A stretch of 64,000 bases of DNA, from NCBI GenBank assembly GCA_048938385.1, contig JBHLMG010000009.1, positions 6,620-70,619 on the forward strand, read 5' to 3'. The position numbers and the translations under genes were made by a program. The notes under the pieces were generated by a model. That model was given only the letters and a program-made list of their open reading frames with translations, searched no databases and had not been told where the DNA came from. The DNA is from Promethearchaeota archaeon (GTDB lineage: Archaea; Asgardarchaeota; Hermodarchaeia; Hermodarchaeales; Hermodarchaeaceae). Below, in pieces: positions 1 through 64,000 of the stretch (its first letter is position 1; each line of letters opens with the position of its first letter).

Positions 1-888
1 ATCGAAAGGCAGCCAGCCCCATGGGGGAACATAGACCATAGCCCACCCATGACCGATGGCGTTTTTCCAGTCCACATAGAGGTATGCCTCTTCGGCTATT
101 GACCCCCAAATGAATCCATTTGTGCGAGCGCCGTCTTGGAACCAGTGACCGGTTGTTAGGTAACAGGGGATTCTTAAAATTCGGAGCAGAGCAATAAGTA
201 AATTCGATTGGTCATCACAGTCACCAATTTGACTAACTATGGTTTCCTCTGGATACTGTGGTTCAGTAATACCTGTTGATCGAATGATGTTTGACTGTAT
301 CCACCGAATTGCTGAATAAACGAGGGCGAGCACATTATCCTGGGTTGCGTTCGCCAGGCTCCTCTGAACATCCATGGCAATGTCTACAAGAGAGGAATTC
401 CATGTTTTCCACAGCGAAGTTCCTCGTGTATACCAAAGGTAATCATCTGTCCCAATCTGGTCCTCAATGTCATCGAGGGTACCTGATTGGATGACACTAA
501 TTACTGGAAGACTTGGTCGATGATCGAGTACCGTGAAGAGCCACTCTTCCTCCCACCGAATCCTATCTTGGGGCAATAAGGTAGTAGTTAAATTCAATCG
601 TATTCTTGGATTTCCATCGCTGTCTGTTCCAAAACCGATTGGTTCGATGGATTGGTTGTTGTAACTGAAATCGAAGTTCAGTTGTTCACAGGTTTGCCAA
701 GAAGTGTTTCCGATGTAATCCCAATAGGCTGTTATTGGAAGGGATTGGTTTCCTGAAACGATTAGCGAACCTGAGAAGCTCACTCGCCAGTGATGGACGT
801 ATTGAAAAGCTGATGTGGGGTGTGGCACTAAAGCTAGTAGGATGAGAAGAAGTAACAGTGTAACTATCCATGGACGATATTTCGACAT
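1..888 (-). CDS. Transglutaminase-like (Cys-His-Asp core) secreted/anchored protein; the C-terminal end runs off the window
   Basis: Own minus-strand translation from the ATG at 888. It is absent from the ORF track because there is no stop inside the window. The product starts MSKYRPWIVTLLLLLILLALV (signal/anchor) and later reads GDCDDQSNLLIALLRILRIPCYLTTG...GHGWAMVYVPPWGWLPFD, which has transglutaminase-core C...H...D spacing. The frame stays open to base 1. Confidence 0.6.
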   Translation of the reverse strand, partial: MSKYRPWIVTLLLLLILLALVPHPTSAFQYVHHWRVSFSGSLIVSGNQSLPITAYWDYIGNTSWQTCEQLNFDFSYNNQSIEPIGFGTDSDGNPRIRLNLTTTLLPQDRIRWEEEWLFTVLDHRPSLPVISVIQSGTLDDIEDQIGTDDYLWYTRGTSLWKTWNSSLVDIAMDVQRSLANATQDNVLALVYSAIRWIQSNIIRSTGITEPQYPEETIVSQIGDCDDQSNLLIALLRILRIPCYLTTGHWFQDGARTNGFIWGSIAEEAYLYVDWKNAIGHGWAMVYVPPWGWLPFD

Positions 889-1168
889 GCGGAACAGCCT
901 TGCCCCAAGTCATCTAGCAGGGAATCAACTGATTTAAGCTCTACCTTTTTTCTGACGCCCTCCAACCCACTGGGCTACAGACACCCTTTATGTACCAATC
1001 CTTTCGTATTACCAGTATTTTTTAGCTAGAAAGTGGAAAGGATAAGAACACATTTCATGTTTCGAGGGAAGCTCGCAACGAATTTGAAAGCGAAAGATAT
1101 TGAACTAACTCTTGCTTTCTTCGAGGGAAGCTTTTCCTTGGGCATGACAGACTGGGCGGGATATCGAC

Positions 1169-1651
1169 ATGAAATTAGGCGAAGTTGCCAATCATGTGAT
1201 TGCTTTTTTGCAGAATCATACTGACCAGGAATTTACTGCTAATACGCTCCTCATGCATATAGGCTTGCCACTTAAAGAAAAACGAAGGCTTTACGATGTG
1301 ATTGAAGTCCTGTCTTGCGCAGGGCTTGTAGATATTCGCAAGGATTCACGAAAGCGATACTTCAGATGGAAACTACCCACTCTTTCCCCTACACCGTCTG
1401 AAATGAACCTTGAATTACCAGCTGATCCGTTATTTCAAGAAGCTGGTACTATTCTTCATCTTCTCCTACACCTTGGGCCAGGGGCGTTTCAAGAGCTGAG
1501 CAATGATTCATCGCTCTCCATGATAGAGCGAGATATCAAACGCACCGTATGGGGTGCTAATGCTGTTAGCGTTGTGCGCGTATCTCTTCAAAATCAACAG
1601 GGTCGAGTTTTAAAAGAGACCTCCCATGGGACACTTCAAGCCGAAGTCTAA
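1169..1651 (+). CDS. E2F/DP-family-like winged-helix DNA-binding protein
   Basis: The N-terminal 70 aa contain KRRLYDVIEVLSCAGLVDIRKDSRKRYFRW. This closely resembles the eukaryotic E2F/DP recognition helix and wing, [27 protein letters not shown]. Confidence 0.55.
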   Translation: MKLGEVANHVIAFLQNHTDQEFTANTLLMHIGLPLKEKRRLYDVIEVLSCAGLVDIRKDSRKRYFRWKLPTLSPTPSEMNLELPADPLFQEAGTILHLLLHLGPGAFQELSNDSSLSMIERDIKRTVWGANAVSVVRVSLQNQQGRVLKETSHGTLQAEV

Positions 1652-1721
1652 TAGAGACTCGGCGAGTAGAAGTCAAAAAGAGTAAAATTCAGCAGAACCA
1701 GAACAAAAATTAGTGTAAAGC

Positions 1722-2111
1722 TTATTCCTGCTCAGTGAGATCTTTTCGAACTGCTTCATAAAAGCTGACTTCGTCTTCTCCACGCCGCTTCACGGTTATT
1801 TTAGGCTCAACACCTTCTAGCTTTCGTTGCACGAGGATAACACCAGTTTTTGGAATTCGCGTAAATAATTGTCCGCGTGAGTAAAGTGTGATGGCGATAT
1901 CTTCGATTCGGGAGGCGAGTTCTGACTTTGTTTTATGAAGCGTCTCTAGATAGGTCACAGCATCAGGAAGAAAAATTAGTCGAATAAGCTCATCCCGCTC
2001 CTTTTCACGCTGTGTCTTTACTTCCTTCAACGCTTCTCGTCGCTGTTGCTCTTGTACGAGCGCTTTCAGTTTTTGCTCTCGGATGCGTTTAAGCTCTTCA
2101 GACTCGGACAT
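1722..2111 (-). CDS. PDCD5/TFAR19-like DNA-binding protein
   Basis: MSESEELKRIREQKLKALVQEQQRREA...ILVQRKLEGVEPKITVKRR matches the archaeal PDCD5-like (COG2118) pattern. I moved the start to the internal ATG at 2111, because the upstream 38 codons of the track ORF overlap the divergent neighbour. Confidence 0.7.
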   Translation of the reverse strand: MSESEELKRIREQKLKALVQEQQRREALKEVKTQREKERDELIRLIFLPDAVTYLETLHKTKSELASRIEDIAITLYSRGQLFTRIPKTGVILVQRKLEGVEPKITVKRRGEDEVSFYEAVRKDLTEQE

Positions 2112-2192
2112 GGCAAACCACCAAGCGACGAGGAGTGGCACCTGTTCGCTACTTTTATAGATTTCGGGTTTCCTCATACTCGAGACAAAGAT

Positions 2193-3326
2193 ATGAACCG
2201 TCATAAACGGATTATCACTAGACATCTATCTCGTTTCTTCTTACTCACTCTACTATGTGTTATTGTCTATGGGGGCGTTCCTCAAGTTCAACTCGTTAAT
2301 GCTCACTCAGGATTAACCTCTCTTTGGGAATATTCCACGGCTCCCAATCAAGTGTCATTAGAATTTAACGGCACCGAGGCCTTCGTATATTTAGAGGCTC
2401 AATGCGATTTTGGGCCTCGCCCTCCTGGCTCGAGTAATCTTACCGCTTGCGGTGATTATATCATATCAATTCTGGAGGCTTATGGGTGGCCGGTCCAAAC
2501 GCAAACTTGGACCTACTTAGACACACCTCTACGAAATATCGTTGCAGGAGCCATAGCGCTACCAAGGTATGTACTACTCGCACATTACGACACACGACCA
2601 ATTGCTGAAATGGATCCAGATCCATTAAATCGGACCAGGCCTATTCTGGGTGCGAATGATGGCGCCAGTGGAGTCGCAACCCTTCTCGAACTCGCTGCTG
2701 TTCTTCCCCCCGAAGCCAAGAACTCTGTTGCTCTCCTTTTCGTTGACGCTGAAGATTCTGGCAATGTTAATGGCTGGGAATGGATAGTTGGTTCTACTTA
2801 CTATGTCAATGGGCTCAGCACGGTGCAGCGATTGAATATCCAAGCAGCGATTTTACTGGATATGATGGGTGATGCTGATCTACAATTAAAACGGGAAGGG
2901 TATTCAACGCCTTCCTTAGCTAATGTTATCTGGCAGATTGCCACTGATCTCGTTTACGCAGATGTCTTCCTGAATGTATCTGGTTATAGCATACTTGATG
3001 ATCATCATCCGTTCCTTGCTGTAGGTATTTCAGCTGTTGATATCATTGACTTTGACTATCCATACTGGCATACGCTAGCAGATACCCCGGATAAATGCGC
3101 TCCTGAGTCTCTAGAAGCTGTTGGGCGTGTCGTTGAATCCTTCGTTGAACAGCAGCTAATAAACCCAACAATTTTCACTCCCACTCAACCATTGGTGATT
3201 CCTTATCTGGAGTTGTTACTGTTAGTTGTTGGATCTGCGATGATAGTAGGGTTGCTGATACTATTTATTTTCTGGCAAAAAAAACCAAAGAATGACTACC
3301 AAAAAATAGCTGGTTATTGTTGCTAA
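2193..3326 (+). CDS. M28-family metallopeptidase / glutaminyl-cyclase-like protein with N-terminal anchor and C-terminal TM
   Basis: Motifs HYDTRP, GANDGASGVATLLELA, LLFVDAEDSG and ILDDHHPF match the M28/QC metal-ligand pattern. The C-terminal helix is LLLLVVGSAMIVGLLILFIF. The start is set at the ATG at 2193 (MNRHKRI...). Confidence 0.65.
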   Translation: MNRHKRIITRHLSRFFLLTLLCVIVYGGVPQVQLVNAHSGLTSLWEYSTAPNQVSLEFNGTEAFVYLEAQCDFGPRPPGSSNLTACGDYIISILEAYGWPVQTQTWTYLDTPLRNIVAGAIALPRYVLLAHYDTRPIAEMDPDPLNRTRPILGANDGASGVATLLELAAVLPPEAKNSVALLFVDAEDSGNVNGWEWIVGSTYYVNGLSTVQRLNIQAAILLDMMGDADLQLKREGYSTPSLANVIWQIATDLVYADVFLNVSGYSILDDHHPFLAVGISAVDIIDFDYPYWHTLADTPDKCAPESLEAVGRVVESFVEQQLINPTIFTPTQPLVIPYLELLLLVVGSAMIVGLLILFIFWQKKPKNDYQKIAGYCC

Positions 3327-3467
3327 ACGATTTTCAACTTAAACCAAACACTTTAAAGTGCGATTTCAAGTAACGATGCTACCCACCTTATTGCTAGGAG
3401 GAGGCGTCTCGTCCCTTCTTGCAATGTGGTAAAACCCAACTGGTGAAACTAGCATACATAAACATCA

Positions 3468-3926
3468 GTGATGGAGGAAACTCCCAAAATGTCTAAAGAA
3501 GCAGACTCCACTGAGGCTCCAGCAGCCGCAGAACCCAAAACCGAAGAAGCTAAGACCGAAGAAGCTAAGACCGAAGAACCCAAAGCGGAAAAGGCTCCTA
3601 AAGAGGCTAAGAAGAAGGCTGAGAAAAAAGCCGAAGCTCCTAAATCTCGACGCGATGAAAGCGTCGTGTTCGTGGGCAGTAAACCTCTCATGAGTTACAT
3701 CACAGCCTGTGTAACACAATTGAACCGTAATCCTGAAGAACTGGTCATCAAAGCCCGTGGTCGAGCCATCAGCCGCGCGGTGGATGTTGCTGAAGTCCTT
3801 CGAAACCGGTTCATGCCCGATCTCGTAGTGAGAAACATCGACATCTCCACTGAACAAGTCAAAACCGCTGAGGGAAGTATAGCAAACGTCTCGGCAATGG
3901 AAATCACCTTGGTTCGCGGAACATAA
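3468..3926 (+). CDS. albA: Alba (Sso10b-family) chromatin protein with a lysine/glutamate-rich N-terminal extension
   Basis: The C-terminal ~90 aa read [19 protein letters not shown]...[24 protein letters not shown]...MEITL, which is the Alba fold signature. The N-terminal ~60 aa are an EAKTEE/KKAEKK low-complexity region. Confidence 0.85.
3537..3581 (+). repeat. Three tandem 15-bp units inside the alba 5' region
   Basis: The units aaaaccgaagaagct / aagaccgaagaagct / aagaccgaagaaccc encode (K)[14 protein letters not shown]. Confidence 0.8.
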
Positions 3927-4125
3927 TATGGCCTAGTGCTATCTCCGAACAACTGAATCGTCAAGCGATCGAATATCGCTCTAATCTGTCTAGCCGGCTT
4001 ACGAAAACGCCTAATAGCTCTTGGGGCAGGCGCGTTCATCTCCCTCTTCTTTAGCCGGATTAAAGTAGCGGATAGTATTATTATCTAACAATTATCTGAT
4101 ACGCACGATTTTCGAGGTGTTCTAA

Positions 4126-5118
4126 ATGGAACCACGACAACATGGAATGGTACCAACGGTAGTGCAAATCCTAGCCATTGGTGATGCCAACGCTGAACTC
4201 GTCTTCTCTTCTCTTCAAACTTTGCCTCCTTTTGGTCGTGAGGTTGTTGTACCCCAAATGGCTCTGCGTGCAGCAGGATCAGCGACGAATTTTGCATTAT
4301 GTGCAGCTCATTTAGGTGTAAAAACAGGGTTTGCAGGACGCCTAGCAGTGGATGAATTTGGAGAAGTAGTGCTTAAAGCGCTTCGAACTGCAAATGTCGA
4401 TACCACATGCCTTCGTCTTGTTGAAGACGCAGAAACTGGAATGACCATTTCCATAGTGCGTAACGATGGTGAACGGGCGCTTATCACCTTTCAAGGGGCC
4501 ACTGCGCAATTGCAATTTAAGGAACTCGAAAAATGCCTAAAGTCGGTTCCACCACCAAGATGGGTTCATTTAGCTGGGTATCATTTACTCGATTCACTTC
4601 GCGGACAACCAGCGGCTTCGCTTTTAAAACTTGCCCGCTCTCGCGGTGCAACGACATCGTTGGATACTGGATGGGACCCTAAGGGTTGGACTGATGAAAC
4701 TGTGACGACACTGTTAGACACGCTACGGTTTGTGGATGTGTTCTTTCCCAATGCTAGTGAATTGAAAGCGCTGACAGGTGATCGGAGTCCTCGAAAAGGA
4801 GCTGAGAAACTAATCGAAGCTGGTACAGCTGCGTTAGTTGTAAAACTAGGAAACAAGGGTTGTCTGCTTGTGACCAAACGCGATGTACATTCGATTCCGG
4901 CGTTCGAAGTTCGTGTCACTGATACTACAGCGGCAGGAGATGCCTTTGATGGCGGCTTCGCCGTAAGCATGCTCTCAGGCGCTACGATGGGTCGGGCGGC
5001 GGTGTTCGCAAATGCAGTAGCTGCCCTCCGAATATCTCGTGGCCCTGACCAGCCTCTCTTTCCGACCCTGCAAGAAACAACTGCCTTCCTGATGCGCCGT
5101 CGACCCTTAGAGGTTTGA
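4126..5118 (+). CDS. PfkB-family carbohydrate/nucleoside kinase
   Basis: An N-terminal ILAIGDANAELVF segment and a C-terminal VTDTTAAGDAFDGGF anion-hole/catalytic-Asp motif are typical of the ribokinase/PfkB family. Confidence 0.8.
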   Translation: MEPRQHGMVPTVVQILAIGDANAELVFSSLQTLPPFGREVVVPQMALRAAGSATNFALCAAHLGVKTGFAGRLAVDEFGEVVLKALRTANVDTTCLRLVEDAETGMTISIVRNDGERALITFQGATAQLQFKELEKCLKSVPPPRWVHLAGYHLLDSLRGQPAASLLKLARSRGATTSLDTGWDPKGWTDETVTTLLDTLRFVDVFFPNASELKALTGDRSPRKGAEKLIEAGTAALVVKLGNKGCLLVTKRDVHSIPAFEVRVTDTTAAGDAFDGGFAVSMLSGATMGRAAVFANAVAALRISRGPDQPLFPTLQETTAFLMRRRPLEV

Positions 5119-6666
5119 AAACACGCACTTTCCACCCACAAAGGTTTCTAACACTTTCACATCTTTGAGTCGCTCAGGTTTAATGTTGAAGGGATTTTCC
5201 GATACAACGATAAAATCAGCGAGCATTCCTGAAGCAAGAATGCCTTTCTTGCTTTCTTCAAAGCTGGCATAAGCTGCGTCTGCTGTATAAAGGCGAATGG
5301 CTTCTTCGACTGTTATACGGGTCGCAGGGTTAGGGTGGGTCACCGCTGAATAAATACCATAGAAGGGATTCATTGGCATACAATCTGAACCGAAAGCAGT
5401 AGGAATGCCCGCATCAAGAATTAACCGGAAATTGTTCAATTGCTGAGCTAGCTCAGAACCCAGACGAATATCATACATTCCGCCTGGTAAGCCCCAGCGA
5501 TGGGCGAAATTCGGTTGTAAGAGTAACAGCATTCCTAATGCCTTTACTCGTTCTAGTTGTGAAGGCGTGATAAGTTCAGCATGAATAATATTATGTCGGA
5601 GCTCTTTGACCATTTTGGAGGTACTCACCTTCTCATGGCTTCGAAGTACCAGTTCAATGGCTCGGTCCCCAATAGCGTGAGTACTTACCTGCAAACCTAA
5701 CTGATTGGCTATGTGTAAAAGGAATTCATAATCTGTGTCGGTTAATAGTAACAAACCTTTGGATTCGGGCTTATCCTTGTAGAACTGTGAAATCGCGGCT
5801 GTTTGAGCACCCAATGATCCATCTATGAAAACTTTAACCCCTCCAAATCGGAAATATTCATCACCTAGCCCTGAAGACAAACCAAGGCCTGCAAGCAGAT
5901 CGAGGAGTGTCCTTTCGAGATTCATGTATACTCTGACGGTAAGTTGTCCTTTGCGATGTAGTTTCAGATATTCTTTGAAAAAGGGTAGATGGCGTTGATA
6001 GAGGTTTTCATGCACTGAGGTTACTCCTACGCTGTTAGCGTAGCGGCAGGCTGCCAAAAGGACTTGAGATAAATCTTCTTCGTCTGAAGTAAATTGCTGG
6101 GTGTTAATTGGGATGTCTCGAAGCACACCAGTAGGTTCGTTAGTTTGTTGATCACGATCTATTCCGGGGTCGTTCTCATCGAGTATAAGCTGGTCAAGAG
6201 CGGTTGAGTTTACGGTAACAAGGTGTCCACAGACTCGGATTAAAACAACTGGGTTCTTGGGTGCAATGGGATCTAAGTCGGCTTTGGTTAGGTAGCGTGG
6301 GGTTTTCCAAGTACTTTCATCCCAGTTATAGCCGAGGATGAGTTTGTTAGGTTCAGAACCTTGAACTCGTTCTTTCACTAAGGCAATCGCCTCGTCTGCA
6401 GAGGATACATCACCTAGGTCAAGGTGTAAGAGCTTCCGACCTAATCCAACTAGGTGGGCGTGAGTGTCAATGAATCCAGGCAGGACAATTCGGCCTTTAA
6501 AGTTCAAGACCTTTGAGGCCAAATCGTAGAAAGGTTCTAACTCTGAGTTAGTTCCAATGGCAAGAATTCGCTCGTTACTGATTGCCATCGCTTCTGCATG
6601 TGGGAGTGCAGAGTTCATTGTAAGGATGTCTGCATTATGAATGACCAGATCAAGCGAGAATGGCAT
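5107..6666 (-). CDS. Amidohydrolase-3 (YtcJ-like) metal-dependent hydrolase
   Basis: LPGFIDTHAHL is the HxH metal motif. Later STHAIGDRA and HAELI histidines and a C-terminal GSDCMP...GMLADFIV segment are also present. Confidence 0.8.
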   Translation of the reverse strand: MPFSLDLVIHNADILTMNSALPHAEAMAISNERILAIGTNSELEPFYDLASKVLNFKGRIVLPGFIDTHAHLVGLGRKLLHLDLGDVSSADEAIALVKERVQGSEPNKLILGYNWDESTWKTPRYLTKADLDPIAPKNPVVLIRVCGHLVTVNSTALDQLILDENDPGIDRDQQTNEPTGVLRDIPINTQQFTSDEEDLSQVLLAACRYANSVGVTSVHENLYQRHLPFFKEYLKLHRKGQLTVRVYMNLERTLLDLLAGLGLSSGLGDEYFRFGGVKVFIDGSLGAQTAAISQFYKDKPESKGLLLLTDTDYEFLLHIANQLGLQVSTHAIGDRAIELVLRSHEKVSTSKMVKELRHNIIHAELITPSQLERVKALGMLLLLQPNFAHRWGLPGGMYDIRLGSELAQQLNNFRLILDAGIPTAFGSDCMPMNPFYGIYSAVTHPNPATRITVEEAIRLYTADAAYASFEESKKGILASGMLADFIVVSENPFNIKPERLKDVKVLETFVGGKCVFSNL

Positions 6667-6812
6667 ACGACTTGTGACTCCTTGAACGATTTCTATTCGC
6701 CCTATATCTATTAATTCCCTTAGCTTAGTAGGTGTTCTTGGAGAACTACTGACACTAGAAGATTAAATACTACCTAACATCGTTAGGAAACTACTCGGAG
6801 GTTTTTCAGAGA

Positions 6813-7220
6813 ATGGCAAAAAAAACAGCACGAAACGCAATCATTGTAGTGATTGTCATCGTTGTGATCAGTACAGGAATCTATCTTGGATTGGCATACC
6901 CATTCCCCGTGTATTCACAACCAGTAGAACTTACAGGTATCCTCTCTGAGACAGATTTCGATGTCAACATCGGATGGCCCAACACTCAAATGCGAATCCA
7001 AATTACTCTAACCTCTGTGAGTGCAATCTGGGGCTATGAAGTTCGTGACTCGACAGACACTTATATTATTGGAAATGCGAGTATCAGCACTTCTACAACG
7101 ACAATAACTTCGCCTTGGTTTGATGCTTCGGGAATCTATACAATTACTGTTGTCTGTATTGGATCGCTTGAAGGCACCGTAACGATATACGCCCGAGGAA
7201 CTCCTTTCATCACTGCCTAA
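6813..7220 (+). CDS. Hypothetical N-terminally anchored small beta-rich protein
   Basis: A clean ORF with the TM helix AIIVVIVIVVISTGIYLGLAY followed by a Thr/Ser/Ile-rich domain. I recognise no family. Confidence 0.4.
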   Translation: MAKKTARNAIIVVIVIVVISTGIYLGLAYPFPVYSQPVELTGILSETDFDVNIGWPNTQMRIQITLTSVSAIWGYEVRDSTDTYIIGNASISTSTTTITSPWFDASGIYTITVVCIGSLEGTVTIYARGTPFITA

Positions 7221-7375
7221 TAGCTTCTCAAAATTTCGCACCTATTGAAATCGTATGTCCACGGAGGTACTCCATAAGTGGGGTGGAACTTCTAAGGTAA
7301 TACTTTGCCATCTTCGGCAATCTTATATTACAAACAGAACCAAGACGGCGTATTCAGATTCTATTCGAGGAGGCT

Positions 7376-9313
7376 TTGACTATGCCCCAATCCGATTACA
7401 CACTGCGCAAACACCCCGCTCGGACACAACGCGCCCTCTTATTGACTTCTACACTTATCTGCTTGTTCATAATCAGCAGCTCTCTCACTATTCAAACTAC
7501 TCAGGCCCTACCCTTACAGCCCTTTATCGATACCTTCGAAATCAATGGTCCCATGATTAACGAAGTGGTATTTAGTGTCTACCATGGTGGAGAAGCCCAA
7601 TGGGCGGCGATGGTTGATGGCCTCATTGATATTGGCAATGCCCCAATCTCCCCGGAAGTGCGCTCAGAAATCGGGATAAACGAATGGGAAGTAGATGCCT
7701 TTTGGGGAATTGCCTGCAGCACTCACGATGATCCGTTCTTCATTGAAGAGCCTGAAGGACCCCCTGGCGTGACAGGGTTTCCTTTCAATTATGTTGCTCT
7801 ACGTCGCGCAGTCGCTATGGCCCTCGACAAGTATTCTATAGCCCAAAACAGCTTTGGTGAAGCAGGCGTCGCATTGGACCACATTATTCCCGCATCCTTC
7901 ACTGCGTGGCATGAACCCAATCTCCCCAGAGATTACCGAAGCGGAAATATTGCTGGCGCAATTGACATTTTAGAAGAAGCCGGCTTCATTGACTTCAACA
8001 TGGATGGGTATCGAGATGCACCCAACGCTACTGAGGTCACCTTAAGCCTCTATTATACTCCTATAGAACTTGCTTCTAAGGCGGCTCAACATTCAAAAAT
8101 CGCGACCAATACAACGAGGCTAGCTGAAACTATTGGGACCACCATGGAAGCGCTCGGTTTCCGCATTGAACTCTTCCCGGTCTCTGAACAGACCCTTTGG
8201 TTGTATACTCACATCGGATTCCGCTCCTATCAAATGGCTCTCCTTCCTATCGAAGTACCTGAACGCGCTCCAAAGCTTCTTGAAGACTTATTCTACTCCT
8301 TCAACATCCCTACATCCAATATCATGAACTTTCACAACACCACAGTAGATACCATCATTGAAACCATGAACTCTACCTATGATTTTGGTGACTATCAAGA
8401 TCTTCTCAGTGAACTACAAGTTGCCATTGCACAAAACCAACCCCTCATTCCCCTTTGTACCAAGTACCAATACACGGCTCAGCGTATAGACCGCTTTGAA
8501 AGTTGGTTCAACCAACCGGGAATAGGGACTGCAAATACATGGTCGCTCCTCCAAGCAAAACTACGCACTGGACAACCTGATCAACATCCGATTTCAGGCG
8601 TTGGAGGAGTTTTACAGTTCGGCCTTCACAATGTGCCTGACTCGCTCAATCCGGTCCTAGCTACTTTGGATGAAAGTTTCCTTGTCCTCAACTCTATCTA
8701 TAGCCATCTCGTCCGGATGGATCCAAATACTGGTGAAGCCATTCCTGATTTAGCACGAAGCTGGAATATCGAGCCTGAAGGAAGTGGTCTTCAAATAACC
8801 TTCAACCTACAAAATAACGCTACTTGGCATGATGGGGAACCCTTCACTTCCACCGATGTGAACTTCACTTATGACTACATCAATAATCTGCCAGGTCCAT
8901 GGCCTTATCCGCGACCGAAACCCAGTACAGTAGTTACCAGCGTCGATGTGATCAATAACATCACCATTGTGGTTCACACGCCCTTAAACGGCTACTTTGC
9001 TCTCTTCGATGTCGCTTCTACTCTAATCCTTCCCCAACACCTTTGGGAAGGAATGTTACAACCAGCTTTCTTTGAAAATCCGCGACCCGTGGGTACAGGC
9101 CCTTTCCGTTTTGATAAACAACCCGAACCTGGCCTTGTCTACTTGGAATACTTCCCTGAATACCATTATGGACTCCCAGGCTCACGAGAGATGCCCACCT
9201 TCGTAGATGTCTCGCTTCTCATCTGGCTAGGTGGAGGGATTTTCATCATCGTAATCACAGGGTTAGGGGCTCTCTGGTTCCTCCGACGAAGACCGCACGG
9301 ATTTGTTAGTTAA
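7376..9313 (+). CDS. Family-5 (peptide/nickel type) solute-binding-protein homologue, membrane anchored, apparently circularly permuted
   Basis: LARSWNIEPEGSGLQITFNLQNNATWHDGEPFTSTDVNFTYDY and NPRPVGTGPFRF normally lie in the N-terminal third of SBP_bac_5 proteins, but here they sit at aa ~450-600. LRRAVAMALDKYSI..., normally in the middle of the protein, sits at aa ~140. The C-terminal TM helix is LLIWLGGGIFIIVITGLGALWFL followed by RRR. Confidence 0.7.
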   Translation: MTMPQSDYTLRKHPARTQRALLLTSTLICLFIISSSLTIQTTQALPLQPFIDTFEINGPMINEVVFSVYHGGEAQWAAMVDGLIDIGNAPISPEVRSEIGINEWEVDAFWGIACSTHDDPFFIEEPEGPPGVTGFPFNYVALRRAVAMALDKYSIAQNSFGEAGVALDHIIPASFTAWHEPNLPRDYRSGNIAGAIDILEEAGFIDFNMDGYRDAPNATEVTLSLYYTPIELASKAAQHSKIATNTTRLAETIGTTMEALGFRIELFPVSEQTLWLYTHIGFRSYQMALLPIEVPERAPKLLEDLFYSFNIPTSNIMNFHNTTVDTIIETMNSTYDFGDYQDLLSELQVAIAQNQPLIPLCTKYQYTAQRIDRFESWFNQPGIGTANTWSLLQAKLRTGQPDQHPISGVGGVLQFGLHNVPDSLNPVLATLDESFLVLNSIYSHLVRMDPNTGEAIPDLARSWNIEPEGSGLQITFNLQNNATWHDGEPFTSTDVNFTYDYINNLPGPWPYPRPKPSTVVTSVDVINNITIVVHTPLNGYFALFDVASTLILPQHLWEGMLQPAFFENPRPVGTGPFRFDKQPEPGLVYLEYFPEYHYGLPGSREMPTFVDVSLLIWLGGGIFIIVITGLGALWFLRRRPHGFVS

Positions 9314-10140
9314 GCAAAACGCCTAATGGTCGTATCCGTGACCTGTTGTAAAAAAGCTGCAAGAGCTACACCAAATGCCTTTGGCTGCTCTAGCATTACA
9401 TTATGACCACTCCTAGGAATTGACACGAACTGGCCCTGTGGCAGATCTTCAAGCATCTGAGTCACGGTCTTGGTATCGACGGTAGTTTCAAATTCTCCAT
9501 TAATGATGAGGGTGGGGACCGTAATTTCTGTAAGCCGATTCTGTACATTAAACGCTTTTACGGCTTTGAGAGTTTGACGCACGACGAAGGTGGGAGTCCG
9601 GAGCGAATCCTGATTCACCCAATCTATAAGAGACGGGTCCACATCTGGCCCGAAAATCTGAGTTCGTGTATACTTAGAGGCACGAGTTCGTGACATGCGA
9701 ATCATCCAGCTAAGTAGAGACATTTGGATGCTCCTCTTCAGGGAAGAAACAGGACGCGGATTTGTGCCTACCAAAACCAATGCCCTTGGTAACTCGATGT
9801 TTTCAAGAGTGTATTGAAGAGCAATTATGCCTCCTAAAGAATGTCCAATCAACACCGGGTTGTTAATCTTCTCACATTTAAGAAGGGTTTTCAGGTCCTC
9901 AACATGATCAGACACTTGGTACCCTGTCTTGGGCTTATCAGAATCTCCATGTCCACGTAAATCATAAGCCAAAACCCGATATGATGCTCGAAATTGTTGG
10001 ATTTGGTGCTTCCAGAATCGTTGAGATGCCGCCCATCCATGGATGAAAACGAGGGGCGGACCATCCCCTACAATGTTTACATTTAATTTAGTTCCCGAAT
10101 CTGCTAGGCTACTCATTTTCGTCACCAATGATTGCAACAA
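9310..10140 (-). CDS. Alpha/beta-fold hydrolase
   Basis: LVFIHGWAAS (oxyanion region), a GHSLGG nucleophile elbow and a C-terminal SGHNVMLEQP His motif are present. Confidence 0.8.
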   Translation of the reverse strand: MLQSLVTKMSSLADSGTKLNVNIVGDGPPLVFIHGWAASQRFWKHQIQQFRASYRVLAYDLRGHGDSDKPKTGYQVSDHVEDLKTLLKCEKINNPVLIGHSLGGIIALQYTLENIELPRALVLVGTNPRPVSSLKRSIQMSLLSWMIRMSRTRASKYTRTQIFGPDVDPSLIDWVNQDSLRTPTFVVRQTLKAVKAFNVQNRLTEITVPTLIINGEFETTVDTKTVTQMLEDLPQGQFVSIPRSGHNVMLEQPKAFGVALAAFLQQVTDTTIRRFA

Positions 10141-10230
10141 GACAGTCTCATTCTAGAGTCTCTTCCAAAGAATTTTTCTTCATTCGAATTATCATCTTGA
10201 TTTATGATGTTTTGAGATGGTGGTCTGTTT

Positions 10231-10782
10231 TTGGAAGAATCCACTCCTTGGGTTGTGATCGTTTGTGGTGAAGCGGAAGGACAAAAGGTTCGCGTAGCCC
10301 TTGACTTTCAAGATGCCCAGTCCGTTCTTGGACCTCGTCGCTTCATTGTAGGTGATGCCTTCATTCATCAACTCCTTGAATTATTTCAAGCGCGTGATGA
10401 TTGGGTAATTAAAACAGTAATTGATGAAGTGAGAACGCCACAGAATACAATTGTTCCAAGTACAGTGCAGCTCTTCGCCCTTTTAAGCAAGAGTTACCCC
10501 CGAGGACTCTCCGCTGGAGTATTATTTATTGAAGAAGATGCGTTCCTCGAAGGAGAGGAGGGTAGTCTAGAAAACGTCAAACCTCGCGATGGTTTTTTCG
10601 ATTCCTTAAAACGTTACCTTGTTCTTGGCCTTTCGCCCATGGGATTTGTAGCGGCTTGTGCTGAAGATACCCGGCTCTTCACCCGATTTATTTCCCGCCT
10701 TCTCAAACGCCCTGACGCCTTCACCGAAGTTTCTCTCCTTCTCCCTCAAGAAGCCCTTCTCCCCTCTACAAATAACGGATGA
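10231..10782 (+). CDS. Hypothetical protein
   Basis: An ORF with a TTG start and no overlapping competitor. I recognise no motif. Confidence 0.4.
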   Translation: MEESTPWVVIVCGEAEGQKVRVALDFQDAQSVLGPRRFIVGDAFIHQLLELFQARDDWVIKTVIDEVRTPQNTIVPSTVQLFALLSKSYPRGLSAGVLFIEEDAFLEGEEGSLENVKPRDGFFDSLKRYLVLGLSPMGFVAACAEDTRLFTRFISRLLKRPDAFTEVSLLLPQEALLPSTNNG

Positions 10783-10912
10783 TCCCGTGAAGAAAAGGGT
10801 GGATCATTGGTTTTTACAGGCTTGAATTATCGTTCGAGAATCCTTTGATTATCGACTGAACTTCTCTGTATTTTCTTACTCTAACTGTGCGCGTAGGTGA
10901 GGATACTTCTAT

Positions 10913-11509
10913 TTACACTTCGGTAGTGTCCTTCACACGGGCTACTAATCGTCCAGCGTAGCGATTTATCCAGGATGTGAGAATTTGCATGACGAAGGTA
11001 ACGATTATCGCGCCAATCGCGAAAAAGACCACAATCATTCCTATTTCATAAAATAGAATTCCATTCACGCTCAGGGATATAAGAAAATCGTTACCCCAAG
11101 GTTGAAGGATGTACTTCCACAGAAGGTAGTACCCATAAATGCCAGCTACTAATACAAACAACACCGCTACGGCAAATAGTGTGAGAATCGTCTTTGAAGC
11201 TGGGTTATCTGCATCCACATCACCGACGCCTTTTCCAAGAATAAAGCGTTCAACTCGCCTATGAAACCGCAGAAAGAGTCCTAGTAACCAAATGAATAGG
11301 AGGAAGGCAAGGCCGCTCCCTATCAACAGTACGAAGATAAATAAATCTTGAATCGCGACGATATATCCCCAAATTCCTGTGAGCATGAGGAAGAAAACTA
11401 GGGCGGCACCAAAGAGAATGAGGATTGAGATCAGTTGCACACCAAAGGTTGTAGAGGCAATGCCCCTAAATACACGGTCCCAATCAAATTTTTTTGCATC
11501 CGCTGTCAT
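10913..11509 (-). CDS. Hypothetical polytopic membrane protein
   Basis: Four to five long hydrophobic segments are present, for example LISILILFGAALVFFLMLTGIWGYIV and LLIGSGLAFLLFIWLLGLFL. Confidence 0.5.
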   Translation of the reverse strand: MTADAKKFDWDRVFRGIASTTFGVQLISILILFGAALVFFLMLTGIWGYIVAIQDLFIFVLLIGSGLAFLLFIWLLGLFLRFHRRVERFILGKGVGDVDADNPASKTILTLFAVAVLFVLVAGIYGYYLLWKYILQPWGNDFLISLSVNGILFYEIGMIVVFFAIGAIIVTFVMQILTSWINRYAGRLVARVKDTTEV

Positions 11510-11666
11510 GATTAACCATCCTTATTGAAAAATTATTGTACTACCTACAGGGTCTTGGTCGAAAAAGCTTTGCTTCTGTTAGATTCTGTCTGCTAGATTA
11601 TTAATTACATAATCTAATCAGGCTATGGCGTATGAATCTGAAATCCCGTTGAAGGTTGGAATTATG

Positions 11667-12224
11667 TTAAATTTCCCTTTCCAGTTCTTCCACCATTTCC
11701 TTGTATCGTCGGTGGACATCTTTACCGCCAAGGATTTTATCAAAGCGCTCGAAATCTTTTTTCATCTTTTCTTTTTCTCCTTGGCTTAGCACATCAACCA
11801 TAGCTGGAAAGACTTCATCTTCTTCTCTTTGAAAGTGAGGTTGCATAATTTCAAGATATTCTTTTACGGATTTTAGAATATTCGTTCTGGCTTCTGGGGT
11901 CCCGCGGTGGTAAGCGCGAATTCCCTTGTGCATTTCATTTGCTAGGTCAAGAGCTGTGATGTGTTCCTCGATTAAGACAGCAATATCGTCTTGGACATCA
12001 TCGGGGAGGTCGGTATCATGTTCACGCATCTGTTCGAAGAGAATATCTTCTTCCTTGCTGTGATGAATGACATCAGCATAACCACGAACAAACTCCACGA
12101 TTTTCCAAAAAACAGTGGCTGGGACTTCCTTTTCATCTTCGAGTTTATCACGCACTTTTTCGATAATGGAAAAGACACGTTCGACGAGTTTGTGTTCATC
12201 AAGTAAAATGTCGATTGGGTACAT
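11667..12224 (-). CDS. Hemerythrin-like (HHE cation-binding) domain protein
   Basis: DILLDEHKLVERV, ADVIHHSKEEDILF and HFQREEDEVFP give the H/HxxxE/HxxxxD-type ligand spacing of hemerythrin-like domains. I set the start at the internal ATG at 12224 (MYPIDILL...). Confidence 0.65.
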   Translation of the reverse strand: MYPIDILLDEHKLVERVFSIIEKVRDKLEDEKEVPATVFWKIVEFVRGYADVIHHSKEEDILFEQMREHDTDLPDDVQDDIAVLIEEHITALDLANEMHKGIRAYHRGTPEARTNILKSVKEYLEIMQPHFQREEDEVFPAMVDVLSQGEKEKMKKDFERFDKILGGKDVHRRYKEMVEELEREI

Positions 12225-12368
12225 GTGAGGATTCCTCCGTGTCCAGAGTGTACCTCCCTTGTTACCATCCTCTTCAAAAAACTTGCCTTCTACCAAAAGC
12301 ATACCATTTTTAGTGTAAAACACACCTTCGGAGCCAATCAATTATTCTCAAAACCTCAAATTTGGCAG

Positions 12369-13289
12369 ATGACTATGACGCCTACTCCTGAATTATTCCT
12401 TATCGGTGTGTTCATGGGACTGGTTGGAGCTGCGCTGTATGGATTTTCGAATGTTATCTATAAATCGCAAAGCCACGGAATTCATCCAGTACTCATCAAT
12501 GCTCTGAAAATGTGGATTGCTCTTCTCCTCATGGCTGTCTTAGTCATTGTCATGCTATTGTTCATCCCTTGGACGGTTCCTGTAACTGCTGTCCCTTTAC
12601 TCGCTCTCTCGATTCTCTTTGGAGCAGTCTTTGGTGATTTAATCTACTTAACAAGTCAAGCACGCATCGGTGTATCTCGTGCTTTTCCAATCGCCATGAC
12701 TTTCCCACTTATCACCTATTTTGCCACAGTCCTTCTCTTCGGGGAACCTCTACTCCTCACACGGTTATTAGGTGTAGTGCTGGCGATCGTTGGTGTGGTT
12801 CTAATTAGCCACGAGCAAACCAACACCAGTCAAAATTCAAACGATCCCATTGCCAAACGAGATGTTCGCATCGGAATTCTGTTAGCCATTTTAACTCCGT
12901 TCTTTTGGACAGCGGGTGCTCTAATTACCCAACTAGCTATTACCGGAGTCGACCCAGTTCAAGGAAACCTCTTCCGGGTTCTCTCTGGTTCCTTGGTGAT
13001 GATACCTATTATCTTCCTTGCTCGTTCCCGCGGAATAAAGGCGCCTACCAAACGAGCCACGAAGTTCACTCTGATTGCCGGATTTTTCGGTATGGGCATA
13101 GGCTCTATCATGTATGTAACAGCTGTCCAACTCGCTGGAGCTGCTGTAATGTCCGTACTTGCCTCAACAGCACCTATATTCGCGCTACCCTTCACTGCGT
13201 TTTACCTGAAAGAGAAGATTACGCCGTTGATTCTCGTAGGGACGATCCTAACCATTTGTGGTATTTGGTTCGTTGTCCTCGGGTTTTAA
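12369..13289 (+). CDS. EamA/DMT-superfamily transporter
   Basis: About 10 TM helices fall into two similar halves, each ending like an EamA domain (LFGEPLLLTRLLGVVLAIVGVVLIS and LKEKITPLILVGTILTICGIWFVVLG). The start is set at the ATG at 12369. Confidence 0.75.
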   Translation: MTMTPTPELFLIGVFMGLVGAALYGFSNVIYKSQSHGIHPVLINALKMWIALLLMAVLVIVMLLFIPWTVPVTAVPLLALSILFGAVFGDLIYLTSQARIGVSRAFPIAMTFPLITYFATVLLFGEPLLLTRLLGVVLAIVGVVLISHEQTNTSQNSNDPIAKRDVRIGILLAILTPFFWTAGALITQLAITGVDPVQGNLFRVLSGSLVMIPIIFLARSRGIKAPTKRATKFTLIAGFFGMGIGSIMYVTAVQLAGAAVMSVLASTAPIFALPFTAFYLKEKITPLILVGTILTICGIWFVVLGF

Positions 13290-13357
13290 AAAAAGAAGTC
13301 GGCGATTCAGCCATCAATCGTGTACAGCTGATTCGCCATTATTACAAATCTAAGTCA

Positions 13358-13858
13358 CTATTTCATTCGTTTACGCATCGCATCGAGGTCTTCCATAATG
13401 GCTTCCAAATCTTCTTCGTGTTTAATTTCGTCTTGCATGATTTTGTAGGCAAGATGCTGGGTTATTGCATCCTTTCCCTTCGTCATTTCTGCGATCTTGT
13501 AATAAACATCAATAGCACATTGTTCACCCTTGATATTCTGCTTTAAAATTGGTTCAACATAAGGGTCCTTCGGAACCTCATAACCACAATTGGTTTTTGT
13601 AAGCCATTCAGATGGATTGAGGATTGGGGTGCCACCTAATTGGATGATTCGTTCAACTAGCATACCGGCGTGCTCTAGTTCTTCGTTAGCGTGTTCCCCA
13701 AGTTCACTTGCAACTAAATCACGCATTGGTCCTACTACGATCTTTGATCCGATCCAGTATTGGTAATAGGCTAACCATTCGTCGGCTAGTGCTTTATTAA
13801 GCCATTCAATGAGCTCTTCGATGTCGAGCTTGATGATTTCACGACCCTTTGTACCCAT
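13358..13858 (-). CDS. DPS-like / bacterioferritin-related ferritin-fold protein
   Basis: Ferritin-like di-iron ligands are present (LADEWLAYYQY, ANEELEHAGML, IMQDEIKHEEDL). A cysteine pair (NCGYE...EQCAID) recalls archaeal DPSL proteins. Confidence 0.7.
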   Translation of the reverse strand: MGTKGREIIKLDIEELIEWLNKALADEWLAYYQYWIGSKIVVGPMRDLVASELGEHANEELEHAGMLVERIIQLGGTPILNPSEWLTKTNCGYEVPKDPYVEPILKQNIKGEQCAIDVYYKIAEMTKGKDAITQHLAYKIMQDEIKHEEDLEAIMEDLDAMRKRMK

Positions 13859-13907
13859 AATAATCCACCAACATAGTGCTTTTGTGAATAGAGATGGCTT
13901 ATTCTCC

Positions 13908-13917
13908 CTTTTATATA
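13908..13917 (-). promoter_or_regulatory. Candidate TATA box for the DPS-like gene
   Basis: The minus strand reads ctatataaaa, 50-59 nt upstream of the ATG at 13858. Confidence 0.25.
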
Positions 13918-14146
13918 GTAATTATCTGGTAAGGGTCTTGAATTGATCCCCGGTATTGGCGTTCTGAATCATAAGCAGTGGTCCCTTTGACTTCGGTCTC
14001 TCGACCATACTATGAAATCATAAACAATTAGTTCTTCTTCGCCAATTGATAGGGTAGCTAACGACTTTGAAAAAGAAAGGGGCAGGAAGGTGGCGTTAAG
14101 CCATCTTCTGCTGCAGTATGAATAAAGGTTGCTTTTTTTGTTGTGT

Positions 14147-14641
14147 TTATTTCTCGCGTTGACCAAGTCTTGCATCGAGCATGAATAAAGCACCCTTTTG
14201 ATCGCCAATCTGTTTGAGTAGATCCGCGACTCGTTTAGTCTGCTCCTCTTCTTCTACTTGTTCTTCGTAGAACCAGTTGAGGAGAGGAATAGCGGACTTG
14301 TCGCCAAGTTTTTTGGCGAGTTCACCGATTTTGAAAATCCGTTCGGTGACGATTTTTTCATGCTCATAAGCATTCTCCCAAGCCGCACGGGCTGAATCCC
14401 ATTCAGTGGCGGGACCTTTGATATCGGTGAGAATTACGCGTCCTCCCCGATCAGTTACATGTTCCCAAAACCGCATGGCGTGTGCATATTCTTCGCCTGC
14501 TTGGATTTTCATCCAATGAGCCATGCCAGATAGATTCTTGGATTCAAAATATGCGGCCATGGAAAGGTAAATGTAACCTGAATATAGTTCGAAGTTAATT
14601 TGATCGTTAATTGCTTCTTGAAGTTCTTTACTAATTTCCAT
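14147..14641 (-). CDS. ftn: Ferritin
   Basis: INDQINFELYSGYIYLSMAAYFE...EEYAHAMRFWEH...YEHEKIVT... matches the canonical ferritin ferroxidase-centre pattern. Confidence 0.85.
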   Translation of the reverse strand: MEISKELQEAINDQINFELYSGYIYLSMAAYFESKNLSGMAHWMKIQAGEEYAHAMRFWEHVTDRGGRVILTDIKGPATEWDSARAAWENAYEHEKIVTERIFKIGELAKKLGDKSAIPLLNWFYEEQVEEEEQTKRVADLLKQIGDQKGALFMLDARLGQREK

Positions 14642-14691
14642 GTATTATCACTTCCGCAATTGGGTTACTGCTGAAGCGGTATTTCTTCCTG

Positions 14692-14702
14692 CTTTATATT
14701 TG
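14692..14702 (-). promoter_or_regulatory. Candidate TATA box for ferritin
   Basis: The minus strand reads caaatataaag, 51-61 nt upstream of the ATG at 14641. Confidence 0.25.
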
Positions 14703-14806
14703 TAGTGAAGTTCGCAACTAGCTCATTGTTTATGCACACTGGTGTAACATGTCTCGGGCGTTCAATAGCCTTTTATGCAGTAGCTTCGAAACGATGTTGA
14801 GCAATC

Positions 14807-15340
14807 ATGAAAGCGTTAATCATTATCGACATGCTCAATGACTTTGTCACGGGCTCACTGAAATGTGATCGCGCTCAACGCATTATTCCAAATATCAAGA
14901 AACTCATTGAGGGTTTTCATAAACACAAACTCCTCGTTATCTTCGCTAACGATAGCCACCTTCCCACGGACTTTGAAATGGGTAAATGGGGTGCCCACGC
15001 AATTGAAGGCACTGAAGGTGCTCAAGTGATTCCAGAACTTGATCCGCAGGATGAGGACATCACCGTGAGTAAACATGTCTATAGTAGCTTCTTCGAAACC
15101 CCGCTGGATTCGATACTTCGAAGCCAAAAAATCGATACAGTGGTCTTGACCGGGTTGCATACTCACTTGTGCGTTCGTCATACTGCTGCAGACGCATTTT
15201 TCCGTGGATACAAGATCATTGTTCCTGAAAATGGCGTGGACTCGTTTACCGCAGAGGATCACGAATCCGGGTTAGCGTATCTAAAAGAATACTATGGTGC
15301 AATAATTACGGATGCTAAGGCTATTCTGAAGGATTTGTGA
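14807..15340 (+). CDS. pncA: Isochorismatase-family hydrolase, probably nicotinamidase
   Basis: MKALIIIDMLNDF, a KHVYSSF segment and a TGLHTHLCV catalytic Cys are present. The gene lies ~1.3 kb from nicotinate phosphoribosyltransferase. Confidence 0.7.
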   Translation: MKALIIIDMLNDFVTGSLKCDRAQRIIPNIKKLIEGFHKHKLLVIFANDSHLPTDFEMGKWGAHAIEGTEGAQVIPELDPQDEDITVSKHVYSSFFETPLDSILRSQKIDTVVLTGLHTHLCVRHTAADAFFRGYKIIVPENGVDSFTAEDHESGLAYLKEYYGAIITDAKAILKDL

Positions 15341-15401
15341 ACTTTTCATCCAATATGATATCATCACATTGGAATAAGTTGACTTGCTGCTTCTTGTGAA
15401 G

Positions 15402-16559
15402 TCATTCAAGTAATGCCTTGAGTTGTTTTTGGATTGCTTCAAGTTCCGGTTGACTAGATCTACTGAGTTCTTTTTTGAGTGGCCAAAGCTTCACCAATAT
15501 TGATCGAGCGATATCTTCTGTAAGTAATCCGAGGTCATGGCTCGTTTCGAGTACATATACCAAATCTGTGAAGGCTTGCTCTGGGTCAGGTGGTAAGGGG
15601 TCTATCAGGATGCTGTGAATGATTTCTCGTTCTCTTTCAGCAAGGTCTTTTTCTTCCCTGACAAAAAGTTGCTCTAACCGCTTCAGGTCTGATCGTTTGA
15701 GGTGTAATCCACTCCCACCTAGATTTTCTTCAAGGTGGTTAATTTTTGATGATCCCGTTAGGGCACAGATAATCTTCGGTTGTGCCAGTACCCAAGCAAT
15801 GGCTAGTTGTACAGGAGTTGTACCGTACTCTTGCGCAAGGTGTATGAAATAATCCTTAATTCGTAAAGCAGATTCAAATCGTGCTCGTTGAAATAGAGGA
15901 TCTAGCTTTCTAAGATCGCCTGGTTCGAATTGGGTGTCAGATTCGTATTTACCGGTTAAGATTCCGCGACCTGTCGCACTGAATCCGATCCCTGCGACAT
16001 CGTAGGTGTGACAAAAAGGGAGGAGTTCGTCTCGAGATTTTCGGGCAACAGCGCTTAACTCCATCAAGATAGAGAATGGAGATCCTTGCTCACAATATTC
16101 CTTTACTCGAATTCCCGGTAGATGCCCAATCCCGTAATGACGGATTTTTTCTTCTGCTATCAAATCTTCGAGTGCTTCAATTGTCTCTGCTACAGGTGTT
16201 CTAGGGTCATTGAAGTGGACTTGATATAAATCGATGTAATCAGTGCTAAGCTGTTCTAGGCTACGCGCGCAGGCCTCATGTATGTAGGTCTTTGAAAGGT
16301 TGGGAGTAAACCCTTCACGAATTCCAACCTTTGTGGCAATGTAGACTTCCTCACGGAAAGGTTTGATGCTGTCACCCAAAATTTTCTCAGCGTTGCCATA
16401 TCCTTCAGCGGTATCAAAGAAATTAACCCCCATCCTATAGGCACATTGAAGCATCCTTTGAAAACCTGGAATATCCACTGCGCCATAAACGCCGCTAAGG
16501 GCGTAGCAACCCACACCCACCTCGGAAATTTCGAGGTCATGGTGTTTCCGGTACTCCAT
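15402..16559 (-). CDS. Aldo/keto reductase with C-terminal extension
   Basis: GVGCYALSG, FFDTAEGYG, IATKVG and DLYQVHFND match the AKR catalytic D-Y-K-H context. Confidence 0.85.
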   Translation of the reverse strand: MEYRKHHDLEISEVGVGCYALSGVYGAVDIPGFQRMLQCAYRMGVNFFDTAEGYGNAEKILGDSIKPFREEVYIATKVGIREGFTPNLSKTYIHEACARSLEQLSTDYIDLYQVHFNDPRTPVAETIEALEDLIAEEKIRHYGIGHLPGIRVKEYCEQGSPFSILMELSAVARKSRDELLPFCHTYDVAGIGFSATGRGILTGKYESDTQFEPGDLRKLDPLFQRARFESALRIKDYFIHLAQEYGTTPVQLAIAWVLAQPKIICALTGSSKINHLEENLGGSGLHLKRSDLKRLEQLFVREEKDLAEREREIIHSILIDPLPPDPEQAFTDLVYVLETSHDLGLLTEDIARSILVKLWPLKKELSRSSQPELEAIQKQLKALLE

Positions 16560-16602
16560 GTCTACTGAAGGGCATTTACAAATGATAAAGGTTTTCAGCT
16601 AG

Positions 16603-18072
16603 TCAGGATTTTTTAGTAATGGACTCAAACGCTTTTTCTAGCTCTGGGCTTAATTTCACTGGGTAAATAGGTGGATCCGTGAGTATGCGATACGAAGCTG
16701 GAAGCTGCTCGATTTGGCTCCGGCAGTAAGCCCGAATTTCATCAAGGTGGGGAAATTCGTAAACGAGTTGGCCCTTTTTGATAATAGGAATAAGTAACGC
16801 TTCTGTTTCCGGAATGGTTTCATTCCAGCGCGCAACGGTATCTCTGTGAAACAAACCGGTCTTATCACGGTGGCGGAACACTTGCTTGCGATAGGGAACT
16901 AAGACTTTCTCTGCACTCAGTTTGGTTTTTGGAATTGGATGTCCATCCTTATCGATGCGTTCAACCAACTTGTACACACCCTGTAAAGCTGAAGGTCCAC
17001 CTTCACGAGTGATGGGGTTAAAGTTTGCTCCGGTTACTAAGCGGGTACCCACACCAAACCCATCAATGGGGGCTTGTGCACGGACTAATTCTTCAATGTG
17101 GTATTCATCTAAATCGCTACTCACGAAAATTTTCACATCACTGAGACCGGCGTCATCCAAGATTTTGCGTGCTTGTTGACTTAAGGTAAGGAGATCCCCG
17201 CTATCTAGCCGTATTCCTTGGAGGTTGTGGCCTTGTTCGCTTAGTTCTTTCCCGATTATAGTAGCGTTCTGCACACCCTGCAGTGTGTCGTAGGTGTCTA
17301 CTAAGAGAATGACATTGTGGGGGAAAGAGTGGCTGTATTCACGAAATGCTTGGAGCTCATTCGATCGGTTCTGAATGAAGGCGTGGGGCATCGTCCCAAT
17401 GTATGGAATCCCCCAAACCTTTCCCGCCAAGACTAAAGAAGTTCCCGTGGCGCCCGCGAGATAGGAGGCACGAGCCGCTAAAATCGCGGCGTCTCGACCA
17501 TGTGCTCGTCTAGCCCCGAAATCAACTACGGTTCGTTCCCCGGCCACATCCACCATTCGGGCAGCTTTGGTAGCGACCAAGGTTTGAAAGTTCATCACGT
17601 TTAGCAGGTAAGTTTCCAATACCTGAACCTCAATTGCAGGGCCAGTCACATTGACGATAGGTTCATCTTCAAACACGATAGTGCCTTCAGGTACGGCGTA
17701 AATCTCTCCGGTGAATTTGAAGTTTAATAAAAAATCTAGAAACCCGTTTTTAAAATCTGGACCAGAAGTAGCTTCTAGCCATCCCAAGTCCTTTTCTTCG
17801 AATCGAAGGTGTTGGATGTAAGCGATGAATTGCTCTAGCCCAGCGGCCACCATGTATCCACCAAAAGGTGGATTTCGAACAAAGTATTCTTGGGTGACAA
17901 CGGCCTGGTTGTCATGGTCGAAATCAGTCTTGGTGCTGGTCAGTTCGTAATAATCCAAAAATAAGGCAATTTCATTCCGTGAAATTAATCCTAAATTGGG
18001 GCTTGGGGGTGGCATTAATCGTTCCTCCAGTAACTCCAGTGTTACCGATAGAAGCATGTTTCTTTCTCTCAT
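16603..18072 (-). CDS. pncB: Nicotinate phosphoribosyltransferase
   Basis: DYYELT, GTMPHAFI, LLVDTYD, GIRLDSGD and GFGVGT are characteristic NAPRTase motifs. Confidence 0.85.
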   Translation of the reverse strand: MRERNMLLSVTLELLEERLMPPPSPNLGLISRNEIALFLDYYELTSTKTDFDHDNQAVVTQEYFVRNPPFGGYMVAAGLEQFIAYIQHLRFEEKDLGWLEATSGPDFKNGFLDFLLNFKFTGEIYAVPEGTIVFEDEPIVNVTGPAIEVQVLETYLLNVMNFQTLVATKAARMVDVAGERTVVDFGARRAHGRDAAILAARASYLAGATGTSLVLAGKVWGIPYIGTMPHAFIQNRSNELQAFREYSHSFPHNVILLVDTYDTLQGVQNATIIGKELSEQGHNLQGIRLDSGDLLTLSQQARKILDDAGLSDVKIFVSSDLDEYHIEELVRAQAPIDGFGVGTRLVTGANFNPITREGGPSALQGVYKLVERIDKDGHPIPKTKLSAEKVLVPYRKQVFRHRDKTGLFHRDTVARWNETIPETEALLIPIIKKGQLVYEFPHLDEIRAYCRSQIEQLPASYRILTDPPIYPVKLSPELEKAFESITKKS

Positions 18073-18313
18073 AAGCCTATTGACAGAGCTTTTTTACACA
18101 CTTCGTCGTTAGCTTCCGTGGAGAATCAAACATAGTGGAATTCGCCATCTTGGATTGCATTCAATTGGTAAAGAATCGTCAAGAGGAAGAGCCTTGTAGG
18201 GCTTACCAGTTGCCTTTTCCTATTATATGGTATCGCGGGTTACTTTATCACAATCAAAGACCTTAGAAAGGCTTTTGACAACACATCCCATAGTGTGATC
18301 GAAGGTGTACTGC

Positions 18314-18811
18314 ATGTCCTCACTGCTTCAAATCGGTCAAGTAGCTCCGCCTGTTAAACTCTATGATACCGCGTTTAACCTACGGACTCTTAAAGAATTC
18401 AAAGGGCAAATCGTCGTCTTGGCCTTCTTCCCTGGGGCGTTTACTGCAGTGTGCACAAAGGAACTTTGCCACTTTCGAGACAGTCTGGCCAACTTTGAAT
18501 CCGTTAACGCTCAGGTTCTTGCTATTAGCGTTAACGACCCTTTCACGAACAAAGCCTTCGCTGAACAAAACCGTCTTACATTTCCCCTTCTAAGCGATTA
18601 CAACAGGGTTACCATCCGGGCTTGGGATGTGGTGCAACAAGGTATCGGTCCTCTTAACGATTATACAGTGGCTAAACGCGCAGTCTTCGTTATCAGTCCA
18701 GAGGGGTTCATTCGCTGGAAGTGGATAACTGATAATCCTGCAGTTGAACCACCTTATGGTGAAGTTCAACATGCGGTCGATAACATCGGTCGAGGACAAT
18801 CCGCTGATTAA
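18314..18811 (+). CDS. Peroxiredoxin (AhpC/TSA, Bcp-like)
   Basis: VVLAFFPGAFTAVCTKELC contains the peroxidatic Cys context. The start is set at the ATG at 18314. Confidence 0.8.
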   Translation: MSSLLQIGQVAPPVKLYDTAFNLRTLKEFKGQIVVLAFFPGAFTAVCTKELCHFRDSLANFESVNAQVLAISVNDPFTNKAFAEQNRLTFPLLSDYNRVTIRAWDVVQQGIGPLNDYTVAKRAVFVISPEGFIRWKWITDNPAVEPPYGEVQHAVDNIGRGQSAD

Positions 18812-18830
18812 TTGGCTCTCACAAAGTATG

Positions 18831-19526
18831 TTATGCTTTCTTATTCCCATGTAGGGTTATCGTGATATTTTCCACAGGAATCTTTTTCCCAGACTGAGCG
18901 ATGGCAGTTTCTACGATCCGTTGAAGCCCTGAACAACAGGGAACCTCCATCTTCACCACGGTCACGCTCTTAACCGTGTTCTTCTGGAAGATGTCGGTAA
19001 GTTTGTCGATATATCCTTGGGCATCATCGAACTTCGGACAGCCATACACAAGAACTCTCCCGGGTAAATACTCTTGTTGAAAAAGAGGGTATGCAAAGGG
19101 CACACAATCCGCAGCGACCAAGATATCGGCGTCTTTGAAAAAGGGAGCGTTCACGGACACCAAGCGCAAAGCAATAGGCCACTGCCGTTGCCCGATTGGC
19201 ACCACTTTGCCGCTTAACTGCGAAGGGACTTCGATGGTGGAACCGTCGACTTTCACATCACAGGATGTACACTCAGGTGCACCAACTTGGGCAAGGTGGT
19301 CATCTACAGCCTCTTCGTCAAAGTCGGGTGCTTCACGGCGAATGATTTTCAACGCATCTTCTGGACAATGCCCCAAACATGCTCCCAGGCCGTCACATAA
19401 ATCATCACGAATTAGCTTTGCCTTGCCTTCAACGATTTGAAGGGCACCTTCAGCACAGTTTGGTATGCATTCTCCACAGCCCGTGCATTTTTCTTCGTCG
19501 ATTTCGATGATTTCCCGGACAGGCAT
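18831..19526 (-). CDS. 4Fe-4S dicluster-domain protein with a Cys-containing C-terminal domain
   Basis: CTGCGECIPNCAEGA and CDGLGACLGHCPEDA are cluster motifs. The start is set at the ATG at 19526 (MPVREII...). Confidence 0.6.
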   Translation of the reverse strand: MPVREIIEIDEEKCTGCGECIPNCAEGALQIVEGKAKLIRDDLCDGLGACLGHCPEDALKIIRREAPDFDEEAVDDHLAQVGAPECTSCDVKVDGSTIEVPSQLSGKVVPIGQRQWPIALRLVSVNAPFFKDADILVAADCVPFAYPLFQQEYLPGRVLVYGCPKFDDAQGYIDKLTDIFQKNTVKSVTVVKMEVPCCSGLQRIVETAIAQSGKKIPVENITITLHGNKKA

Positions 19527-19662
19527 ATTAACGCTGTTAACTCTAAGGGTTTTTAACCTCTTCCAACTTCCCAAACACACCCAAAAAAAGGGCGAAAAAA
19601 GGAAAAACAACCGCCCGACGCGAGGTCGAGCAGGTTGTTGGAAGGAGGGTCTTATAGGCGGG

Positions 19663-21042
19663 TTATGCTTGCTTACGACGGCGCACAAAGAAGACGGCTA
19701 CCAGACAGACGATGACTCCAATGAGAATGGCTTCTAATGGGAATCCGGGGATTTCAGGAGCGGCTTGTCCGATATTGGAGTAGGCAGTGTAGACGGGATC
19801 GTGTTCAATGCGATAGCCTCCGAATTTAGGAAAGCTGATCGCGTACCAGAAGGCAACTTTGTTGAATGCAGAGTTGGCGTGGTTGTAGACATCGAGTGGT
19901 CCTGTGTAAAGGGTTTGGAGCATCGGACTTACGGCGTAGGACCAGATGGCAAGGAAGTCAGCTGAGAGGGGTAACTGCCAACCAACGAGAAGCAAATCAG
20001 TGAAGGTTGGTGTCATCACCCAGGCAATCGCTGGTTCATCATCACGAAGAGTGATGCCGCTCGTCTCATTGATTACATCATAGGTACCACGGACTCCAAC
20101 AGCAAAAGCTCGTTCATTGCCTGCTGGATCTGTTGCGATGGTTCCTGCAATCCAGTCAGCTGCTGCCACAGGCATGGTGGTTCCTGGGTCAGTAAAGTAC
20201 TCTGAACCCCAAGCGGTGACAAAATGCGCCATACCAATCGTGACATTCTGGAGTGCCTCGTGAACCTCGGTCATGTTATCGATTTCGCCTATCCCGGCAA
20301 CATGAAGCTCTTGGACTTGTCCAATATTGTAGAAGGTTTCTGCAGTAATTTCTCCGCTTGTCTCGTTCACTTTGATATCGTAGATGAACTCAAGTTCGCT
20401 GATTTGGAACTCGACAAGTGGAAGACCTAAAGTGAGCCAAAAGGCCAACCAGTTTTCACGTGACACGATCCGTGCATACAGGTCATTGTATCGCATTCCG
20501 AATCGGTAATGCCCTGGTTCAGGGTTTGTGACATCAATGGCGTCGACAGAGGGTGTTGCAGTCTTGTTTCCGCCATCGTATCCGTAAGGAACAACGAACC
20601 AACTGGCCTCAGAACCATCACGGATATTGTTTCCATTAGTGTCGTTGAATGCATACATGAAGGCAAAGACGGCTCCAGTAAAGATTTCCTTACCAGTTGG
20701 TGTGGTAAAGTGCATTCCAAAGAGTTGGTAGGGGAAGGTTGAGTGGGTGTCGTTTTCGTAGATGTAGACATCGCCAAGTGCTAGGAGAGCGGCTTGAAAA
20801 GCGCCAGTTCCCTCATAGTTGATGTGATGCATTATGATTTCGATAGAATTGTTCGTAACTGGATCTTCGTGGGTCGTAACATTGGTCCAAAAGGGCTCAG
20901 TAAATGTGTGACCAAAAAGGGCGGCTTCACTTCCTGGAACATAGGTCGCTGGGGGTGTTGCGCTAGCTGTTATTGGGGTAGCGAGAAGCATCATTGCAAG
21001 CGCTAGAATCACTGTGGGTAGAATTTTCGTTTTTATATTCAT
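19663..21042 (-). CDS. Surface protein, paralogue A (signal peptide, many N-x-S/T sequons, PGF-CTERM-like tail)
   Basis: The signal peptide is ILPTVILALAMMLLATPITASA. The C-terminus is PEIPGFPLEAILIGVIVCLVAVFFVRRRKQA. The protein is clearly alignable along its full length to the product of 22054..23442. Confidence 0.6.
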   Translation of the reverse strand: MNIKTKILPTVILALAMMLLATPITASATPPATYVPGSEAALFGHTFTEPFWTNVTTHEDPVTNNSIEIIMHHINYEGTGAFQAALLALGDVYIYENDTHSTFPYQLFGMHFTTPTGKEIFTGAVFAFMYAFNDTNGNNIRDGSEASWFVVPYGYDGGNKTATPSVDAIDVTNPEPGHYRFGMRYNDLYARIVSRENWLAFWLTLGLPLVEFQISELEFIYDIKVNETSGEITAETFYNIGQVQELHVAGIGEIDNMTEVHEALQNVTIGMAHFVTAWGSEYFTDPGTTMPVAAADWIAGTIATDPAGNERAFAVGVRGTYDVINETSGITLRDDEPAIAWVMTPTFTDLLLVGWQLPLSADFLAIWSYAVSPMLQTLYTGPLDVYNHANSAFNKVAFWYAISFPKFGGYRIEHDPVYTAYSNIGQAAPEIPGFPLEAILIGVIVCLVAVFFVRRRKQA

Positions 21043-21129
21043 GTTTCCACACCTAAACCCATGAAGGGTTTGATGTTAGTTGTTAAAGTTCCCTCTCAAC
21101 TGACGAATTTAAAGAAGCTGAAAAGTTTA

Positions 21130-21191
21130 GTTTTCTGTCTAGAAAACTGCGGTTTACTAACAAATTTGTTACTAAATCCCTCTAAAGAGGG
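21130..21191. promoter_or_regulatory. Three inverted repeats between the RDD regulator gene and surface paralogue A
   Basis: gttttct-gtct-agaaaac lies at 21130-21147. A 14-bp perfect palindrome taacaaatttgtta lies at 21158-21171. ccctct-aa-agaggg lies at 21178-21191, immediately after the stop of 21193..21939. Confidence 0.3.
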
Positions 21192-21192
21192 G

Positions 21193-21939
21193 TTAGTGGG
21201 CTCGGACCACCCAGGTTCGTGTGTATTGACCGAAAAAGCGGAGGAACCCGTTTTTCCGCGACTTTATCAATCCGGCGAGGACATCAAAGGGGAGAATCAA
21301 TACCTTAGTCAAGGCGCGAATCGCTGCAGGGAAGGGCTGCATCCGTGCCCCACTCACATCTACAATTCGTAAACCCATTATTATTTTACCTAATGTCTGT
21401 CCGCGATATCCTTCCATCAAGGCAAAATACATCCATAACACTGCTAACACAAAAGCCCGAATTAAAACGACAATTAAATCTGGGTATCCAAAGAGCGTAT
21501 CCATCATACGGGTGAGGAACAGTGGCATCGGTAAGTCAAAGAGCCACCAGGCTGGGGCAAGGTTGAGAGCTGAGAAGTCTGCGGCGATAAATATCAAAGC
21601 GAGAATTAATGCTACATCGATGAACATTGCGATCAGACGGCGGAAGAAAAACAATCCTAGTCTTTCAGACCGAGGTGTTTCCTTTCCGGTTAATCGGCCT
21701 TCAAGCATTTGCCAGATGCGGTAAAGTTGGAGCCCTTCCTTCGAAATTCGATACTTACCTTCAACTTGGGTTAGAAAGGGGTCTAGTTTCTGTAGGTGAA
21801 AATTCAGTTTCCCACTTGAAATGTTCACATGGTCCAAGATTCGAGAATAGGCAATATCTGGGTTGGCGTAGACAGTTTCAAGGATTTGACGACGGAGTGA
21901 ATGGCCAATGGCGGTTAAAAAATCGTCCAGGTCAGTCAC
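21193..21939 (-). CDS. Winged-helix (ArsR-like) + RDD-domain membrane protein
   Basis: The N-terminus reads HSLRRQILETVYANPDIAYSRILDHVNISSGKLNFHLQKL (wHTH). The C-terminal half reads FFRRLIAMFIDVALI...GYRGQTLGKIIMGLRIVD (RDD family). Confidence 0.7.
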   Translation of the reverse strand: MTDLDDFLTAIGHSLRRQILETVYANPDIAYSRILDHVNISSGKLNFHLQKLDPFLTQVEGKYRISKEGLQLYRIWQMLEGRLTGKETPRSERLGLFFFRRLIAMFIDVALILALIFIAADFSALNLAPAWWLFDLPMPLFLTRMMDTLFGYPDLIVVLIRAFVLAVLWMYFALMEGYRGQTLGKIIMGLRIVDVSGARMQPFPAAIRALTKVLILPFDVLAGLIKSRKNGFLRFFGQYTRTWVVRAH

Positions 21940-22053
21940 AATGTGCGCCTTCCCTGTGTTCTATACTCACTGCCGAGGTTGCGCCTTTATACGTATCGCC
22001 ACGCCTGCTGAGGGACTTTAGATTTCAACAACTGTGGTGTTATCAAAAACCAA

Positions 22054-23442
22054 CTAGGTCCCTGAATTAGGATGTGTTTTTCCATTGGATCGAATCACCT
22101 TGATTACAACTACAATGAGGGCTATCAATGAAACAGTGCCCAGAAGGATTAGTCCGAAGAGACTCGGGGCTTGTCCGATATTCGAGAACGCGATGTACAC
22201 GGGATCGTGTTCAACACGATAACCGTGGGACTCGGGGAATGTGATTCCAAACCAAAAAGCCGCTGAATTGAATACGAGGTCCTTGTTCTCATATACGCTG
22301 AGGGGACCAGGAAACAGTTCTTGGAGGTATGGGCTCATAGCGTACGCGAAGATACTAAAGATGATCGCAGAAATCGGGAGTTGCCAACTTATGAGGATCC
22401 CATCTGTAGGTTGGGGGGTGAGGATCCAGCTATACGCAGGCAGGTCTGTTTGAATAGGTGTAAAAGGATCAGTACTTTCATTAAGCACATCATAACTGCC
22501 TCGGGTGCTCAAGGCGAAAGCTTGGTTGCGTCCAATTAAATCCGTTGAGATGTTGACTAGTGTTCGATTTACTCCACTTACAGGTATGTTATTTGCTGTG
22601 CGCACATAGTATTGGGGTGAGAGAACAACACCTGCGTGAGCTACGCCAATACCAACATCATGTAAGGCTTCATGGAAATTCGGAACTGGAAATCCAAGGA
22701 ATCGTAACTCTGTAACCTGACCGATGGTATAGAAGGTTTCTGTAGTAATTTCTCCTGTCACCACATCTAATTTTACATCATAAGTGATGGTCAACTCGCT
22801 GAAGGTGATTTCAAAAATGTTTAACAGCAGAGAAAGGAGAAACTCACCGCCGTCTTTCGCTGACACCAAACGACCATAGAGGTTTTTGTAGCTAATCCCA
22901 AACTGATAATGTCCAGGACCGAGGTGGGTTACTGGAAGTGCTTCAATCGTCAAGGGTGCTGAAGTATTCCCCTCGTTAAAGCCGTACGGAATTATGTAAA
23001 ACCGATTTTCTCCCGGGCTCGGTACGCCATTATGGTCTGTATCGTTGAACCCGAAAAGGAAGGCTAATACGGATCCGACGAAGAAGTCACGGTCATCCTT
23101 GGTCGTGTAGTGGAGTCCAAACAGCTGATAGGGTAATGTAGACTGGGTGCCGTTTTCATTCTCCACAACACCCAGCGCGAGGAGCATAGCTTGAAAACTC
23201 CCTACTTCTTCAGAGTAATTCACATAGTTGGCAATGAACTGTACCGTTTCATTGTTGGGCGTCTCAAAGATAATCGAGTCGTTCGTCCACATCGATTCGG
23301 CAAAGGTGTGACCGAAAAATTCCCGCTCAATCCCTGGCACCCAAGCAGGTGGTGGTAAGGCTTGTACTTGCGCTGGTGACGCCAGGGATAGGAGGATGCT
23401 CCCGAAGAGGGCGACTGCTAGCCATGTAGCATATCGATTCAT
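22054..23442 (-). CDS. Surface protein, paralogue B (signal peptide, C-terminal TM anchor)
   Basis: It shares blocks with paralogue A: PP(A/P)xWVPG...FGHTF, LPYQLFG(M/L)H(F/Y)TT, GPGHY(R/Q)FG, ETFY(N/T)IGQV, WQLP(L/I)SA and HDPVY(T/I)A(Y/F)SNIGQA. Confidence 0.6.
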   Translation of the reverse strand: MNRYATWLAVALFGSILLSLASPAQVQALPPPAWVPGIEREFFGHTFAESMWTNDSIIFETPNNETVQFIANYVNYSEEVGSFQAMLLALGVVENENGTQSTLPYQLFGLHYTTKDDRDFFVGSVLAFLFGFNDTDHNGVPSPGENRFYIIPYGFNEGNTSAPLTIEALPVTHLGPGHYQFGISYKNLYGRLVSAKDGGEFLLSLLLNIFEITFSELTITYDVKLDVVTGEITTETFYTIGQVTELRFLGFPVPNFHEALHDVGIGVAHAGVVLSPQYYVRTANNIPVSGVNRTLVNISTDLIGRNQAFALSTRGSYDVLNESTDPFTPIQTDLPAYSWILTPQPTDGILISWQLPISAIIFSIFAYAMSPYLQELFPGPLSVYENKDLVFNSAAFWFGITFPESHGYRVEHDPVYIAFSNIGQAPSLFGLILLGTVSLIALIVVVIKVIRSNGKTHPNSGT

Positions 23443-23583
23443 TCAATGGACCACTCATTAGTCATGCGCATGTACCTTACCTACTACTTCGCTACAATAT
23501 ATAAGCCAGCTGAAAAGTATAACTTTCCTCCTAGATAACCCTGATTGACAACGAAGTTCAAGGTTCATGGATTTTTTTTTACT

Positions 23584-24090
23584 TCACTCGGAAGCTAATT
23601 CTTCTCTCAGTCTAAGTAAGTGTTGGAATTGCCACTCTCGTTCTTTTGCTACAGCTATGTATGTATCAGATGCGTTTGTGGCTCTATGGATGGCTTGTAA
23701 GGCATAAATTGCAGAACCAATAGAATGAGTTGGAACATGTGCGGTTGCCACTGCTTGACCTGCGGCACGAGCAGCAGAGCGGGCAGCATTATCTCTACCT
23801 ACTTCGCGGGCAGCAGCATGGGAATCAAGTGAAGCCTGGCGAATAACCGCCATCTGAAACACCCCTGTATTGATCCATGTCTTGAGTGTTTCAATGGCTT
23901 TTCGAGGCCGTTGGTCTTCTGGATATTGTTCTTCAAAATATGGTAGAACACGCACAGCACAATCAATTGCCCAGGCTGCCAATGTTTTATGGTTAGTTTT
24001 TTTCACAAGCTCTACAATTCTCTCATCTTTTCGGTAGTGTGTAAGTGAAAATTTTGGTTTCTTTTTTCGTGGTTCAACTTGCACATTCAT
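23584..24090 (-). CDS. Helical-repeat protein resembling the Imm5-type 'putative immunity protein' family
   Basis: LAAWAIDCAVRVLPYFEEQYPEDQRPRKAIETLKTWINTG...AAREVGRDNAARSAARAAGQAVATAHVPTHS matches my recollection of that family's alpha-repeat consensus. This was not verified by search. Confidence 0.4.
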   Translation of the reverse strand: MNVQVEPRKKKPKFSLTHYRKDERIVELVKKTNHKTLAAWAIDCAVRVLPYFEEQYPEDQRPRKAIETLKTWINTGVFQMAVIRQASLDSHAAAREVGRDNAARSAARAAGQAVATAHVPTHSIGSAIYALQAIHRATNASDTYIAVAKEREWQFQHLLRLREELASE

Positions 24091-24114
24091 TCCTCAATAT
24101 ACATTTTTTGTCCA

Positions 24115-25842
24115 TTAGTTTCGCTTGAGGTTGGGATTGTAATTTGTAATATCATGTGACACACTTTGTTTAGGTGATTTTCGGGCAAATCCAATGATGA
24201 CTATTATCAATGGCACAAATAGTAGCGGGACAATAATAATAGCCCAATGATGAGTTGGTAACAAATCCAACGAATCGATCAACCCATCTGCATCCGTGTC
24301 AGGTAATACCGGGTTTGTACCAATCTCGATTTCGTAATCATCCCTCAACCCGTCAGCATCGGTATCGCTGTTCCAAGGATTACAGCCCCAACAGTATTCC
24401 TCGTAGTTCGTCAATCTATCCAAGTCGTAATCGATCCAGCTATCATTTTCAAAAAGATTGAGCCCCCACCGGGACTCCCAACCATCCGGCATCCAGTCCA
24501 GGTCAGTATCAGGGTTTCGTGGGTGGGTAAAAAGGGTGAATTCTTCTGCGTTTGTAAGGGCATCCCCGTCTTCATCTCGTGCGGCGTCCGGTTGAGCTAG
24601 ATTCAACTCGAACATTGACTCCCAGAAAGTAGGTAGTCCGTCATGGTCTGCATCTGAATGATTAAGCATGACAGGAAGCATGGGGTCGCCTAGGCAAGTC
24701 ATGCCGTAGCACCACTGAGGTGAATCGGGCATTTCCGGAGAGGGATAGACGGCTGATTGAAGCCATAATTGTAGTGCAGCTCCAAGCCCCCGCCCTTGGG
24801 CAAGCGTCTGAAAGAAGGTATTAAAATCGTACATACTTCCTGTTTTCGTAGAGCCGATGACCGCTAATGGTCCAGCGGAAGAGAACACATAAGCTCCTGC
24901 CAAATAGTTGGCAAATCGGTAGTCAGCTGCTGAGCAGGCAAAGAGGTTCGCAAAGAGGATGGTACTCTGCAACGCGAAGATATCCTTCGAATACACATAG
25001 TCCCAACCTCCCCAGGCTTGGAAAGCATGCCGTGTGGGATTTGAGTGCGCCCCGACGAGGACAAACTCGTAACTCTGGTTCAGTTCTTGAAGATATGCCG
25101 CAGCAGATGAACCATCGGGTTCACGAATCAGCGTCCCCTCCGGGTATACCAAACTGGCCTGAGTGTACCAAGTGGGGGCTAAGTAAGCCCAGTCGTCATC
25201 AATGAAGGTCAATACGCGTTGTGGGGCTCTTAGTGTTCCTCGCCGATACAACGAATTGCGGTGAAAATAGGATTGAAGCAATTCTGAAGCGTTTCCGAAA
25301 TTATAAAGGGTAGTCGGTGAAAGGCGACCAAGGAAAATTTCTGGCTCAATATTCCCACCATGCCAATCCAGGATTCCGTCGGTATTCAAATCACCAAAGA
25401 TGCCATCAAGGTCCATGAAATACAAATCAATGGGAAACTCTTCAAAACTCGCTCCATCCTGTTGGCGAAATATTGGGGCTGAAAGGTTTCCAATAAGAAG
25501 ACATCCAACCAGCCCGTTTTCATAATGTGTTTGAAGGCGTGAGCGAATGGTATAGGGCGTGGTTGCGTCGGGAATATACTCGATTAGTATCTGGAATCCC
25601 TGATATCCTGCTTCAATAGCAAAGCGTGACATGACCGTCCTGAGATCAGATTCAAATTGTTCTTCGATGATGACCACAACGAGATTTTGTAAAGATTCAA
25701 CAACCGAAGGTCGAGGAACACAGGGGACTGTAGGTGAAGGTGTGTCCACCGATAGTTGAATAATGGAAGCGTGTGAGCAAAGGAGAAGGAGAACGAACAA
25801 TCCACTAACTGGTTTTACTAACACGAAATGCCCGCCCAACAA
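24115..25842 (-). CDS. Secreted clan-CD (gingipain C25-like) cysteine-peptidase-like protein with six thrombospondin-type-3 Ca-binding repeats and a C-terminal TM
   Basis: The candidate His is in FVLVGAHSNP and the candidate Cys in LFACSAADY. The DxDxDG-type repeats are DADHDGL, DEDGDAL, DTDLDWM, DYDLDRL, DTDADGL and DTDADGL. The TM helix is AIIIVPLLFVPLIIVIIGF. Confidence 0.5.
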   Translation of the reverse strand: MLGGHFVLVKPVSGLFVLLLLCSHASIIQLSVDTPSPTVPCVPRPSVVESLQNLVVVIIEEQFESDLRTVMSRFAIEAGYQGFQILIEYIPDATTPYTIRSRLQTHYENGLVGCLLIGNLSAPIFRQQDGASFEEFPIDLYFMDLDGIFGDLNTDGILDWHGGNIEPEIFLGRLSPTTLYNFGNASELLQSYFHRNSLYRRGTLRAPQRVLTFIDDDWAYLAPTWYTQASLVYPEGTLIREPDGSSAAAYLQELNQSYEFVLVGAHSNPTRHAFQAWGGWDYVYSKDIFALQSTILFANLFACSAADYRFANYLAGAYVFSSAGPLAVIGSTKTGSMYDFNTFFQTLAQGRGLGAALQLWLQSAVYPSPEMPDSPQWCYGMTCLGDPMLPVMLNHSDADHDGLPTFWESMFELNLAQPDAARDEDGDALTNAEEFTLFTHPRNPDTDLDWMPDGWESRWGLNLFENDSWIDYDLDRLTNYEEYCWGCNPWNSDTDADGLRDDYEIEIGTNPVLPDTDADGLIDSLDLLPTHHWAIIIVPLLFVPLIIVIIGFARKSPKQSVSHDITNYNPNLKRN

Positions 25843-25931
25843 TCTAATTCTCTCACAAAACCAAAAATCTTCTGAAAATTGTTAATCTAAGCAATCTAGC
25901 ATTCTTTAGCTCTACAAATTGGAAAAGAAAA

Positions 25932-25967
25932 GAAAAAAAGGGAGAGGAACGAGGGCAGAACGCCCTC
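25932..25967 (-). terminator. Hairpin plus oligo-T just downstream of the SPFH gene
   Basis: gagggc-agaac-gccctc lies at 25951-25967. On the minus strand it is followed by ctcccttttttt cttttctttt. Confidence 0.4.
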
Positions 25968-25975
25968 AAAGTGAA

Positions 25976-26968
25976 CTATAATTTCTCTCCGCATTCACCG
26001 CAGAATTTACCCGATGCAGGAGCGCCACAATTTGGACAGAATTGCTTGGCTTTCGCTCGTTCATCAACTTGTTTTCGAATCACTTTTCCGCATTCGGAGC
26101 AAAACTTGGGTGGTTTGCCACCTTTTAGGGGCATAGCGGCTCCGCAGTGTGGGCATGCAACATGGGTGACACCGGCTTCTTCAGGTCTTTGGGATTGGCG
26201 CATCATCTCGGCGAGTTGGGGAATGAGGACGATGCCGGCACCGGCCGCGGCTCCTCCTCCGCCGCCTTGACCGAGGGCTTCAGCGCTGCGTCGCATGGTT
26301 TCAGCAGTAAGGACTTCTCGACCGGAGACGCCTTGTACAGCGAAGAAGAGGCGTTCACGGTATTCAGGAGAGGTGTCCATGCCCCCGAAGGCCATGTCAA
26401 GGAGTTTGAGGCCATATTCTTCGAACTTATCAGATAGGCGAGTCTTCGTCTTCATGCTGGTCTCATCAAGACGGGTCATTGCATTTTGAAGTGAATATCC
26501 GGAAAGTTCATCCATCGATAGTTCGACGAACTTTGATCGGATGAAGTTGGTCACATCTTGCGTCGTGTAGTTTTCACCGGCTACAACTTCGTTCACAAAG
26601 ACCTGTGGGTCTTCGATTTCGAACCAGAATTCACCGTGGAACATGAGGGGAGCTAGGTCACGGGTCTGTCCCTTGCCACCGAATTTACCTTGGAACTTGG
26701 TCATATTTATGAAAATCACTTCTGCGTTGAAGGGTGATTTTGGAAAGCCTGCAAGGCGGCGGACAATTCCTGTGAGGATGGGCACATTAGCAGTGGTCAA
26801 CGTGTGACGACCAACACCCAGTACATCTAATGCTTTACCGTCTCGGTAGAAGATTGCGGCTTGATTTTCGCGCACGAGGCACTGACTACCCCATTTCACG
26901 AGGTCATTGGGCCACCGATAGACAAGGTCATCCTTGCGCATCCCTTTCCATTCAATTATCTCTGGCAT
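25976..26968 (-). CDS. SPFH/Band-7 protein of the B. subtilis YdjI type (COG4260-like) with a Gly/Ala linker and C-terminal double zinc ribbon
   Basis: YRWPNDLVKWGSQCLVRENQAAIFYRDGKALDVLGVGRHTLTTANVPIL matches the YdjI-family N-terminus. The C-terminus has CPHCGA...CSECGK...CPNCGA...CGECG. Confidence 0.75.
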   Translation of the reverse strand: MPEIIEWKGMRKDDLVYRWPNDLVKWGSQCLVRENQAAIFYRDGKALDVLGVGRHTLTTANVPILTGIVRRLAGFPKSPFNAEVIFINMTKFQGKFGGKGQTRDLAPLMFHGEFWFEIEDPQVFVNEVVAGENYTTQDVTNFIRSKFVELSMDELSGYSLQNAMTRLDETSMKTKTRLSDKFEEYGLKLLDMAFGGMDTSPEYRERLFFAVQGVSGREVLTAETMRRSAEALGQGGGGGAAAGAGIVLIPQLAEMMRQSQRPEEAGVTHVACPHCGAAMPLKGGKPPKFCSECGKVIRKQVDERAKAKQFCPNCGAPASGKFCGECGEKL

Positions 26969-27224
26969 GATTGGTTCTCCTCCTTCATCTGGAGGGGATA
27001 GAAGGTCTGTGCTGCCATTGGTGCGCAGCCTTTTGAACTTTACGACTTCTCTTCCAATCAGCGCGAAGTTAATGCGAAAAGAACTATTCGAATTATATTC
27101 TGGCGAAAAACGAGGCGGAGATAACGGCTAGAGGGCATTTCTGAAGTTGCCACTAATGGCTCGTTAAAAAGAGAGAAAAAAGGAAAGCCGCCCACTAAAG
27201 GCATCGAGTTGTTTAACCTAGATG

Positions 27225-27779
27225 CTAAACGACCTCAACACCCATAATGACTTGCTGACGTTCCTTCCACTTACGACTCATCGCTGAAACAGCTTTCCGC
27301 AGTTCCTTGATGTGGCCAAGCGCTTCATCTGCGTCCTCTTCAGCCAACCGTAGTATGTCATCACAGCGCTGATCAAATGACTGCACATTTTCTGCAAACC
27401 ATGCGTCAAACTGAAGCATGGTCTCAAGATCCTTCTTGTCAATATGAATCTCATCGAAGTAAGGTCTATAGCCGTACGATGCGTGTTCGATTTCGCTGAT
27501 GAGTTTCTCGGTTCGGCTTGAGACTGAGTCGACAAGCGTGTAGGCTTCTTCGATCTCGTTCTCGACGACTACTGTTCGTATATCCTGGATTTTATCTTGG
27601 CTTTGTCGTAGCCGGTTGACGATTTGGTCTCGGAGAATTCGGTCAGCGTTTCGTCGTTCTTCCTTGATACGGTATCCTCGCCAACCTGGAACAAACTTCA
27701 AGATTTTCTGCATGAGCGTGCGTTCATCATCGACTTTTTCTAAAATTGATGGTTTCTTATCGTCTCCCAACGGGGTCAC
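27225..27779 (-). CDS. Hypothetical all-helical/coiled-coil protein
   Basis: 184 aa, charged, with heptad-like segments (RNADRILRDQIVNRLRQSQDKIQDIR; CDDILRLAEEDADEALGHIKELRKAV). It has no TM and no family I can name. Confidence 0.5.
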   Translation of the reverse strand: MTPLGDDKKPSILEKVDDERTLMQKILKFVPGWRGYRIKEERRNADRILRDQIVNRLRQSQDKIQDIRTVVVENEIEEAYTLVDSVSSRTEKLISEIEHASYGYRPYFDEIHIDKKDLETMLQFDAWFAENVQSFDQRCDDILRLAEEDADEALGHIKELRKAVSAMSRKWKERQQVIMGVEVV

Positions 27780-27912
27780 CTCGTTGGTCCTTAATTAGGC
27801 ATTGGGTTAAGGGCTTATAAACATGCGCCAGATATAGTCGATTCACCAGTTGGGCTATCATCTCCTTGAAGATGTGAAGAATCAGTGTTTGAGCTGGGGC
27901 ATGTTGTTAGGC

Positions 27913-28926
27913 TCAGCGTGCGGCTTCTGCGGCGGTTTTTCTAAACGCAAGATAAATTGTTAGTATTGCCAGGATCAGTGGGATTATAGCTAGACCGAGG
28001 CTTGCATAGAAGAGACTGCCACCAGTTTGATAAGTCGTATACACCAGGTAAATACCAGCGATTCCAAGTAAGAACATAAACGCAGCTCTGATCCAGGTTA
28101 CAGCTTTAAAGCCCGCCGTACGTGGGATCTGAGTGTAAAGCACTCGTCCGTTTGATGCATCGAGAGCCGCTTCGTAAACTTTACCTTTATCACCGACAGT
28201 GAAGCGAATGTGGTAGATGGGGACATGGATGTAGGCGTGGTCGGTGACTTCAAAAGCTTCCCGAGCATCCTCGACCTTCACGGTTTCCCGGTTAATGCGT
28301 GAATAGATCATGTTTCGCGTGGTAGTAATCGCCTGTTGTCGTGCGGTTTCTTCTGACACTTTTGAGAAGAGCACATTTCCGGTATGCTCCTTCACCTGCT
28401 CCAGATTGAAGAACTGACGCGACCGTGTAGCAATCGGGTAATTCGTAATCTCAGCCCGGGCTTCGGGTCCTGCATAGAGTCGAATGTGTCGAGTTTGTTC
28501 TTGATGACCTGATTCAGCAACCCATTCCCAATGAATGCTCGAGTATCGACCACCGGATTGTCCACGAAAACTCGCCTTCCTATCGACACCACGATACGAG
28601 ACATTACCGTGGACGGTGTACACCCAATAAGGATAGAAGGTCATGGACAGGTCTTTCAGGTTAATTAATTGCGCGAGTTCATCAGCAACACCAGGTACTT
28701 TGACTAGATAAGCTTTCAAGGTGTCAAACGCGTCTTTCTCCGTGTAGTTTACGGCTAGCGCAAAATGCTCCTTAAATTGAGAACCCTCTGGAGTGAAACT
28801 CGTACCACAATACGAGCATGTGATAATAGTGTCTGAGGGGTGGACTTCAAGGGTTCCTCCACAATTTGGACAGTGTTTCTTCGTCATTTTTTCTACACCT
28901 TTTTCATGGTTTTTGTGAGATTTCAT
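27913..28926 (-). CDS. Zinc-ribbon + C-terminal 2-TM protein (YdjG-like architecture), paralogue 2
   Basis: CPNCGGTLEVHPSDTIITCSYCG is the zinc ribbon. The central FYPYWVY...IHVPIYHIRF...GKVYEAALDASNGRVL blocks are shared with the upstream paralogue. There are two terminal TM helices. Confidence 0.6.
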   Translation of the reverse strand: MKSHKNHEKGVEKMTKKHCPNCGGTLEVHPSDTIITCSYCGTSFTPEGSQFKEHFALAVNYTEKDAFDTLKAYLVKVPGVADELAQLINLKDLSMTFYPYWVYTVHGNVSYRGVDRKASFRGQSGGRYSSIHWEWVAESGHQEQTRHIRLYAGPEARAEITNYPIATRSRQFFNLEQVKEHTGNVLFSKVSEETARQQAITTTRNMIYSRINRETVKVEDAREAFEVTDHAYIHVPIYHIRFTVGDKGKVYEAALDASNGRVLYTQIPRTAGFKAVTWIRAAFMFLLGIAGIYLVYTTYQTGGSLFYASLGLAIIPLILAILTIYLAFRKTAAEAAR

Positions 28927-29921
28927 TCGCGCTTCATAGAGCTCATTTTGAGTGACTGAGCGGTTGCCACTGCGGCAATTATGAGGCTAATGATGGTCAC
29001 GACAATAGCCAGAATCTCCAATCCCTGTGGAGCAAAAAGTTCTGCAATAAAGTAGCTTCCGATTGTTCCGATCGCTAGGAAAATGAGGCTGACAAAAAAC
29101 ATCACACCACGAAATGTACCTGATATCGGAACTTCGCCTTTGAGAACCTTCTTTGTGTGTCCATCGATCCCGACACGGTAGGTTTCCCCTGCAAATTTGT
29201 AGCGGGCTAGCCAATGGGGCACATGGAGAAGATAGGCGCCTGTTTTTCGAATCTGGCTATGGCAGTCCCAAATCTTGCTTGCCCTTGATTCCGCTCGTTT
29301 TCGATGATCCTCTGCTACGAAGGTTTCAGCAAGTTCGTAAGCATCGGGATCCGTCAACTCGCTGTTCAAAAAGAGGGGCTTTGATTCAACCGCAGTGATT
29401 GCAGTATAATCAAAAGGTTTGATGTTCCCCTTGGTCACAGACAGTGCCTTGTCAAGCTCATCCTGACTGAAGAAAGTAGCTCCTCTACGACACAAGACAT
29501 TGACTGAACGGTTCTCGTTGAAGTCACCGGTAATCGGTTCGTACTCGATTTTTGTACGGCTTCGTCGATTTCCTTGGGAATCCGTGTAATATTCCGTTTC
29601 ACGGTGTTCCTTGTACCCTTCGTAATGGGTGAGTGCATGCATCGTTTCAACCCAGAAGGGGACAAACCGTAACACAGCCTCAGTCACACGAGCCTTACCG
29701 CCTCGTCCCACCCATTCGGCGACCTTTTCTCGAATGTCAGCAGAATTTACGGTTGGTTCCAAGACGAAATGGTTCTCGATCTTCTCACCTTCAACCGTTG
29801 CAGTGAATCCACAGTAATTGCACACAATAACTACATCGTCGGGCGATACGGTGAGAGGAGCATTGCAGGATTGGCACTTTAACGCAGTCATGGTTTCAAT
29901 AGGCTTAGTAGCTTCCACCAA
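28923..29921 (-). CDS. Zinc-ribbon + C-terminal 2-TM protein (YdjG-like architecture), paralogue 1
   Basis: CQSCNAPLTVSPDDVVIVCNYCG is the zinc ribbon. The central blocks are FVPFWVE...LHVPHWLARYKFAGETYRVGIDGHTKKVL. There are two terminal TM helices. Its stop overlaps the next start by 4 nt (ATGA), which suggests translational coupling. Confidence 0.6.
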   Translation of the reverse strand: MVEATKPIETMTALKCQSCNAPLTVSPDDVVIVCNYCGFTATVEGEKIENHFVLEPTVNSADIREKVAEWVGRGGKARVTEAVLRFVPFWVETMHALTHYEGYKEHRETEYYTDSQGNRRSRTKIEYEPITGDFNENRSVNVLCRRGATFFSQDELDKALSVTKGNIKPFDYTAITAVESKPLFLNSELTDPDAYELAETFVAEDHRKRAESRASKIWDCHSQIRKTGAYLLHVPHWLARYKFAGETYRVGIDGHTKKVLKGEVPISGTFRGVMFFVSLIFLAIGTIGSYFIAELFAPQGLEILAIVVTIISLIIAAVATAQSLKMSSMKRE

Positions 29922-30068
29922 CTGCTTTCCTCCTTATTGCCTGACAATAGAGGGATCGCCCTTAACTGTTTCCTCTCAAAGTGCTGACAAAAGGAATTCT
30001 TAGACTTTTTACAGGGCAGTAAGGAAGGCTGAAAAGGTCTGAATGGCTAGGCATGATAGTGGTTAGTC

Positions 30069-30857
30069 ATGACAACTATCCGTGATGGCGATCAAGTGCT
30101 TTTTTATTTGGATTCTCGGCGTACATGGCTGCTCCGTGTTGAAGCTGGTAAATCCTTTCATTTGCATCGAGGAATTCTCCTTTTTGATGATGTAATAGGC
30201 CAACAATATGGGAGCCTCATTGCTACCAGCAAAAATGTCTATGTCGCAGCCCTTCCCTCGCTGCCTAGAGATCGCGCAATTAAGTTAGGTCGGAATACAA
30301 ACATCGTATATCCTAAGGATGCTGGATTGATCATTATTTTAGCAGGAATTGGTCCTGGGTCAAAGGTGGTGGAGGCAGGAACAGGAAGTGGCGCCCTAGC
30401 ATCGCTGTTAGGTTATCATGTTTCACCGAATGGACAGGTGTCTTCTTATGAAATCCGTGAAGATTTTGCCTTCACAGCCAAAAAAAACCTAGAAAAAGCT
30501 GGTTTAGCAGAACTCGTTAGCGTCAAACATCAAGATGTCCTTGAAGGGATTGACGAACAGGATGTTGATGCTGTGGTCTTGGACTTGGCAGTTCCCTGGG
30601 AAGTAGTTGATCATGCCTACCAGGCGTTGCGTGGTGGGGGTGTTCTCGTATCCTTTTCGCCAACGATTGAGCAAACCCAACGAACAGTCGAAGCGTTGTA
30701 TTCCTCGCATTTTATCGAGATTGAAACCCGAGAACTCCTTGAACGACAAATTCTTGTACGCACTGGTAAGACTCGACCCGCTACTCGCATGATAGGGCAT
30801 ACTGGGTATGTAACCTCAGCTCGAAAAGTCTATCCACCCAAAACTAAACAAGCTTGA
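30069..30857 (+). CDS. trmI: tRNA (adenine-N1)-methyltransferase, TrmI/Gcd14 family
   Basis: An N-terminal beta domain (GDQVLFYLDSRRTWLLRV...HLHRGILLFDDVIG) is followed by IVYPKDAGLII and a VVEAGTGSGALA SAM motif. Confidence 0.8.
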   Translation: MTTIRDGDQVLFYLDSRRTWLLRVEAGKSFHLHRGILLFDDVIGQQYGSLIATSKNVYVAALPSLPRDRAIKLGRNTNIVYPKDAGLIIILAGIGPGSKVVEAGTGSGALASLLGYHVSPNGQVSSYEIREDFAFTAKKNLEKAGLAELVSVKHQDVLEGIDEQDVDAVVLDLAVPWEVVDHAYQALRGGGVLVSFSPTIEQTQRTVEALYSSHFIEIETRELLERQILVRTGKTRPATRMIGHTGYVTSARKVYPPKTKQA

Positions 30858-30909
30858 TTAGAGCGATGTCGAATTCACTACTAGCAACCGGAGAATGTTA
30901 GGGGTCTAA

Positions 30910-31371
30910 CTAATCAAGACTAGCTCCACATCTATGACAAAAGCGTGCCTCAGGAGCCGGAACCTCTACTCCACATGACGAACAGTATTTCGAAGCATAG
31001 GTTCCAGCAGGTTGTTGACCGTTGGGAATAGCTTTGAGTACTGGATCGAGGAGTGAGTTATTCACGGAACGCTCGCCACCTCCGTGAGTAGGGCAGTGAA
31101 TCTGAATTTTAGTCGTCAGTTTCAAGGTCCTCTGTCCAACGATGTCAACTGGTGAACCACATTTACGGCATAGAAGTACATGTTCACGAATAAGATGGCT
31201 AACGGGTTCGTATTGGTCAAGGGGTAGGCGCCAGACGACTTCACTTCGGTGAACAGGGCAGAGCATGTAGAGAGCTACTTGGTTGGGTTTCGGTTTGCTG
31301 ACGCGTGTGATAATTCGAGGTCGACCGCAATGGCGACAACTGAGTTTTTGTTGGGCTTCTTGGAGAGACAT
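30910..31371 (-). CDS. Multi-zinc-ribbon protein (two CxxC...CPxH modules plus a terminal double zinc ribbon)
   Basis: The Cys/His modules are CRHCG...CPVH, CRKCG...CPTH and CSSCG...CHRCG. Confidence 0.5.
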   Translation of the reverse strand: MSLQEAQQKLSCRHCGRPRIITRVSKPKPNQVALYMLCPVHRSEVVWRLPLDQYEPVSHLIREHVLLCRKCGSPVDIVGQRTLKLTTKIQIHCPTHGGGERSVNNSLLDPVLKAIPNGQQPAGTYASKYCSSCGVEVPAPEARFCHRCGASLD

Positions 31372-31550
31372 TGGAGATCACGCTCTGAGTTCCATCTAAA
31401 ACACAGGCTTTTAAACAATCGTAACGGTTCAAGAGTTGACTAATACCTTCTGAGAAATCATTATCTAGATGTCTGAACCTTGCATTACCTATTGAGAGGA
31501 TAAAATTGATTTCGCATTCACCTTCTAAATCGTTACCTGTGACTCCCGTT

Positions 31551-32492
31551 ATGGTATTAGAAGCTAGAAAACGTTTAATGGGGATCACTATTCACACCCC
31601 TACTGAGCCCTCGGTAAACCTTACCAGTCTTGTGGGCGCTCCTATATCCGTTAAGTGGGAGTCTTTACAAAAAACTGGTGTCTTCAAGCTCCGTGGCGCT
31701 TACAATAAAATTGTTTCAATCCCTAAAGAAAAAGCGCGTAATGGAGTCGTCACTGCGTCTACGGGTAATCATGCGCTCGCAGTTGCCTATGCAGCTCAAC
31801 AATGTGGAGTTGCAGCCACCGTTGTGGTCCCAGAACAAGCCTCTCAGTTAAAGGTTGACAAATGTCGACGCTATGGAGCAGAGATTATCAACTACGGCTC
31901 AAACTATGATGAAGCGGCGAAGTACAGTAACGAATTATCTCAGAAGATGGATGCCACGCTTATTCACGCCTATGCGGATCCCCTAGTCATCGCTGGTCAG
32001 GGAACGGTTGGTGTTGAGTTACTGATGGATTCACCTAATACCGACATTGTGTTGGTTCCTATTGGCGGAGGGGGGTTGATTTCTGGGGTTTCACTGTGGG
32101 TGAAATCTGTGAATCCCAAAGCTCAGATAATAGGCGTTCAAACTACGGCAACAAGGGCCTTCTTTGAAAACTTCAAAGCTGGGCGCTTATTCCATGTGCC
32201 CATTGAACCGACAATTGCGGATGGATTAGCTGGAAACACAGCGCAGCTTAACCTCGAAGTGGGCTTCAAATTTGTTGATGATGTAATCCTCGTTGAAGAA
32301 GATGGATTACGGGAAGCCATTCGATGGACGCTTCTCAACGAACAGCGAGTCCTTGAACCATCTGGAGTTGTGGGAATCGCAGCGCTTCTTCAGAAAAAGC
32401 TCACCATACCTCAGAAAGAACATGTGGTGGTTATTGCTAGTGGTAGTAACATCGATCCACAGCTACTACGAGATATTTTAACAACCAAATAA
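31551..32492 (+). CDS. PLP-dependent threonine ammonia-lyase / serine-racemase-family enzyme (no regulatory domain)
   Basis: FKLRGAYNK contains the PLP lysine. ASTGNHA and a GGGGLISG glycine loop are also present. The start is set at the ATG at 31551. Confidence 0.8.
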   Translation: MVLEARKRLMGITIHTPTEPSVNLTSLVGAPISVKWESLQKTGVFKLRGAYNKIVSIPKEKARNGVVTASTGNHALAVAYAAQQCGVAATVVVPEQASQLKVDKCRRYGAEIINYGSNYDEAAKYSNELSQKMDATLIHAYADPLVIAGQGTVGVELLMDSPNTDIVLVPIGGGGLISGVSLWVKSVNPKAQIIGVQTTATRAFFENFKAGRLFHVPIEPTIADGLAGNTAQLNLEVGFKFVDDVILVEEDGLREAIRWTLLNEQRVLEPSGVVGIAALLQKKLTIPQKEHVVVIASGSNIDPQLLRDILTTK

Positions 32493-32506
32493 GGGGGTCA
32501 AGTCAC

Positions 32507-32877
32507 CTAGTGGCGTGTTTCGCTTTTACATCCTAAGACATTGCCATCATAGTCAATGAAAAACAACACAAACATCGCAGCATCGTATTCATGGATTCCA
32601 CGAGTTATTGAGACTTCGTGTTACAGGAGGTATTTGAACGCTTCATCGATTTTATCAATATAGAACTAGATTTGGGGAATTTTGATCTCTTTACCTTTCT
32701 TATGCCTGGAGGGTTGTTCGCTTGGTGGGGGTGTAAGGGAATGCCTTTGGTGTTCAATGTTACAAAGGATGAGTCGAACCCTTCAACTTCTATGCTCGGA
32801 ACTTGTTTGTAAAACACAAGTGCTCTTTCTATGTCTTGAACATAGAAGGTAATTCCTCCAATCTGAGAGAAATTCAC
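32507..32877 (-). pseudogene. Degraded VOC/glyoxalase-family gene (one frameshift and two in-frame stops)
   Basis: The track ORF gives MNFSQIGGITFYVQDIERALVFYKQ...PPGIRK and then junk. In the adjacent frame the homology continues as ...PQI*FYIDKIDEAFKYLL*HEVSITRGIHEYDAAMFVLFFIDYDGNVLGCKSETRH*. The total span of 371 nt is not a multiple of 3. Confidence 0.55.
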
Positions 32878-32880
32878 CTT

Positions 32881-33669
32881 TCACTTGGCACTTCTTATCT
32901 GGACCCCTTCAATCATCCAAGTGATTCCACGTTTACCCCAACGATATTTTCCTCGACGTCGTGAGGAGCCCCCAATGAATTTCGTTAAAATTTCAATTGT
33001 TTTTTTATCAACGGTGATGATGTTGTAATTCTGACAGGGACTTCCTCGCAATCTAGGGCTTCCGCAGGTTCCCGAATAAGCTAATACCATGTTCTCAAGG
33101 CGCCATACCCAAGGATAATGTCGATGGCCGCTCAGCACTAAGGAGACACCCTTGTGCATCAACAGTTCCAATGTATCCCCTGCATCTAAAAGATTGTCTC
33201 GTTCACGACCCGACCGAGGTACGGGTACCAAATGGTGATGTAAAGCGATAACGCGAAGTAAGTCCTCATCGGCTTTTGAAAAGGTCTCATCAATGAAGTG
33301 GCGTCCTTCTCGACCTATATGGCCAGTATCTAAGTCTGGTTGTGAGCTATCCGCTGCGAGTAGAAACAAGCTTTCGTCTTCATGTTGGACAAATCGAGGA
33401 CCAAAGAATTCCTCAAATGTCAGGTATCCTACATTTGAGGCATCGTGGTTACCCATAGTCATTATGGTAGGGGGCTCAAGGTTTTGTAGTAGATCGCGAG
33501 CTTCAATGAATTGTTCACGGATCCCGTTCCAAGTTAAATCTCCGCATAGGACGACAAGATTGGGTTTGAGTTTGTTAATCTCGTCAATAGCTGCTACGAC
33601 CATGTCATGTTTAAAGCCTGCTTCACCAACATGCACATCTGATATCTGAACAATTGTATATTTGGGCAA
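32881..33669 (-). CDS. Calcineurin-like metallophosphoesterase
   Basis: The canonical motif series is present: ISDVHVG, CGDLTWNG, GNHD, ALHHH and SGHRH. Confidence 0.8.
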   Translation of the reverse strand: MPKYTIVQISDVHVGEAGFKHDMVVAAIDEINKLKPNLVVLCGDLTWNGIREQFIEARDLLQNLEPPTIMTMGNHDASNVGYLTFEEFFGPRFVQHEDESLFLLAADSSQPDLDTGHIGREGRHFIDETFSKADEDLLRVIALHHHLVPVPRSGRERDNLLDAGDTLELLMHKGVSLVLSGHRHYPWVWRLENMVLAYSGTCGSPRLRGSPCQNYNIITVDKKTIEILTKFIGGSSRRRGKYRWGKRGITWMIEGVQIRSAK

Positions 33670-33809
33670 TCGAAATCATCTCGGTTTTTTCCGAACATCT
33701 TCACTACCTAATATTAAGACATTCGTATCTGTTTTTTGAACGTAAGTACAGAATTTAAACCAACTGGCGATAATCTCGTCTGGCATAATATATACACTGG
33801 TGAATGTGA

Positions 33810-34217
33810 ATGGCACGATTTGGTACTTCCGAATGGATCGGGCAGTTTGTTACCACTCTCAACAACAACGAAGCATATGCGGAGGCTGCTGAAACCTGGG
33901 AAGGGGACTTCCTCTTCATTGTTTGGCAAAACAAAGAAGCAGGCCTTGATGAAGAAATCGTAATGTGGATGGACTTATGGCATGGAAAATGTCGTGACCA
34001 TGCTATGCTCACAAATCGCACCGAAAAAGAGACCGCCTTTATCTATGAAGGCGAGCTCGCAAATTGGAAAGAGATCATCGAAGGACGTTTAGATCCCATT
34101 AAGGCGCTTCTAACGCGAAAGATGAAACTAACTGGTGACCGGGCAAAGGTTATGCGGGCTACTCGTGCCGCGAAGGAACTCGTTCGGACTGCTCAAATGA
34201 TTAAGACCGAGTTCTAG
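33810..34217 (+). CDS. SCP2 (sterol-carrier-protein-2-like) domain protein
   Basis: The C-terminus GRLDPIKALLTRKMKLTGDRAKVMR fits the SCP2 consensus G.ld...a.m.GklkikGd...a. Confidence 0.6.
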   Translation: MARFGTSEWIGQFVTTLNNNEAYAEAAETWEGDFLFIVWQNKEAGLDEEIVMWMDLWHGKCRDHAMLTNRTEKETAFIYEGELANWKEIIEGRLDPIKALLTRKMKLTGDRAKVMRATRAAKELVRTAQMIKTEF

Positions 34218-34356
34218 GTTAGTATTCGCTTATCAAGCCTGTTCATACAATGGGGGTTCCTATTCTTTTTTCTACAGGAACAACCAATGGTAGGGTAGGT
34301 TGGCTCTTCTCGGTTTCACCGAGGAAAGAATCTCATTCCTATGGAAGTTGTGTAGC

Positions 34357-35526
34357 ATGTGGTATTTTCGTTCCCCACGACTCATAGTCTTTGGTGAAGG
34401 CGCCCTAGACCATCTTAAAGAACTCGAGGGAAATCGAGTTTTCATCGTCACAGACCAGACGATCGTGAAACTTGGTTTCTTAGATCAGGTAATTGAGAAA
34501 CTCAAAGCCTCAGGTAAAGAAGTTGCATTCTATGATAAGGTCCCTCCTGAACCGCCTGATGAAATAGCGCAGGATTGTGCTCATGTCTTACGAAAATTCG
34601 ATCCTGACATTATAATGGGAATCGGAGGTGGGTCGGTTTTGGATGTCGCCAAGGTGGCACGGATCCTGAATGAGCATCCTGACCACCCGATCATCGATAT
34701 TACCCCTCTAACTCCTATCGCTGTTTCAAAAACTCAACTCATCACTATTCCCACAACATCAGGCACTGGTTCTGATGCCACATGGGCGGCTGTTATTACT
34801 GATACCCAAGATGGGAATAAGATGGAACTTACTCACCCTGAATTAGTGCCCTTCATATCTATTTTAGATCCCGCTCTAACCAAGTCCATGCCTCCTAAGG
34901 TAACGGCTTCAACGGGTATGGATGCTATCGCCCAAGCAATCGATGGGTACACTGTTCAGTGGCGAAACGATTTCAGTGATGGCCTCGCCATTCATGCCAC
35001 TCGTCTGCTCTTTAAGTATTTACCAAGAGCTTTTGAAAAACCGAATGATATGGAAGCCCGAGAGAAAGTTCAGAATGCTGCAACAATTAGTGGGCTAGCT
35101 TGGAGCAATTCATTTCTCGGAATAACTCACTCGTTTGGCCACGCAATGGGGGCTGTGTTCAAAATTCCGCATGGAATAACGGTGGGAATGGTGCTTCCGT
35201 ACTCCATCGAATACGCAAAGAAAACCCATGCAGCCTTGTATGGCGAGTTATCCCGCGCCGTAGGGGTGGCTACGAAAGACGACGACAACGATACTGCAAC
35301 AATGAAACTTCGGGACGCTGTCTTCAAGCTCATGGAAGGGCTACAAGTACCAACAAGCCTGAAGGAGTATGGGATATCTAAGGAGGAGTTTGAAAAGGCT
35401 TACGATGACCTTGTGCGTTTTACACAAGAGTCGGCAGTTAACATCTTCAATTGTCGTGAACCTACAAACGAAGATATCGAACGCTTCTGGCACTACATGT
35501 TTGAAGGGAAATCCATTGACTTCTAA
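34357..35526 (+). CDS. Iron-containing alcohol dehydrogenase
   Basis: IMGIGGGSVLDVAK, PTTSGTGSD and HSFGHAMG...HG match Fe-ADH motifs. The start is set at the ATG at 34357. Confidence 0.85.
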   Translation: MWYFRSPRLIVFGEGALDHLKELEGNRVFIVTDQTIVKLGFLDQVIEKLKASGKEVAFYDKVPPEPPDEIAQDCAHVLRKFDPDIIMGIGGGSVLDVAKVARILNEHPDHPIIDITPLTPIAVSKTQLITIPTTSGTGSDATWAAVITDTQDGNKMELTHPELVPFISILDPALTKSMPPKVTASTGMDAIAQAIDGYTVQWRNDFSDGLAIHATRLLFKYLPRAFEKPNDMEAREKVQNAATISGLAWSNSFLGITHSFGHAMGAVFKIPHGITVGMVLPYSIEYAKKTHAALYGELSRAVGVATKDDDNDTATMKLRDAVFKLMEGLQVPTSLKEYGISKEEFEKAYDDLVRFTQESAVNIFNCREPTNEDIERFWHYMFEGKSIDF

Positions 35527-35571
35527 CTAATTTTAATAATTCCGCGAATGCCTGAGGAGGTGCGATTACCC

Positions 35572-37413
35572 ATGATTGCAAAGAATGGAATGGGTTTTAC
35601 TGGAAAGATATTGCATGTTAATCTCACAAATCGAACGATCACGAACATTCCTACACCGATGGATCTAGCTAGACAATTTATTGGTGGTGGAGGATTAGCC
35701 GCAAGAATCCTGTACCCGTTACTCAAAATCGCTCCTGAACCCCTTGGACCCCATAATCCTGTAATCATGATGGCCGGACCCTTCACTGGAACCACTGTTC
35801 CATGCTCTGGACGAATGGTCATTTGCGCCCGGTCTCCTCTCACAAACCTATGGGGCGAGTGTAATATCGGTGGTTATTTTGGTGCTACAATGCGACAGGC
35901 AGGTTATGATGGCCTCCTCATCGAAGGGCGAGCCAAAAAACCTAGTTATCTATCAATTATCCACGGATCAGCTCAACTCCACGATGCACAGCATCTATGG
36001 ACAAAGACCGTCCTTGACACGCAAGAAAGCCTTCGAGCCGACTTGAAGGAAAAACGATTTTTCACCCTAAGCATCGGACCTGCTGGGGAACACCTCGTTA
36101 AATATGCTAACATCATGTCTGAAGGCGGACGTGCAGCCGGTCGGATGGGCTTAGGCGCCGTCCTCGGTAGTAAACACCTCAAATCTGTCGCAGTTGTTGG
36201 CAATCAACGCGTTCCTGTAGCGCAGCCAGACGCAATCATAGAGCTTGCGCGAACCGCAAATAAAGTGATGATAGAGGATTTCATGCCTGATTGTTACCGA
36301 ATGATGGGAACCGCTACAGCTGTTGGACCTGCACAAGAAATTGGTGCAATGCCTAACAAGTACTTCACTGAGGGTGAGTTCCCAACACACGATAACATCA
36401 GTGGCGCAACCCTGCTGGAAACTCGGCTTGTTGGTCGTGATGGTTGCCACCGTTGCCCAATTCAATGTGGACGTGTTATCGAAATCCCAGATGGTAAATA
36501 CCAACTTCCCCGGGTGTCAGGACCTGAATACGAGACTCTAGGGGCTCTTGGTTCAATGATTCTTGTTGATGACTTGGATGCGGTAATTTATGCGAGTCAT
36601 TTGTGTGATAACTTGGGATTGGACACAATTAGCTGTGGCAACAGTATTGGCTTTGCATACTACCTTGTGGACCAAGGGAAGCTATCCAAACAGGAAGTGG
36701 GTATGAATCTGGAATGGGGCGACCCTGAACCGATGATCCAACTCATTCCCCAAATTGCCCAACGGCAAGGCTTTGGTGCCATCCTTGCTGAAGGAACTCA
36801 GGCGATGGGCGTCCGCTACGCTGCAGAAGACATGGCCGTTCAGATCAAAGGTCTTGAGGTGTCATGCTGGGACCCCCGAGCGCTTTTTGGAATGGCAACA
36901 ATTTATGCGACAAGCCCCAGAGGTGGTTGCCATCTTGATGGTGATATGTATATGGTCCTTCAAGGTCAAGTCATTCTTGAACTTGGGATTGATGCTGATG
37001 ATCCCCAAACTGACGAAGGCATGGGTGAAATTGCAGCAAAATCGCAGAGTTGGCGACAGGTGTCTAATGCCCTCATCATGTGCCAGTTTCCCACCTTTAC
37101 CGTTGATGAAATCACGCAATTCTATAGCTATGTTACTGGTGAAAAAACAACACCTCAACAACTGCTGACCATCGGTGATCGCATCATCACCTTGAAACGA
37201 TTAATTAACCTGCACCTAGGGTTCAAACCTGAAATGGATAACCTTCCCAAACTCCTTCTCAAACCGCTTGAATCTGGTGGAACCCGTGGGTTAGTTCCTA
37301 ATATACAAAAACAGCTTGCAGACTATAATGCGTACAGGGATTGGGATCCACAAACGGGGCACCCCTCCGCCACTGCCCTTAAAAAGGTTGGACTCGCTGA
37401 CTTGATTGAGTAA
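35572..37413 (+). CDS. aor: Aldehyde:ferredoxin oxidoreductase family (tungstopterin) enzyme
   Basis: GKILHVNLTNRTI, GGGGLAARILY, the cluster cysteines CHRCPIQCGR, GLDTISCG and SPRGGCHL are present. The start is set at the ATG at 35572, preceded by ggaggtg at 9 nt. Confidence 0.9.
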   Translation: MIAKNGMGFTGKILHVNLTNRTITNIPTPMDLARQFIGGGGLAARILYPLLKIAPEPLGPHNPVIMMAGPFTGTTVPCSGRMVICARSPLTNLWGECNIGGYFGATMRQAGYDGLLIEGRAKKPSYLSIIHGSAQLHDAQHLWTKTVLDTQESLRADLKEKRFFTLSIGPAGEHLVKYANIMSEGGRAAGRMGLGAVLGSKHLKSVAVVGNQRVPVAQPDAIIELARTANKVMIEDFMPDCYRMMGTATAVGPAQEIGAMPNKYFTEGEFPTHDNISGATLLETRLVGRDGCHRCPIQCGRVIEIPDGKYQLPRVSGPEYETLGALGSMILVDDLDAVIYASHLCDNLGLDTISCGNSIGFAYYLVDQGKLSKQEVGMNLEWGDPEPMIQLIPQIAQRQGFGAILAEGTQAMGVRYAAEDMAVQIKGLEVSCWDPRALFGMATIYATSPRGGCHLDGDMYMVLQGQVILELGIDADDPQTDEGMGEIAAKSQSWRQVSNALIMCQFPTFTVDEITQFYSYVTGEKTTPQQLLTIGDRIITLKRLINLHLGFKPEMDNLPKLLLKPLESGGTRGLVPNIQKQLADYNAYRDWDPQTGHPSATALKKVGLADLIE

Positions 37414-37431
37414 TTGTTACTGTAAACTGAG

Positions 37432-38361
37432 TTGGATGGGATTATGGAGACACTACGAAAACAAAACAAAGAGCTATTCACCCTATTAGACCAAGTGGCA
37501 ACTTCTCAGCACACAAAGCTGCTCTCATTGCTTATTGAACAACTCAAACCCTTTGCCGAAAAAGATCCACAACTCCTTCTCATGCCCAATGCCTATGAAC
37601 GAGTAAAAACCTATGCTGAAACAGCTGTAGATTTAGAAATGCGCGGGAAAACATCCGCGCCCATCGATTTTGGTGGATATACCCTCGTAGTTACTCTCTC
37701 AACAAAACAACCCTTCGACACCTTATATCTTACGCGCCCCTTTTCGAACAAACTTAAAATCACAGCTTTTACTACACAACCTCCAATCTTTCCATTCGCT
37801 GTGTGGCTTACTCTCAACCCTACACACCCTGGCATCACAACAGAGGGATTTAACCCAGAAGGAGCCTTCACCATCTCTCGGGGACCAGCTCCCACTCTTC
37901 CAGCGAACCTCAATAATCCCAACGATCTAATTACCGCAGGTGTACTGCTACGCGAATCCCTTGAAACCCGAACACTTGACCCCCAAGCCCAAGCCACTCT
38001 CTATCAAATAATTCCTTTTCCTATCGAACGTGAAGTAGGCAAGCGTTTCTTTCCGCCCCTTCAGGTTATACGAAGTGGTGTAGACGATATCCTGCGCCCC
38101 GAAAGTTACCTTCTCCGCTTACCCATTGTACCACTCCTAATTACTCGGTCTGCGGAGCTAAATTGTACTATGATTCAGCTCGAAACTGTCCCCGCGTGGC
38201 CCACTAACTGGCAACCGGAGAAGGCTTTTACTAGCGAAACGCAACGGTATGTCACAATTGGAGAGGGAATTAACTATGATGTCTTCACGCTTCTTACCCT
38301 GATGCGTGATTTAGCAGAAATTACAACAGCCGCAGAAGATATCTACTGGCCTATCGGTTAA
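37432..38361 (+). CDS. Hypothetical protein
   Basis: A long unopposed ORF directly after aor. I recognise no motif. Confidence 0.45.
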   Translation: MDGIMETLRKQNKELFTLLDQVATSQHTKLLSLLIEQLKPFAEKDPQLLLMPNAYERVKTYAETAVDLEMRGKTSAPIDFGGYTLVVTLSTKQPFDTLYLTRPFSNKLKITAFTTQPPIFPFAVWLTLNPTHPGITTEGFNPEGAFTISRGPAPTLPANLNNPNDLITAGVLLRESLETRTLDPQAQATLYQIIPFPIEREVGKRFFPPLQVIRSGVDDILRPESYLLRLPIVPLLITRSAELNCTMIQLETVPAWPTNWQPEKAFTSETQRYVTIGEGINYDVFTLLTLMRDLAEITTAAEDIYWPIG

Positions 38362-38440
38362 TTAACTCCTTCACTCAAGTACCAAAAGGTTTATGCCAGT
38401 CTGGTTCCTGCGACGGACTAGATACGCTAGGTGAATCATT

Positions 38441-38827
38441 GTGGTGTTTTGCCCTCTGGCAGGCGGCCCCTGTCAAGGTCGCTCGAACTGTCGATTGTGG
38501 GTTCGTGGACGCATCCTCAATACCGATTCAAAACTCCTCGCTGCCCAACTTGCCCGTTTTCTTGTGCAAGAAAAAACAATACTTGCACAATCCAATCCCA
38601 AAAACTCAGAATTCACCCACGCTTTTTGGCAATCGCAGGGCCTTGCAGATATTCATCGGGAAGTGATCATTGATCGATATTTGGCAGAGAAGGTTCGCGA
38701 AGTTGAAGACTTAGCTAATCGATGGGCAAAAAGCCCAGGGTTTCTCAAAACTTTGGTTGCTAATAAAACAAAAAGCACTAAGGAATCGCCTGGGCTCCGT
38801 AAACAACGCTGCAAGTCCCCTCCATAG
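38441..38827 (+). CDS. Hypothetical small protein with an N-terminal Cx6Cx5C motif
   Basis: CPLAGGPCQGRSNC is followed by helical sequence. Three overlapping frames are open here, and this one is the longest and looks least like low-complexity sequence. Its end overlaps the 3' end of hypD by 50 nt. Confidence 0.3.
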   Translation: MVFCPLAGGPCQGRSNCRLWVRGRILNTDSKLLAAQLARFLVQEKTILAQSNPKNSEFTHAFWQSQGLADIHREVIIDRYLAEKVREVEDLANRWAKSPGFLKTLVANKTKSTKESPGLRKQRCKSPP

Positions 38828-39908
38828 ACACCATACAAGGACCAATTGGGTTGTCTGGTGTACACTTCGATCCAAACAGTGGACACTCTGTGGGGCGAAG
38901 GATACCCCGAAGGACCTCACCACACTTGCATCCTGGGGGCATTTCATATTTTTGGGATTCTACATTGATATCAAAGCGTTTGCGTGCATCAAAGTCTTTG
39001 TATTTCGGACGAAGGGCTAAACCGGACTTAGGAATGAGTCCAATTCCACGCCATCTAGCATCCACCGGTTCAAAGACTTGGTTAATCATTTTTCGTGCAC
39101 GCACATTTCCCTCATAGGTCACTGCCCGTGTATACTCGTTTTCTACTTCACCTCGTCCCTCTACTGATTGCCTCAAGAGCATCACTAACCCCAGCATCAC
39201 ATCCAATGGCTCAAACCCTGCCACAACCTGAGGGACCTTCCACCGTTTAGAAATCGGTACATATGCCTGCACTCCAATGATCACACTAACATGCCCGGGA
39301 AGTAAGAAACCATCAATTCCCACTTCGCCCTGCTCGAGTAGAAAAATTTCTGCCGGTGGAATGAGTCGATGGCTAACGAGCACTGAGAAATTCTTAGGTG
39401 GATCGCCAAGGATTTCAGCAGCAGTCGGAGGTGTCGTTGTTTCAAAACCAATAGCAAAATGTACCACTTCTTTATCGCGGTTCTCCCGAGCAGTGATGAT
39501 AGCATCCATCATGCTATACACCACTTGTACATTTGCGCCCTTACTTCGTGCTGCGTTTAGAGAACCCAAATCACCTGCAGGAACTCGCATCATATCACCA
39601 AAGGTAGTTAACAAAGCATTGGGTTGATTGGCAATCTCAATGGCAAAGGCTACATCTTCGGGAGGGCAAATACAGACAGGACATCCAGGACCCGCGAGCA
39701 ACTCAACATTCGTAGGTAATAGATCGCGTAGCCCAGCATGAGTAATAGTGTATTCATGTGTACCACAAAGATGCATCCACTTGTAATTGCGGTCACCTGC
39801 TAATTCTCGAATTCTTTGCGCGGCTTGCTGGGCAAGCTTTGGGTCCCGAAACCCCTTTTGCACTTCGAGGGGATCCATATTTGCAAAACTTCCTGTCATC
39901 CTTGGCAC
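38778..39908 (-). CDS. hypD: [NiFe]-hydrogenase maturation factor HypD
   Basis: HLCGTHE, GPGCPVCICP, FETTTP, PGHVS and the C-terminal CKCGEVL...CPLFG...C motifs are present. Confidence 0.9.
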   Translation of the reverse strand: MPRMTGSFANMDPLEVQKGFRDPKLAQQAAQRIRELAGDRNYKWMHLCGTHEYTITHAGLRDLLPTNVELLAGPGCPVCICPPEDVAFAIEIANQPNALLTTFGDMMRVPAGDLGSLNAARSKGANVQVVYSMMDAIITARENRDKEVVHFAIGFETTTPPTAAEILGDPPKNFSVLVSHRLIPPAEIFLLEQGEVGIDGFLLPGHVSVIIGVQAYVPISKRWKVPQVVAGFEPLDVMLGLVMLLRQSVEGRGEVENEYTRAVTYEGNVRARKMINQVFEPVDARWRGIGLIPKSGLALRPKYKDFDARKRFDINVESQKYEMPPGCKCGEVLRGILRPTECPLFGSKCTPDNPIGPCMVSMEGTCSVVYGAQAIP

Positions 39909-40053
39909 CTCGTAACTAACTTCAACACAGGTCCCATACTTCCTGTCGTATGGGATACCTAATACTTCTTTCGCAGTTCCATCTTTTCTCTACATTTGTC
40001 TTTCCCGAACAGCTAAAAACTCTAATCAATTCAGAGCTGTCCGAGGGTCTAAA

Positions 40054-40506
40054 ATGAGTGATGAAACTGTTGAACGCCATGAGTTTCATGTAGGAATCAC
40101 CTGGACAGGGGGCAAGGAAGGCATTATAACCCTTTCAGGAAAACCTCCGCTACCTCTAACATCGCCGGTTTATTGGGAAGGAAAACCTGACGCTTATTCT
40201 CCCCATGACCTATTCATATCTGCAGTATCAGGCTGTTATATCACAACCTTCGCCAGTATGATGCAGCGAATGAAACAGCCACTACAAACTCATGAAGTCT
40301 CAGGTCATGGAACGCTTCAAAAGCATCCAAAAGGAGGATGGCTGTTCACAGATATCTACATCACAATGGAGATCACCATACCCAAGGATGCAACACTGTC
40401 ACAAGTGGAACGCGCTGTCGAGCTAACAAAGAAGTATTGTCATATTTCTCGCTCCATTGCCAGCAAGGTTCATGTCAAGGCAACTATCCATCAGCTGGAC
40501 GAGTAA
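40054..40506 (+). CDS. OsmC/Ohr-family protein
   Basis: SPHDLFISAVSGCYITTF and KKYCHISRS give the two conserved Cys contexts of the OsmC family. Confidence 0.75.
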   Translation: MSDETVERHEFHVGITWTGGKEGIITLSGKPPLPLTSPVYWEGKPDAYSPHDLFISAVSGCYITTFASMMQRMKQPLQTHEVSGHGTLQKHPKGGWLFTDIYITMEITIPKDATLSQVERAVELTKKYCHISRSIASKVHVKATIHQLDE

Positions 40507-40590
40507 GTCAACACAGACGGTCCACAGTCCAATTAGGATGGCAAGTTTAAGTAGGCAGACACCCTTTTTTCCTGTAAATTCGTCATCCTA

Positions 40591-41637
40591 ATGGTGATTC
40601 AGTTGAATAAGGAAAAGCTTGGATTCGAACACTTGGAAGCCAATGTGATCGAAGCCAACAAATGTTGTAGCTGTGGAGGGTGTGAAGCTGCCTGTCCCAT
40701 CGATGCAATTGAACTACAAGCCCTCCGTCCAACACTTGTCAAGGATTGTACTAAATGTGAGTTTTGTTGGAAATCCTGTCCTCGAATGATACATGATTAT
40801 TCACCTCTTTACACACAAGTCTTTGGGGAAGATACCCACCGTGATCCCGTATTGGGCGTATACCGTCAAGCCTATGCCTTGCGCAATGTCGATGAATCGA
40901 TACGAAAACGAGCTCAGGATGGTGGAGTTGTGACGGCAATTCTCCTCCATCTACTCAAAACTGGTGGTATCGAAGGAGCGGTTATCTCGGGCATTGATCC
41001 CGATAATCCCTGGAGACCCAAACCGATGGTCGCAACGACTCAGGAGGCAATCGTTTCTGCTACCAAGTCTCGATATACTCGCTCACCAAACCTTATTGCC
41101 TTAAAGGAAGCGTTGAAGGAACGGAAGCTTAGCCAGATAGCCGTTGTTGGAACCCCTTGCCATATCCAAGCCATTCAACGAATGCGCCTTGCACCTTTGA
41201 AAAAAATCGATCGTTCTGTTGTGATGACGATCGGGCTCTTTTGTAGTGAGACCTTCAAGTTCAAAGAACTCATGGAAGACAAGATAGCAAACGAACTCGG
41301 TGTTCCTTTAGCTAATCTGCGTAAGCTCGATATTAAGGGAAAGCTACTCATCTATCCCCAAGGTGCCAAAGATGCTTTACAGATTCCTTTAAGCGAAGCT
41401 CAAGAATGGATTGATCCTGGTTGCCATGGTTGCAAGGATTTCGCCTCTGACTTCGCTGATATATCTGTAGGTGGTGCCGGTACTCCAAGAAAATGGTCTT
41501 CTGTTCTAGTACGAACCGAACGAGGTCAAGCAGTCATTGATGGAATGATTGAGGCAGGGTTGTTCCTGCACGAAGCACTAACGAATGAAGGGCTTAACCA
41601 GTTACGCAAGATTGCTGCATCCAAAATCAGAAAATAA
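40591..41637 (+). CDS. FrhB/FdhB-family F420-binding protein with an N-terminal 2x[4Fe-4S] domain (FpoF/FqoF-like architecture)
   Basis: CCSCGGCEAACP and CTKCEFCWKSCP are cluster motifs. They are followed by AQDGGVVTAILLHLL...VGTPCHIQA...GLFCSE...C..C.DF.....DISVG. Confidence 0.8.
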   Translation: MVIQLNKEKLGFEHLEANVIEANKCCSCGGCEAACPIDAIELQALRPTLVKDCTKCEFCWKSCPRMIHDYSPLYTQVFGEDTHRDPVLGVYRQAYALRNVDESIRKRAQDGGVVTAILLHLLKTGGIEGAVISGIDPDNPWRPKPMVATTQEAIVSATKSRYTRSPNLIALKEALKERKLSQIAVVGTPCHIQAIQRMRLAPLKKIDRSVVMTIGLFCSETFKFKELMEDKIANELGVPLANLRKLDIKGKLLIYPQGAKDALQIPLSEAQEWIDPGCHGCKDFASDFADISVGGAGTPRKWSSVLVRTERGQAVIDGMIEAGLFLHEALTNEGLNQLRKIAASKIRK

Positions 41638-41754
41638 CCCTTCTAAAGGCGATTAAATTGACAGCACCTTCGAAAGTAAACACTTTTGTCAGTAGAATAC
41701 GCCAGAACTTGTTACATCCAACTTTCACTGTAATAATCTGATGGTGGTTATGAC

Positions 41755-42594
41755 ATGAGTGCAACTCCCTTTCTCCTCGGCGTATTAAAACTTGGTAACA
41801 TTGGAACCTCGCCGTTATTGGAACTGTTATTCGATGAACGCGCTGAACGCGAAAACTTCAATGCTGTTGTAATTGGTTCGGGTGCTAAAATGAATGAAGA
41901 AGTCGCAGAAGACAGAGCCAAACTTCTAATCGAACAAAAACCTCATCTCGTACTGATTCCAAGCCCTAACGCGGCATTGAAGGGCCCGACCAAAGCCAGA
42001 GAATTGGTTAAGGAAGCTGGCATACCCGTTATCCTACTATCTGATCTTCTACCCAAGGACCAACGAGAAACACTCGCAGAAGAAGGCTATGGCTATATAC
42101 TCATCCCTGCAGATTCCATGATCGGAGCACGGCGTGAGTTTTTAGACCCTTCCGAAATGGCGATCTTCAATGCGCATGTTATTCAGGTCTTAGCTTCTAC
42201 CGGAGCGTTACGAGCGGCCCAACTCGCACTCGATGAGGTCATTGCCAACATAACCGCTGGACAATCAGCCCCTCTTCCTACGCTAGTTGTAAACGCTTCT
42301 CGTGCAGTAGCGGCAGGGAATTTCTCGAATCCGTATGCACGGGTAAAAGCGATGGCAGCATACGAAATGGCTGCTGCTGTTGCTGAGATTTCAGTTAAGG
42401 GCTGTTTTAGACAGAAGGAACGCGAAGAATACATTCCTACAGTGGCTAGTGCCCACGAAATGATGCGAAGTGCTGCCTTACTCGCAGATGAGGCACGCGA
42501 ACTCGAAAAATCCGGAGACACTCTTTACCGGACGCCCCACTTTGATAACGGCACAGTAGGATCCAAAACTAAACTGGGTGAAAAACCTGCCTAA
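41755..42594 (+). CDS. mtd: F420-dependent methylene-tetrahydromethanopterin dehydrogenase
   Basis: The N-terminus LGVLKLGNIGTSPLLELLFDERAERENFNAVVIGSGAKMNEE closely matches the conserved Mtd N-terminus (KCGNIGTSP..DLLLDERADR...V.GSGAKM). Confidence 0.85.
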   Translation: MSATPFLLGVLKLGNIGTSPLLELLFDERAERENFNAVVIGSGAKMNEEVAEDRAKLLIEQKPHLVLIPSPNAALKGPTKARELVKEAGIPVILLSDLLPKDQRETLAEEGYGYILIPADSMIGARREFLDPSEMAIFNAHVIQVLASTGALRAAQLALDEVIANITAGQSAPLPTLVVNASRAVAAGNFSNPYARVKAMAAYEMAAAVAEISVKGCFRQKEREEYIPTVASAHEMMRSAALLADEARELEKSGDTLYRTPHFDNGTVGSKTKLGEKPA

Positions 42595-42688
42595 TTGAAG
42601 TAAAGGAATACTGCCCTTTACTTTGTCAACGAAGGTGCTACCACTCCCTCACTGCGAATTCTAAGTATAGTCAGAACAAGGTGTTTCC

Positions 42689-43186
42689 CTACTCTTCCTT
42701 CTTATCAAGACGAGGAGATTCCCAGTCCTTTCGGAGTGGATAGACATCCTTTGGCCAATCTTCAGGCAGAATCAACCGCTTTAGGTTTGGATGATCCTTA
42801 AACTTCACGCCTAGTAAGTCATGAACCTCGCGTTCGTAGAGAGTTGCACCTGGAATTAGAGGTGTGATTGAATCCACATCAGGATGCGATGTCGGAACTT
42901 GAATGTGAAGGCTCACCGAAACCGCTTTGACTTCGAAATGGTAAATTACGGCGAGTTCACCGCGTAGGTCCATCCCAGTAATGCTTGAAAGGTGAGTCAA
43001 CCCCCATTCCTGTTTCATCCAATCCACGGCCTTACGAACCGCTTCGGCTTTGACGGTAACATAGATGCTGTGTTCGCGTAGAAATTCTGCAGAGATGAAA
43101 TCACTACCCAGGGCTTTTTCGATTTCAGTCATCATTTTTGCTTCTTTCGGGGTCGGTTTCCTTGCAGGTTTTTCTTCACTTGCCAT
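42689..43186 (-). CDS. NuoC / MbhK-type 30-kDa subunit of a complex-I/group-4-hydrogenase-like complex
   Basis: The conserved core is LSSITGMDL...VIYHF...SITPLIPGATLYEREVHDLLGVKFKDHPNLKRLILPEDWP...YPLRKD. Confidence 0.8.
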   Translation of the reverse strand: MASEEKPARKPTPKEAKMMTEIEKALGSDFISAEFLREHSIYVTVKAEAVRKAVDWMKQEWGLTHLSSITGMDLRGELAVIYHFEVKAVSVSLHIQVPTSHPDVDSITPLIPGATLYEREVHDLLGVKFKDHPNLKRLILPEDWPKDVYPLRKDWESPRLDKKEE

Positions 43187-43208
43187 TTTCTTTCACTCCA
43201 TTCACTCA

Positions 43209-43643
43209 CTATCCACCCTTGAGCTTTCCAAGGAGTGCTGCTACACCGTAAATAATGGCTTCAGGTTTTGGAGGACATCCCGGAATCCAAGCGTCCACTG
43301 GAATTACACCATCCAGTCCACCTGTCACATTATAGCATTGTCGGAACACGCCACCAGACATGGTACAGGCGCCGATGCCCACCACAAATTTCGGTTCAGG
43401 CGTTTGATTGTAAATCCGTAAAAACCGTTCAGCAACCTGTTTGGTAATTGGTCCGCTACAAAGTAAGACATCTGCGTGACGCGGGCTACCTTTTAAGAGG
43501 ACACCAAATCTTTCAAGGTCATATCGTGGAGTTAACGCATCAAGGATCTCAATGTCGCAGCCATTGCATCCACCTGAGTTTAGATGGAGTACCCATGGTG
43601 ACTTGATGCGTGCCCAAGTAACAAGTTTTGATAAGACACCCAT
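43209..43643 (-). CDS. NuoB-family small subunit of the group-4 [NiFe]-hydrogenase type (MbhJ/EchC/HycG-like)
   Basis: SPWVLHLNSGGCNGCDIEILDALTPRYDLERFG...SPRHADVLLCSGP...GACTMSGG...PVDAWIPGCPPKPEA. The CNGC(D/E)IE motif is typical of group-4 hydrogenase small subunits, whereas true NuoB/FpoB carry CC(A/G)xE. The start is set at the ATG at 43643. Confidence 0.85.
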   Translation of the reverse strand: MGVLSKLVTWARIKSPWVLHLNSGGCNGCDIEILDALTPRYDLERFGVLLKGSPRHADVLLCSGPITKQVAERFLRIYNQTPEPKFVVGIGACTMSGGVFRQCYNVTGGLDGVIPVDAWIPGCPPKPEAIIYGVAALLGKLKGG

Positions 43644-43787
43644 TATGATAGCCTCCAATCTGGGCGTTGCTAACCTAAACCTATGCCTCGTCTTAAAACC
43701 CTTTGGGTGTTTTGGAATGCTAAATCGAAATCCTTTGAATGTATTGCTCAAGTATTAGTACGAAAGATGCCTTCGGGGCTGGCATGT

Positions 43788-44120
43788 TTATTTCCGAAGG
43801 ATTAGGATTGCAATGAATGCGACAAGAAGATAGATGATGGGAACCCATCCAAGGACGCCCATTGATGTGGCGAGGATGAACGCGATGATGTCAAAGATTG
43901 TAAAGTACACAGCATAGCGGAGAAGCTGTGTGTGGAATTGTGCCTTTATAGCGGGTAAGTCTTCTCCACAAGCGTAAGTTGTGGTCTTTTCTTTGGTGGG
44001 GTTGCTTGGGGCAAGTCTTCGTCCAATCCAGTAAAGTAACAGGACAATTATGAGCATTATACCAAAGGCTAACAAGAAGTTGAGGAAATTTGAAAAGGTG
44101 TTAGACCAGGCAAATTGCAA
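43788..44120 (-). CDS. NuoA-like membrane subunit
   Basis: Three TM helices are present. KTTTYACGEDLP...AVYFTIFDIIAF resembles the NuoA K..YECG....FDVE region, but the Glu of FDVE is not conserved. Confidence 0.6.
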   Translation of the reverse strand: MQFAWSNTFSNFLNFLLAFGIMLIIVLLLYWIGRRLAPSNPTKEKTTTYACGEDLPAIKAQFHTQLLRYAVYFTIFDIIAFILATSMGVLGWVPIIYLLVAFIAILILRK

Positions 44121-44170
44121 TCTCCGTCACCACGATAATGGCTTGTTAGAAGTCAAAGGGTTCTAGATTG

Positions 44171-44177
44171 TATAAAA
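44171..44177 (-). promoter_or_regulatory. Candidate TATA box for the A-B-C transcription unit
   Basis: The minus strand reads gccttttatac, 51-57 nt upstream of the ATG at 44120. Confidence 0.25.
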
Positions 44178-44288
44178 GGCTTGCTCCCACTGGAAATTTC
44201 TGTTAAAGATAAAACTGAAGGTCTTCTCAATAAATGGGTTAAGGTCGGGTAAAGGGGGCTTCTGCTGCAAGTATTTTGTAATATCGTG

Positions 44289-44456
44289 CTAATCGGAAAT
44301 TTCGATGCGGATTTTCTCAGAGCCTTTCAGTTTTGGTGCGCGGAGCGTGGAGACTATGGCAAAGACCACTTTTTGAATAAGTGTATCAGTGTATTCGTTT
44401 AATCCAATCTCTCGGTCGAAAACGACCAGAGTTGTCTTCTTCTCATCTGGAGTCAT
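44289..44456 (-). CDS. Possible 55-aa ORF translationally coupled to mobB
   Basis: Own translation: MTPDEKKTTLVVFDREIGLNEYTDTLIQKVVFAIVSTLRAPKLKGSEKIRIEISD. Its ATG overlaps the mobB TGA (ATGA). It is below the ORF-track size cut-off. Confidence 0.25.
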   Translation of the reverse strand: MTPDEKKTTLVVFDREIGLNEYTDTLIQKVVFAIVSTLRAPKLKGSEKIRIEISD

Positions 44457-45004
44457 GCAGATTCACCTAACTTTATTCTTGGGGCAGTTGGAAGCCACTT
44501 ATCGATGGCTTCTAGGAGAAAAGGTAACTCATTTGGAATATGTACGGCTGCTTCGATATTAGGGTCTAGGGAACATTGACCGAGTATTGGTCCTGTAGTT
44601 GTAGTTTGGAACTTCGCTATTTCTTCTGATGACCGGACGCAAATAATCTTGGCAATTTTTGGATGCGTTTGGGTCCAAAAACGGAACCCCTCAAGGACAA
44701 TCACATCAGCTGAAACTACATGAGTTCCGCGTCGTAAGAGGTCAACTGGATCAACGATGGGTCGTTGAAAAAGTAGGGTTGTTGATGATTCGCTTTGAAG
44801 AAATGTCGCTGAAGCACCAGCTTCGAGATGTCGATATGAATCAGTGCCGGGGGTATCAAGGGAAAATTGTGGGTCACCTACATGTTTTGCACTGAGGATG
44901 CCTAGGTTCTGCTGCGAAAGGTGAGTAATGATGTGGGCAGTGACTGTAGTCTTACCCGAGTCCTTGTATCCAATTACCGAGAGTATCGGAGGGAATGAAA
45001 CGAT
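44453..45004 (-). CDS. mobB: MobB-like P-loop protein (molybdopterin-guanine dinucleotide biosynthesis adaptor family) with no canonical start codon
   Basis: Own translation upstream of the 83-aa track ORF, in the same frame: (I)VSFPPILSVIGYKDSGKTTVTAHIITHLSQQNLGILSAKHVGD...GTDSYRHLEAGA...VLEGF. The Walker A motif GYKDSGKT and overall layout fit MobB. The frame is closed by TAG at 45017-45019, and between that stop and the P-loop there is no ATG, GTG or TTG. ATC (45004) or CTG (45010) follow a gggagga Shine-Dalgarno-like site. Confidence 0.55.
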   Translation of the reverse strand: MVSFPPILSVIGYKDSGKTTVTAHIITHLSQQNLGILSAKHVGDPQFSLDTPGTDSYRHLEAGASATFLQSESSTTLLFQRPIVDPVDLLRRGTHVVSADVIVLEGFRFWTQTHPKIAKIICVRSSEEIAKFQTTTTGPILGQCSLDPNIEAAVHIPNELPFLLEAIDKWLPTAPRIKLGESA

Positions 45005-45118
45005 AAGCAGTCCTCCCTAAAGACGAGTTACCTTCAGAAGTGAAAAGGTAACCCTGAGTATTAAACTTTTCAACATCTTGAGCACCAAAACAACGCTTTT
45101 CCGGTTGGATGAGAAAAA

Positions 45119-45553
45119 ATGAAACAGGTAGTCACACTTTTAAGCAGAATGGACAGAAAAGCGGGTCTAAGGTACTCAAGTCACCGTGACGAGGGTCCAA
45201 CGATGTCGTTATCGCGTACTGTGGTCGTTGGTCTACTTGCTATTATAGCAGTAGCCATTGTTTTGTTTATTCTGATGCTCGCTGGGTTTATCCAGTTCGC
45301 TACTTATGGTTTATTATTCATTACGGTGATCTTTGCCATCCTCGCCATTGAAGACAAAGACCTCTTACACGCTGCACTCTACCTCGCAGGCTCTGCCATT
45401 GCCCTGGCTCTAATATACTTGGTTCTGTTCGCACCTTGGGTCGCTTTCTTCCAACTAGCGATATACGCGGGCGCAGTCACCATTATCCTGGTTTCGGCTG
45501 TAGCGTTAACGGCGCGTCGTGGGACTGGTGAAGTTGAGGAGGATGCGTCATGA
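45119..45553 (+). CDS. NuoJ-like membrane subunit
   Basis: DLLHAALYLAGSAIALALIYLVLFAPWVAFFQLAIYAGAVTIIL resembles the NuoJ Q..VY.GA core. An alternative start is the ATG at 45203 (MSLSRTVVV...). Confidence 0.55.
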   Translation: MKQVVTLLSRMDRKAGLRYSSHRDEGPTMSLSRTVVVGLLAIIAVAIVLFILMLAGFIQFATYGLLFITVIFAILAIEDKDLLHAALYLAGSAIALALIYLVLFAPWVAFFQLAIYAGAVTIILVSAVALTARRGTGEVEEDAS

Positions 45554-45831
45554 AAATTAAAGTGGTTGGCCTGTTTCTCACAATTGTACTTGCCGTGTTC
45601 ATGGTTGTGTTTATTAGTTTTGGATTTGGGGATTGGTTACTTGCCTCACCAGACCCTGCGACAGTGGCAACGCGGTTCATATTACCAGAGAATATCATTG
45701 TGCTAATCCAGAGCTTAAGTAACATGTTATGGCATTACCGTGGCATCGACATGGTGCTACAGGGAGTGTTCTTGTTCGTCGCAGCACTTGCTGCGTCTGT
45801 CTTTTTCCATGGAGTGGTCAAGGAGGAGTAA
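45550..45831 (+). CDS. Small 2-3-TM subunit (MnhB / NuoJ-C-terminal-like)
   Basis: Its start overlaps the upstream stop by 4 nt. WHYRGIDMVLQGVFLFVAALAA resembles the YRG.DT.GE motif of MnhB/MbhE-type proteins. Confidence 0.45.
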   Translation: MKIKVVGLFLTIVLAVFMVVFISFGFGDWLLASPDPATVATRFILPENIIVLIQSLSNMLWHYRGIDMVLQGVFLFVAALAASVFFHGVVKEE

Positions 45832-45837
45832 GAGAAA

Positions 45838-46173
45838 ATGCAAGCGCTTGATACGATTGGTGTTCCACTTTCTGGGTTCCTTGCTGTCGCGGTCATCCTG
45901 TATGTCATTGGCATCTATGGGATGGCGACGAAACGTAATATGATCAAGTTCCTCATTTCACTGGAATTACTCCTTGATGGAGCGCATTTGAACTTCATCG
46001 TCTTTGCCACTATCTGGTCGGGTGGGTATATCGACCTGATGGTCCAAGCAATCGTCATCGCAAGTATTTGTATCGGCGGTGGAATCATCGCAATTGGGCT
46101 TGGATTCATCATTAGTGCTTACAATAAATTCGGAACGCTGGATGTCCGAAAACTCAACAAACTGCGTCATTAA
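45838..46173 (+). CDS. NuoK / MrpC-type subunit
   Basis: Three TM helices are present. KRNMIKFLISLELLLDGAHLNFIVFA contains the conserved membrane Glu context. Confidence 0.8.
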   Translation: MQALDTIGVPLSGFLAVAVILYVIGIYGMATKRNMIKFLISLELLLDGAHLNFIVFATIWSGGYIDLMVQAIVIASICIGGGIIAIGLGFIISAYNKFGTLDVRKLNKLRH

Positions 46174-46193
46174 CCCTGGGGTGAACGAGAAAA

Positions 46194-48344
46194 ATGCTAC
46201 CTTACGCTGCTTGGCTTTGTTGGGGATTCCCCCTGCTAGGGGCTGTCCTCACACCGCTCTTTGCAAAAATCCATCCAAAGCTTCGGGATTACGGAGCCAT
46301 CGTCTTTGGCTTACTAGGCATGATCATGGCCTTCTCCATGATTCCATTCATTTATTCTGGAGATGCCTGGCTTGGGACTCAATGGCTAGAAATTTCTATT
46401 CCTTGGATTAACATCCCAGGTGTTCTTACACTGGAATGGGGAATGCTCATTGACCCGTTATCCGTTTTCATGGCCTGTGTAGCAACCGGTGTCAGCTTCC
46501 TCATCCTTGTATACAGCCTTGGTTACATGCACGGTGATGAATCGCTCACTCGTTACTGGTTTTTCATGCAACTGTTCATTGGTGGAATGGTTCTCCTTGT
46601 TATGGCGAACAACCTCCTCCAAACTTTCATTGGCTGGGAAATCGTAGGGCTCTGCTCCTACGCCCTCATCGGCTTCTGGTACAACAAGCCCAACATGGTT
46701 ATAGACGATCAACTAGGTGAAATCACCGAAGGAAGGCTAAACTCACACAGTGGTATGAAAGCCTTCATCGTTACCCGTGTTGGAGATGTCGCCCTCCTTA
46801 TTGCCATCGTCTTTATCTTCTTCTTCACTGTTCAAGCAGGAACTCCCACCTTCAACTACCAAGTTCTCCTTTCAGACTTCACCTGGCTTGGAACCATGGC
46901 TCAGGCGATTAGTGCTTTTCCTGGCCTATTACTATTCGTGGTGTTCCTCCTCTTCTTTCTGGGACCCATTGGAAAAAGCGCGCAATTCCCCTTACAGTTC
47001 TGGCTCCCGGAAGCCATGGCAGGTCCAACCACCGTCTCCGCCTTGATCCACGCTGCTGCAATGGTCAAAGCTGGTGTCTATCTGGTTGCTCGAATGGCCC
47101 CAATCCTTGTACAGGGCTTCCACACGGTAGCGATCGCAACAGCTATTGTTCAACAGGCTCTTAGCAACTTCTTCTATGTTATCGCCATAATCGGGACTTT
47201 CACCGCTTTTATGGCGGCAAGCATGGCTTTGGTCTCTAAGGAGCTCAAGAAGGTTCTTGCTTTCAGCACCATTAGCCAACTCGGTTATATGTTCATGGCA
47301 ATTGGTGTGTTCGCCATCGCTGCTGAAGGAGCAGCAGGATACGCTGCGGGGGTCTTCCATTTAGCTGCCCATGCTGTCTTTAAAGCACTCCTCTTCTTGT
47401 CCGCAGGGGCTGTGCTCCACGCAGTTCATAGCAAATACATGACGGATATGGGCGGGATCCGAAAAGCAATGCCGATTACCTTTATTGTAATGATCATTGG
47501 TGCTCTAGCCTTGAGTGGCTTCCCGCCCCTAGCAGGCTTTTGGAGCAAGGAAGCCATCTTTTCTGCTGCCTGGGAATTGGGAGTTATGGGCAACATGACA
47601 GGTTACATCTTCCTCCTCTTCGCTGCCCTAACTGGTGTATTGACCTTCTTCTACAGTCTTCGTATGATTGGTATGACCTTCCTTGGTTCACCAAGTGAGA
47701 ATGTTGAGAAACTAGCTGCAGAAGGGAAACCTGTGCATGAAGCGCCCCTAGTAATGTGGTTACCTTTAGTAATTCTTGCTATCACTACAGTGGTTCTTGG
47801 ATTTCTTGAACCGTTCCTGAAGACATTCTTTCTAGGTGAATGGGCTCTTCAATTCTCAGGGATACCTCATGCTCCCCACATAGGTTCACTTATCGAGATG
47901 TATGTAGAACTCTTCGTTCACACCTTTACCTCACCCACATTCCTGATTACCCTTGGCGTGTTAGCCCTTGGCGGCATCCCCGGATACCTCATCTACATTC
48001 GCCAAAGTTGGACACCCGCAATTAGTGAGAAGAACTTCCTGTATCGGTTCTTATACAAACGTTGGTACTGGAACGGGCTCATGTACAAGATCTTTGTCAG
48101 TGGCACTCTTTGGTTTTCACGGGGAATGTTCAAGACTGTTGAAGCAAAAGGCATCGACCAGTTCAACTATGTTGTGGCTGATGGTGCCACAGGGCTAAGC
48201 CGCTGGTGGCGTCGAATTCAAACCGGTGTGCACAGCTGGAACATGATTCTGCTGCTCATTGGTGCTGTGGTCTTCGTAGCACTCCTCATCTTGTTTCAAT
48301 TTGTAGGAGGCGTGCTACTTCTTCCAATTCCCTTCATACCCTGA
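46194..48344 (+). CDS. NuoL-type antiporter-like subunit (long, with C-terminal extension)
   Basis: LIDPLSVFM, FIGWEIVGLCSYALIGFWY, GKSAQFPLQFWLPEAMAGPTTVSALIHAAAMVKAG and STISQLGYM are present. Confidence 0.85.
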   Translation: MLPYAAWLCWGFPLLGAVLTPLFAKIHPKLRDYGAIVFGLLGMIMAFSMIPFIYSGDAWLGTQWLEISIPWINIPGVLTLEWGMLIDPLSVFMACVATGVSFLILVYSLGYMHGDESLTRYWFFMQLFIGGMVLLVMANNLLQTFIGWEIVGLCSYALIGFWYNKPNMVIDDQLGEITEGRLNSHSGMKAFIVTRVGDVALLIAIVFIFFFTVQAGTPTFNYQVLLSDFTWLGTMAQAISAFPGLLLFVVFLLFFLGPIGKSAQFPLQFWLPEAMAGPTTVSALIHAAAMVKAGVYLVARMAPILVQGFHTVAIATAIVQQALSNFFYVIAIIGTFTAFMAASMALVSKELKKVLAFSTISQLGYMFMAIGVFAIAAEGAAGYAAGVFHLAAHAVFKALLFLSAGAVLHAVHSKYMTDMGGIRKAMPITFIVMIIGALALSGFPPLAGFWSKEAIFSAAWELGVMGNMTGYIFLLFAALTGVLTFFYSLRMIGMTFLGSPSENVEKLAAEGKPVHEAPLVMWLPLVILAITTVVLGFLEPFLKTFFLGEWALQFSGIPHAPHIGSLIEMYVELFVHTFTSPTFLITLGVLALGGIPGYLIYIRQSWTPAISEKNFLYRFLYKRWYWNGLMYKIFVSGTLWFSRGMFKTVEAKGIDQFNYVVADGATGLSRWWRRIQTGVHSWNMILLLIGAVVFVALLILFQFVGGVLLLPIPFIP

Positions 48345-48355
48345 GGTGACACAAA

Positions 48356-49864
48356 ATGGCACTATTCCACTATCTCTCATTCACGCTGTTGCTCATGTTC
48401 ATCGGTGCTCCAATCGCCTGGATCATTGGGCGCCGTAACGGTCGCTGGGCAGGTGTCTTTGCCCTTCTTATCATGCTAGTCAGTATGGTCACCTTTGGTC
48501 TTGCCTGGTGGGAAACGCAACTTGCCGGCACCTATATGGAAGAATTCGTTTTGACCCCCACGCTAGGACCGTTTGGCTGGTACCTTGACGGATTGAGTTC
48601 TGTCGTAGGCTGGATCATCCTCTTCCTTACTACTGCTGCAACCTGCTATTCCATCGCCTACATGGCGAAAGAACATGGCCAATCCCGGTTCTTTGCATTA
48701 CTTCTCATGTATAACGCTGGCATCCTCGGTGTCGTGTTGGCAACGAACCTATTTGAGTTCTACATCCTTTGGGAAATCATGCTCATACCCAGCTACTTCC
48801 TTATTGCAGAATGGGGTACTAAACCCCAATCCACAAAAATCGCCCTCAAATACTTCATCTTTACACACATTGGTGCTGTGCTAATTCTCGTTGGTATCGC
48901 CGGCATCTATTCACTGAGCAGTCCTGCTAGCCTAAACTTGTTTTCGACACTGGTTTCAACAATTGACCTCAGTGGGTCTATGACTGTGGGAACGCTAGCC
49001 TTCGATTTAGCTCGCATCATCACAGTTCTCTTAACAATTGGGTTCGCTGTTAAGATGGCTATCTTTCCCTTGCACACCTGGCTCCCCGATGCCCATGCCG
49101 AAGCTCCGACGCCTATTAGCGTCATCTTATCTGGCGTGATGATTGAAACCGCTGCTTACGCAATCATTCGAATCTTGATGACCTTCATGCTTCCTGCGTA
49201 TGGAAGCTTCAGCACCATTCTCATGTTCTTTGGACTCATAACCATGATTTATGGTGGTATAATGGCTCTAGCCCAAAAGGATACCAAACGCCTTTTCGCC
49301 TACTCGTCAGTGTCACAAATGGGCTACATTTTCTTTGGTGTAGGCACAGCCCTTCTGATTGGAACCGTTGGAGCCGCCTTTCACATCTTTACACACGCCC
49401 TAGGTAAAGGCCTCTTGTTTATGACTGCTGGCGTCCTCATCGTTCAAATTGGCCATGAACGGGGACGGGATATTACGGCTATGGGCGGTTTAGGGCGCAA
49501 GATGCCTTGGACTGCCACCATTGCTCTCATCGCAGGCTTAAGCATCGCTGGCACACCACCCCTCGCCGGGTTCGCTTCAGAGTTCTGGATCTTTGTGGGC
49601 GGAGCCCTCGGTTATGCTGTCTTAATGTTAATCTTTGCTGTTGCCTCCACTGCACTTACAGCTTCATACATACTCTGGTTTGTGAAGCGTGTATTCTTCG
49701 GTCCTACCCCCGCAGATCTTGAGAAAGTTACAGACAGCCCATTACTCATGCGTATCCCTATGATCATCCTTGCGCTCCTGATCATCATCTTAGGAGTATG
49801 GCCCGCATTAGTACTTGATCCACTATATCAGGCACTGAGTTTGCTTCCTACCCTGGTCCCATAA
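48356..49864 (+). CDS. NuoM-type antiporter-like subunit
   Basis: FEFYILWEIMLIPSYFLIAEWG, FPLHTWLPDAHAEAPTPISVILSGV and SSVSQMGYIF are present. Confidence 0.85.
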   Translation: MALFHYLSFTLLLMFIGAPIAWIIGRRNGRWAGVFALLIMLVSMVTFGLAWWETQLAGTYMEEFVLTPTLGPFGWYLDGLSSVVGWIILFLTTAATCYSIAYMAKEHGQSRFFALLLMYNAGILGVVLATNLFEFYILWEIMLIPSYFLIAEWGTKPQSTKIALKYFIFTHIGAVLILVGIAGIYSLSSPASLNLFSTLVSTIDLSGSMTVGTLAFDLARIITVLLTIGFAVKMAIFPLHTWLPDAHAEAPTPISVILSGVMIETAAYAIIRILMTFMLPAYGSFSTILMFFGLITMIYGGIMALAQKDTKRLFAYSSVSQMGYIFFGVGTALLIGTVGAAFHIFTHALGKGLLFMTAGVLIVQIGHERGRDITAMGGLGRKMPWTATIALIAGLSIAGTPPLAGFASEFWIFVGGALGYAVLMLIFAVASTALTASYILWFVKRVFFGPTPADLEKVTDSPLLMRIPMIILALLIIILGVWPALVLDPLYQALSLLPTLVP

Positions 49865-49880
49865 TGGAGGTTGAAATGAG

Positions 49881-51461
49881 ATGGCTATCGGAATAAATGA
49901 ATGGATTCAACTCATCCCCCTCTGGTTACCTCTCGTCGGCGCACTCTTCCTCGCGCTCATCGGTCGACTCACAAAAGAACGAAACAAAGTGCTCCTTGGG
50001 GCAATCTCTGTCGTAATTTTGTTCATTGCCCTCTGGTTCCTCATTTCACCCTTTCCGCCCTTTCAAGGACTCTACTTCCAGCTCGTCAACGCTGGTTTCA
50101 CTCCTATTGATATCGTCTACTTCGTGACAACGCCACTGGACCCAAGCATAGGAGCCGCCTTCTTGCGAATCGACATTCTCTCTGTCTTCATGTCTGTCAT
50201 CTTCATATTCTTAGGCTTCTTCGTCGCCCTCTACTCCATTAAGTACATGGAACATGACACTCGGTTATCCATCTACTATGCCCTTCTCCTCACACTCGTT
50301 GGAGGAATGGTGGGGGTCACCATGGCAGGCGATTTCTTCACATTGTTCATCCTTTGGGAAACGATGTCAATAAGCAGCTATGTTTTAGTCGCCTTCCGGA
50401 AAGACGAAGCAGAACCTCTTGAAGCCGGCATCAAGTACCTCTTTCTTAGCGCTGTGGGTTCCACGCTCATCCTCTTCACCATGTCACTTCTCTACGGGCT
50501 CACAGGCACTTTGAATATCTACCAAATCGGTCCAGCACTTTCTTTGATCGTTGGAGGCGCCACTCCTGGTTCTCCAATCCAGGGCCTTCTCCTCATCACC
50601 ATCGTTGGTCTCATCATCGGGTTCGGCGTCAAAGCGGCAATTGCTCCACTTTCCACCTGGCTTCCAGACGCCCATCCTGCTGCTCCTAGTGGCATCAGTG
50701 CCATGCTCAGCGGCGTCGTCATCATGACAGGTGCTTATGCTATTATTCGCACACTTATCCTCTTCTATAATCCCGCGGACTTTCCCTACTATGGGGCCGT
50801 AGTCAGCTGGTTTGCCCTCTTCACCATGATCTATGGAAACCTCATGGCACTGACACAAAAGGATCTGAAACGGCTTCTAGCCTATTCAACTATAGTAAAT
50901 GTCGGTTACATCATCTACGGGTTCAGTATTGCGATGATGCAGGTAGCTCAGCCTGCCCAACTCACCTCCGTCACAGGAAGCCTGTTCCACATTACAGCCC
51001 ATATGCTCTCAAAGGGCATGCTCTTCTTGATCTCAGGAATTTTCTTACACTCTCTACATACCCGGGATCTCGATAAACTCCGCGGCGTAGGTCGTAAAAT
51101 GCCACTGACCATACTCTGTTTGACGATTGGTGCTCTGTCCCTTGCAGGGGTACCTCCCCTCATCGGATTCTATAGCAAATTCTTCATCATTTGGGGCGCC
51201 ATCCAAGCAGGTGCATACATTGCCACAATCATCCTGGTGCTCATGAGCGCGTTCAGCGTAGTCTATTACTTACGCATTATCCAAGTCCTCGTCTTCGCCG
51301 AGCCCAGCCCTGAGGCTGCCACCGTCAAACCCACACACCCAATCCTTCTATTTGTTATCAGCGTACTCACAATCTTCATCATCGGTATCGGGCTGTTTCC
51401 CGGCTTCTTCATTGAAGTAGCCGAATTTGCCGCTCAAGGTGCTCTTGGGCTGCTTCCCTAA
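49881..51461 (+). CDS. NuoN-type antiporter-like subunit
   Basis: FILWETMSISSYVLVAF, EAGIKYLFLSAVGS, PLSTWLPDAHPAAPSGISAMLSG and LLAYSTIVNVGYI are present. Confidence 0.8.
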   Translation: MAIGINEWIQLIPLWLPLVGALFLALIGRLTKERNKVLLGAISVVILFIALWFLISPFPPFQGLYFQLVNAGFTPIDIVYFVTTPLDPSIGAAFLRIDILSVFMSVIFIFLGFFVALYSIKYMEHDTRLSIYYALLLTLVGGMVGVTMAGDFFTLFILWETMSISSYVLVAFRKDEAEPLEAGIKYLFLSAVGSTLILFTMSLLYGLTGTLNIYQIGPALSLIVGGATPGSPIQGLLLITIVGLIIGFGVKAAIAPLSTWLPDAHPAAPSGISAMLSGVVIMTGAYAIIRTLILFYNPADFPYYGAVVSWFALFTMIYGNLMALTQKDLKRLLAYSTIVNVGYIIYGFSIAMMQVAQPAQLTSVTGSLFHITAHMLSKGMLFLISGIFLHSLHTRDLDKLRGVGRKMPLTILCLTIGALSLAGVPPLIGFYSKFFIIWGAIQAGAYIATIILVLMSAFSVVYYLRIIQVLVFAEPSPEAATVKPTHPILLFVISVLTIFIIGIGLFPGFFIEVAEFAAQGALGLLP

Positions 51462-51498
51462 CACGGTGATCGCGTCTGCCTACAAGGTGGACGCTATT

Positions 51499-53016
51499 TC
51501 ACTCTTTCTTCGTATTAGGCGATTTCAACCACCAATAAGTATGAGATTTCGTATCTGCAAGTTCAAATCCTAACTCGTTAAGTTTTGTTCGAATACCATC
51601 GGCTTCTTGGTATTTGTTTTCCGCCCGAAGTTGAGCACGTTGTTGGAGTAAAGCTTCTATTAGTTGCTTTATCACAGGATCTATCTCGCTATCGATTTCT
51701 CGTTGGTAGAGGTCCCCAAACAGAATGATTCCTATCTTCGAAAAGAACGCAAGCAATGCTTGAGCAGAATTTGAACTTACAGCTGATGGTGTTTCCAACT
51801 GTCCTTGGATTCTGTTCACTAATCGAAAAAGGGTATTAATTGCTCGCCCCGTGTTAAAATCATCCAGTAAGGCTTCTTCTATAGCTACCTCTACTTCTTG
51901 GAATGAAGTATCCTGTTCAATAGTTTTCTCAGAGGGTTCTGCGAATTCAGCAAGTGCACGAAGATGGACGAGAACTTTCCGTAACCGTTCGACTTGTTTA
52001 CGAACGCGTTTAAGCTCAGCTTCTTTAAAGGTCAAGGGTTTCCGATAGTGCATTGAAAGTAAGTAAAGCCGCAATGTCGCTGCTCCAAACCGGTTCACAG
52101 CCTCTCGCACGGTGATCAGATTTCCTACCGACTTGGACATTTTCTCTCCATCGAGTTTCAGATGGCGAACATGCATCCAATAACGAACATACGGCTTCTC
52201 GTTTGCTGCTTCACTTTGAGCGATTGAATTCTCATGATGCGGAAAGATATTATCCTCACCACCCCCCGAAATATCTAGTGTATCTCCCAGATACTTTTTC
52301 GCCATAGCACTGCATTCAAGGTGCCAGCCTGGGCGTCCTGGACCCCACGGACTCCACCAGAAAGGCTCATCAGGTTTCGCCTGCTTCCAAAGGACAAAAT
52401 CCCCCACCTGATCCTTATCGTACTCGTCTTTGTCAACCCGTCCACTTGCCCCTGCCTGAAGCTTCTGAGGATCAATCCCTGCAAGGCGACCGTACGCAGG
52501 GAATCTGCTTATCCGAAAGTACACCCCGTCGTCTGCTTCATAAGCAACTCCTTTCTCTAGAAGAGTTTGAACTAAGTGGATCATCTCTTGTATGTGCTGT
52601 GTTGCGATAGCATAAGTAGAGGGATCTGCAATACCTAGTAGCTGTCGATCCATGTAGTAATTCCTGGTTTGACGAGTGACTAGTTGTTGGAAGGCTTCAC
52701 CGCTGGCTTGAACGCGATTCAAGATGTTGTCATCGACGCTGATGTCTGTCACATTCGAGATGTGCTTGACTTCATAGCCAAGATACTGAAGAAAACGTTC
52801 AACCACATCCCAGAATATGTAAGTCCGTGCATGCCCTATGTGCATCAAGTAGTTAACTGTCAACCCACAGGTATACATACGAATCTTCCCAGGCTCAATT
52901 GGTGTGAATCTCTCCTTTTGCTTCGTCAGAGTATTGTAAATTCTAAGTGTTGATCGTCGGTTCCATTCGCTCGTTCTTGGATGAAGGGATGTTGGAGGAT
53001 TCCGCTTCGATGTCAT
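51499..53016 (-). CDS. cysS: Cysteine--tRNA ligase
   Basis: YTCGLTVNYLMHIGHARTY is the HIGH motif, GGEDNIFPHHENSIAQSEA follows, and KMSKSVGN is the KMSKS motif. Confidence 0.9.
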   Translation of the reverse strand: MTSKRNPPTSLHPRTSEWNRRSTLRIYNTLTKQKERFTPIEPGKIRMYTCGLTVNYLMHIGHARTYIFWDVVERFLQYLGYEVKHISNVTDISVDDNILNRVQASGEAFQQLVTRQTRNYYMDRQLLGIADPSTYAIATQHIQEMIHLVQTLLEKGVAYEADDGVYFRISRFPAYGRLAGIDPQKLQAGASGRVDKDEYDKDQVGDFVLWKQAKPDEPFWWSPWGPGRPGWHLECSAMAKKYLGDTLDISGGGEDNIFPHHENSIAQSEAANEKPYVRYWMHVRHLKLDGEKMSKSVGNLITVREAVNRFGAATLRLYLLSMHYRKPLTFKEAELKRVRKQVERLRKVLVHLRALAEFAEPSEKTIEQDTSFQEVEVAIEEALLDDFNTGRAINTLFRLVNRIQGQLETPSAVSSNSAQALLAFFSKIGIILFGDLYQREIDSEIDPVIKQLIEALLQQRAQLRAENKYQEADGIRTKLNELGFELADTKSHTYWWLKSPNTKKE

Positions 53017-53283
53017 GAGTACAAACCTCCGATGTCATTACTAGATACGGAATAATTACTACCTAGTAAACTACCATATAGTTGGAATAAGTATTGAGAA
53101 ACTAAAATGGAGTACGGCGTCACCGAAGGGCTAGTGTTGGCAAACTAAATACCCCATGGTATTCACCAACCCAGAGAGAGTTCCTGTTTATACATAAATG
53201 TTATGTGCTCAGTAGTTATCAGAGCCCAAATAAGAGGAAGCCTTTTTTACCCACATAGTTACTGATGTACCTCCATTCCAAGA

Positions 53284-55239
53284 ATGAATACAGAGTTAAT
53301 GGTGAAAGCCGTGTCACCAATGCTGTCAGCGAAAATGAGCAGTTTTATTGCGATCACACTAGATTTTGATGTTGACTCAGCACTTCGCCTTATTGCCCAA
53401 ACTGGACTCGCTCATTTTTCAGACATCAAACAAAGCAGTCGCAATCTTTCACAAGGCCTAGAACCTGTGGAACCTTCAGAACGTTTCTATTATCTTTCCA
53501 ATCTTCTAACCCGCACAACTACCCTCATCAATGATATGAAGGTCAATCGCGGTGGTAAAATTAAAAATCCTCTAAAGGTCCCTGAAATCCCTGAAGACAG
53601 CTATTTAGAATCCATCGAAACGAAACTTAAGAAAATCGAAGATGAATTCGAGGGCCATACTCGTAGCTTAGAAATAGCTGCACGGAAAGAGGATAAAGCT
53701 TCCAAAAAAGAAGCTAAAAAACATATCAAAGAATTAACCGAAGAGAAACGTCTGGAGCTATTAGGCTGGGAAGAACTACTCAAACGTGAACACAGCTTGG
53801 AAGAGACTAAGACGCTCTTTTACAAAACAAAACGAACCTACATCATGTATGGCTGGATTCCCACTAAGAAAATTAAATCTCTGGAGAAAGCTATTGCGCA
53901 ACAAAAACAAGTCTCCCTTTCCATTGAATTCGAAGCACATAAAGACAAACCAGAATCCGGTCACTATCCAGCTGATGTTGGTCCTCTCGAAGGGGAAGTT
54001 GCTCCAGAAGAACCAATTGCACCCCCGACAAAACAAACAAATCCCCGTTTTCTCCGATCCTTCCAAAACCTTACAAACGCCTTCGGATTACCCAACCACC
54101 GTGAAATTGACCCCGCTTGGTTCATGGCACTCGGATTCCCCATAATCTTCGGCCTTATGTTTGGCGACATCGGACATGGATTACTCCTCTTCGGTTTTGC
54201 TATGATTGGTATGATAGCAAAACGCCGCAATGTTGACGCTGGTGAAATGATCAATTACTTCATTCAAGGATCTGGGCTCATCGCACTCATCGCTCTTGTC
54301 TCGGTCTTTTTTGGAGTATTATACGGTGAATTTCTTGGTATCGATATCACTTACCTTCCCATCTACCAGGCACTCAAATACTCACCCTTCGGGCAAGCAA
54401 TGAAAAATGTCCTAGTCAACCTTTTTCTCTTCTTCGACTTTGATGGTGGAGTAAATTGGTTCCTCGACCCGCATAGTCCTTACAACCTCTGGATCCTCGG
54501 TGATCCTCATGGTCACCCCACCCCTATCTGGTTCAGCGCCTTCGAAATGCCTGCTAACCTCCCCGCCAACATCGCCAATCCTACCTGGATCCTTTTTGTC
54601 CTCAGCATCATTATCGGCTTCATCCACCTAAGCATTGCCATTGGGTTCGATGCCATCAACAAGCTTCGCCACCGTGACTGGAAACACGCCATCTTCGGTC
54701 CCATCATCTGGCTCTATTTCCTATGGGGACTTGCCTTTATGATCTTTCAATTTGGAATTAACTTCATGGCTTGGCCACTTATTGAAATGCTCATCGCGCT
54801 CATCCTCCCCGCTGTCATCATGTTCCTCGGAGGCATGGTCGCCTTCGGGTTCATGGATGGCTTTATGGAAGGTCTCGAGCGTCTTATCGAGAGCATCAGT
54901 AACACCATCAGTTACTCTCGAATTCTTGCCCTCAACATGGCACATGCAGGCTTCGCTAAAACCTTCATCTTTCTCGCAGGCTTTACAGGAGCTGTTGAGC
55001 TTTTTAACATCCTCGAACAACTCTTCCCCGCTGGACAACTCAATTTCGGAACCTTCCTTACATTTATTGGCATGATCATTCTTGGCACTGTCTTCGTCCT
55101 CCTCATGGAAGGCCTCCTCTCGTTCATCCATACCCTTCGTCTCCACTGGGTGGAAGCTTACCTGAAATTCTACGCAGGGACCGGCTACGAGTACAAACCT
55201 CTCACCCTACCACAAAAATGGACGACAACGCCTACATAA
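53284..55239 (+). CDS. atpI: A/V-type ATPase subunit I (a-subunit, stator/ion channel)
   Basis: A ~250-aa soluble, charged coiled-coil N-terminal half is followed by a polytopic C-terminal half with YSRILALNMAHAGFAKTF and RLHWVEAYLKFY, the conserved Arg-containing helix region. It lies directly upstream of the proteolipid gene. Confidence 0.85.
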   Translation: MNTELMVKAVSPMLSAKMSSFIAITLDFDVDSALRLIAQTGLAHFSDIKQSSRNLSQGLEPVEPSERFYYLSNLLTRTTTLINDMKVNRGGKIKNPLKVPEIPEDSYLESIETKLKKIEDEFEGHTRSLEIAARKEDKASKKEAKKHIKELTEEKRLELLGWEELLKREHSLEETKTLFYKTKRTYIMYGWIPTKKIKSLEKAIAQQKQVSLSIEFEAHKDKPESGHYPADVGPLEGEVAPEEPIAPPTKQTNPRFLRSFQNLTNAFGLPNHREIDPAWFMALGFPIIFGLMFGDIGHGLLLFGFAMIGMIAKRRNVDAGEMINYFIQGSGLIALIALVSVFFGVLYGEFLGIDITYLPIYQALKYSPFGQAMKNVLVNLFLFFDFDGGVNWFLDPHSPYNLWILGDPHGHPTPIWFSAFEMPANLPANIANPTWILFVLSIIIGFIHLSIAIGFDAINKLRHRDWKHAIFGPIIWLYFLWGLAFMIFQFGINFMAWPLIEMLIALILPAVIMFLGGMVAFGFMDGFMEGLERLIESISNTISYSRILALNMAHAGFAKTFIFLAGFTGAVELFNILEQLFPAGQLNFGTFLTFIGMIILGTVFVLLMEGLLSFIHTLRLHWVEAYLKFYAGTGYEYKPLTLPQKWTTTPT

Positions 55240-55254
55240 CCCACGTGACCAATT

Positions 55255-58200
55255 ATGCTCCAACAACTCCTCCTTAACATGGGTCAAGTCTACACCGCAT
55301 TTGGTGCTGTTCTCGCGGCTGGACTCGGAGCTGCAGGAGCTGCCATAGGCATCGGCTACAGTGGAAGCGCCATGATTAGCGCGGTAGCTGAAAAACCTCA
55401 ATCCTTCAGTAAAAGCATGATCACAGTGGTTCTTGCTGAAGCTCTCGCTATCTATGGACTCCTCGCCAGTTTCATGCTTCTTATGCGCATCGGGACAATC
55501 ACTAACGAAGCCCAAGGCCTCGTCGCTCTTGGTGCTGGACTGGCCATCGGTTTATCGTGCATTGGTGCTGGCATCGGTATCGCACGAGCAGGTAGCGCTA
55601 TGGCGACAGGCACCGCAGCTGCCCCCGAAACTTTCAGCAAAGCCCTCGTCTCCGTCGTCCTCGCTGAGGCCCTTGCTATCTATGGGCTTCTCACTAGCTT
55701 TATGCTTCTTATGCGCGTCGAAACGGCATCCTACATCGGACAAGGTCTGGTAGCAATCGCCGCAGGGTTAGGCATTGGGTTAGCAGCCCTCGGTGCTGGC
55801 GTCGGTATATCAAAAACTGGAGCAGCTCTCAACAAAGCCCTAGCTACTGCTCCTGAAACCTTCAGCAAAGGCTTAGTAGGCGTCGTGTTAGCCGAAGCCC
55901 TGGGTATCTACGGCTTGCTCTCGAGTTTCATGCTGCTCATGCGCATTGAAACCGTCACACTCCAAAGCCAAGGATTCATAGCAATCGCTGCTGCCTTCGG
56001 TGTAGGACTGGCTGCCCTTGGTGCTGGCATTGGTATCGCGTCGAGCGGGGCCTCGTTATCAGAAAGCCTGACCAAACGCCCAGAAATCTTCAGTAAGGGT
56101 TTGGTCAGCGTCGTGTTAGCCGAAGCCCTAGGTATCTACGGCTTGCTCTCGAGTTTCATGCTGCTCATGCGCATTGAAACCGCTACAGCAATCGCTCAAG
56201 GACTAGCTGGAATTGGTGCTGGATTAGCTGTCGGAATCGCAGGTTTTGGGGCTGGTATCGGTATTGCCCAAGCCGGTGGCGCACTCAGCAAAGCCCTCGT
56301 CGAAGCCCCTGAAGCCTTTAGTAAGGGTTTGGTCAGCGTCGTGTTAGCCGAAGCCCTGGGTATCTATGGGCTCTTAGCGAGCTTCATGTTGCTCATGCGC
56401 ATCGAATCCGTCGCAATAGCGGCACAAGGATACCTTGCGGTTGCAGCAAGTCTAGGTGTAGGTTTAGCAGCATTCGGTGCTGGTATCGGTATCGCCTCCG
56501 CAGGAGCAGCCTTATCACAAAGCCTTGTCGATCGTCCTGAAGTATTCAGCAAGGGCTTGGTCAGCGTCGTGTTAGCCGAAGCCCTGGGTATCTATGGGCT
56601 CTTAGCGAGCTTCATGTTGCTCATGCGCATCGAATCCGTCACTGAAATCGGTCAAGGACTAGTGGGTTTATCTGCTGCACTTGCCATCGGACTTGCTGCA
56701 ATTGGTGCAGGGTTTGGCATTGCCAAGGCAGGCGCGTCTATTAATAGAACACTTGTTGTCGCTCCTGAAGCCTTCAGTAAGGGTTTGGTCAGCGTCGTGT
56801 TAGCCGAAGCCCTGGGTATCTACGGGTTGTTAGCCAGCTTCATGTTGTTGATGCGTATTGAGTCGGTCACAGGGATAGGTCAAGGCTTCATGGGAATGGC
56901 AGCCGCTATCTCGGTTGGTATTGCTGGTATTGGCGCGGGTATCGGTATAGCTTTTGCAGGCCAGGCACTTTCGCAAAGCCTTGGTGAGCGGCCTGAAATC
57001 TTCAGTAAAGGTCTAATCGGCGTCGTTCTCGCTGAAGCTCTCGCCATCTATGGTTTACTGGCAGGTTTCATGTTGCTGATGCGTATCGACACGATTAACA
57101 TCGATATCAGTATAGGTATGAGTCAAGGCGTCGTCGGAATTGGCGGGGGCATCGCAATTGGGCTCGCGGCATTTGGTGCGGGAATTGGCATTGCCCAAGC
57201 AGGCGCAAGCATGTCTCGCACGATCGTTCACGCTCCTGAAACCTTCAGTAAAGGCCTCGTCAGCGTAGTGTTAGCAGAGGCACTTGGCATCTATGGATTA
57301 CTAACGAGTTTCATGTTGTTAATGCGAATAGATTCTGTAACTCAAATCGGTCAAAGTATCATTGCAATTGGTGCTGGACTTGCCATTGGCTTGGCCGCGT
57401 TAGGTGCTGGTCTTGGTATTGCGGCCGCTGGCGCTGCCTTGTCACGAAGTCTCGCAGCACGACCTGAAGTTTTCAGTAAGGGTTTGGTCAGCGTCGTGTT
57501 AGCCGAAGCCCTGGGTATCTATGGGCTCTTAGCGAGCTTCATGTTGCTCATGCGCATCGAATCCGTGGTTGATTTGACTCCTGGGTTACTTGCCATAGGT
57601 GCAAGTGTTAGTATCGGCCTCGCTGCCATTGGGGCGGGTATTGGTATTGCATCAAGTGGATCTGCTTTATCCGAAGGATTAGTGCATCGCCCTGAGATTT
57701 TCAGTAAAGGCTTGGTAGCCGTTGTTTTAGCCGAAGCCCTTGGAATTTACGGACTACTTTCAAGCTTCATGCTTCTGATGCGAATAGAAACCGCAACAGC
57801 AATTGGTCAAGGCATGGTTGGCATTGGAGCTGGCGCAGCCATTGGGCTGGCAGCAATTGGTGGAGGTGTCGGAATTGCTTTATCTGGTGCTGCACTCAGC
57901 CACAGTCTTGTAGATGCTCCTGAAGCTTTCTCCAAGGGCTTGGTGAGTGTTGTACTGGCTGAGGCGCTTGGGATTTATGGCCTATTGATGAGTTTTATGT
58001 TAATTATGCGAATTGATACAGTGACCGATCCCAGTCAGGGGTTGATGGCTCTTGGCACAGCAGTAGCGGTGGGATTTGCGTGTTTTGGAGCTGGGTTTGG
58101 TATTGCTCACGCAGGTTCGGCTCTCGCTAGGACTATCGCCTCGGAGCCAGGCTCTTTCAGTAAGGGGTTGGTGGCGGTGGTGTTGGCGGAGGCCCTTGGG

Positions 58201-58695
58201 ATATATGGATTGCTGGTGGGATTTATGGTGGTTATGCGTGTGGAATCGGCCCTATTGTTAGCACAAGGATGGCTAGCAATTGGTGCAGGGTTGGCCATTG
58301 GTATAGCGGGAATTGGGGGCGGTTTGGGTATTGGCTATTCGGGTGGAGCACTGTGTACAAGTATTCGATCGGCCCCGGAGACTTTCAGTAAGGGGTTGGT
58401 GGCGGTGGTGTTGGCGGAGGCCCTTGGGATATATGGATTACTGACATCATTTATGTTAGTAATGCGGTTGGATGCAATTGGGGATATTGGTGCATTTATC
58501 GGGGTTGCTGCAGCTGCAACGGTCGGATTGGGGACTTTGATGGCAGGGATTGCGATTGGTTGGGCTGGGGCAGGATTAATTGGTGGGATTGCGAAGAAAC
58601 CGGGGATTTTTAGCAAATCGATGGTGCCAGTTGTGCTTGCCGAGGCGCTTGCTATTTATGCGTTGTTAGTAGCCTTTATGCTTATAATGCGTATT
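55255..58695 (+). repeat. 15 in-frame tandem repeats of ~228 bp (coding), with patches of perfect DNA identity
   Basis: Unit boundaries are 55255, 55492, 55720, 55948, 56176, 56404, 56632, 56860, 57088, 57331, 57559, 57787, 58015, 58243 and 58471. Identical 81-bp blocks lie at 56331-56411, 56559-56639 and 57486-57566. Confidence 0.9.
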
Positions 58696-58698
58696 TAA
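55255..58698 (+). CDS. atpK: A/V-type ATPase proteolipid subunit K/c consisting of 15 covalently fused hairpins (30 predicted TM helices)
   Basis: A 1147-aa ORF made of 15 tandem units (79, 7x76, 81, 5x76, 75 aa). Each unit has the form G-rich TM1 / xPExFSKG loop / VVLAEALGIYGLLxSFMLLMRI. All 15 retain the Glu in VLAEAL. Confidence 0.9.
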   Translation: MLQQLLLNMGQVYTAFGAVLAAGLGAAGAAIGIGYSGSAMISAVAEKPQSFSKSMITVVLAEALAIYGLLASFMLLMRIGTITNEAQGLVALGAGLAIGLSCIGAGIGIARAGSAMATGTAAAPETFSKALVSVVLAEALAIYGLLTSFMLLMRVETASYIGQGLVAIAAGLGIGLAALGAGVGISKTGAALNKALATAPETFSKGLVGVVLAEALGIYGLLSSFMLLMRIETVTLQSQGFIAIAAAFGVGLAALGAGIGIASSGASLSESLTKRPEIFSKGLVSVVLAEALGIYGLLSSFMLLMRIETATAIAQGLAGIGAGLAVGIAGFGAGIGIAQAGGALSKALVEAPEAFSKGLVSVVLAEALGIYGLLASFMLLMRIESVAIAAQGYLAVAASLGVGLAAFGAGIGIASAGAALSQSLVDRPEVFSKGLVSVVLAEALGIYGLLASFMLLMRIESVTEIGQGLVGLSAALAIGLAAIGAGFGIAKAGASINRTLVVAPEAFSKGLVSVVLAEALGIYGLLASFMLLMRIESVTGIGQGFMGMAAAISVGIAGIGAGIGIAFAGQALSQSLGERPEIFSKGLIGVVLAEALAIYGLLAGFMLLMRIDTINIDISIGMSQGVVGIGGGIAIGLAAFGAGIGIAQAGASMSRTIVHAPETFSKGLVSVVLAEALGIYGLLTSFMLLMRIDSVTQIGQSIIAIGAGLAIGLAALGAGLGIAAAGAALSRSLAARPEVFSKGLVSVVLAEALGIYGLLASFMLLMRIESVVDLTPGLLAIGASVSIGLAAIGAGIGIASSGSALSEGLVHRPEIFSKGLVAVVLAEALGIYGLLSSFMLLMRIETATAIGQGMVGIGAGAAIGLAAIGGGVGIALSGAALSHSLVDAPEAFSKGLVSVVLAEALGIYGLLMSFMLIMRIDTVTDPSQGLMALGTAVAVGFACFGAGFGIAHAGSALARTIASEPGSFSKGLVAVVLAEALGIYGLLVGFMVVMRVESALLLAQGWLAIGAGLAIGIAGIGGGLGIGYSGGALCTSIRSAPETFSKGLVAVVLAEALGIYGLLTSFMLVMRLDAIGDIGAFIGVAAAATVGLGTLMAGIAIGWAGAGLIGGIAKKPGIFSKSMVPVVLAEALAIYALLVAFMLIMRI

Positions 58699-58740
58699 GA
58701 TTTTGACTGTTTGTACTTTTCTCACGGCTTTTTGTTTATA
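58699..58740 (+). terminator. T-rich tract after atpK (archaeal oligo-T terminator candidate)
   Basis: gattttgactgtttgtacttttctcacggctttttgttt follows immediately after the TAA. Confidence 0.3.
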
Positions 58741-58801
58741 CAGTTGTGTATTACATTCGCAGTAATGATCACCAAGCTGACTGTATTCACTAGCATACCT
58801 C

Positions 58802-59743
58802 TCATTTTTTTTCTTGAGGAGCAGCGGTTAGAAGGATCGTAGGCGGAGAGGTTTCTCCATGTTTGTGAATCGCTGCAATAGCTTCATGGAATTCTTCGAC
58901 AGCATGTTTTCGGTCAGGTTTGGGGATTTTTTGTGAATCAAGCCAAAAAAGCGGAGGTGTGGCGGCCAACCGGAAATCATGGATAGAGCTTTTCGCTATG
59001 GTATATCCTGCCTTCTCAACTAAGATTCGTAATTCATCTTCCGAAAGAAGCGGCAGATCACCTTGTTTATGTTTGATCCGAAGGTTATACAGCTGAAGGT
59101 GTGCTTCCTGAGCCTTGGTTTTTGCATAGGGTAGAGATTCAGCAATGCTCATGGTTCCGTGAGGACCGATGATTCGTGCCATTTGACGAAGAGCATCAAC
59201 GAATACAATGGGAGAGGATAGGTTTCGTATACTATGAATATTGAGACACATAAGCCCTGTTTTCGATTTGAGAGGAGGGGAGAGAATATCACCGCGAATT
59301 CCTAAAGGATTGAGCTGTAATTTCTTCGCAGTGATGATCCAGTTCTGCCACCAGTCAAATCGTCCTCCTCCGTTCATTAAATCAATCCCCAATGTTAATG
59401 CCCCCTGTAAAGCTGCCGCTATAGTTGTATAACCTCTTCCACATCCCACATCTAACACTACGGCATCTTTTGCAATCTCAAGTTTTCTAATCAGAAGCAG
59501 CCTTTCTTTACCAATATCTGAGGTTTTGTACAGGTCTCGATATGAAAGGGTAGTTTTATCGATTAAATCTGCGACAAAATCGGAGCAAATCCTTAAGCGA
59601 GTCATGAATTCTTTTGGACTAAGACCGAAAAATGAACGATATGGGGGGAGTTCTATATCCATTTGATGCAAATCCGCTAGTCGTTGTGCCGCTTGCATAC
59701 AAAGGAGTGCTAAGTTAATGTTCATTATCAGACTTCTCATCAA
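58802..59743 (-). CDS. Class I SAM-dependent methyltransferase
   Basis: VLDVGCGRGYTT is motif I and GIDLMNG is motif II. The length and layout are typical of the family. Confidence 0.7.
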   Translation of the reverse strand: MMRSLIMNINLALLCMQAAQRLADLHQMDIELPPYRSFFGLSPKEFMTRLRICSDFVADLIDKTTLSYRDLYKTSDIGKERLLLIRKLEIAKDAVVLDVGCGRGYTTIAAALQGALTLGIDLMNGGGRFDWWQNWIITAKKLQLNPLGIRGDILSPPLKSKTGLMCLNIHSIRNLSSPIVFVDALRQMARIIGPHGTMSIAESLPYAKTKAQEAHLQLYNLRIKHKQGDLPLLSEDELRILVEKAGYTIAKSSIHDFRLAATPPLFWLDSQKIPKPDRKHAVEEFHEAIAAIHKHGETSPPTILLTAAPQEKK

Positions 59744-59870
59744 ACTGATTGAATTAGTGTAGTAATCAACCCATCTCTACGGTAGGTATTTCATTGCATC
59801 ACAAAAAGTATATCCTCTTACTCTTTATGATACGAGAAAGAATTATTGCTCCTATTCTTAAGGAGGCGTA

Positions 59871-60479
59871 TTGATGCAAGCTAGACCCACAAAACAACAA
59901 CATCCAGAATTTAACCTAGAAGCCCTTCTATCTCTGCTCGGTCTTCTTCTCGGTTTCCTATTCATTGTTGTCATTTATGTTCTTGAGAATCCTCAGGAAG
60001 TTTTTTCAGCGTGGGGCTTCCCACTCATTTTCTATCTCCTGATATGCTACGCCATTGGGCTTACTAACATTGCCCTTATCATCAGCCATGAAGTTAATCT
60101 ATACTTGTTGAATAGACTAGCCACCCTCGATCCAGAAAAAATCCCGGCTGCAAAATTTACAGAACTTAGTCAAAACATTCAACGCACTCTTCGACAAAGT
60201 ATTAAGCTATTCACATTCTTCATTTTTGGATTTGGCTTATTTCTAATTAATTTGGCGGGTTTCGCAGCAGCCAAAATTTTCTACTCCTTTTTTGCTCTCT
60301 TAGAGAGCTTAGTCTTCATACTCTGGAGTCCCTTAGCAGTTCTTCCTGTCCGGTTTATTGTTATGTTCTTAGTTCAATTCGTTCTGATTATACCTTTTGC
60401 AAGATACCAGGGTCTTATATGGGATTCTTACAAAGCGGTTGAACAAATCCAACTCCAAAGTATCAATTCAGAACAATAA
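59871..60479 (+). CDS. Hypothetical membrane protein (about 5 TM)
   Basis: Hydrophobic segments include LLSLLGLLLGFLFIVVIYVL, LIFYLLICYAIGLTNIALII and FTFFIFGFGLFLINLAGFAAA. Confidence 0.5.
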   Translation: MMQARPTKQQHPEFNLEALLSLLGLLLGFLFIVVIYVLENPQEVFSAWGFPLIFYLLICYAIGLTNIALIISHEVNLYLLNRLATLDPEKIPAAKFTELSQNIQRTLRQSIKLFTFFIFGFGLFLINLAGFAAAKIFYSFFALLESLVFILWSPLAVLPVRFIVMFLVQFVLIIPFARYQGLIWDSYKAVEQIQLQSINSEQ

Positions 60480-60556
60480 TGAACTTCTGGGAGTTTCGAA
60501 AGGGTCAAGAACGGTTTCAGCTAAAGTAAATGTGTTAACATAAGGGTGTGTCTTCC

Positions 60557-61594
60557 ATGACTGAGGATCGCTATAGTCGATTTCGCGTACTAGATGGGAT
60601 TGGTGGGAATGGGCTTCAGCGTTTGCGTAATGCTCGAGTAGCCGTAATAGGAATTGGTGGGCTCGGGAGCGTGTCCGCTCGGCAATTAGCATCTCTGGGT
60701 GTAGGATTCCTCCGCATTGTTGACCGAGACATTGTAGAATTATCGAATTTACAGCGTCAACTTCTTTACACGGTAAAGGATGTTGGTAAACCCAAGGTTG
60801 AAGTGGCAACAAGACGGTTAAACGAGTTGAATCCCGATGTCACCGTTGAACCGATGGCTCTTTCAGTAACCGAAGTCACAGCCGATCGTGTTGTGGAGGG
60901 GATGGATGTTGTGTTGGATGGGTTGGATAGCTTTAAGCCACGATATGCATTGAATCGGGCCTGTGTACGTAACAAGATACCTTATGTGTTTGCCGGAGCG
61001 CTTGCTGCAGTTGGGAATTTGACAACGATCATTCCTGGACGCACGGCATGTTTAGAGTGTATCTTCGGTGGGATTGGTGAGGATCAACCGACATGTGCGA
61101 CAGTTGGTATCTATCCCACGGTCGTAGGGGTCATTGCAAACCTTCAGGTCCAAGAAGCACTTCACCTTATCTTAGGGCGTTCCCCAATGCTTGCTAATGA
61201 ATTACTCATGTTTGATATTGAGCGGTTCCGCCTAGACCAGATCCCAATCCAGTCCCATGAGAATTGTCCAGTGTGTGGTAAAAATGCTGATCTTAGAGTC
61301 CCTGAATTAACTTCTATATTGGAAATCACAGAGTTATGTACTGAAGAGACTTTTCTTGTACACTCACATGAGGCTATTTCCATTGATATCTTAAAGGCTG
61401 CAGAAATTCTTAGTAAATACTACCCTGTTATTGCTCAAAGTACGCTTGGTGTTCAGGTACAATTTACGCAGGATGTAGAGGTTAGTATCGTCGGTGAAGG
61501 AAATCTTCTGATTAAAGGCATTAAATCACCGAAAACCGCAGAAGAAATTTACAATCAAATCCTCAGAGAAATAAAGGCTGCAGTACTTCCTTAA
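60557..61594 (+). CDS. ThiF/MoeB/UbaA-type E1-like adenylyltransferase with a ~100-aa extra C-terminal domain
   Basis: RYSRF...VAVIGIGGLGS is the nucleotide loop. It is followed by RIVDRDIVELSNLQRQ, the catalytic-Cys context CATVGIYPTVVGVIANLQVQEAL, and the zinc pairs CLEC + CPVC. The start is set at the ATG at 60557. Confidence 0.8.
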   Translation: MTEDRYSRFRVLDGIGGNGLQRLRNARVAVIGIGGLGSVSARQLASLGVGFLRIVDRDIVELSNLQRQLLYTVKDVGKPKVEVATRRLNELNPDVTVEPMALSVTEVTADRVVEGMDVVLDGLDSFKPRYALNRACVRNKIPYVFAGALAAVGNLTTIIPGRTACLECIFGGIGEDQPTCATVGIYPTVVGVIANLQVQEALHLILGRSPMLANELLMFDIERFRLDQIPIQSHENCPVCGKNADLRVPELTSILEITELCTEETFLVHSHEAISIDILKAAEILSKYYPVIAQSTLGVQVQFTQDVEVSIVGEGNLLIKGIKSPKTAEEIYNQILREIKAAVLP

Positions 61595-61818
61595 AATAAG
61601 GCGTATACTATGATTGCTGAAGTGGAAATAACTCAAAACTAGAGATGCTATTTTATCAGCTTCTTCAGTAGTCGTAATTCTTAGAGGAACTCGCGTTGTA
61701 AGAAGAAGGGCTGAGATCAGGTTCAGTAAATTAAGGTCTATGGATGGCCCCGTATTCTCATTGTAGCTGCTCAAAAGTTTTAACACAGATGGGTTAGGTG
61801 TTTGTGAGGTAATTGCCT

Positions 61819-62181
61819 ATGACAACTGATGTATTATATTCTGGAGCCAGTGTGCTCATTTCTATTAAGGCTACATATCAGGTGCGAGATGAAAGTGGGT
61901 TAGTAACAGTGGAAAAAACCTCTGGAGCGCTTGTCTTAACTGAAAAGGAGATAGTGTTTCTGGAGGTCAAAGGCGTTTTTAAGAAGGAGAGGAAACGATT
62001 GCATAGTTTTTCTGTAAAAAACTTAGTCGGGTATAGCTATGAGCAATGGGGTAGTGGGGATGTCTCGTTCTATTTGATGTATGAAGACGAGTCAGGAACA
62101 AGACATAATCTCATCTACAGTTGTAGCAAGAAAAACTATGAGAAGTTCATTGGGAAAATTAAGGAGCATGGCTTTTTTTAG
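61819..62181 (+). CDS. Small PH-like (bacterial-PH/GRAM-like) domain protein
   Basis: The pattern GALVLTEKEIVFLEVKGVFKKERKRLHSFSVKNLVGYSYE...VSFYLMY... followed by a C-terminal helix KKNYEKFIGKIKE fits a PH-like beta-sandwich plus helix. This is inferred from the sequence pattern only. Confidence 0.4.
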   Translation: MTTDVLYSGASVLISIKATYQVRDESGLVTVEKTSGALVLTEKEIVFLEVKGVFKKERKRLHSFSVKNLVGYSYEQWGSGDVSFYLMYEDESGTRHNLIYSCSKKNYEKFIGKIKEHGFF

Positions 62182-62199
62182 ACTTAACGCGCTTATTTG

Positions 62200-62586
62200 T
62201 TATTTTTGTGAGGTTATTCGTGCGTTGAAGCTTTTCCGTGCCTCAATGTTAGCGAAGGGTTCGAGGTGCACGACAGTATACTCCTCGACCTCTTCCTCGT
62301 TGTCGCTGTGTTTTTCATGAAGAATTAGGTAGGTGCTAACACCTTCTCTCACGGAAAGATAGGCCATGCGTTTGTCAAGAGTTAACAGAGACCAACCTTG
62401 CTGTTTGGCATATCCAATGATTTCTTCATCGGTGTGTCCAATGAGATCAGGATAATCGTGAACTGAGTGACACTGCCAGTTTTCAGATTGTAATAGTTGG
62501 TAGAGTTGTCCACTAAGAGTTTTCGAGGATGTACTCAAATTCTCATCAAAGATAATTTCTTTTCGTGTCACAGGGAGCACCTTCAA
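62200..62586 (-). CDS. DUF5615-type PIN-like (Mut7-C-like) domain protein
   Basis: IIFDENLS...HSVHDYPDLIGHTDEEIIGYAKQQGWSLLTLDKRM follows the DUF5615 consensus (lLlDENl....l...G..v.hv...gl.g..D.eIl..A...gr.lvT.DkDF). Confidence 0.5.
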   Translation of the reverse strand: MKVLPVTRKEIIFDENLSTSSKTLSGQLYQLLQSENWQCHSVHDYPDLIGHTDEEIIGYAKQQGWSLLTLDKRMAYLSVREGVSTYLILHEKHSDNEEEVEEYTVVHLEPFANIEARKSFNARITSQK

Positions 62587-62593
62587 ATTTGAT

Positions 62594-63643
62594 TTATAGA
62601 ATAAGAACTCGAAGTATGATATTTGGATCTAGCTGGTCAGCTTTACCGTTCATTAAGGCTTTGAGATTAAGTATCTCATACCATTTCAGGTTGAGGTATC
62701 CAAGCACAATGCCAAAATGGAATGGGTATCCAAGAAGTGCATCGACACTTGTTCTGCGGATTTCCTCATGAAAGACCTTTTCAAAGGTGTACAAATTCTG
62801 GTATTGCTCATAGGCTTCCCAACTTTGACCAATCATGTATCCATAGCTGCTTTCTTGGAGTTTTTGAACACGCTCTTCGAAGTTTCTTGTATGAATGGCT
62901 TCTTTGCAAAGGGTCAGTGGAAGCCGGTGTTCGACTTGGAGAAGGAGGTTTTCTGCATCCCTGGAATCTATCCCCAGAAAGTGGGTACGAAGGGTAGTCA
63001 TGAAGTTAATGAGATCAATTTCTATGCCTACTAGTTTAGATGTAACTTCTCGATCAAGACCGTTCAGTTTATTAGCTTCGCGGTAGAGGTTTTCAAGAAT
63101 TACAGCATCAATTGCCTGCTCAACAACAACGAGTCGTCCAGTTTTTTCATATTGCGGTAAAAGATCTACAACAAGTTGTTGGAAATATTGGTCAGGGAGG
63201 TTAGTGACAAGTTCTCTCAAGTCTTTTGCATTTAAAAGTTTGAGAAGCACTTCGGTCGTGAAGGGTGACACAGGGATGAGTAGACGCTCTGCAGTTTCTT
63301 GATCTTTTTCGGTTACAAAAAGGCGAAGTAGTGGTTTCACAACTTCACGTTGGAATTTTCGATTGATCCAATTCATTATTGGCTGCAACGCTTTAGGGAT
63401 ATCTTCGTAAATTTCTGTGAGTACACGGTTGAAGTCTAACTTGAGAGCTTGTTCCACCTCAATTGGAGAAGCCTTCTCGTCGAAATCTTTTATGATTTCA
63501 GAGTAACTAGTTGCATCCAAAACTCGGAGGGCGGCGTTCATATCTCGGGCGCCAAGAAGCGCATCCCAATGTTCCTTGGTTAACATGTCAGCTTTAAATC
63601 CACGAATTTTCGCGTTAATGAAGCTGTACTTCGCGACAGACAT
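62594..63643 (-). CDS. atpC: A/V-type ATPase subunit C (eukaryotic V0 d homologue)
   Basis: YSFINAKIRGFKADMLTKEHWDALL...LDATSY... and a repeated helical-bundle layout through ...YLNLKWYEILNLKALMNGK fit the AC39/subunit C family. The length is 349 aa. Confidence 0.8.
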   Translation of the reverse strand: MSVAKYSFINAKIRGFKADMLTKEHWDALLGARDMNAALRVLDATSYSEIIKDFDEKASPIEVEQALKLDFNRVLTEIYEDIPKALQPIMNWINRKFQREVVKPLLRLFVTEKDQETAERLLIPVSPFTTEVLLKLLNAKDLRELVTNLPDQYFQQLVVDLLPQYEKTGRLVVVEQAIDAVILENLYREANKLNGLDREVTSKLVGIEIDLINFMTTLRTHFLGIDSRDAENLLLQVEHRLPLTLCKEAIHTRNFEERVQKLQESSYGYMIGQSWEAYEQYQNLYTFEKVFHEEIRRTSVDALLGYPFHFGIVLGYLNLKWYEILNLKALMNGKADQLDPNIILRVLIL

Positions 63644-63649
63644 TGTGCC

Positions 63650-63964
63650 TTACCTTTTTCCTTCTCTTGGTAACTCTTCTTCTTTTACTCCACTTTCTTT
63701 CTTTTGTCCAAAAAGACCAGCCAAATAGAAAAGAGTACAGAACATCATGAGGGTTCCAATTATCGCACCTATCATAGCCCCTAATATATCGCCACCAGGT
63801 CCCCAAATAGCAGGCCCAATAATCCATCCCACAAAAGCAAAGATGATTATTTCACATGCAATCGAGGTATAACGGAAGGTTCGACCCATTGAAACCGGTG
63901 GTTCATCGCTCATTCCTGTCACCATTGTTATTGTAAGGGAGAGTGCAGCCAGTTTCGAATTCAA
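63650..63964 (-). CDS. Small 2-TM protein, possibly AtpZ/'ATPase gene 1'-like
   Basis: The TM hairpin is IACEIIIFAFVGWIIGPAIWG / ILGAMIGAIIGTLMMFCTLFYLAGLF, followed by a charged tail. It ends 6 nt upstream of atpC. The track start is TTG, and internal Met codons are possible starts. Confidence 0.35.
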   Translation of the reverse strand: MNSKLAALSLTITMVTGMSDEPPVSMGRTFRYTSIACEIIIFAFVGWIIGPAIWGPGGDILGAMIGAIIGTLMMFCTLFYLAGLFGQKKESGVKEEELPREGKR

Positions 63965-64000
63965 CCCTTAAAATTGTCTCTGAAATTTGTTAAATGTTCG

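Follow-up and report, generated by a model that had tools for sequence, protein, structure and literature searches.

A putative PspA-free archaeal version of the YdjG/YdjI membrane complex, with a helical-bundle family linked to its SPFH protein

We consider it reasonably probable that four neighbouring genes of an Asgard archaeon (Promethearchaeota) encode an archaeal version, lacking PspA and YdjH, of the membrane-associated SPFH complex YdjG/YdjI (SamG/SamI), a membrane-stress complex of Bacillus. By sequence comparison, the SPFH protein is homologous to YdjI/SamI over its full length and the two zinc-ribbon/two-transmembrane proteins are YdjG/SamG homologues. The fourth, a 184-aa protein here called H184, is not a PspA/ESCRT-III protein and is a member of a large unnamed family. 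The tightest conserved link is that of an H184 gene followed by an SPFH gene, rather than that of the four genes together. The bacterial point of reference is the sigma-W operon pspA-ydjGHI of Bacillus subtilis, renamed pspA-samGHI (PMC8581546, PMC11237479, PMC13713150), in which the soluble YdjI is tethered to the membrane through YdjG/YdjH (PMC8581546, PMC13713150). Work on the YdjI/SamI branch has been confined to B. subtilis, where its molecular mechanism has yet to be settled (PMC13713150). A literature search turned up no account of such a module in archaea, in line with the first-pass annotation, which had taken it to be uncharacterised there.

Gene layout and transcription

The locus lies in a window of 64,000 nt, the whole stretch of DNA analysed. 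An ORF check found all four genes to be real and co-oriented on the minus strand, as first annotated (Table 1). Paralogue A has a TTG start with AGGAGGA just before it. An ATGA overlap between the paralogues does occur at 28926-28923, but the translational coupling read from it is in doubt: paralogue B probably starts at the ATG at 28887 (M14), giving 324 aa, and the two genes are adjacent. The downstream ATG is likelier because AGGTG lies upstream of it, because the databank gene call is also 324 aa, and because same-genus orthologues of paralogue B begin MAKKHCPNCGG, 20-30 nt past the upstream stop.

Table 1. Features of the locus (positions counted in the window)
Feature	Position	Strand	Description
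YdjG/SamG-like paralogue A	28923..29921	-	332 aa; N-terminal C4 zinc ribbon, central YdjG-type domain, C-terminal two-TM hairpin
YdjG/SamG-like paralogue B	27913..28926	-	337-aa ORF; architecture as paralogue A
H184 (184-aa protein)	27225..27779	-	predicted cytoplasmic acidic helical-bundle protein
Spacer between H184 and SPFH genes	26969..27224	-	256 nt; hairpin and T-rich tract after H184 stop
YdjI/SamI-type soluble SPFH protein	25976..26968	-	330 aa; Band_7_1, Gly/Ala low-complexity linker, C-terminal double zinc ribbon

The gap between the H184 and SPFH genes and the oligo-T tract described for it are both present: a small hairpin (27203-27189) and then a T-rich tract (~27166-27186) lie just after the H184 stop. 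Within the genus, ~85 nt upstream of the SPFH start (~26969-27054) are conserved, and where a wider stretch was sampled in seven same-genus genomes, four have a CDF cation-efflux gene between H184 and SPFH. Given the terminator-like spacer and the insertion of unrelated genes in some congeners, co-transcription of H184 and the SPFH gene is unlikely in the genus. Promoter and terminator scans, run with bacterial-type models in which archaeal promoters are not modelled, gave counts not above those in shuffles. Two other readings of the 256-nt gap were rejected: a structured RNA, as nothing in that stretch matches Rfam at E <= 1, and a decayed CDF gene, with the congeners' CDF protein unmatched in the window by tblastn.

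Relationship to the Bacillus YdjG and YdjI proteins

The assignment of the SPFH protein to the YdjI type was borne out by both profile and pairwise comparison: it matches Pfam Band_7_1 with 85.1 bits (cut-off 24; E 6.7e-24) and aligns with YdjI over its full length in BLASTP (E 2e-18). Beyond the Band_7_1 domain it carries the linker GGGGGAAAGAG and eight C-terminal cysteines forming two predicted ribbons, which the DZR and Zn_ribbon_3 models match below threshold, and it has no TM-like segment. The linker and zinc ribbon had been taken as additions relative to YdjI, which they are not: B. subtilis YdjI is laid out alike, with a low-complexity linker, a C-terminal zinc finger and no intrinsic membrane anchor (PMC8581546).

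Paralogues A and B are full-length paralogues of each other (23% identity, E 6e-24). Each has a single CxxC...CxxC ribbon at its N-terminus and two C-terminal hydrophobic segments of TM type, and the PxW, HVP, Y and D motifs of the central domain are invariant among 19 members of the YdjG-like family, which confirms the architecture first annotated for the pair. Similarity to YdjG was found at two levels. In BLASTP, paralogue A matches YdjG with E 6e-8 over ~300 residues, and in hhalign the family profile matches B. subtilis YdjG with 96.7% probability (E 4e-10), in an alignment of 239 columns that runs through the central YdjG-type domain. Weak PepSY/YpeB matches in 14 of the 19 family members (best Pfam PepSY E 8e-4) agree with the published description of this domain of YdjG as YpeB-related with an NTF2-like fold (PMC11237479).

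The parallel with the B. subtilis operon, called striking in the first-pass annotation, is upheld for YdjG and YdjI and has limits beyond them. Shared by the two loci are a YdjG homologue with a cytoplasmic zinc ribbon, a YpeB/PepSY-related domain and a C-terminal membrane anchor; a YdjI homologue with Band_7_1, a low-complexity linker, a C-terminal zinc ribbon and no anchor of its own; and the clustering of the genes on one strand. In contrast to B. subtilis with its single YdjG, the archaeal locus has two YdjG homologues, the product of an ancient duplication, and these have one ribbon and two TM segments each, whereas B. subtilis YdjG has two ribbons and one TM segment; the archaeal ribbon aligns to the second of the two. 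The archaeal genome also differs in having neither a pspA gene nor a ydjH gene: the TPM_phosphatase domain of YdjH/SamH has no match at E <= 0.1 in the whole genome, which is ~90% complete, and no PspA_IM30 gene scores above the cut-off in this genome or in 30 Asgard genomes tested. Since PspA_IM30 is absent from all of these, recruitment of PspA cannot be the conserved function here. Finally, the archaeal locus has in H184 an extra protein, of an unrelated family. An anti-phage defence system was also considered for the locus and rejected, as PADLOC returned nothing but a zinc-ribbon-only match to PDC-S64 (E 1.7e-4).

The H184 family

H184 was first annotated as charged, all-helical and without TM segments, which agrees with its pI of 5.2, its helical prediction and the absence of any TM segment. 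As to an amphipathic, membrane-binding helix at the N-terminus like that of PspA/ESCRT-III proteins, the hydrophobic moment of helix 12-29 is moderate (0.40), and this helix is on average not hydrophobic. In the AF2 model (pLDDT 87.2, pTM 0.81), four long helices pack with a further N-terminal one into a compact bundle. The family has no Pfam model, comprises 1141 clusters at 50% identity and occurs in 118 of 400 Asgard genomes; clusters of its distant relatives are named only 'hypothetical protein', and no Pfam family recurs across 51 members scanned. The closest named family is NCBIfam NF047596 (LIMLP_15305), to whose model positions 7-173 of 175 H184 aligns with residues 12-178, at 40.3 bits (E 2.9e-10) against an equivalog cut-off of 210 bits. 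This full-length alignment indicates homology at the superfamily level, so that H184 is, from its profile match, a LIMLP_15305 homologue but no equivalog. LIMLP_15305 itself is a Leptospira hypothetical protein with no described function; the only paper with the locus tag lists it as the neighbour of an sRNA (PMC7567364). A search of the B. subtilis control genome with its model came back empty.

The position of the H184 gene had suggested a very divergent PspA/ESCRT-III protein, and the resemblance is real as far as it goes: like members of the PspA/Vipp1/ESCRT-III superfamily, H184 is a soluble, acidic and all-helical protein encoded beside membrane-anchoring partners, its gene adjoins YdjG-like and YdjI-like genes much as pspA does in B. 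subtilis, and PspA is lacking in this genome. Yet Pfam scans, hhalign, a PDB profile search, two AF2 models and three Foldseek searches all stand against this reading. H184 itself matches neither PspA_IM30 nor Snf7 in Pfam, and neither is among the 25 Pfam families matched most commonly by the 51 family members; hhalign gives the H184 family a probability of 0.1% of relationship to PspA, and the PDB sequence profile search yielded no PspA/ESCRT-III relative. The superfamily is built on a long alpha1-alpha2 hairpin (with alpha3-alpha5), whereas the confidently modelled H184 is a compact bundle with no similarity to it in sequence or fold. Foldseek found nothing below E 0.018 for the H184 model. 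Its best PDB match was the four-helix bundle of IncA (E 0.045, TM 0.42-0.47), no PspA, Vipp1 or Snf7/ESCRT-III chain was among the best 50 PDB matches, and in the viral library a phage PspA reached TM 0.19 and a Snf7 protein TM 0.22. Nor does H184 appear to take the place of PspA, a role that its slot in the locus had invited: PspA_IM30 is absent from the 30 Asgard genomes regardless of whether H184 is present, so there is no complementary distribution. That H184 is an extremely divergent PspA/Vipp1/ESCRT-III protein, recruited by the SPFH protein for membrane remodelling or sealing, is therefore extremely improbable. Any ESCRT-III-type effector, should the module use one at all, would need to come from among the Snf7 proteins whose genes lie at other places in the genome.

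The family is marked by the motifs PGxxGY..E.RR.AD+.LR and A.YGY.GFFDA.K. The invariant polar residues (Y36, R42/R43, D46, R50, D109, K112, E115, D125 and R174) cluster in two motifs that are non-helical or at helix ends. Such a pattern could point to a regulator or enzyme that binds a small ligand or metal at a site formed by the invariant Arg, Asp and Tyr, for example a PhoU-like protein, merely localised by the SPFH protein; conserved surface motifs are, however, equally expected of a protein-protein interface. A PhoU sequence match in the PDB (E 0.005 over 33 residues) and a PhoU-like fold at Foldseek rank 31 (TM 0.37) would fit the former, but these matches are marginal and all below significance, and the Pfam PhoU model is unmatched in the scan of the 51 members. 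We rejected the PhoU-like reading of H184 on these grounds and regard a ligand-binding role of this kind as very unlikely.

Conserved neighbourhood and proposed function

The gene order expected from the window recurs in related genomes: it was found throughout the genus, in part in other Asgard archaea, and in Thermoproteota, where Caldarchaeales and Conexivisphaerales have an A-type gene, a B-type gene, H184 and SPFH in the same order, the first two orthologous to paralogues A and B, respectively. Beyond these groups, we sampled neighbourhoods with our own degenerate H184 motif scan of species genomes, which gave 74 testable loci. At 49 of them, H184 is followed on the same strand, after no more than 150 nt, by a YdjI-type SPFH gene, and H184 has no adjacent SPFH gene at 22, mostly in an Anaerolineae subgroup. 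The linkage extends to Chloroflexota, Bathyarchaeia, Caldarchaeales and others, and in many archaea and bacteria an H184 gene is what normally stands just ahead of a YdjI-type SPFH gene. The pair was present at 4 of 4 places returned by three look-ups of Bathyarchaeia-like contigs, with junctions that overlap or are 1-2 nt apart. Among distant Asgard genomes, all 14 H184-positive ones tested have a Band_7_1 gene, which is adjacent to H184 in five and within 5 kb in four more. The C-terminal CxxC pairs are kept in only 12 of 40 full-length H184-linked SPFH proteins (a bacteria-dominated sample), so the zinc ribbons are not required for the pairing.

The YdjG-like genes follow this pair less closely. 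They lie >100 kb away or on another contig in 6 of the 14 distant Asgard genomes and are absent from 3 more, and most bacterial H184-SPFH pairs have no YdjG homologue. Together with a 133-nt spacer bearing a TTTATAA box ahead of H184 in the window, this might suggest two independent units side by side, a YdjG-like pair with a function of its own and a separate H184-SPFH pair. Against such a division speak the four-gene order common to two archaeal phyla and the genes' separation by at most 10-25 kb in several further Asgard genomes, as well as the experimental precedent of YdjG-dependent membrane recruitment of YdjI (PMC8581546); in some Chloroflexota, moreover, a different membrane-anchored zinc-ribbon protein fills the same upstream slot. 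On balance, two independent units seem unlikely to us.

The most likely arrangement is that the H184-SPFH pair is the conserved core, and the YdjG-like pair the anchor, of a PspA-free, membrane-anchored SPFH scaffold. It fits this arrangement that TM segments are lacking in the SPFH protein and number two in each YdjG-like protein. By analogy with the recruitment of YdjI by YdjG/YdjH, the two YdjG-like proteins may together make up a heteromeric anchor in the membrane and bring the SPFH protein to its inner face. H184 would bind the SPFH oligomer as a dedicated client or regulator, and the pair would act as a scaffold for sensing or maintaining the state of the membrane. The physiological role suggested here for the module is extrapolated from a single bacterium.

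In membrane maintenance, SPFH scaffolds and the PspA/ESCRT-III machinery have a central part. It is a bold proposal, and one we hold to be distinctly unlikely, that the H184 family is an unrecognised class of membrane-stress effectors or regulators, structurally unrelated to ESCRT-III/PspA and deployed by YdjI-type SPFH proteins in many archaea (Asgard, Bathyarchaeia, Caldarchaeales) and bacteria (Chloroflexota and others). If true, the H184-SPFH pair would be an ancient two-component membrane-maintenance system parallel to the PspA systems. The locus and its relatives suggest that the YdjG-YdjI partnership reaches into Asgard and other archaea, where it would exist without PspA and without YdjH. 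They also show that, outside Firmicutes, the companion kept most often by YdjI-type SPFH proteins belongs to a large family for which there is neither a Pfam model nor a known fold relative. This would uncouple the SPFH scaffold from the purpose presumed for it, the recruitment of PspA, and it makes H184 a concrete candidate for the target of YdjI-type SPFH proteins.

Four zinc-ribbon, helical and SPFH genes compared with a Bacillus operon

The four minus-strand open reading frames described in the first-pass annotation were all present in the window. The two zinc-ribbon proteins, paralogues A and B, are related over their full length (23% identity, E 6e-24), and each has a single C4 ribbon near the N terminus and a pair of hydrophobic helices at the C terminus. 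The reported ATGA overlap between them exists, although the likelier start of paralogue B is the ATG at 28887, because AGGTG lies upstream of it and because the databank gene call (324 aa) and the starts of same-genus orthologues agree with it; these orthologues begin MAKKHCPNCGG, 20–30 nt past the upstream stop. The 184-aa protein (H184) is acidic, lacks a TM segment and is predicted to be all-helical. The SPFH protein matches Band_7_1 (Pfam) far over threshold and has a Gly/Ala linker; its eight Cys near the C terminus make up two ribbons. The linker and zinc ribbon had been read as extra to the YdjI type; comparison with YdjI identified them as its standard layout, which normally includes both (PMC8581546).

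A reference pspA-ydjGHI locus of the B. subtilis type was found in metagenome contigs via the published ydjG primer (PMC8581546). Its Pfam domains are PspA_IM30 in PspA, a TFIIB-type zinc ribbon in YdjG, TPM in YdjH, and Band_7_1 with a zinc ribbon in YdjI. Paralogue A aligned with YdjG from the second ribbon of the latter to the membrane anchor (~300 residues, E 6e-8), and the proposed kinship was borne out when a 19-member Asgard profile was compared with YdjG (hhalign 96.7%, E 4e-10, 239 columns). Weak Pfam PepSY (YpeB domain) matches in 14 of the 19 family members are consistent with the described central domain of YdjG (PMC11237479). The SPFH protein aligned with YdjI from end to end (E 2e-18). 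On these alignments, the family profile and the PepSY matches, the YdjG and YdjI assignments are sound, and by sequence comparison three of the four proteins are homologous to YdjG and YdjI.

MAGs labelled Promethearchaeota, Hermodarchaeia, Thorarchaeota and Odinarchaeota hold close homologues of window proteins, and we take the source to be an Asgard archaeon. In the window genome, 2.48 Mb long and ~90% complete, we found no PspA_IM30 gene (best E 0.056) and no TPM-domain gene of the YdjH type. Two Snf7/ESCRT-III genes lie on another contig.

Around the module, the positions of the 153-aa zinc-ribbon gene and of TrmI are kept in most same-genus loci sampled. The Peptidase_C25-like and Imm5-like neighbours are not conserved beside it, and surface-protein paralogues occur there in congeners.

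Coordinates of the module genes, their neighbours and features of compared loci
Feature	Location	Strand	Context
Paralogue A, YdjG-like, 332 aa	window 28923-29921	-	module
Paralogue B, 337-aa ORF	window 27913-28926	-	module
H184, 184 aa	window 27225-27779	-	module
SPFH protein, YdjI-type, 330 aa	window 25976-26968	-	module
Multi-zinc-ribbon protein, 153 aa	window 30910-31371	-	module flank
TrmI/GCD14-type tRNA methyltransferase	window 30069-30857	+	divergent from paralogue A
Peptidase_C25-like protein, 575 aa, TSP3 repeat; Imm5-like protein (Pfam E 3.4e-42)	window 23584-25842	-	downstream of SPFH
H184 homologue with fused N-terminal double zinc ribbon, 258 aa	L120:6200-6976		uncultured Clostridia
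Conserved 113-115-aa membrane protein	L040:7528-7869, L041:7541-7888, L043:7538-7885		after SPFH, Bathyarchaeia-like contigs
171-181-aa zinc-ribbon protein	L076:306-821, L098:3886-4431, L102:3190-3711, L117:1921-2448, L044:5054-5569, L071:7099-7614		Chloroflexota
Third YdjG-like gene, 417 aa	L105:3528-4781		Calditenuaceae, between H184 and SPFH
H184 genes duplicated in tandem	G319:C1:724378-725940		Asgard
CDF/Nitro_FeMo-Co fusion gene, 422-434 aa	L166:5935-7218, L167:5791-7068, L169:6077-7381, L172:3541-4809	same as module	same-genus genomes, between H184 and SPFH
IS605 OrfB/TnpB-like gene (OrfB_IS605 + Cas12f1-like TNB)	L171:3601-4782	opposite to module	same-genus genome, between paralogue B and H184

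The H184 family

H184 had been suggested to be a very divergent PspA or ESCRT-III protein, a relationship that was not detectable by sequence or predicted fold. Pfam searches of 51 diverse family members returned scattered sub-threshold coiled-coil matches and no recurring family, hhalign of the family against PspA gave 0.1%, and no significant match emerged when the entire set of PDB sequences was searched with a profile. An AF2 model built from 23 close sequences reached a pLDDT of 75; a second, from 51 diverse sequences, reached 87.2 (pTM 0.81), with helices at residues 12-29, 39-73, 79-98, 115-148 and 150-179. Foldseek of the H184 model against the PDB found nothing below E 0.045, the best match being the IncA four-helix bundle (TM 0.42-0.47), and no PspA, Vipp1 or ESCRT-III chain among the top 50. 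In a viral library the best match was an uncharacterised Mimiviridae protein (E 0.018), while phage PspA and a Snf7 protein aligned with TM 0.19 and 0.22, respectively. PspA did not rise above cut-off in any of the 30 Asgard genomes tested, whether they carry H184 (14) or lack it (16), and the two therefore show no complementary distribution. That H184 is a cryptic ESCRT-III relative seems very improbable.

Judged by sequence searches, H184 is instead a member of a large, widespread and novel family without a Pfam model. An exhaustive profile search recovered 1141 clusters (50% identity) at E <= 1e-3 and 490 at E <= 1e-10; among the best 150 of the 1141, nearly all are 165-190 aa long, with most of the length matched. 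A word-indexed search found >3596 family proteins, and none of the 120 matches listed from these has a Pfam domain. In NCBIfam, H184 matches the Leptospira LIMLP_15305 equivalog over the full length (E 2.9e-10) and far below threshold at 40 vs 210 bits. Two motifs are strongly conserved, PGxxGY...E.RR.AD(K/R).LR and A.YGY.GFFDA.K(V/I).E..LD, and 118 of 400 Asgard genomes encode a family member. One clostridial homologue is fused to a double zinc ribbon, and longer members (e.g., P0143, 339 aa) could be fusion proteins as well. We found no paper on the H184 family or on an archaeal module of this kind.

Gene order across archaea and bacteria

For the synteny scan, the second motif was back-translated degenerately and searched in one genome per prokaryote species. 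This gave at least 120 matching stretches, and all 80 of those listed encode true family members, mostly in Chloroflexota (Anaerolineae), with others in Bathyarchaeia, Caldarchaeales, Conexivisphaerales, Acidobacteriota, Planctomycetota, Deltaproteobacteria, Clostridia and a Hyphomicrobium. Among the matches listed, 74 loci were testable: a YdjI-type SPFH gene follows H184 within 150 nt on the same strand in 49, lies farther away in 3 and is absent from 22. Most of these 22 belong to an Anaerolineae subgroup with xanthine-dehydrogenase-like genes after H184. The gene-order link between H184 and SPFH is strong. In the subgroup (L048, L052, L069, L079, L086, L096, L109, L116, L122) the conserved set after H184, without SPFH, comprises a xanthine-dehydrogenase-like FAD-binding subunit, a 137-143-aa membrane protein and a molybdopterin subunit.

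The link to the YdjG-like pair is looser and recurrent. Among 14 distant Asgard genomes, H184 and SPFH are adjacent in 5 and at most 5 kb apart in 4 more; all 14 have a Band_7_1 gene and 11 have YdjG-like genes, usually a tandem A-type/B-type pair, in some cases within 5-25 kb and in others far off. The order of the window (A-type, B-type, H184, SPFH) holds throughout its genus and recurs exactly in Caldarchaeales and Conexivisphaerales, with genes orthologous to A and B, respectively. We consider it unlikely that the YdjG-like pair and the H184-SPFH pair are two independent units.

At all four places obtained from three look-ups of Bathyarchaeia-like contigs, H184 is followed by a Band_7_1/DZR SPFH gene and a 113-115-aa membrane protein, with junctions that overlap or span 1-2 nt. 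One copy of this membrane protein has a weak likeness to the LiaF transmembrane domain (E 0.003), which is known from PspA-type (LiaH) systems. Where a lineage has no YdjG-like pair, this protein may serve as the membrane anchor. Directly upstream of H184-SPFH in some Chloroflexota, the slot of that pair holds a different membrane-anchored zinc-ribbon protein. Its N terminus forms two TM helices, the segment DLVxKGLFTGYIxWDEGILYS is conserved in its middle part, and a CPNCGG...CPYCG ribbon lies at its C terminus. A third YdjG-like gene and a tandem H184 duplication were each seen once (see table).

The H184-SPFH junction and putative function

The 256-nt gap and T-rich tract between H184 and SPFH are real, and a small hairpin lies just before the tract. 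This junction varies among the seven congeners for which a wider stretch was sampled: four carry the fusion gene with Cation_efflux, ZT_dimer and Nitro_FeMo-Co (NifB/NifX-like) domains, one has ~5 kb of other genes, one an opposite-strand ATP-cone/Mrr gene, and one (L171) has no insert, as in the window. The fusion gene is wholly missing from the window genome, including the gap (26969-27224); its occurrence next to four proteins rich in zinc ribbons could be coincidental or not. The final ~85 nt upstream of the SPFH start are conserved among same-genus loci. Taken with the variable junction and the terminator-like element that follows H184, this conservation suggests that the SPFH gene in this genus is on its own transcript.

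In B. subtilis, YdjI is soluble and is brought to the membrane by YdjG and YdjH (PMC8581546, PMC13713150). By analogy, the A/B pair would anchor the SPFH protein at the membrane, and H184 would be the dedicated client or regulator of the SPFH protein. A role for H184 as a ligand-binding regulator appears decidedly less probable. The physiological output would most likely be the sensing or maintenance of membrane state.

What the first reader, a model, noticed from the sequence alone, without database searches (positions are those of the whole stretch)
55255..58698. A complete A/V-ATPase rotor ring in one gene: 15 covalently fused proteolipid hairpins, all with intact ion-binding carboxylates
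Translation of the ORF gives 15 consecutive units of 79, 76x7, 81, 76x5 and 75 aa. Each unit consists of a Gly/Ala-rich TM1 (GAGIGIAxAG), a loop (xPExFSKG) and TM2 (VVLAEALGIYGLLxSFMLLMRI). That makes 30 predicted TM helices. The essential Glu in VLAEAL is present in 15 of 15 hairpins. The gene starts 16 nt after atpI, which is the normal atpK position.

Fused c subunits are known. V-type and Pyrococcus enzymes have 2 hairpins, Methanocaldococcus has 3, and Methanopyrus kandleri has 13, which is the maximum I am aware of. The short fusions typically lose carboxylates. Here the hairpin count exceeds 13 and no site is lost.

If one polypeptide makes the ring, the stoichiometry is hard-wired at 15 ions per rotation, or 5 ions per ATP with an A3B3 head. 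That is at the high end of known rotary ATPases, and it would allow ATP synthesis at very low ion-motive force, which is plausible for an energy-starved anaerobe.

The Glu is followed by Ala rather than Thr/Ser, and a TM1 Gln occurs in only a few hairpins. I therefore tentatively expect H+ rather than Na+ coupling.
Basis: partly seen in the sequence, partly recalled or inferred. Interest (0 to 1): 0.9.

Follow-up and report, generated by a model that had tools for sequence, protein, structure and literature searches.

The report
Fifteen-hairpin single-gene ATP synthase rotor
An Asgard archaeon (Hermodarchaeia) encodes its ATP synthase rotor ring as one 1147-residue protein of 15 fused proton-binding hairpins, the largest such fusion found in public data, which probably fixes the enzyme at 5 protons per ATP.

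Summary
ORF 55255..58698 (+) encodes 1147 aa made of 15 tandem proteolipid hairpins (79, 76x7, 81, 76x5, 75 aa). Pfam ATP-synt_C matches 15 times, and all 15 hairpins carry VVLAEAL. The gene starts 15 nt after an intact subunit a/I gene.

It is not an assembly artefact. The units share only about 62% nt identity. At least seven other species-level genomes carry the same 15-unit gene with unit-by-unit orthology, and dN/dS is below 0.04.

Searches of 5.8 billion and 1.84 billion proteins found nothing with more than 15 hairpins. The next largest have 13 (Methanopyrus and others).

No hairpin has the Na+ motif: the Gln position is Ile and Glu+1 is Ala. H+ coupling is therefore predicted.

AlphaFold gives 30 helices (pLDDT 91, pTM 0.87). 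Hairpin pairs superpose on known V-type c subunits at 1.4-2 Å.

Ring closure by a single chain could not be tested, so 15 sites and 5 H+/ATP remain an inference.

New here: related genomes carry an 8-hairpin gene at the same locus, and 3- and 5-hairpin relatives share the same first and last hairpins. The fusion therefore grew by internal duplication.

This is a new variant of the known Methanopyrus-type monomeric rotor. I found no description of it in the searchable literature.

The parts
53284..55239 (+). atpI: stator subunit a/I of an A/V-type ATPase, 651 aa. It carries the essential Arg (SYSRILALNMAH) and the C-terminal HTLRLHWVE motif.
   Evidence: Pfam V_ATPase_I E = 6.3e-55. The alignment to mammalian V-ATPase subunit a places these motifs opposite SYLRLWALSLAH and HALRLHWVE.
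55255..58698 (+). atpK: 1147-aa proteolipid made of 15 fused helical hairpins (stop codon included).
55255..55491 (+). Hairpin 1 (aa 1-79, Glu62). This is the 'head' unit, which has orthologues as the first unit of the 3-, 5- and 8-hairpin relatives.
55492..55719 (+). Hairpin 2 (aa 80-155, Glu138)
55720..55947 (+). Hairpin 3 (aa 156-231, Glu214)
55948..56175 (+). Hairpin 4 (aa 232-307, Glu290)
56176..56403 (+). Hairpin 5 (aa 308-383, Glu366)
56404..56631 (+). Hairpin 6 (aa 384-459, Glu442)
56632..56859 (+). Hairpin 7 (aa 460-535, Glu518)
56860..57087 (+). Hairpin 8 (aa 536-611, Glu594)
57088..57330 (+). Hairpin 9 (aa 612-692, Glu675). It is 81 aa long because of a 5-aa longer linker. That extra length is 4-5 aa in most orthologues and absent in P0005.
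57331..57558 (+). Hairpin 10 (aa 693-768, Glu751)
57559..57786 (+). Hairpin 11 (aa 769-844, Glu827)
57787..58014 (+). Hairpin 12 (aa 845-920, Glu903)
58015..58242 (+). Hairpin 13 (aa 921-996, Glu979)
58243..58470 (+). Hairpin 14 (aa 997-1072, Glu1055)
58471..58695 (+). Hairpin 15 (aa 1073-1147, Glu1130). This is the most divergent 'tail' unit, which has orthologues as the last unit of the 3-, 5- and 8-hairpin relatives.
62594..63643 (-). atpC: A-type subunit C (V-type d, AC39), the rotor socket that sits on the proteolipid ring. It lies on the opposite strand, 3.9 kb downstream.
   Evidence: Pfam vATP-synt_AC39 E = 1.4e-54. The same arrangement is seen in orthologous loci.

Best explanation
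atpK encodes the membrane rotor of an A/V-type ATP synthase of a Hermodarchaeia (Asgard) archaeon as one polypeptide of 15 covalently linked helical hairpins. Each hairpin has an inner Gly/Ala-rich helix (TM1), a cytoplasmic PExFSKG loop and an outer helix (TM2) with a mid-membrane Glu. The chain most likely closes head-to-tail, with hairpin 15 packing against hairpin 1, into one ring of 30 helices with 15 H+-binding carboxylates. The ring rotates against the Arg of subunit a (atpI) and drives the A3B3 head through subunit C/d. That gives a hard-wired 15 H+ per turn, or 5 H+ per ATP, which favours ATP synthesis at low proton-motive force. Shown here: the architecture, the domain identity, the conservation, the intact carboxylates, the absence of the Na+ motif, the intact stator Arg and the confident all-helical model. 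Inferred: ring closure by exactly one chain, H+ as the coupling ion, and the direction of operation (synthesis).
For: There are 15 PF00137 stretches and 15 VVLAEAL motifs. The Glu aligns with the essential Glu of yeast V-ATPase subunit c (vvlaealgiygl opposite LIFAEVLGLYGL). AlphaFold2 gives pLDDT 91.2, pTM 0.87 and 30 helices. Consecutive hairpin pairs superpose on yeast and human c and on E. hirae NtpK with target TM-score 0.87-0.92 and rmsd 1.4-2.5 Å. atpI lies immediately upstream and has the essential Arg. The window contains no other c gene. The outer helix TM2, which must pass the same stator surface 15 times, is 85% identical among units, against 51% for TM1. Only 42% of codons are identical at identical residues, so this reflects selection on the protein rather than recent gene conversion. 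The 15-unit gene with the same spacing and 15 of 15 Glu occurs in seven further species-representative genomes and in several metagenome proteins. Unit i matches unit i across orthologues. dN is 0.065-0.10 with saturated dS. The Gln position of the Na+ motif is Ile and Glu+1 is Ala in all hairpins of all orthologues, whereas every other long fusion found has P-E-T. The neighbourhood encodes a complex-I/Fpo-like pump. A ring of 15 hairpins lies within the known range of 8-17 (PMC9171764).
Against: A high pTM is also compatible with a well-defined open arc. Close relatives have an 8-hairpin gene at the same locus with similar a and C/d subunits. So at least some rings in this family must be built from more than one chain, or ring size is far more plastic than assumed. 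There is no expression, proteomic or biochemical evidence. The A, B, D and F subunit genes are not in the window.
Confidence: 0.68

Rival explanations
1. The protein is a genuine 15-hairpin proteolipid, but the working ring is not one chain of 15 hairpins. It might combine with another c subunit encoded elsewhere (for example to reach 16, matching two copies of the 8-hairpin form), leave some hairpins outside the ring, or use two chains.
For: The 8-hairpin positional orthologues have interchangeable a and C/d subunits. The window AtpC is 73% identical to that of an 8-hairpin genome, but only 59-60% identical to those of other 15-hairpin genomes. Relatives with 2, 3 and 5 hairpins must oligomerise. 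Ring closure was not verified.
Against: The window and the orthologous loci contain no second c gene. All 15 units are equally conserved across species (88-95%), so none looks dispensable. A 30-hairpin ring would be far outside the known range of 8-17 c subunits. The 13-hairpin M. kandleri subunit K is a precedent deduced to form a monomeric rotor.
Confidence: 0.17
2. The polyprotein is cut after translation into smaller proteolipids (1-5 hairpins), which then assemble into a ring whose stoichiometry the gene does not fix.
For: The inter-hairpin linkers are conserved (MRI-E/D-S/T-V/A-T..GQG) and could in principle be a recognition site.
Against: The linkers are only about 6-8 residues between membrane helices on the outer face. 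AlphaFold models them as tight turns with high confidence. The distinct, position-specific identity of each unit is conserved across species, which would be pointless if the units were released as equivalent monomers. No such processing is known for multi-hairpin c subunits (established knowledge).
Confidence: 0.05
3. The 15 sites bind Na+ rather than H+, or the enzyme works mainly as an ATP-driven ion pump rather than a synthase.
For: Most archaeal multi-hairpin c subunits carry Na+ motifs. Ion specificity predicted from sequence is not infallible. The best matches among solved structures are eukaryotic V-ATPase pumps.
Against: Two Na+ ligands, the TM1 Gln/Glu and the Ser/Thr after Glu, are absent in 15 of 15 hairpins and in all orthologues. 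By the published rule, a site with any missing ligand is called H+ (PMC11738941). A high ion/ATP ratio disfavours pumping against a gradient. A complex-I-like H+ pump is encoded next door.
Confidence: 0.08
4. It is an assembly artefact (mis-counted repeats) or a decaying pseudogene.
For: One related assembly has a 12-N scaffold gap inside unit 4 that splits the gene. An 84-nt exact repeat exists between units 5 and 10.
Against: The units share only 49-79% nt identity, and the longest exact repeat (84 nt) is shorter than the k = 127-137 shown in related contig names. At least seven independent assemblies give the same 15 units with the same spacing. There are no stops or frameshifts, and dN/dS is below 0.04.
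Confidence: 0.02

Closest known systems
Methanopyrus kandleri A-ATPase subunit K (13-hairpin 'monomeric rotor'; Lolkema & Boekema 2003, as cited in PMC2359735)
   Same: One gene encodes enough hairpins for a whole ring. Every hairpin keeps its carboxylate. The gene is the atpK of an A-type ATPase.
   Different: It has 15 hairpins rather than 13. Identity is only 29-35%. The site is H+-type (I...A-E-A) instead of the full Na+ motif (Q...P-E-T). The host is a mesophilic Asgard lineage rather than a hyperthermophilic methanogen. Units are more similar within each protein than between the two, so the fusions arose independently. Here 3-, 5- and 8-hairpin forms also exist in the same family.
Eukaryotic V-ATPase proteolipid c (Vma3 / ATP6V0C) and Enterococcus hirae NtpK (two-hairpin subunits)
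   Same: These are the best sequence and structure matches. Two consecutive hairpins superpose with target TM-score about 0.9 and rmsd 1.4-2 Å. The A-E-x-L-G-x-Y-G-L motif is shared with eukaryotic c.
   Different: Those proteins have 2 hairpins, only one functional carboxylate per subunit, and rings built from about 10 separate chains. Here every hairpin is active and all are in one chain.
F-type c15 rings (for example Gloeobacter violaceus, listed with 15 c subunits in PMC7594442) and the c17 upper limit of known rings
   Same: The predicted number of ion sites per turn (15) and the ion/ATP ratio of 5 lie at the high end of the known range of 2.66-5.6.
   Different: Those rings are homo-oligomers of 15 separate single-hairpin subunits in F-type enzymes, and their stoichiometry is set by packing. 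Here it would be set by the gene.
8-hairpin atpK of sister Hermodarchaeia/Thorarchaeota genomes (P0007-P0015; loci L010, L011, L013)
   Same: Same locus and synteny, the same VVLAEAL site in every hairpin, and orthologous head (u1-u3/4) and tail (u5-u8, matching u12-u15) units. Identity is 64-67%.
   Different: Seven fewer internal hairpins and different linker insertions. It cannot form a ring of similar size from one chain.

Membership tests
A/V/F-ATPase proteolipid (subunit c/K, Pfam PF00137) | Sequence match to the ATP-synt_C profile above the curated threshold | tested here: met
   15 stretches, 717 bits against a cut-off of 24.
A/V/F-ATPase proteolipid (subunit c/K, Pfam PF00137) | [quoted passage not shown] | tested here: met
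   Glu is present in 15 of 15 units. It aligns to the essential Glu of yeast c TM4. There are 30 helices.
A/V/F-ATPase proteolipid (subunit c/K, Pfam PF00137) | Fold and inter-hairpin packing as in solved c rings | tested here: met
   Foldseek target TM-score 0.87-0.92, rmsd 1.4-2.5 Å to V-type c and NtpK chains. This is a predicted model, not an experimental one.
A/V/F-ATPase proteolipid (subunit c/K, Pfam PF00137) | Encoded with the other ATPase subunits, including a subunit a with the essential Arg | tested here: met
   atpI is 15 nt upstream and has the conserved Arg. atpC is in the window. atpE is in the orthologue's flank. A, B, D and F were not seen within the DNA available.
A/V/F-ATPase proteolipid (subunit c/K, Pfam PF00137) | Assembles into a rotating ring that translocates ions | not testable with these tools
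   This needs cryo-EM or biochemistry.
Monomeric multi-hairpin rotor (M. kandleri subunit K type) | A single ORF with a ring-sized number of hairpins (12 or more) | tested here: met
   15 hairpins. Conserved in at least 7 species.
Monomeric multi-hairpin rotor (M. kandleri subunit K type) | An ion-binding carboxylate retained in every hairpin | tested here: met
   15 of 15 here and in all orthologues.
Monomeric multi-hairpin rotor (M. kandleri subunit K type) | Descent from the same fusion event as the Methanopyrus gene | tested here: not met
   Identity is 29-35%. The site motif and loop differ. The unit series 3/5/8/15 within its own family shows an independent internal expansion. It therefore works like this type but is not an orthologue of it.
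Monomeric multi-hairpin rotor (M. kandleri subunit K type) | One chain forms the complete ring | not testable with these tools
This has not been shown experimentally for M. kandleri either (it was deduced from sequence).
Na+-binding c/K subunits (Mulkidjanian 2008 motif) | Gln/Glu in TM1 plus Glu-Ser/Thr in TM2 | tested here: not met
   The TM1 position (Glu-29) is Ile and Glu+1 is Ala in 15 of 15 units. The rule is as stated in PMC2359735 and PMC11738941.

The most novel reading that the evidence does not exclude
In Hermodarchaeia the rotor's ion/ATP ratio is written directly in hairpin copy number and has changed between close relatives. The same locus, with interchangeable stator (a) and socket (C/d) subunits, carries either an 8-hairpin or a 15-hairpin gene, both with every site active. 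If each chain closes on its own, near relatives run the same enzyme at 2.67 and at 5 H+ per ATP. That would be a natural, nearly two-fold gear shift produced by internal hairpin duplication. The milder version is a dimer of 8 (16 sites) against a monomer of 15.
Probability: 0.12. Interest if true: 0.85.

Novelty: new variant of a known kind. Interest (0 to 1): 0.66.

Why it matters
What sets c-ring stoichiometry, and whether it is fixed, is a central question in bioenergetics, because the ring sets the ion cost of ATP. A natural single-chain rotor with 15 active sites would be the largest covalent ring known and the highest predicted ion/ATP ratio of any A/V-type enzyme. It occurs in Asgard archaea, the closest prokaryotic relatives of eukaryotes, whose V-ATPase c subunit shares the A-E-x-L-G-x-Y-G-L site motif.

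Each hairpin has its own conserved sequence, so individual sites could be mutated one at a time in a native protein. Until now that has required engineered fusions.

The co-occurring 3-, 5-, 8- and 15-hairpin forms share head and tail units. The 8- and 15-hairpin genes also sit at the same locus with matching stators. Together they offer a natural series for testing how ring size is determined and tolerated.

The proteins are currently deposited as 'hypothetical protein' or as a generic proteolipid.

Tried and rejected
- **Model coordinates.** I looked for AlphaFold coordinates to measure ring closure. None are exposed, so closure stays untested. I ran no further search on the 8-hairpin protein, because without coordinates it could not separate an arc from a ring.
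- **Exact-sequence lookup.** Looking up the NCBI protein P0001 for more flanking DNA found nothing. I used orthologue loci instead.
- **P0006 (829 aa, 11 units).** It looked like an 11-hairpin intermediate. It is a 15-unit gene split by a 12-N scaffold gap.
- **P0130 (4485 aa).** This hit in the exhaustive search is a false positive, a repetitive surface protein with no unit-HMM hit.
- **Fusion of two 8-mers minus one unit.** I tested whether the 15-mer arose this way. Averaged unit-by-unit identities reject it in favour of an internal expansion between unit 3 and unit 12.
- **Hydropathy count of TM segments.** A simple threshold count was too noisy (67 fragments), so I used the DSSP helices of the model.
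- **RNA genes.** Rfam and tRNA scans of the window were empty.
- **Literature.** Seven searches found no description of a c subunit with more than 13 hairpins or of fused Asgard proteolipids. The library lacks most subscription journals, so this is not proof of absence.
Full report
**1. The observation**

The ORF at 55255..58698 (+) is real. It has an ATG start, encodes 1147 aa and has no internal stops. Cutting after each M-R-[I/V/L] gives 15 units of 79, 76x7, 81, 76x5 and 75 aa. The motif VVLAEAL occurs 15 times at spacings of 76x7, 81, 76x5 and 75. Pfam ATP-synt_C (PF00137) matches in 15 stretches (E = 1.4e-221), and the ORF just upstream (53284..55239) is V_ATPase_I. The intergenic spacer is 15 nt. 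The first ATG is the likely start: in one orthologue the second Met (M9) is Ile while M1 is kept, and AlphaFold begins the first helix at residue 9. The window has no other c-subunit ORF, no tRNA genes and no Rfam hits.

**2. Not an artefact or a pseudogene**

- The 15 units share on average 62% nt identity (range 49-79%) and 64% aa identity. The longest exact shared stretch is 84 nt, between units 5 and 10. That is shorter than the k-mers of 127-137 shown in the names of related contigs.
- A scan of one genome per GTDB species found six loci, from five distinct assemblies, with a complete gene of the same design. Each has 15 LAEAL motifs at spacing 76x7, 80/81, 76x5, 75. Two more loci are cut by contig ends. 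L001 and the gap-split L002 add two further assemblies. Metagenome proteins P0002-P0005 add further independent copies.
- Each unit of the window protein is most similar to the same-numbered unit of each orthologue. Same-numbered units are 80-90% identical and other pairs about 61%, with one exception in P0005.
- Between species dN is 0.065-0.10 while dS is saturated, so dN/dS is below 0.04. Per-unit conservation is uniform at 88-95%.
- The apparent 11-hairpin protein P0006 is a 15-unit gene interrupted by a 12-N scaffold gap in unit 4.

**3. What it is**

- The Glu of each unit aligns with the essential Glu of TM4 of yeast V-ATPase subunit c (vvlaealgiygl opposite LIFAEVLGLYGL). The best solved-structure matches by sequence are eukaryotic V-type c, c' and c'', followed by E. 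hirae NtpK and T. thermophilus subunit K.
- AlphaFold2, run on a 33-sequence alignment, gives mean pLDDT 91.2, pTM 0.87 and exactly 30 long helices in 15 hairpins joined by 1-8-residue turns.
- Foldseek superposes any two consecutive hairpins on V-type c chains and NtpK with target TM-score 0.87-0.92 and rmsd 1.4-2.5 Å. The predicted side-by-side packing is therefore that of a real ring protomer.
- AtpI keeps the essential stator Arg (SYSRILALNMAH opposite SYLRLWALSLAH) and the HTLRLHWVE motif.
- Subunit C/d (AC39) lies at 62594..63643 on the minus strand. In an orthologous contig atpE follows a few kb further on. The ATPase genes are therefore scattered, not in one operon.
- Upstream lie genes for a complex-I/Fpo-like pump: NuoB and NuoC, three NuoL/M/N-type antiporter subunits, and an FrhB/FpoF-like protein. 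NuoJ and NuoK domains were seen only in the orthologous contig L001.
- The organism is an Asgard archaeon. The exact protein is NCBI MFX1244557.1, 'hypothetical protein [Promethearchaeota archaeon]'. Relatives are labelled Hermodarchaeota or Hermodarchaeia.

**4. How it most likely works**

The outer helix (TM2), which carries the Glu and must slide past the same subunit-a surface once per hairpin, is 85% identical among the 15 units. The inner helix (TM1) is only 51% identical. At identical residues only 42% of codons are identical, so the uniformity is maintained by selection on the protein. A ring in which all 15 sites are used in turn predicts exactly this pattern.

For ion specificity, I aligned all hairpins of all multi-hairpin hits to one unit HMM. 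In this clade the canonical TM1 Na+ ligand position (29 residues before Glu, matching Q of the M. kandleri GIGQG) is Ile, and the residue after Glu is Ala. This holds in every hairpin of every orthologue. Every other long fusion found has P-E-T, and most have the Gln. By the published rule (PMC2359735, PMC11738941) the sites are H+-type.

With an A3B3 head, 15 sites give 5 H+/ATP. Known rings have 8-17 subunits, or 2.66-5.6 ions per ATP (PMC9171764).

The step from 'one gene' to 'one ring' is an inference.

**5. Is 15 the record?**

The word-indexed search of 5.8 billion clusters and the exhaustive phmmer search of 1.84 billion representatives returned 205 proteins. I counted their hairpins with an HMM built from the 15 units. 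The results were:

- 15 hairpins: only this clade.
- 13 hairpins: 12 proteins, from Methanopyrus and a group with an N-terminal extension that includes one labelled Nanobdellota.
- 12 hairpins: 11 proteins.
- Smaller forms: 10, 9, 8, 7 and 6 hairpins.
- More than 15 hairpins: none.

The literature available here still gives 13 as the maximum. Seven searches found no report of this protein or of fused Asgard proteolipids. The paper describing Hermodarchaeota mentions only that a V/A-type ATP synthase is present.

**6. New context: a hairpin-number series**

Nine database clusters and three species-representative genomes carry an 8-hairpin atpK of 630-644 aa. It is 64-67% identical to the 15-hairpin protein and has VVLAEAL in all 8 units. 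It sits in the same synteny: nuoN, cysS (minus strand), atpI, atpK, thiF ... atpC (minus strand).

Averaged unit-to-unit identities show the following correspondences:

- 15-mer units 1, 2 and 3 correspond to 8-mer units 1, 2 and 3.
- 15-mer units 12, 13, 14 and 15 correspond to 8-mer units 5, 6, 7 and 8.
- 15-mer units 4-11 all resemble 8-mer units 3/4.

The difference is therefore an internal expansion or deletion of seven units, not a head-to-tail fusion of two 8-mers.

A 5-hairpin protein (P0060) and 3-hairpin proteins with a large N-terminal domain (P0061, P0062) belong to the same family. They again have a first unit most like unit 1 and a last unit most like unit 15. Two-hairpin forms occur in other Promethearchaeota. 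A conserved head and tail across 3-, 5-, 8- and 15-hairpin forms fits a head-to-tail contact, between chains in the short forms and within the chain in the 15-mer. Both 3x5 and 5x3 would give 15 and 2x8 would give 16, but this is speculation.

The flanking genes do not separate 8- from 15-hairpin genomes:

| Gene | Pair compared | Identity |
|---|---|---|
| NuoN | L011 (8 hairpins) vs L001 (15 hairpins) | 86% |
| ThiF | L011 (8 hairpins) vs L005 (15 hairpins) | 89% |
| AtpC | window (15 hairpins) vs L011 (8 hairpins) | 73% |
| AtpC | window vs other 15-hairpin genomes | 59-60% |

The stator and socket proteins thus do not co-vary with hairpin number. That argues for similar ring sizes (16 against 15) rather than 8 against 15. 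It also leaves open the more radical reading given as the novel case.

**7. Verdict**

This is a functional, conserved, single-gene A-type rotor with 15 H+-type sites and the largest covalent proteolipid fusion in the public data searched. Conceptually it is a new variant of the Methanopyrus-type monomeric rotor. It arose independently, has a different ion site and more hairpins, occurs in a different lineage, and is embedded in a family with a graded series of hairpin numbers. It is not a new kind of machine. The main untested step is ring closure by exactly one chain.

Noticed in passing
L010, L011, L013 (match 6001-7863/7929) versus window 51499-63643: Related Hermodarchaeia genomes carry an 8-hairpin atpK at the same syntenic locus. 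Flanking-gene identities interleave the 8- and 15-hairpin genomes. AtpC falls into two deep types that do not follow hairpin number, which suggests recombination or gene replacement in this region.
   Followed up: partly
L006 (contig JABXGV010000028.1) and L010 (JABXGV010000060.1): MAG H02S_Hermod_124 contains both a 15-hairpin and an 8-hairpin locus. Each has its own cysS and atpI, and the two cysS copies are about 59% identical. This is probably a mixed bin rather than one genome with two ATPases.
   Followed up: partly
L002 5105-8490: In assembly GCA_012974965.1 the 15-unit gene is split into 298-aa and 829-aa calls by a 12-N scaffold gap inside unit 4. The 829-aa product appears in databases as an apparent 11-hairpin protein.
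   Followed up: yes
proteins P0016-P0059: Covalent multi-hairpin proteolipids are much more widespread than the literature suggests. They include 12-13-hairpin forms with an N-terminal extension whose first hairpin is Glu-to-Gln (one is labelled Nanobdellota), 12-hairpin 'Euryarchaeota' forms with 9-11 carboxylates, 6-hairpin forms fused to PKD domains in Thermoplasmatota, and a 10-hairpin F-like form in the bacterium Candidatus Vampirococcus lugosii.
   Followed up: partly
window 55255-58698, TM1 position 27 residues before each Glu: This position differs between units (Y, R, K, S, Q, S, K, F, Q, A, S, L, H, Y, W). In several units it is conserved across species: R/K in unit 2, K in unit 3, K/R in unit 7, H, Y and W in units 13-15. 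Basic residues at roughly the membrane depth of the Glu are unexplained.
   Followed up: partly
window 56176-56403 and 57331-57558: Units 5 and 10 share an 84-nt exact stretch even though overall unit divergence is about 62%. This looks like a local gene-conversion tract.
   Followed up: no
window 63650-63964 (-): A 104-aa ORF with a glycine-zipper-like two-TM region lies immediately upstream of atpC on the minus strand. Its Pfam hits are sub-threshold only. An orthologous contig has a 76-aa gene in the same place. It could be a small membrane subunit or an assembly factor of the ATPase.
   Followed up: partly
window 38778-51461: An energy-metabolism neighbourhood: HypD, an FrhB/FpoF-like protein, methylene-H4MPT dehydrogenase (Mtd), NuoC and NuoB on the minus strand, then three NuoL/M/N-type antiporter subunits. 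Aldehyde:ferredoxin oxidoreductase and an Fe-ADH lie at 34300-37413.
   Followed up: partly
window 53284-58698: For both subunit a and the proteolipid, the best solved-structure matches are eukaryotic V-ATPase subunits rather than bacterial or archaeal A/V-type ones. The A-E-x-L-G-x-Y-G-L site motif is shared with eukaryotic subunit c, which fits the Asgard affiliation.
   Followed up: no
window 58699-58760 and 53185-53200: T-rich tracts directly after the atpK stop look like an archaeal terminator. A TATA-like TTTATACATAAAT lies about 90 nt upstream of atpI. Together they suggest a two-gene atpI-atpK transcription unit. This comes from reading the sequence only.
   Followed up: no
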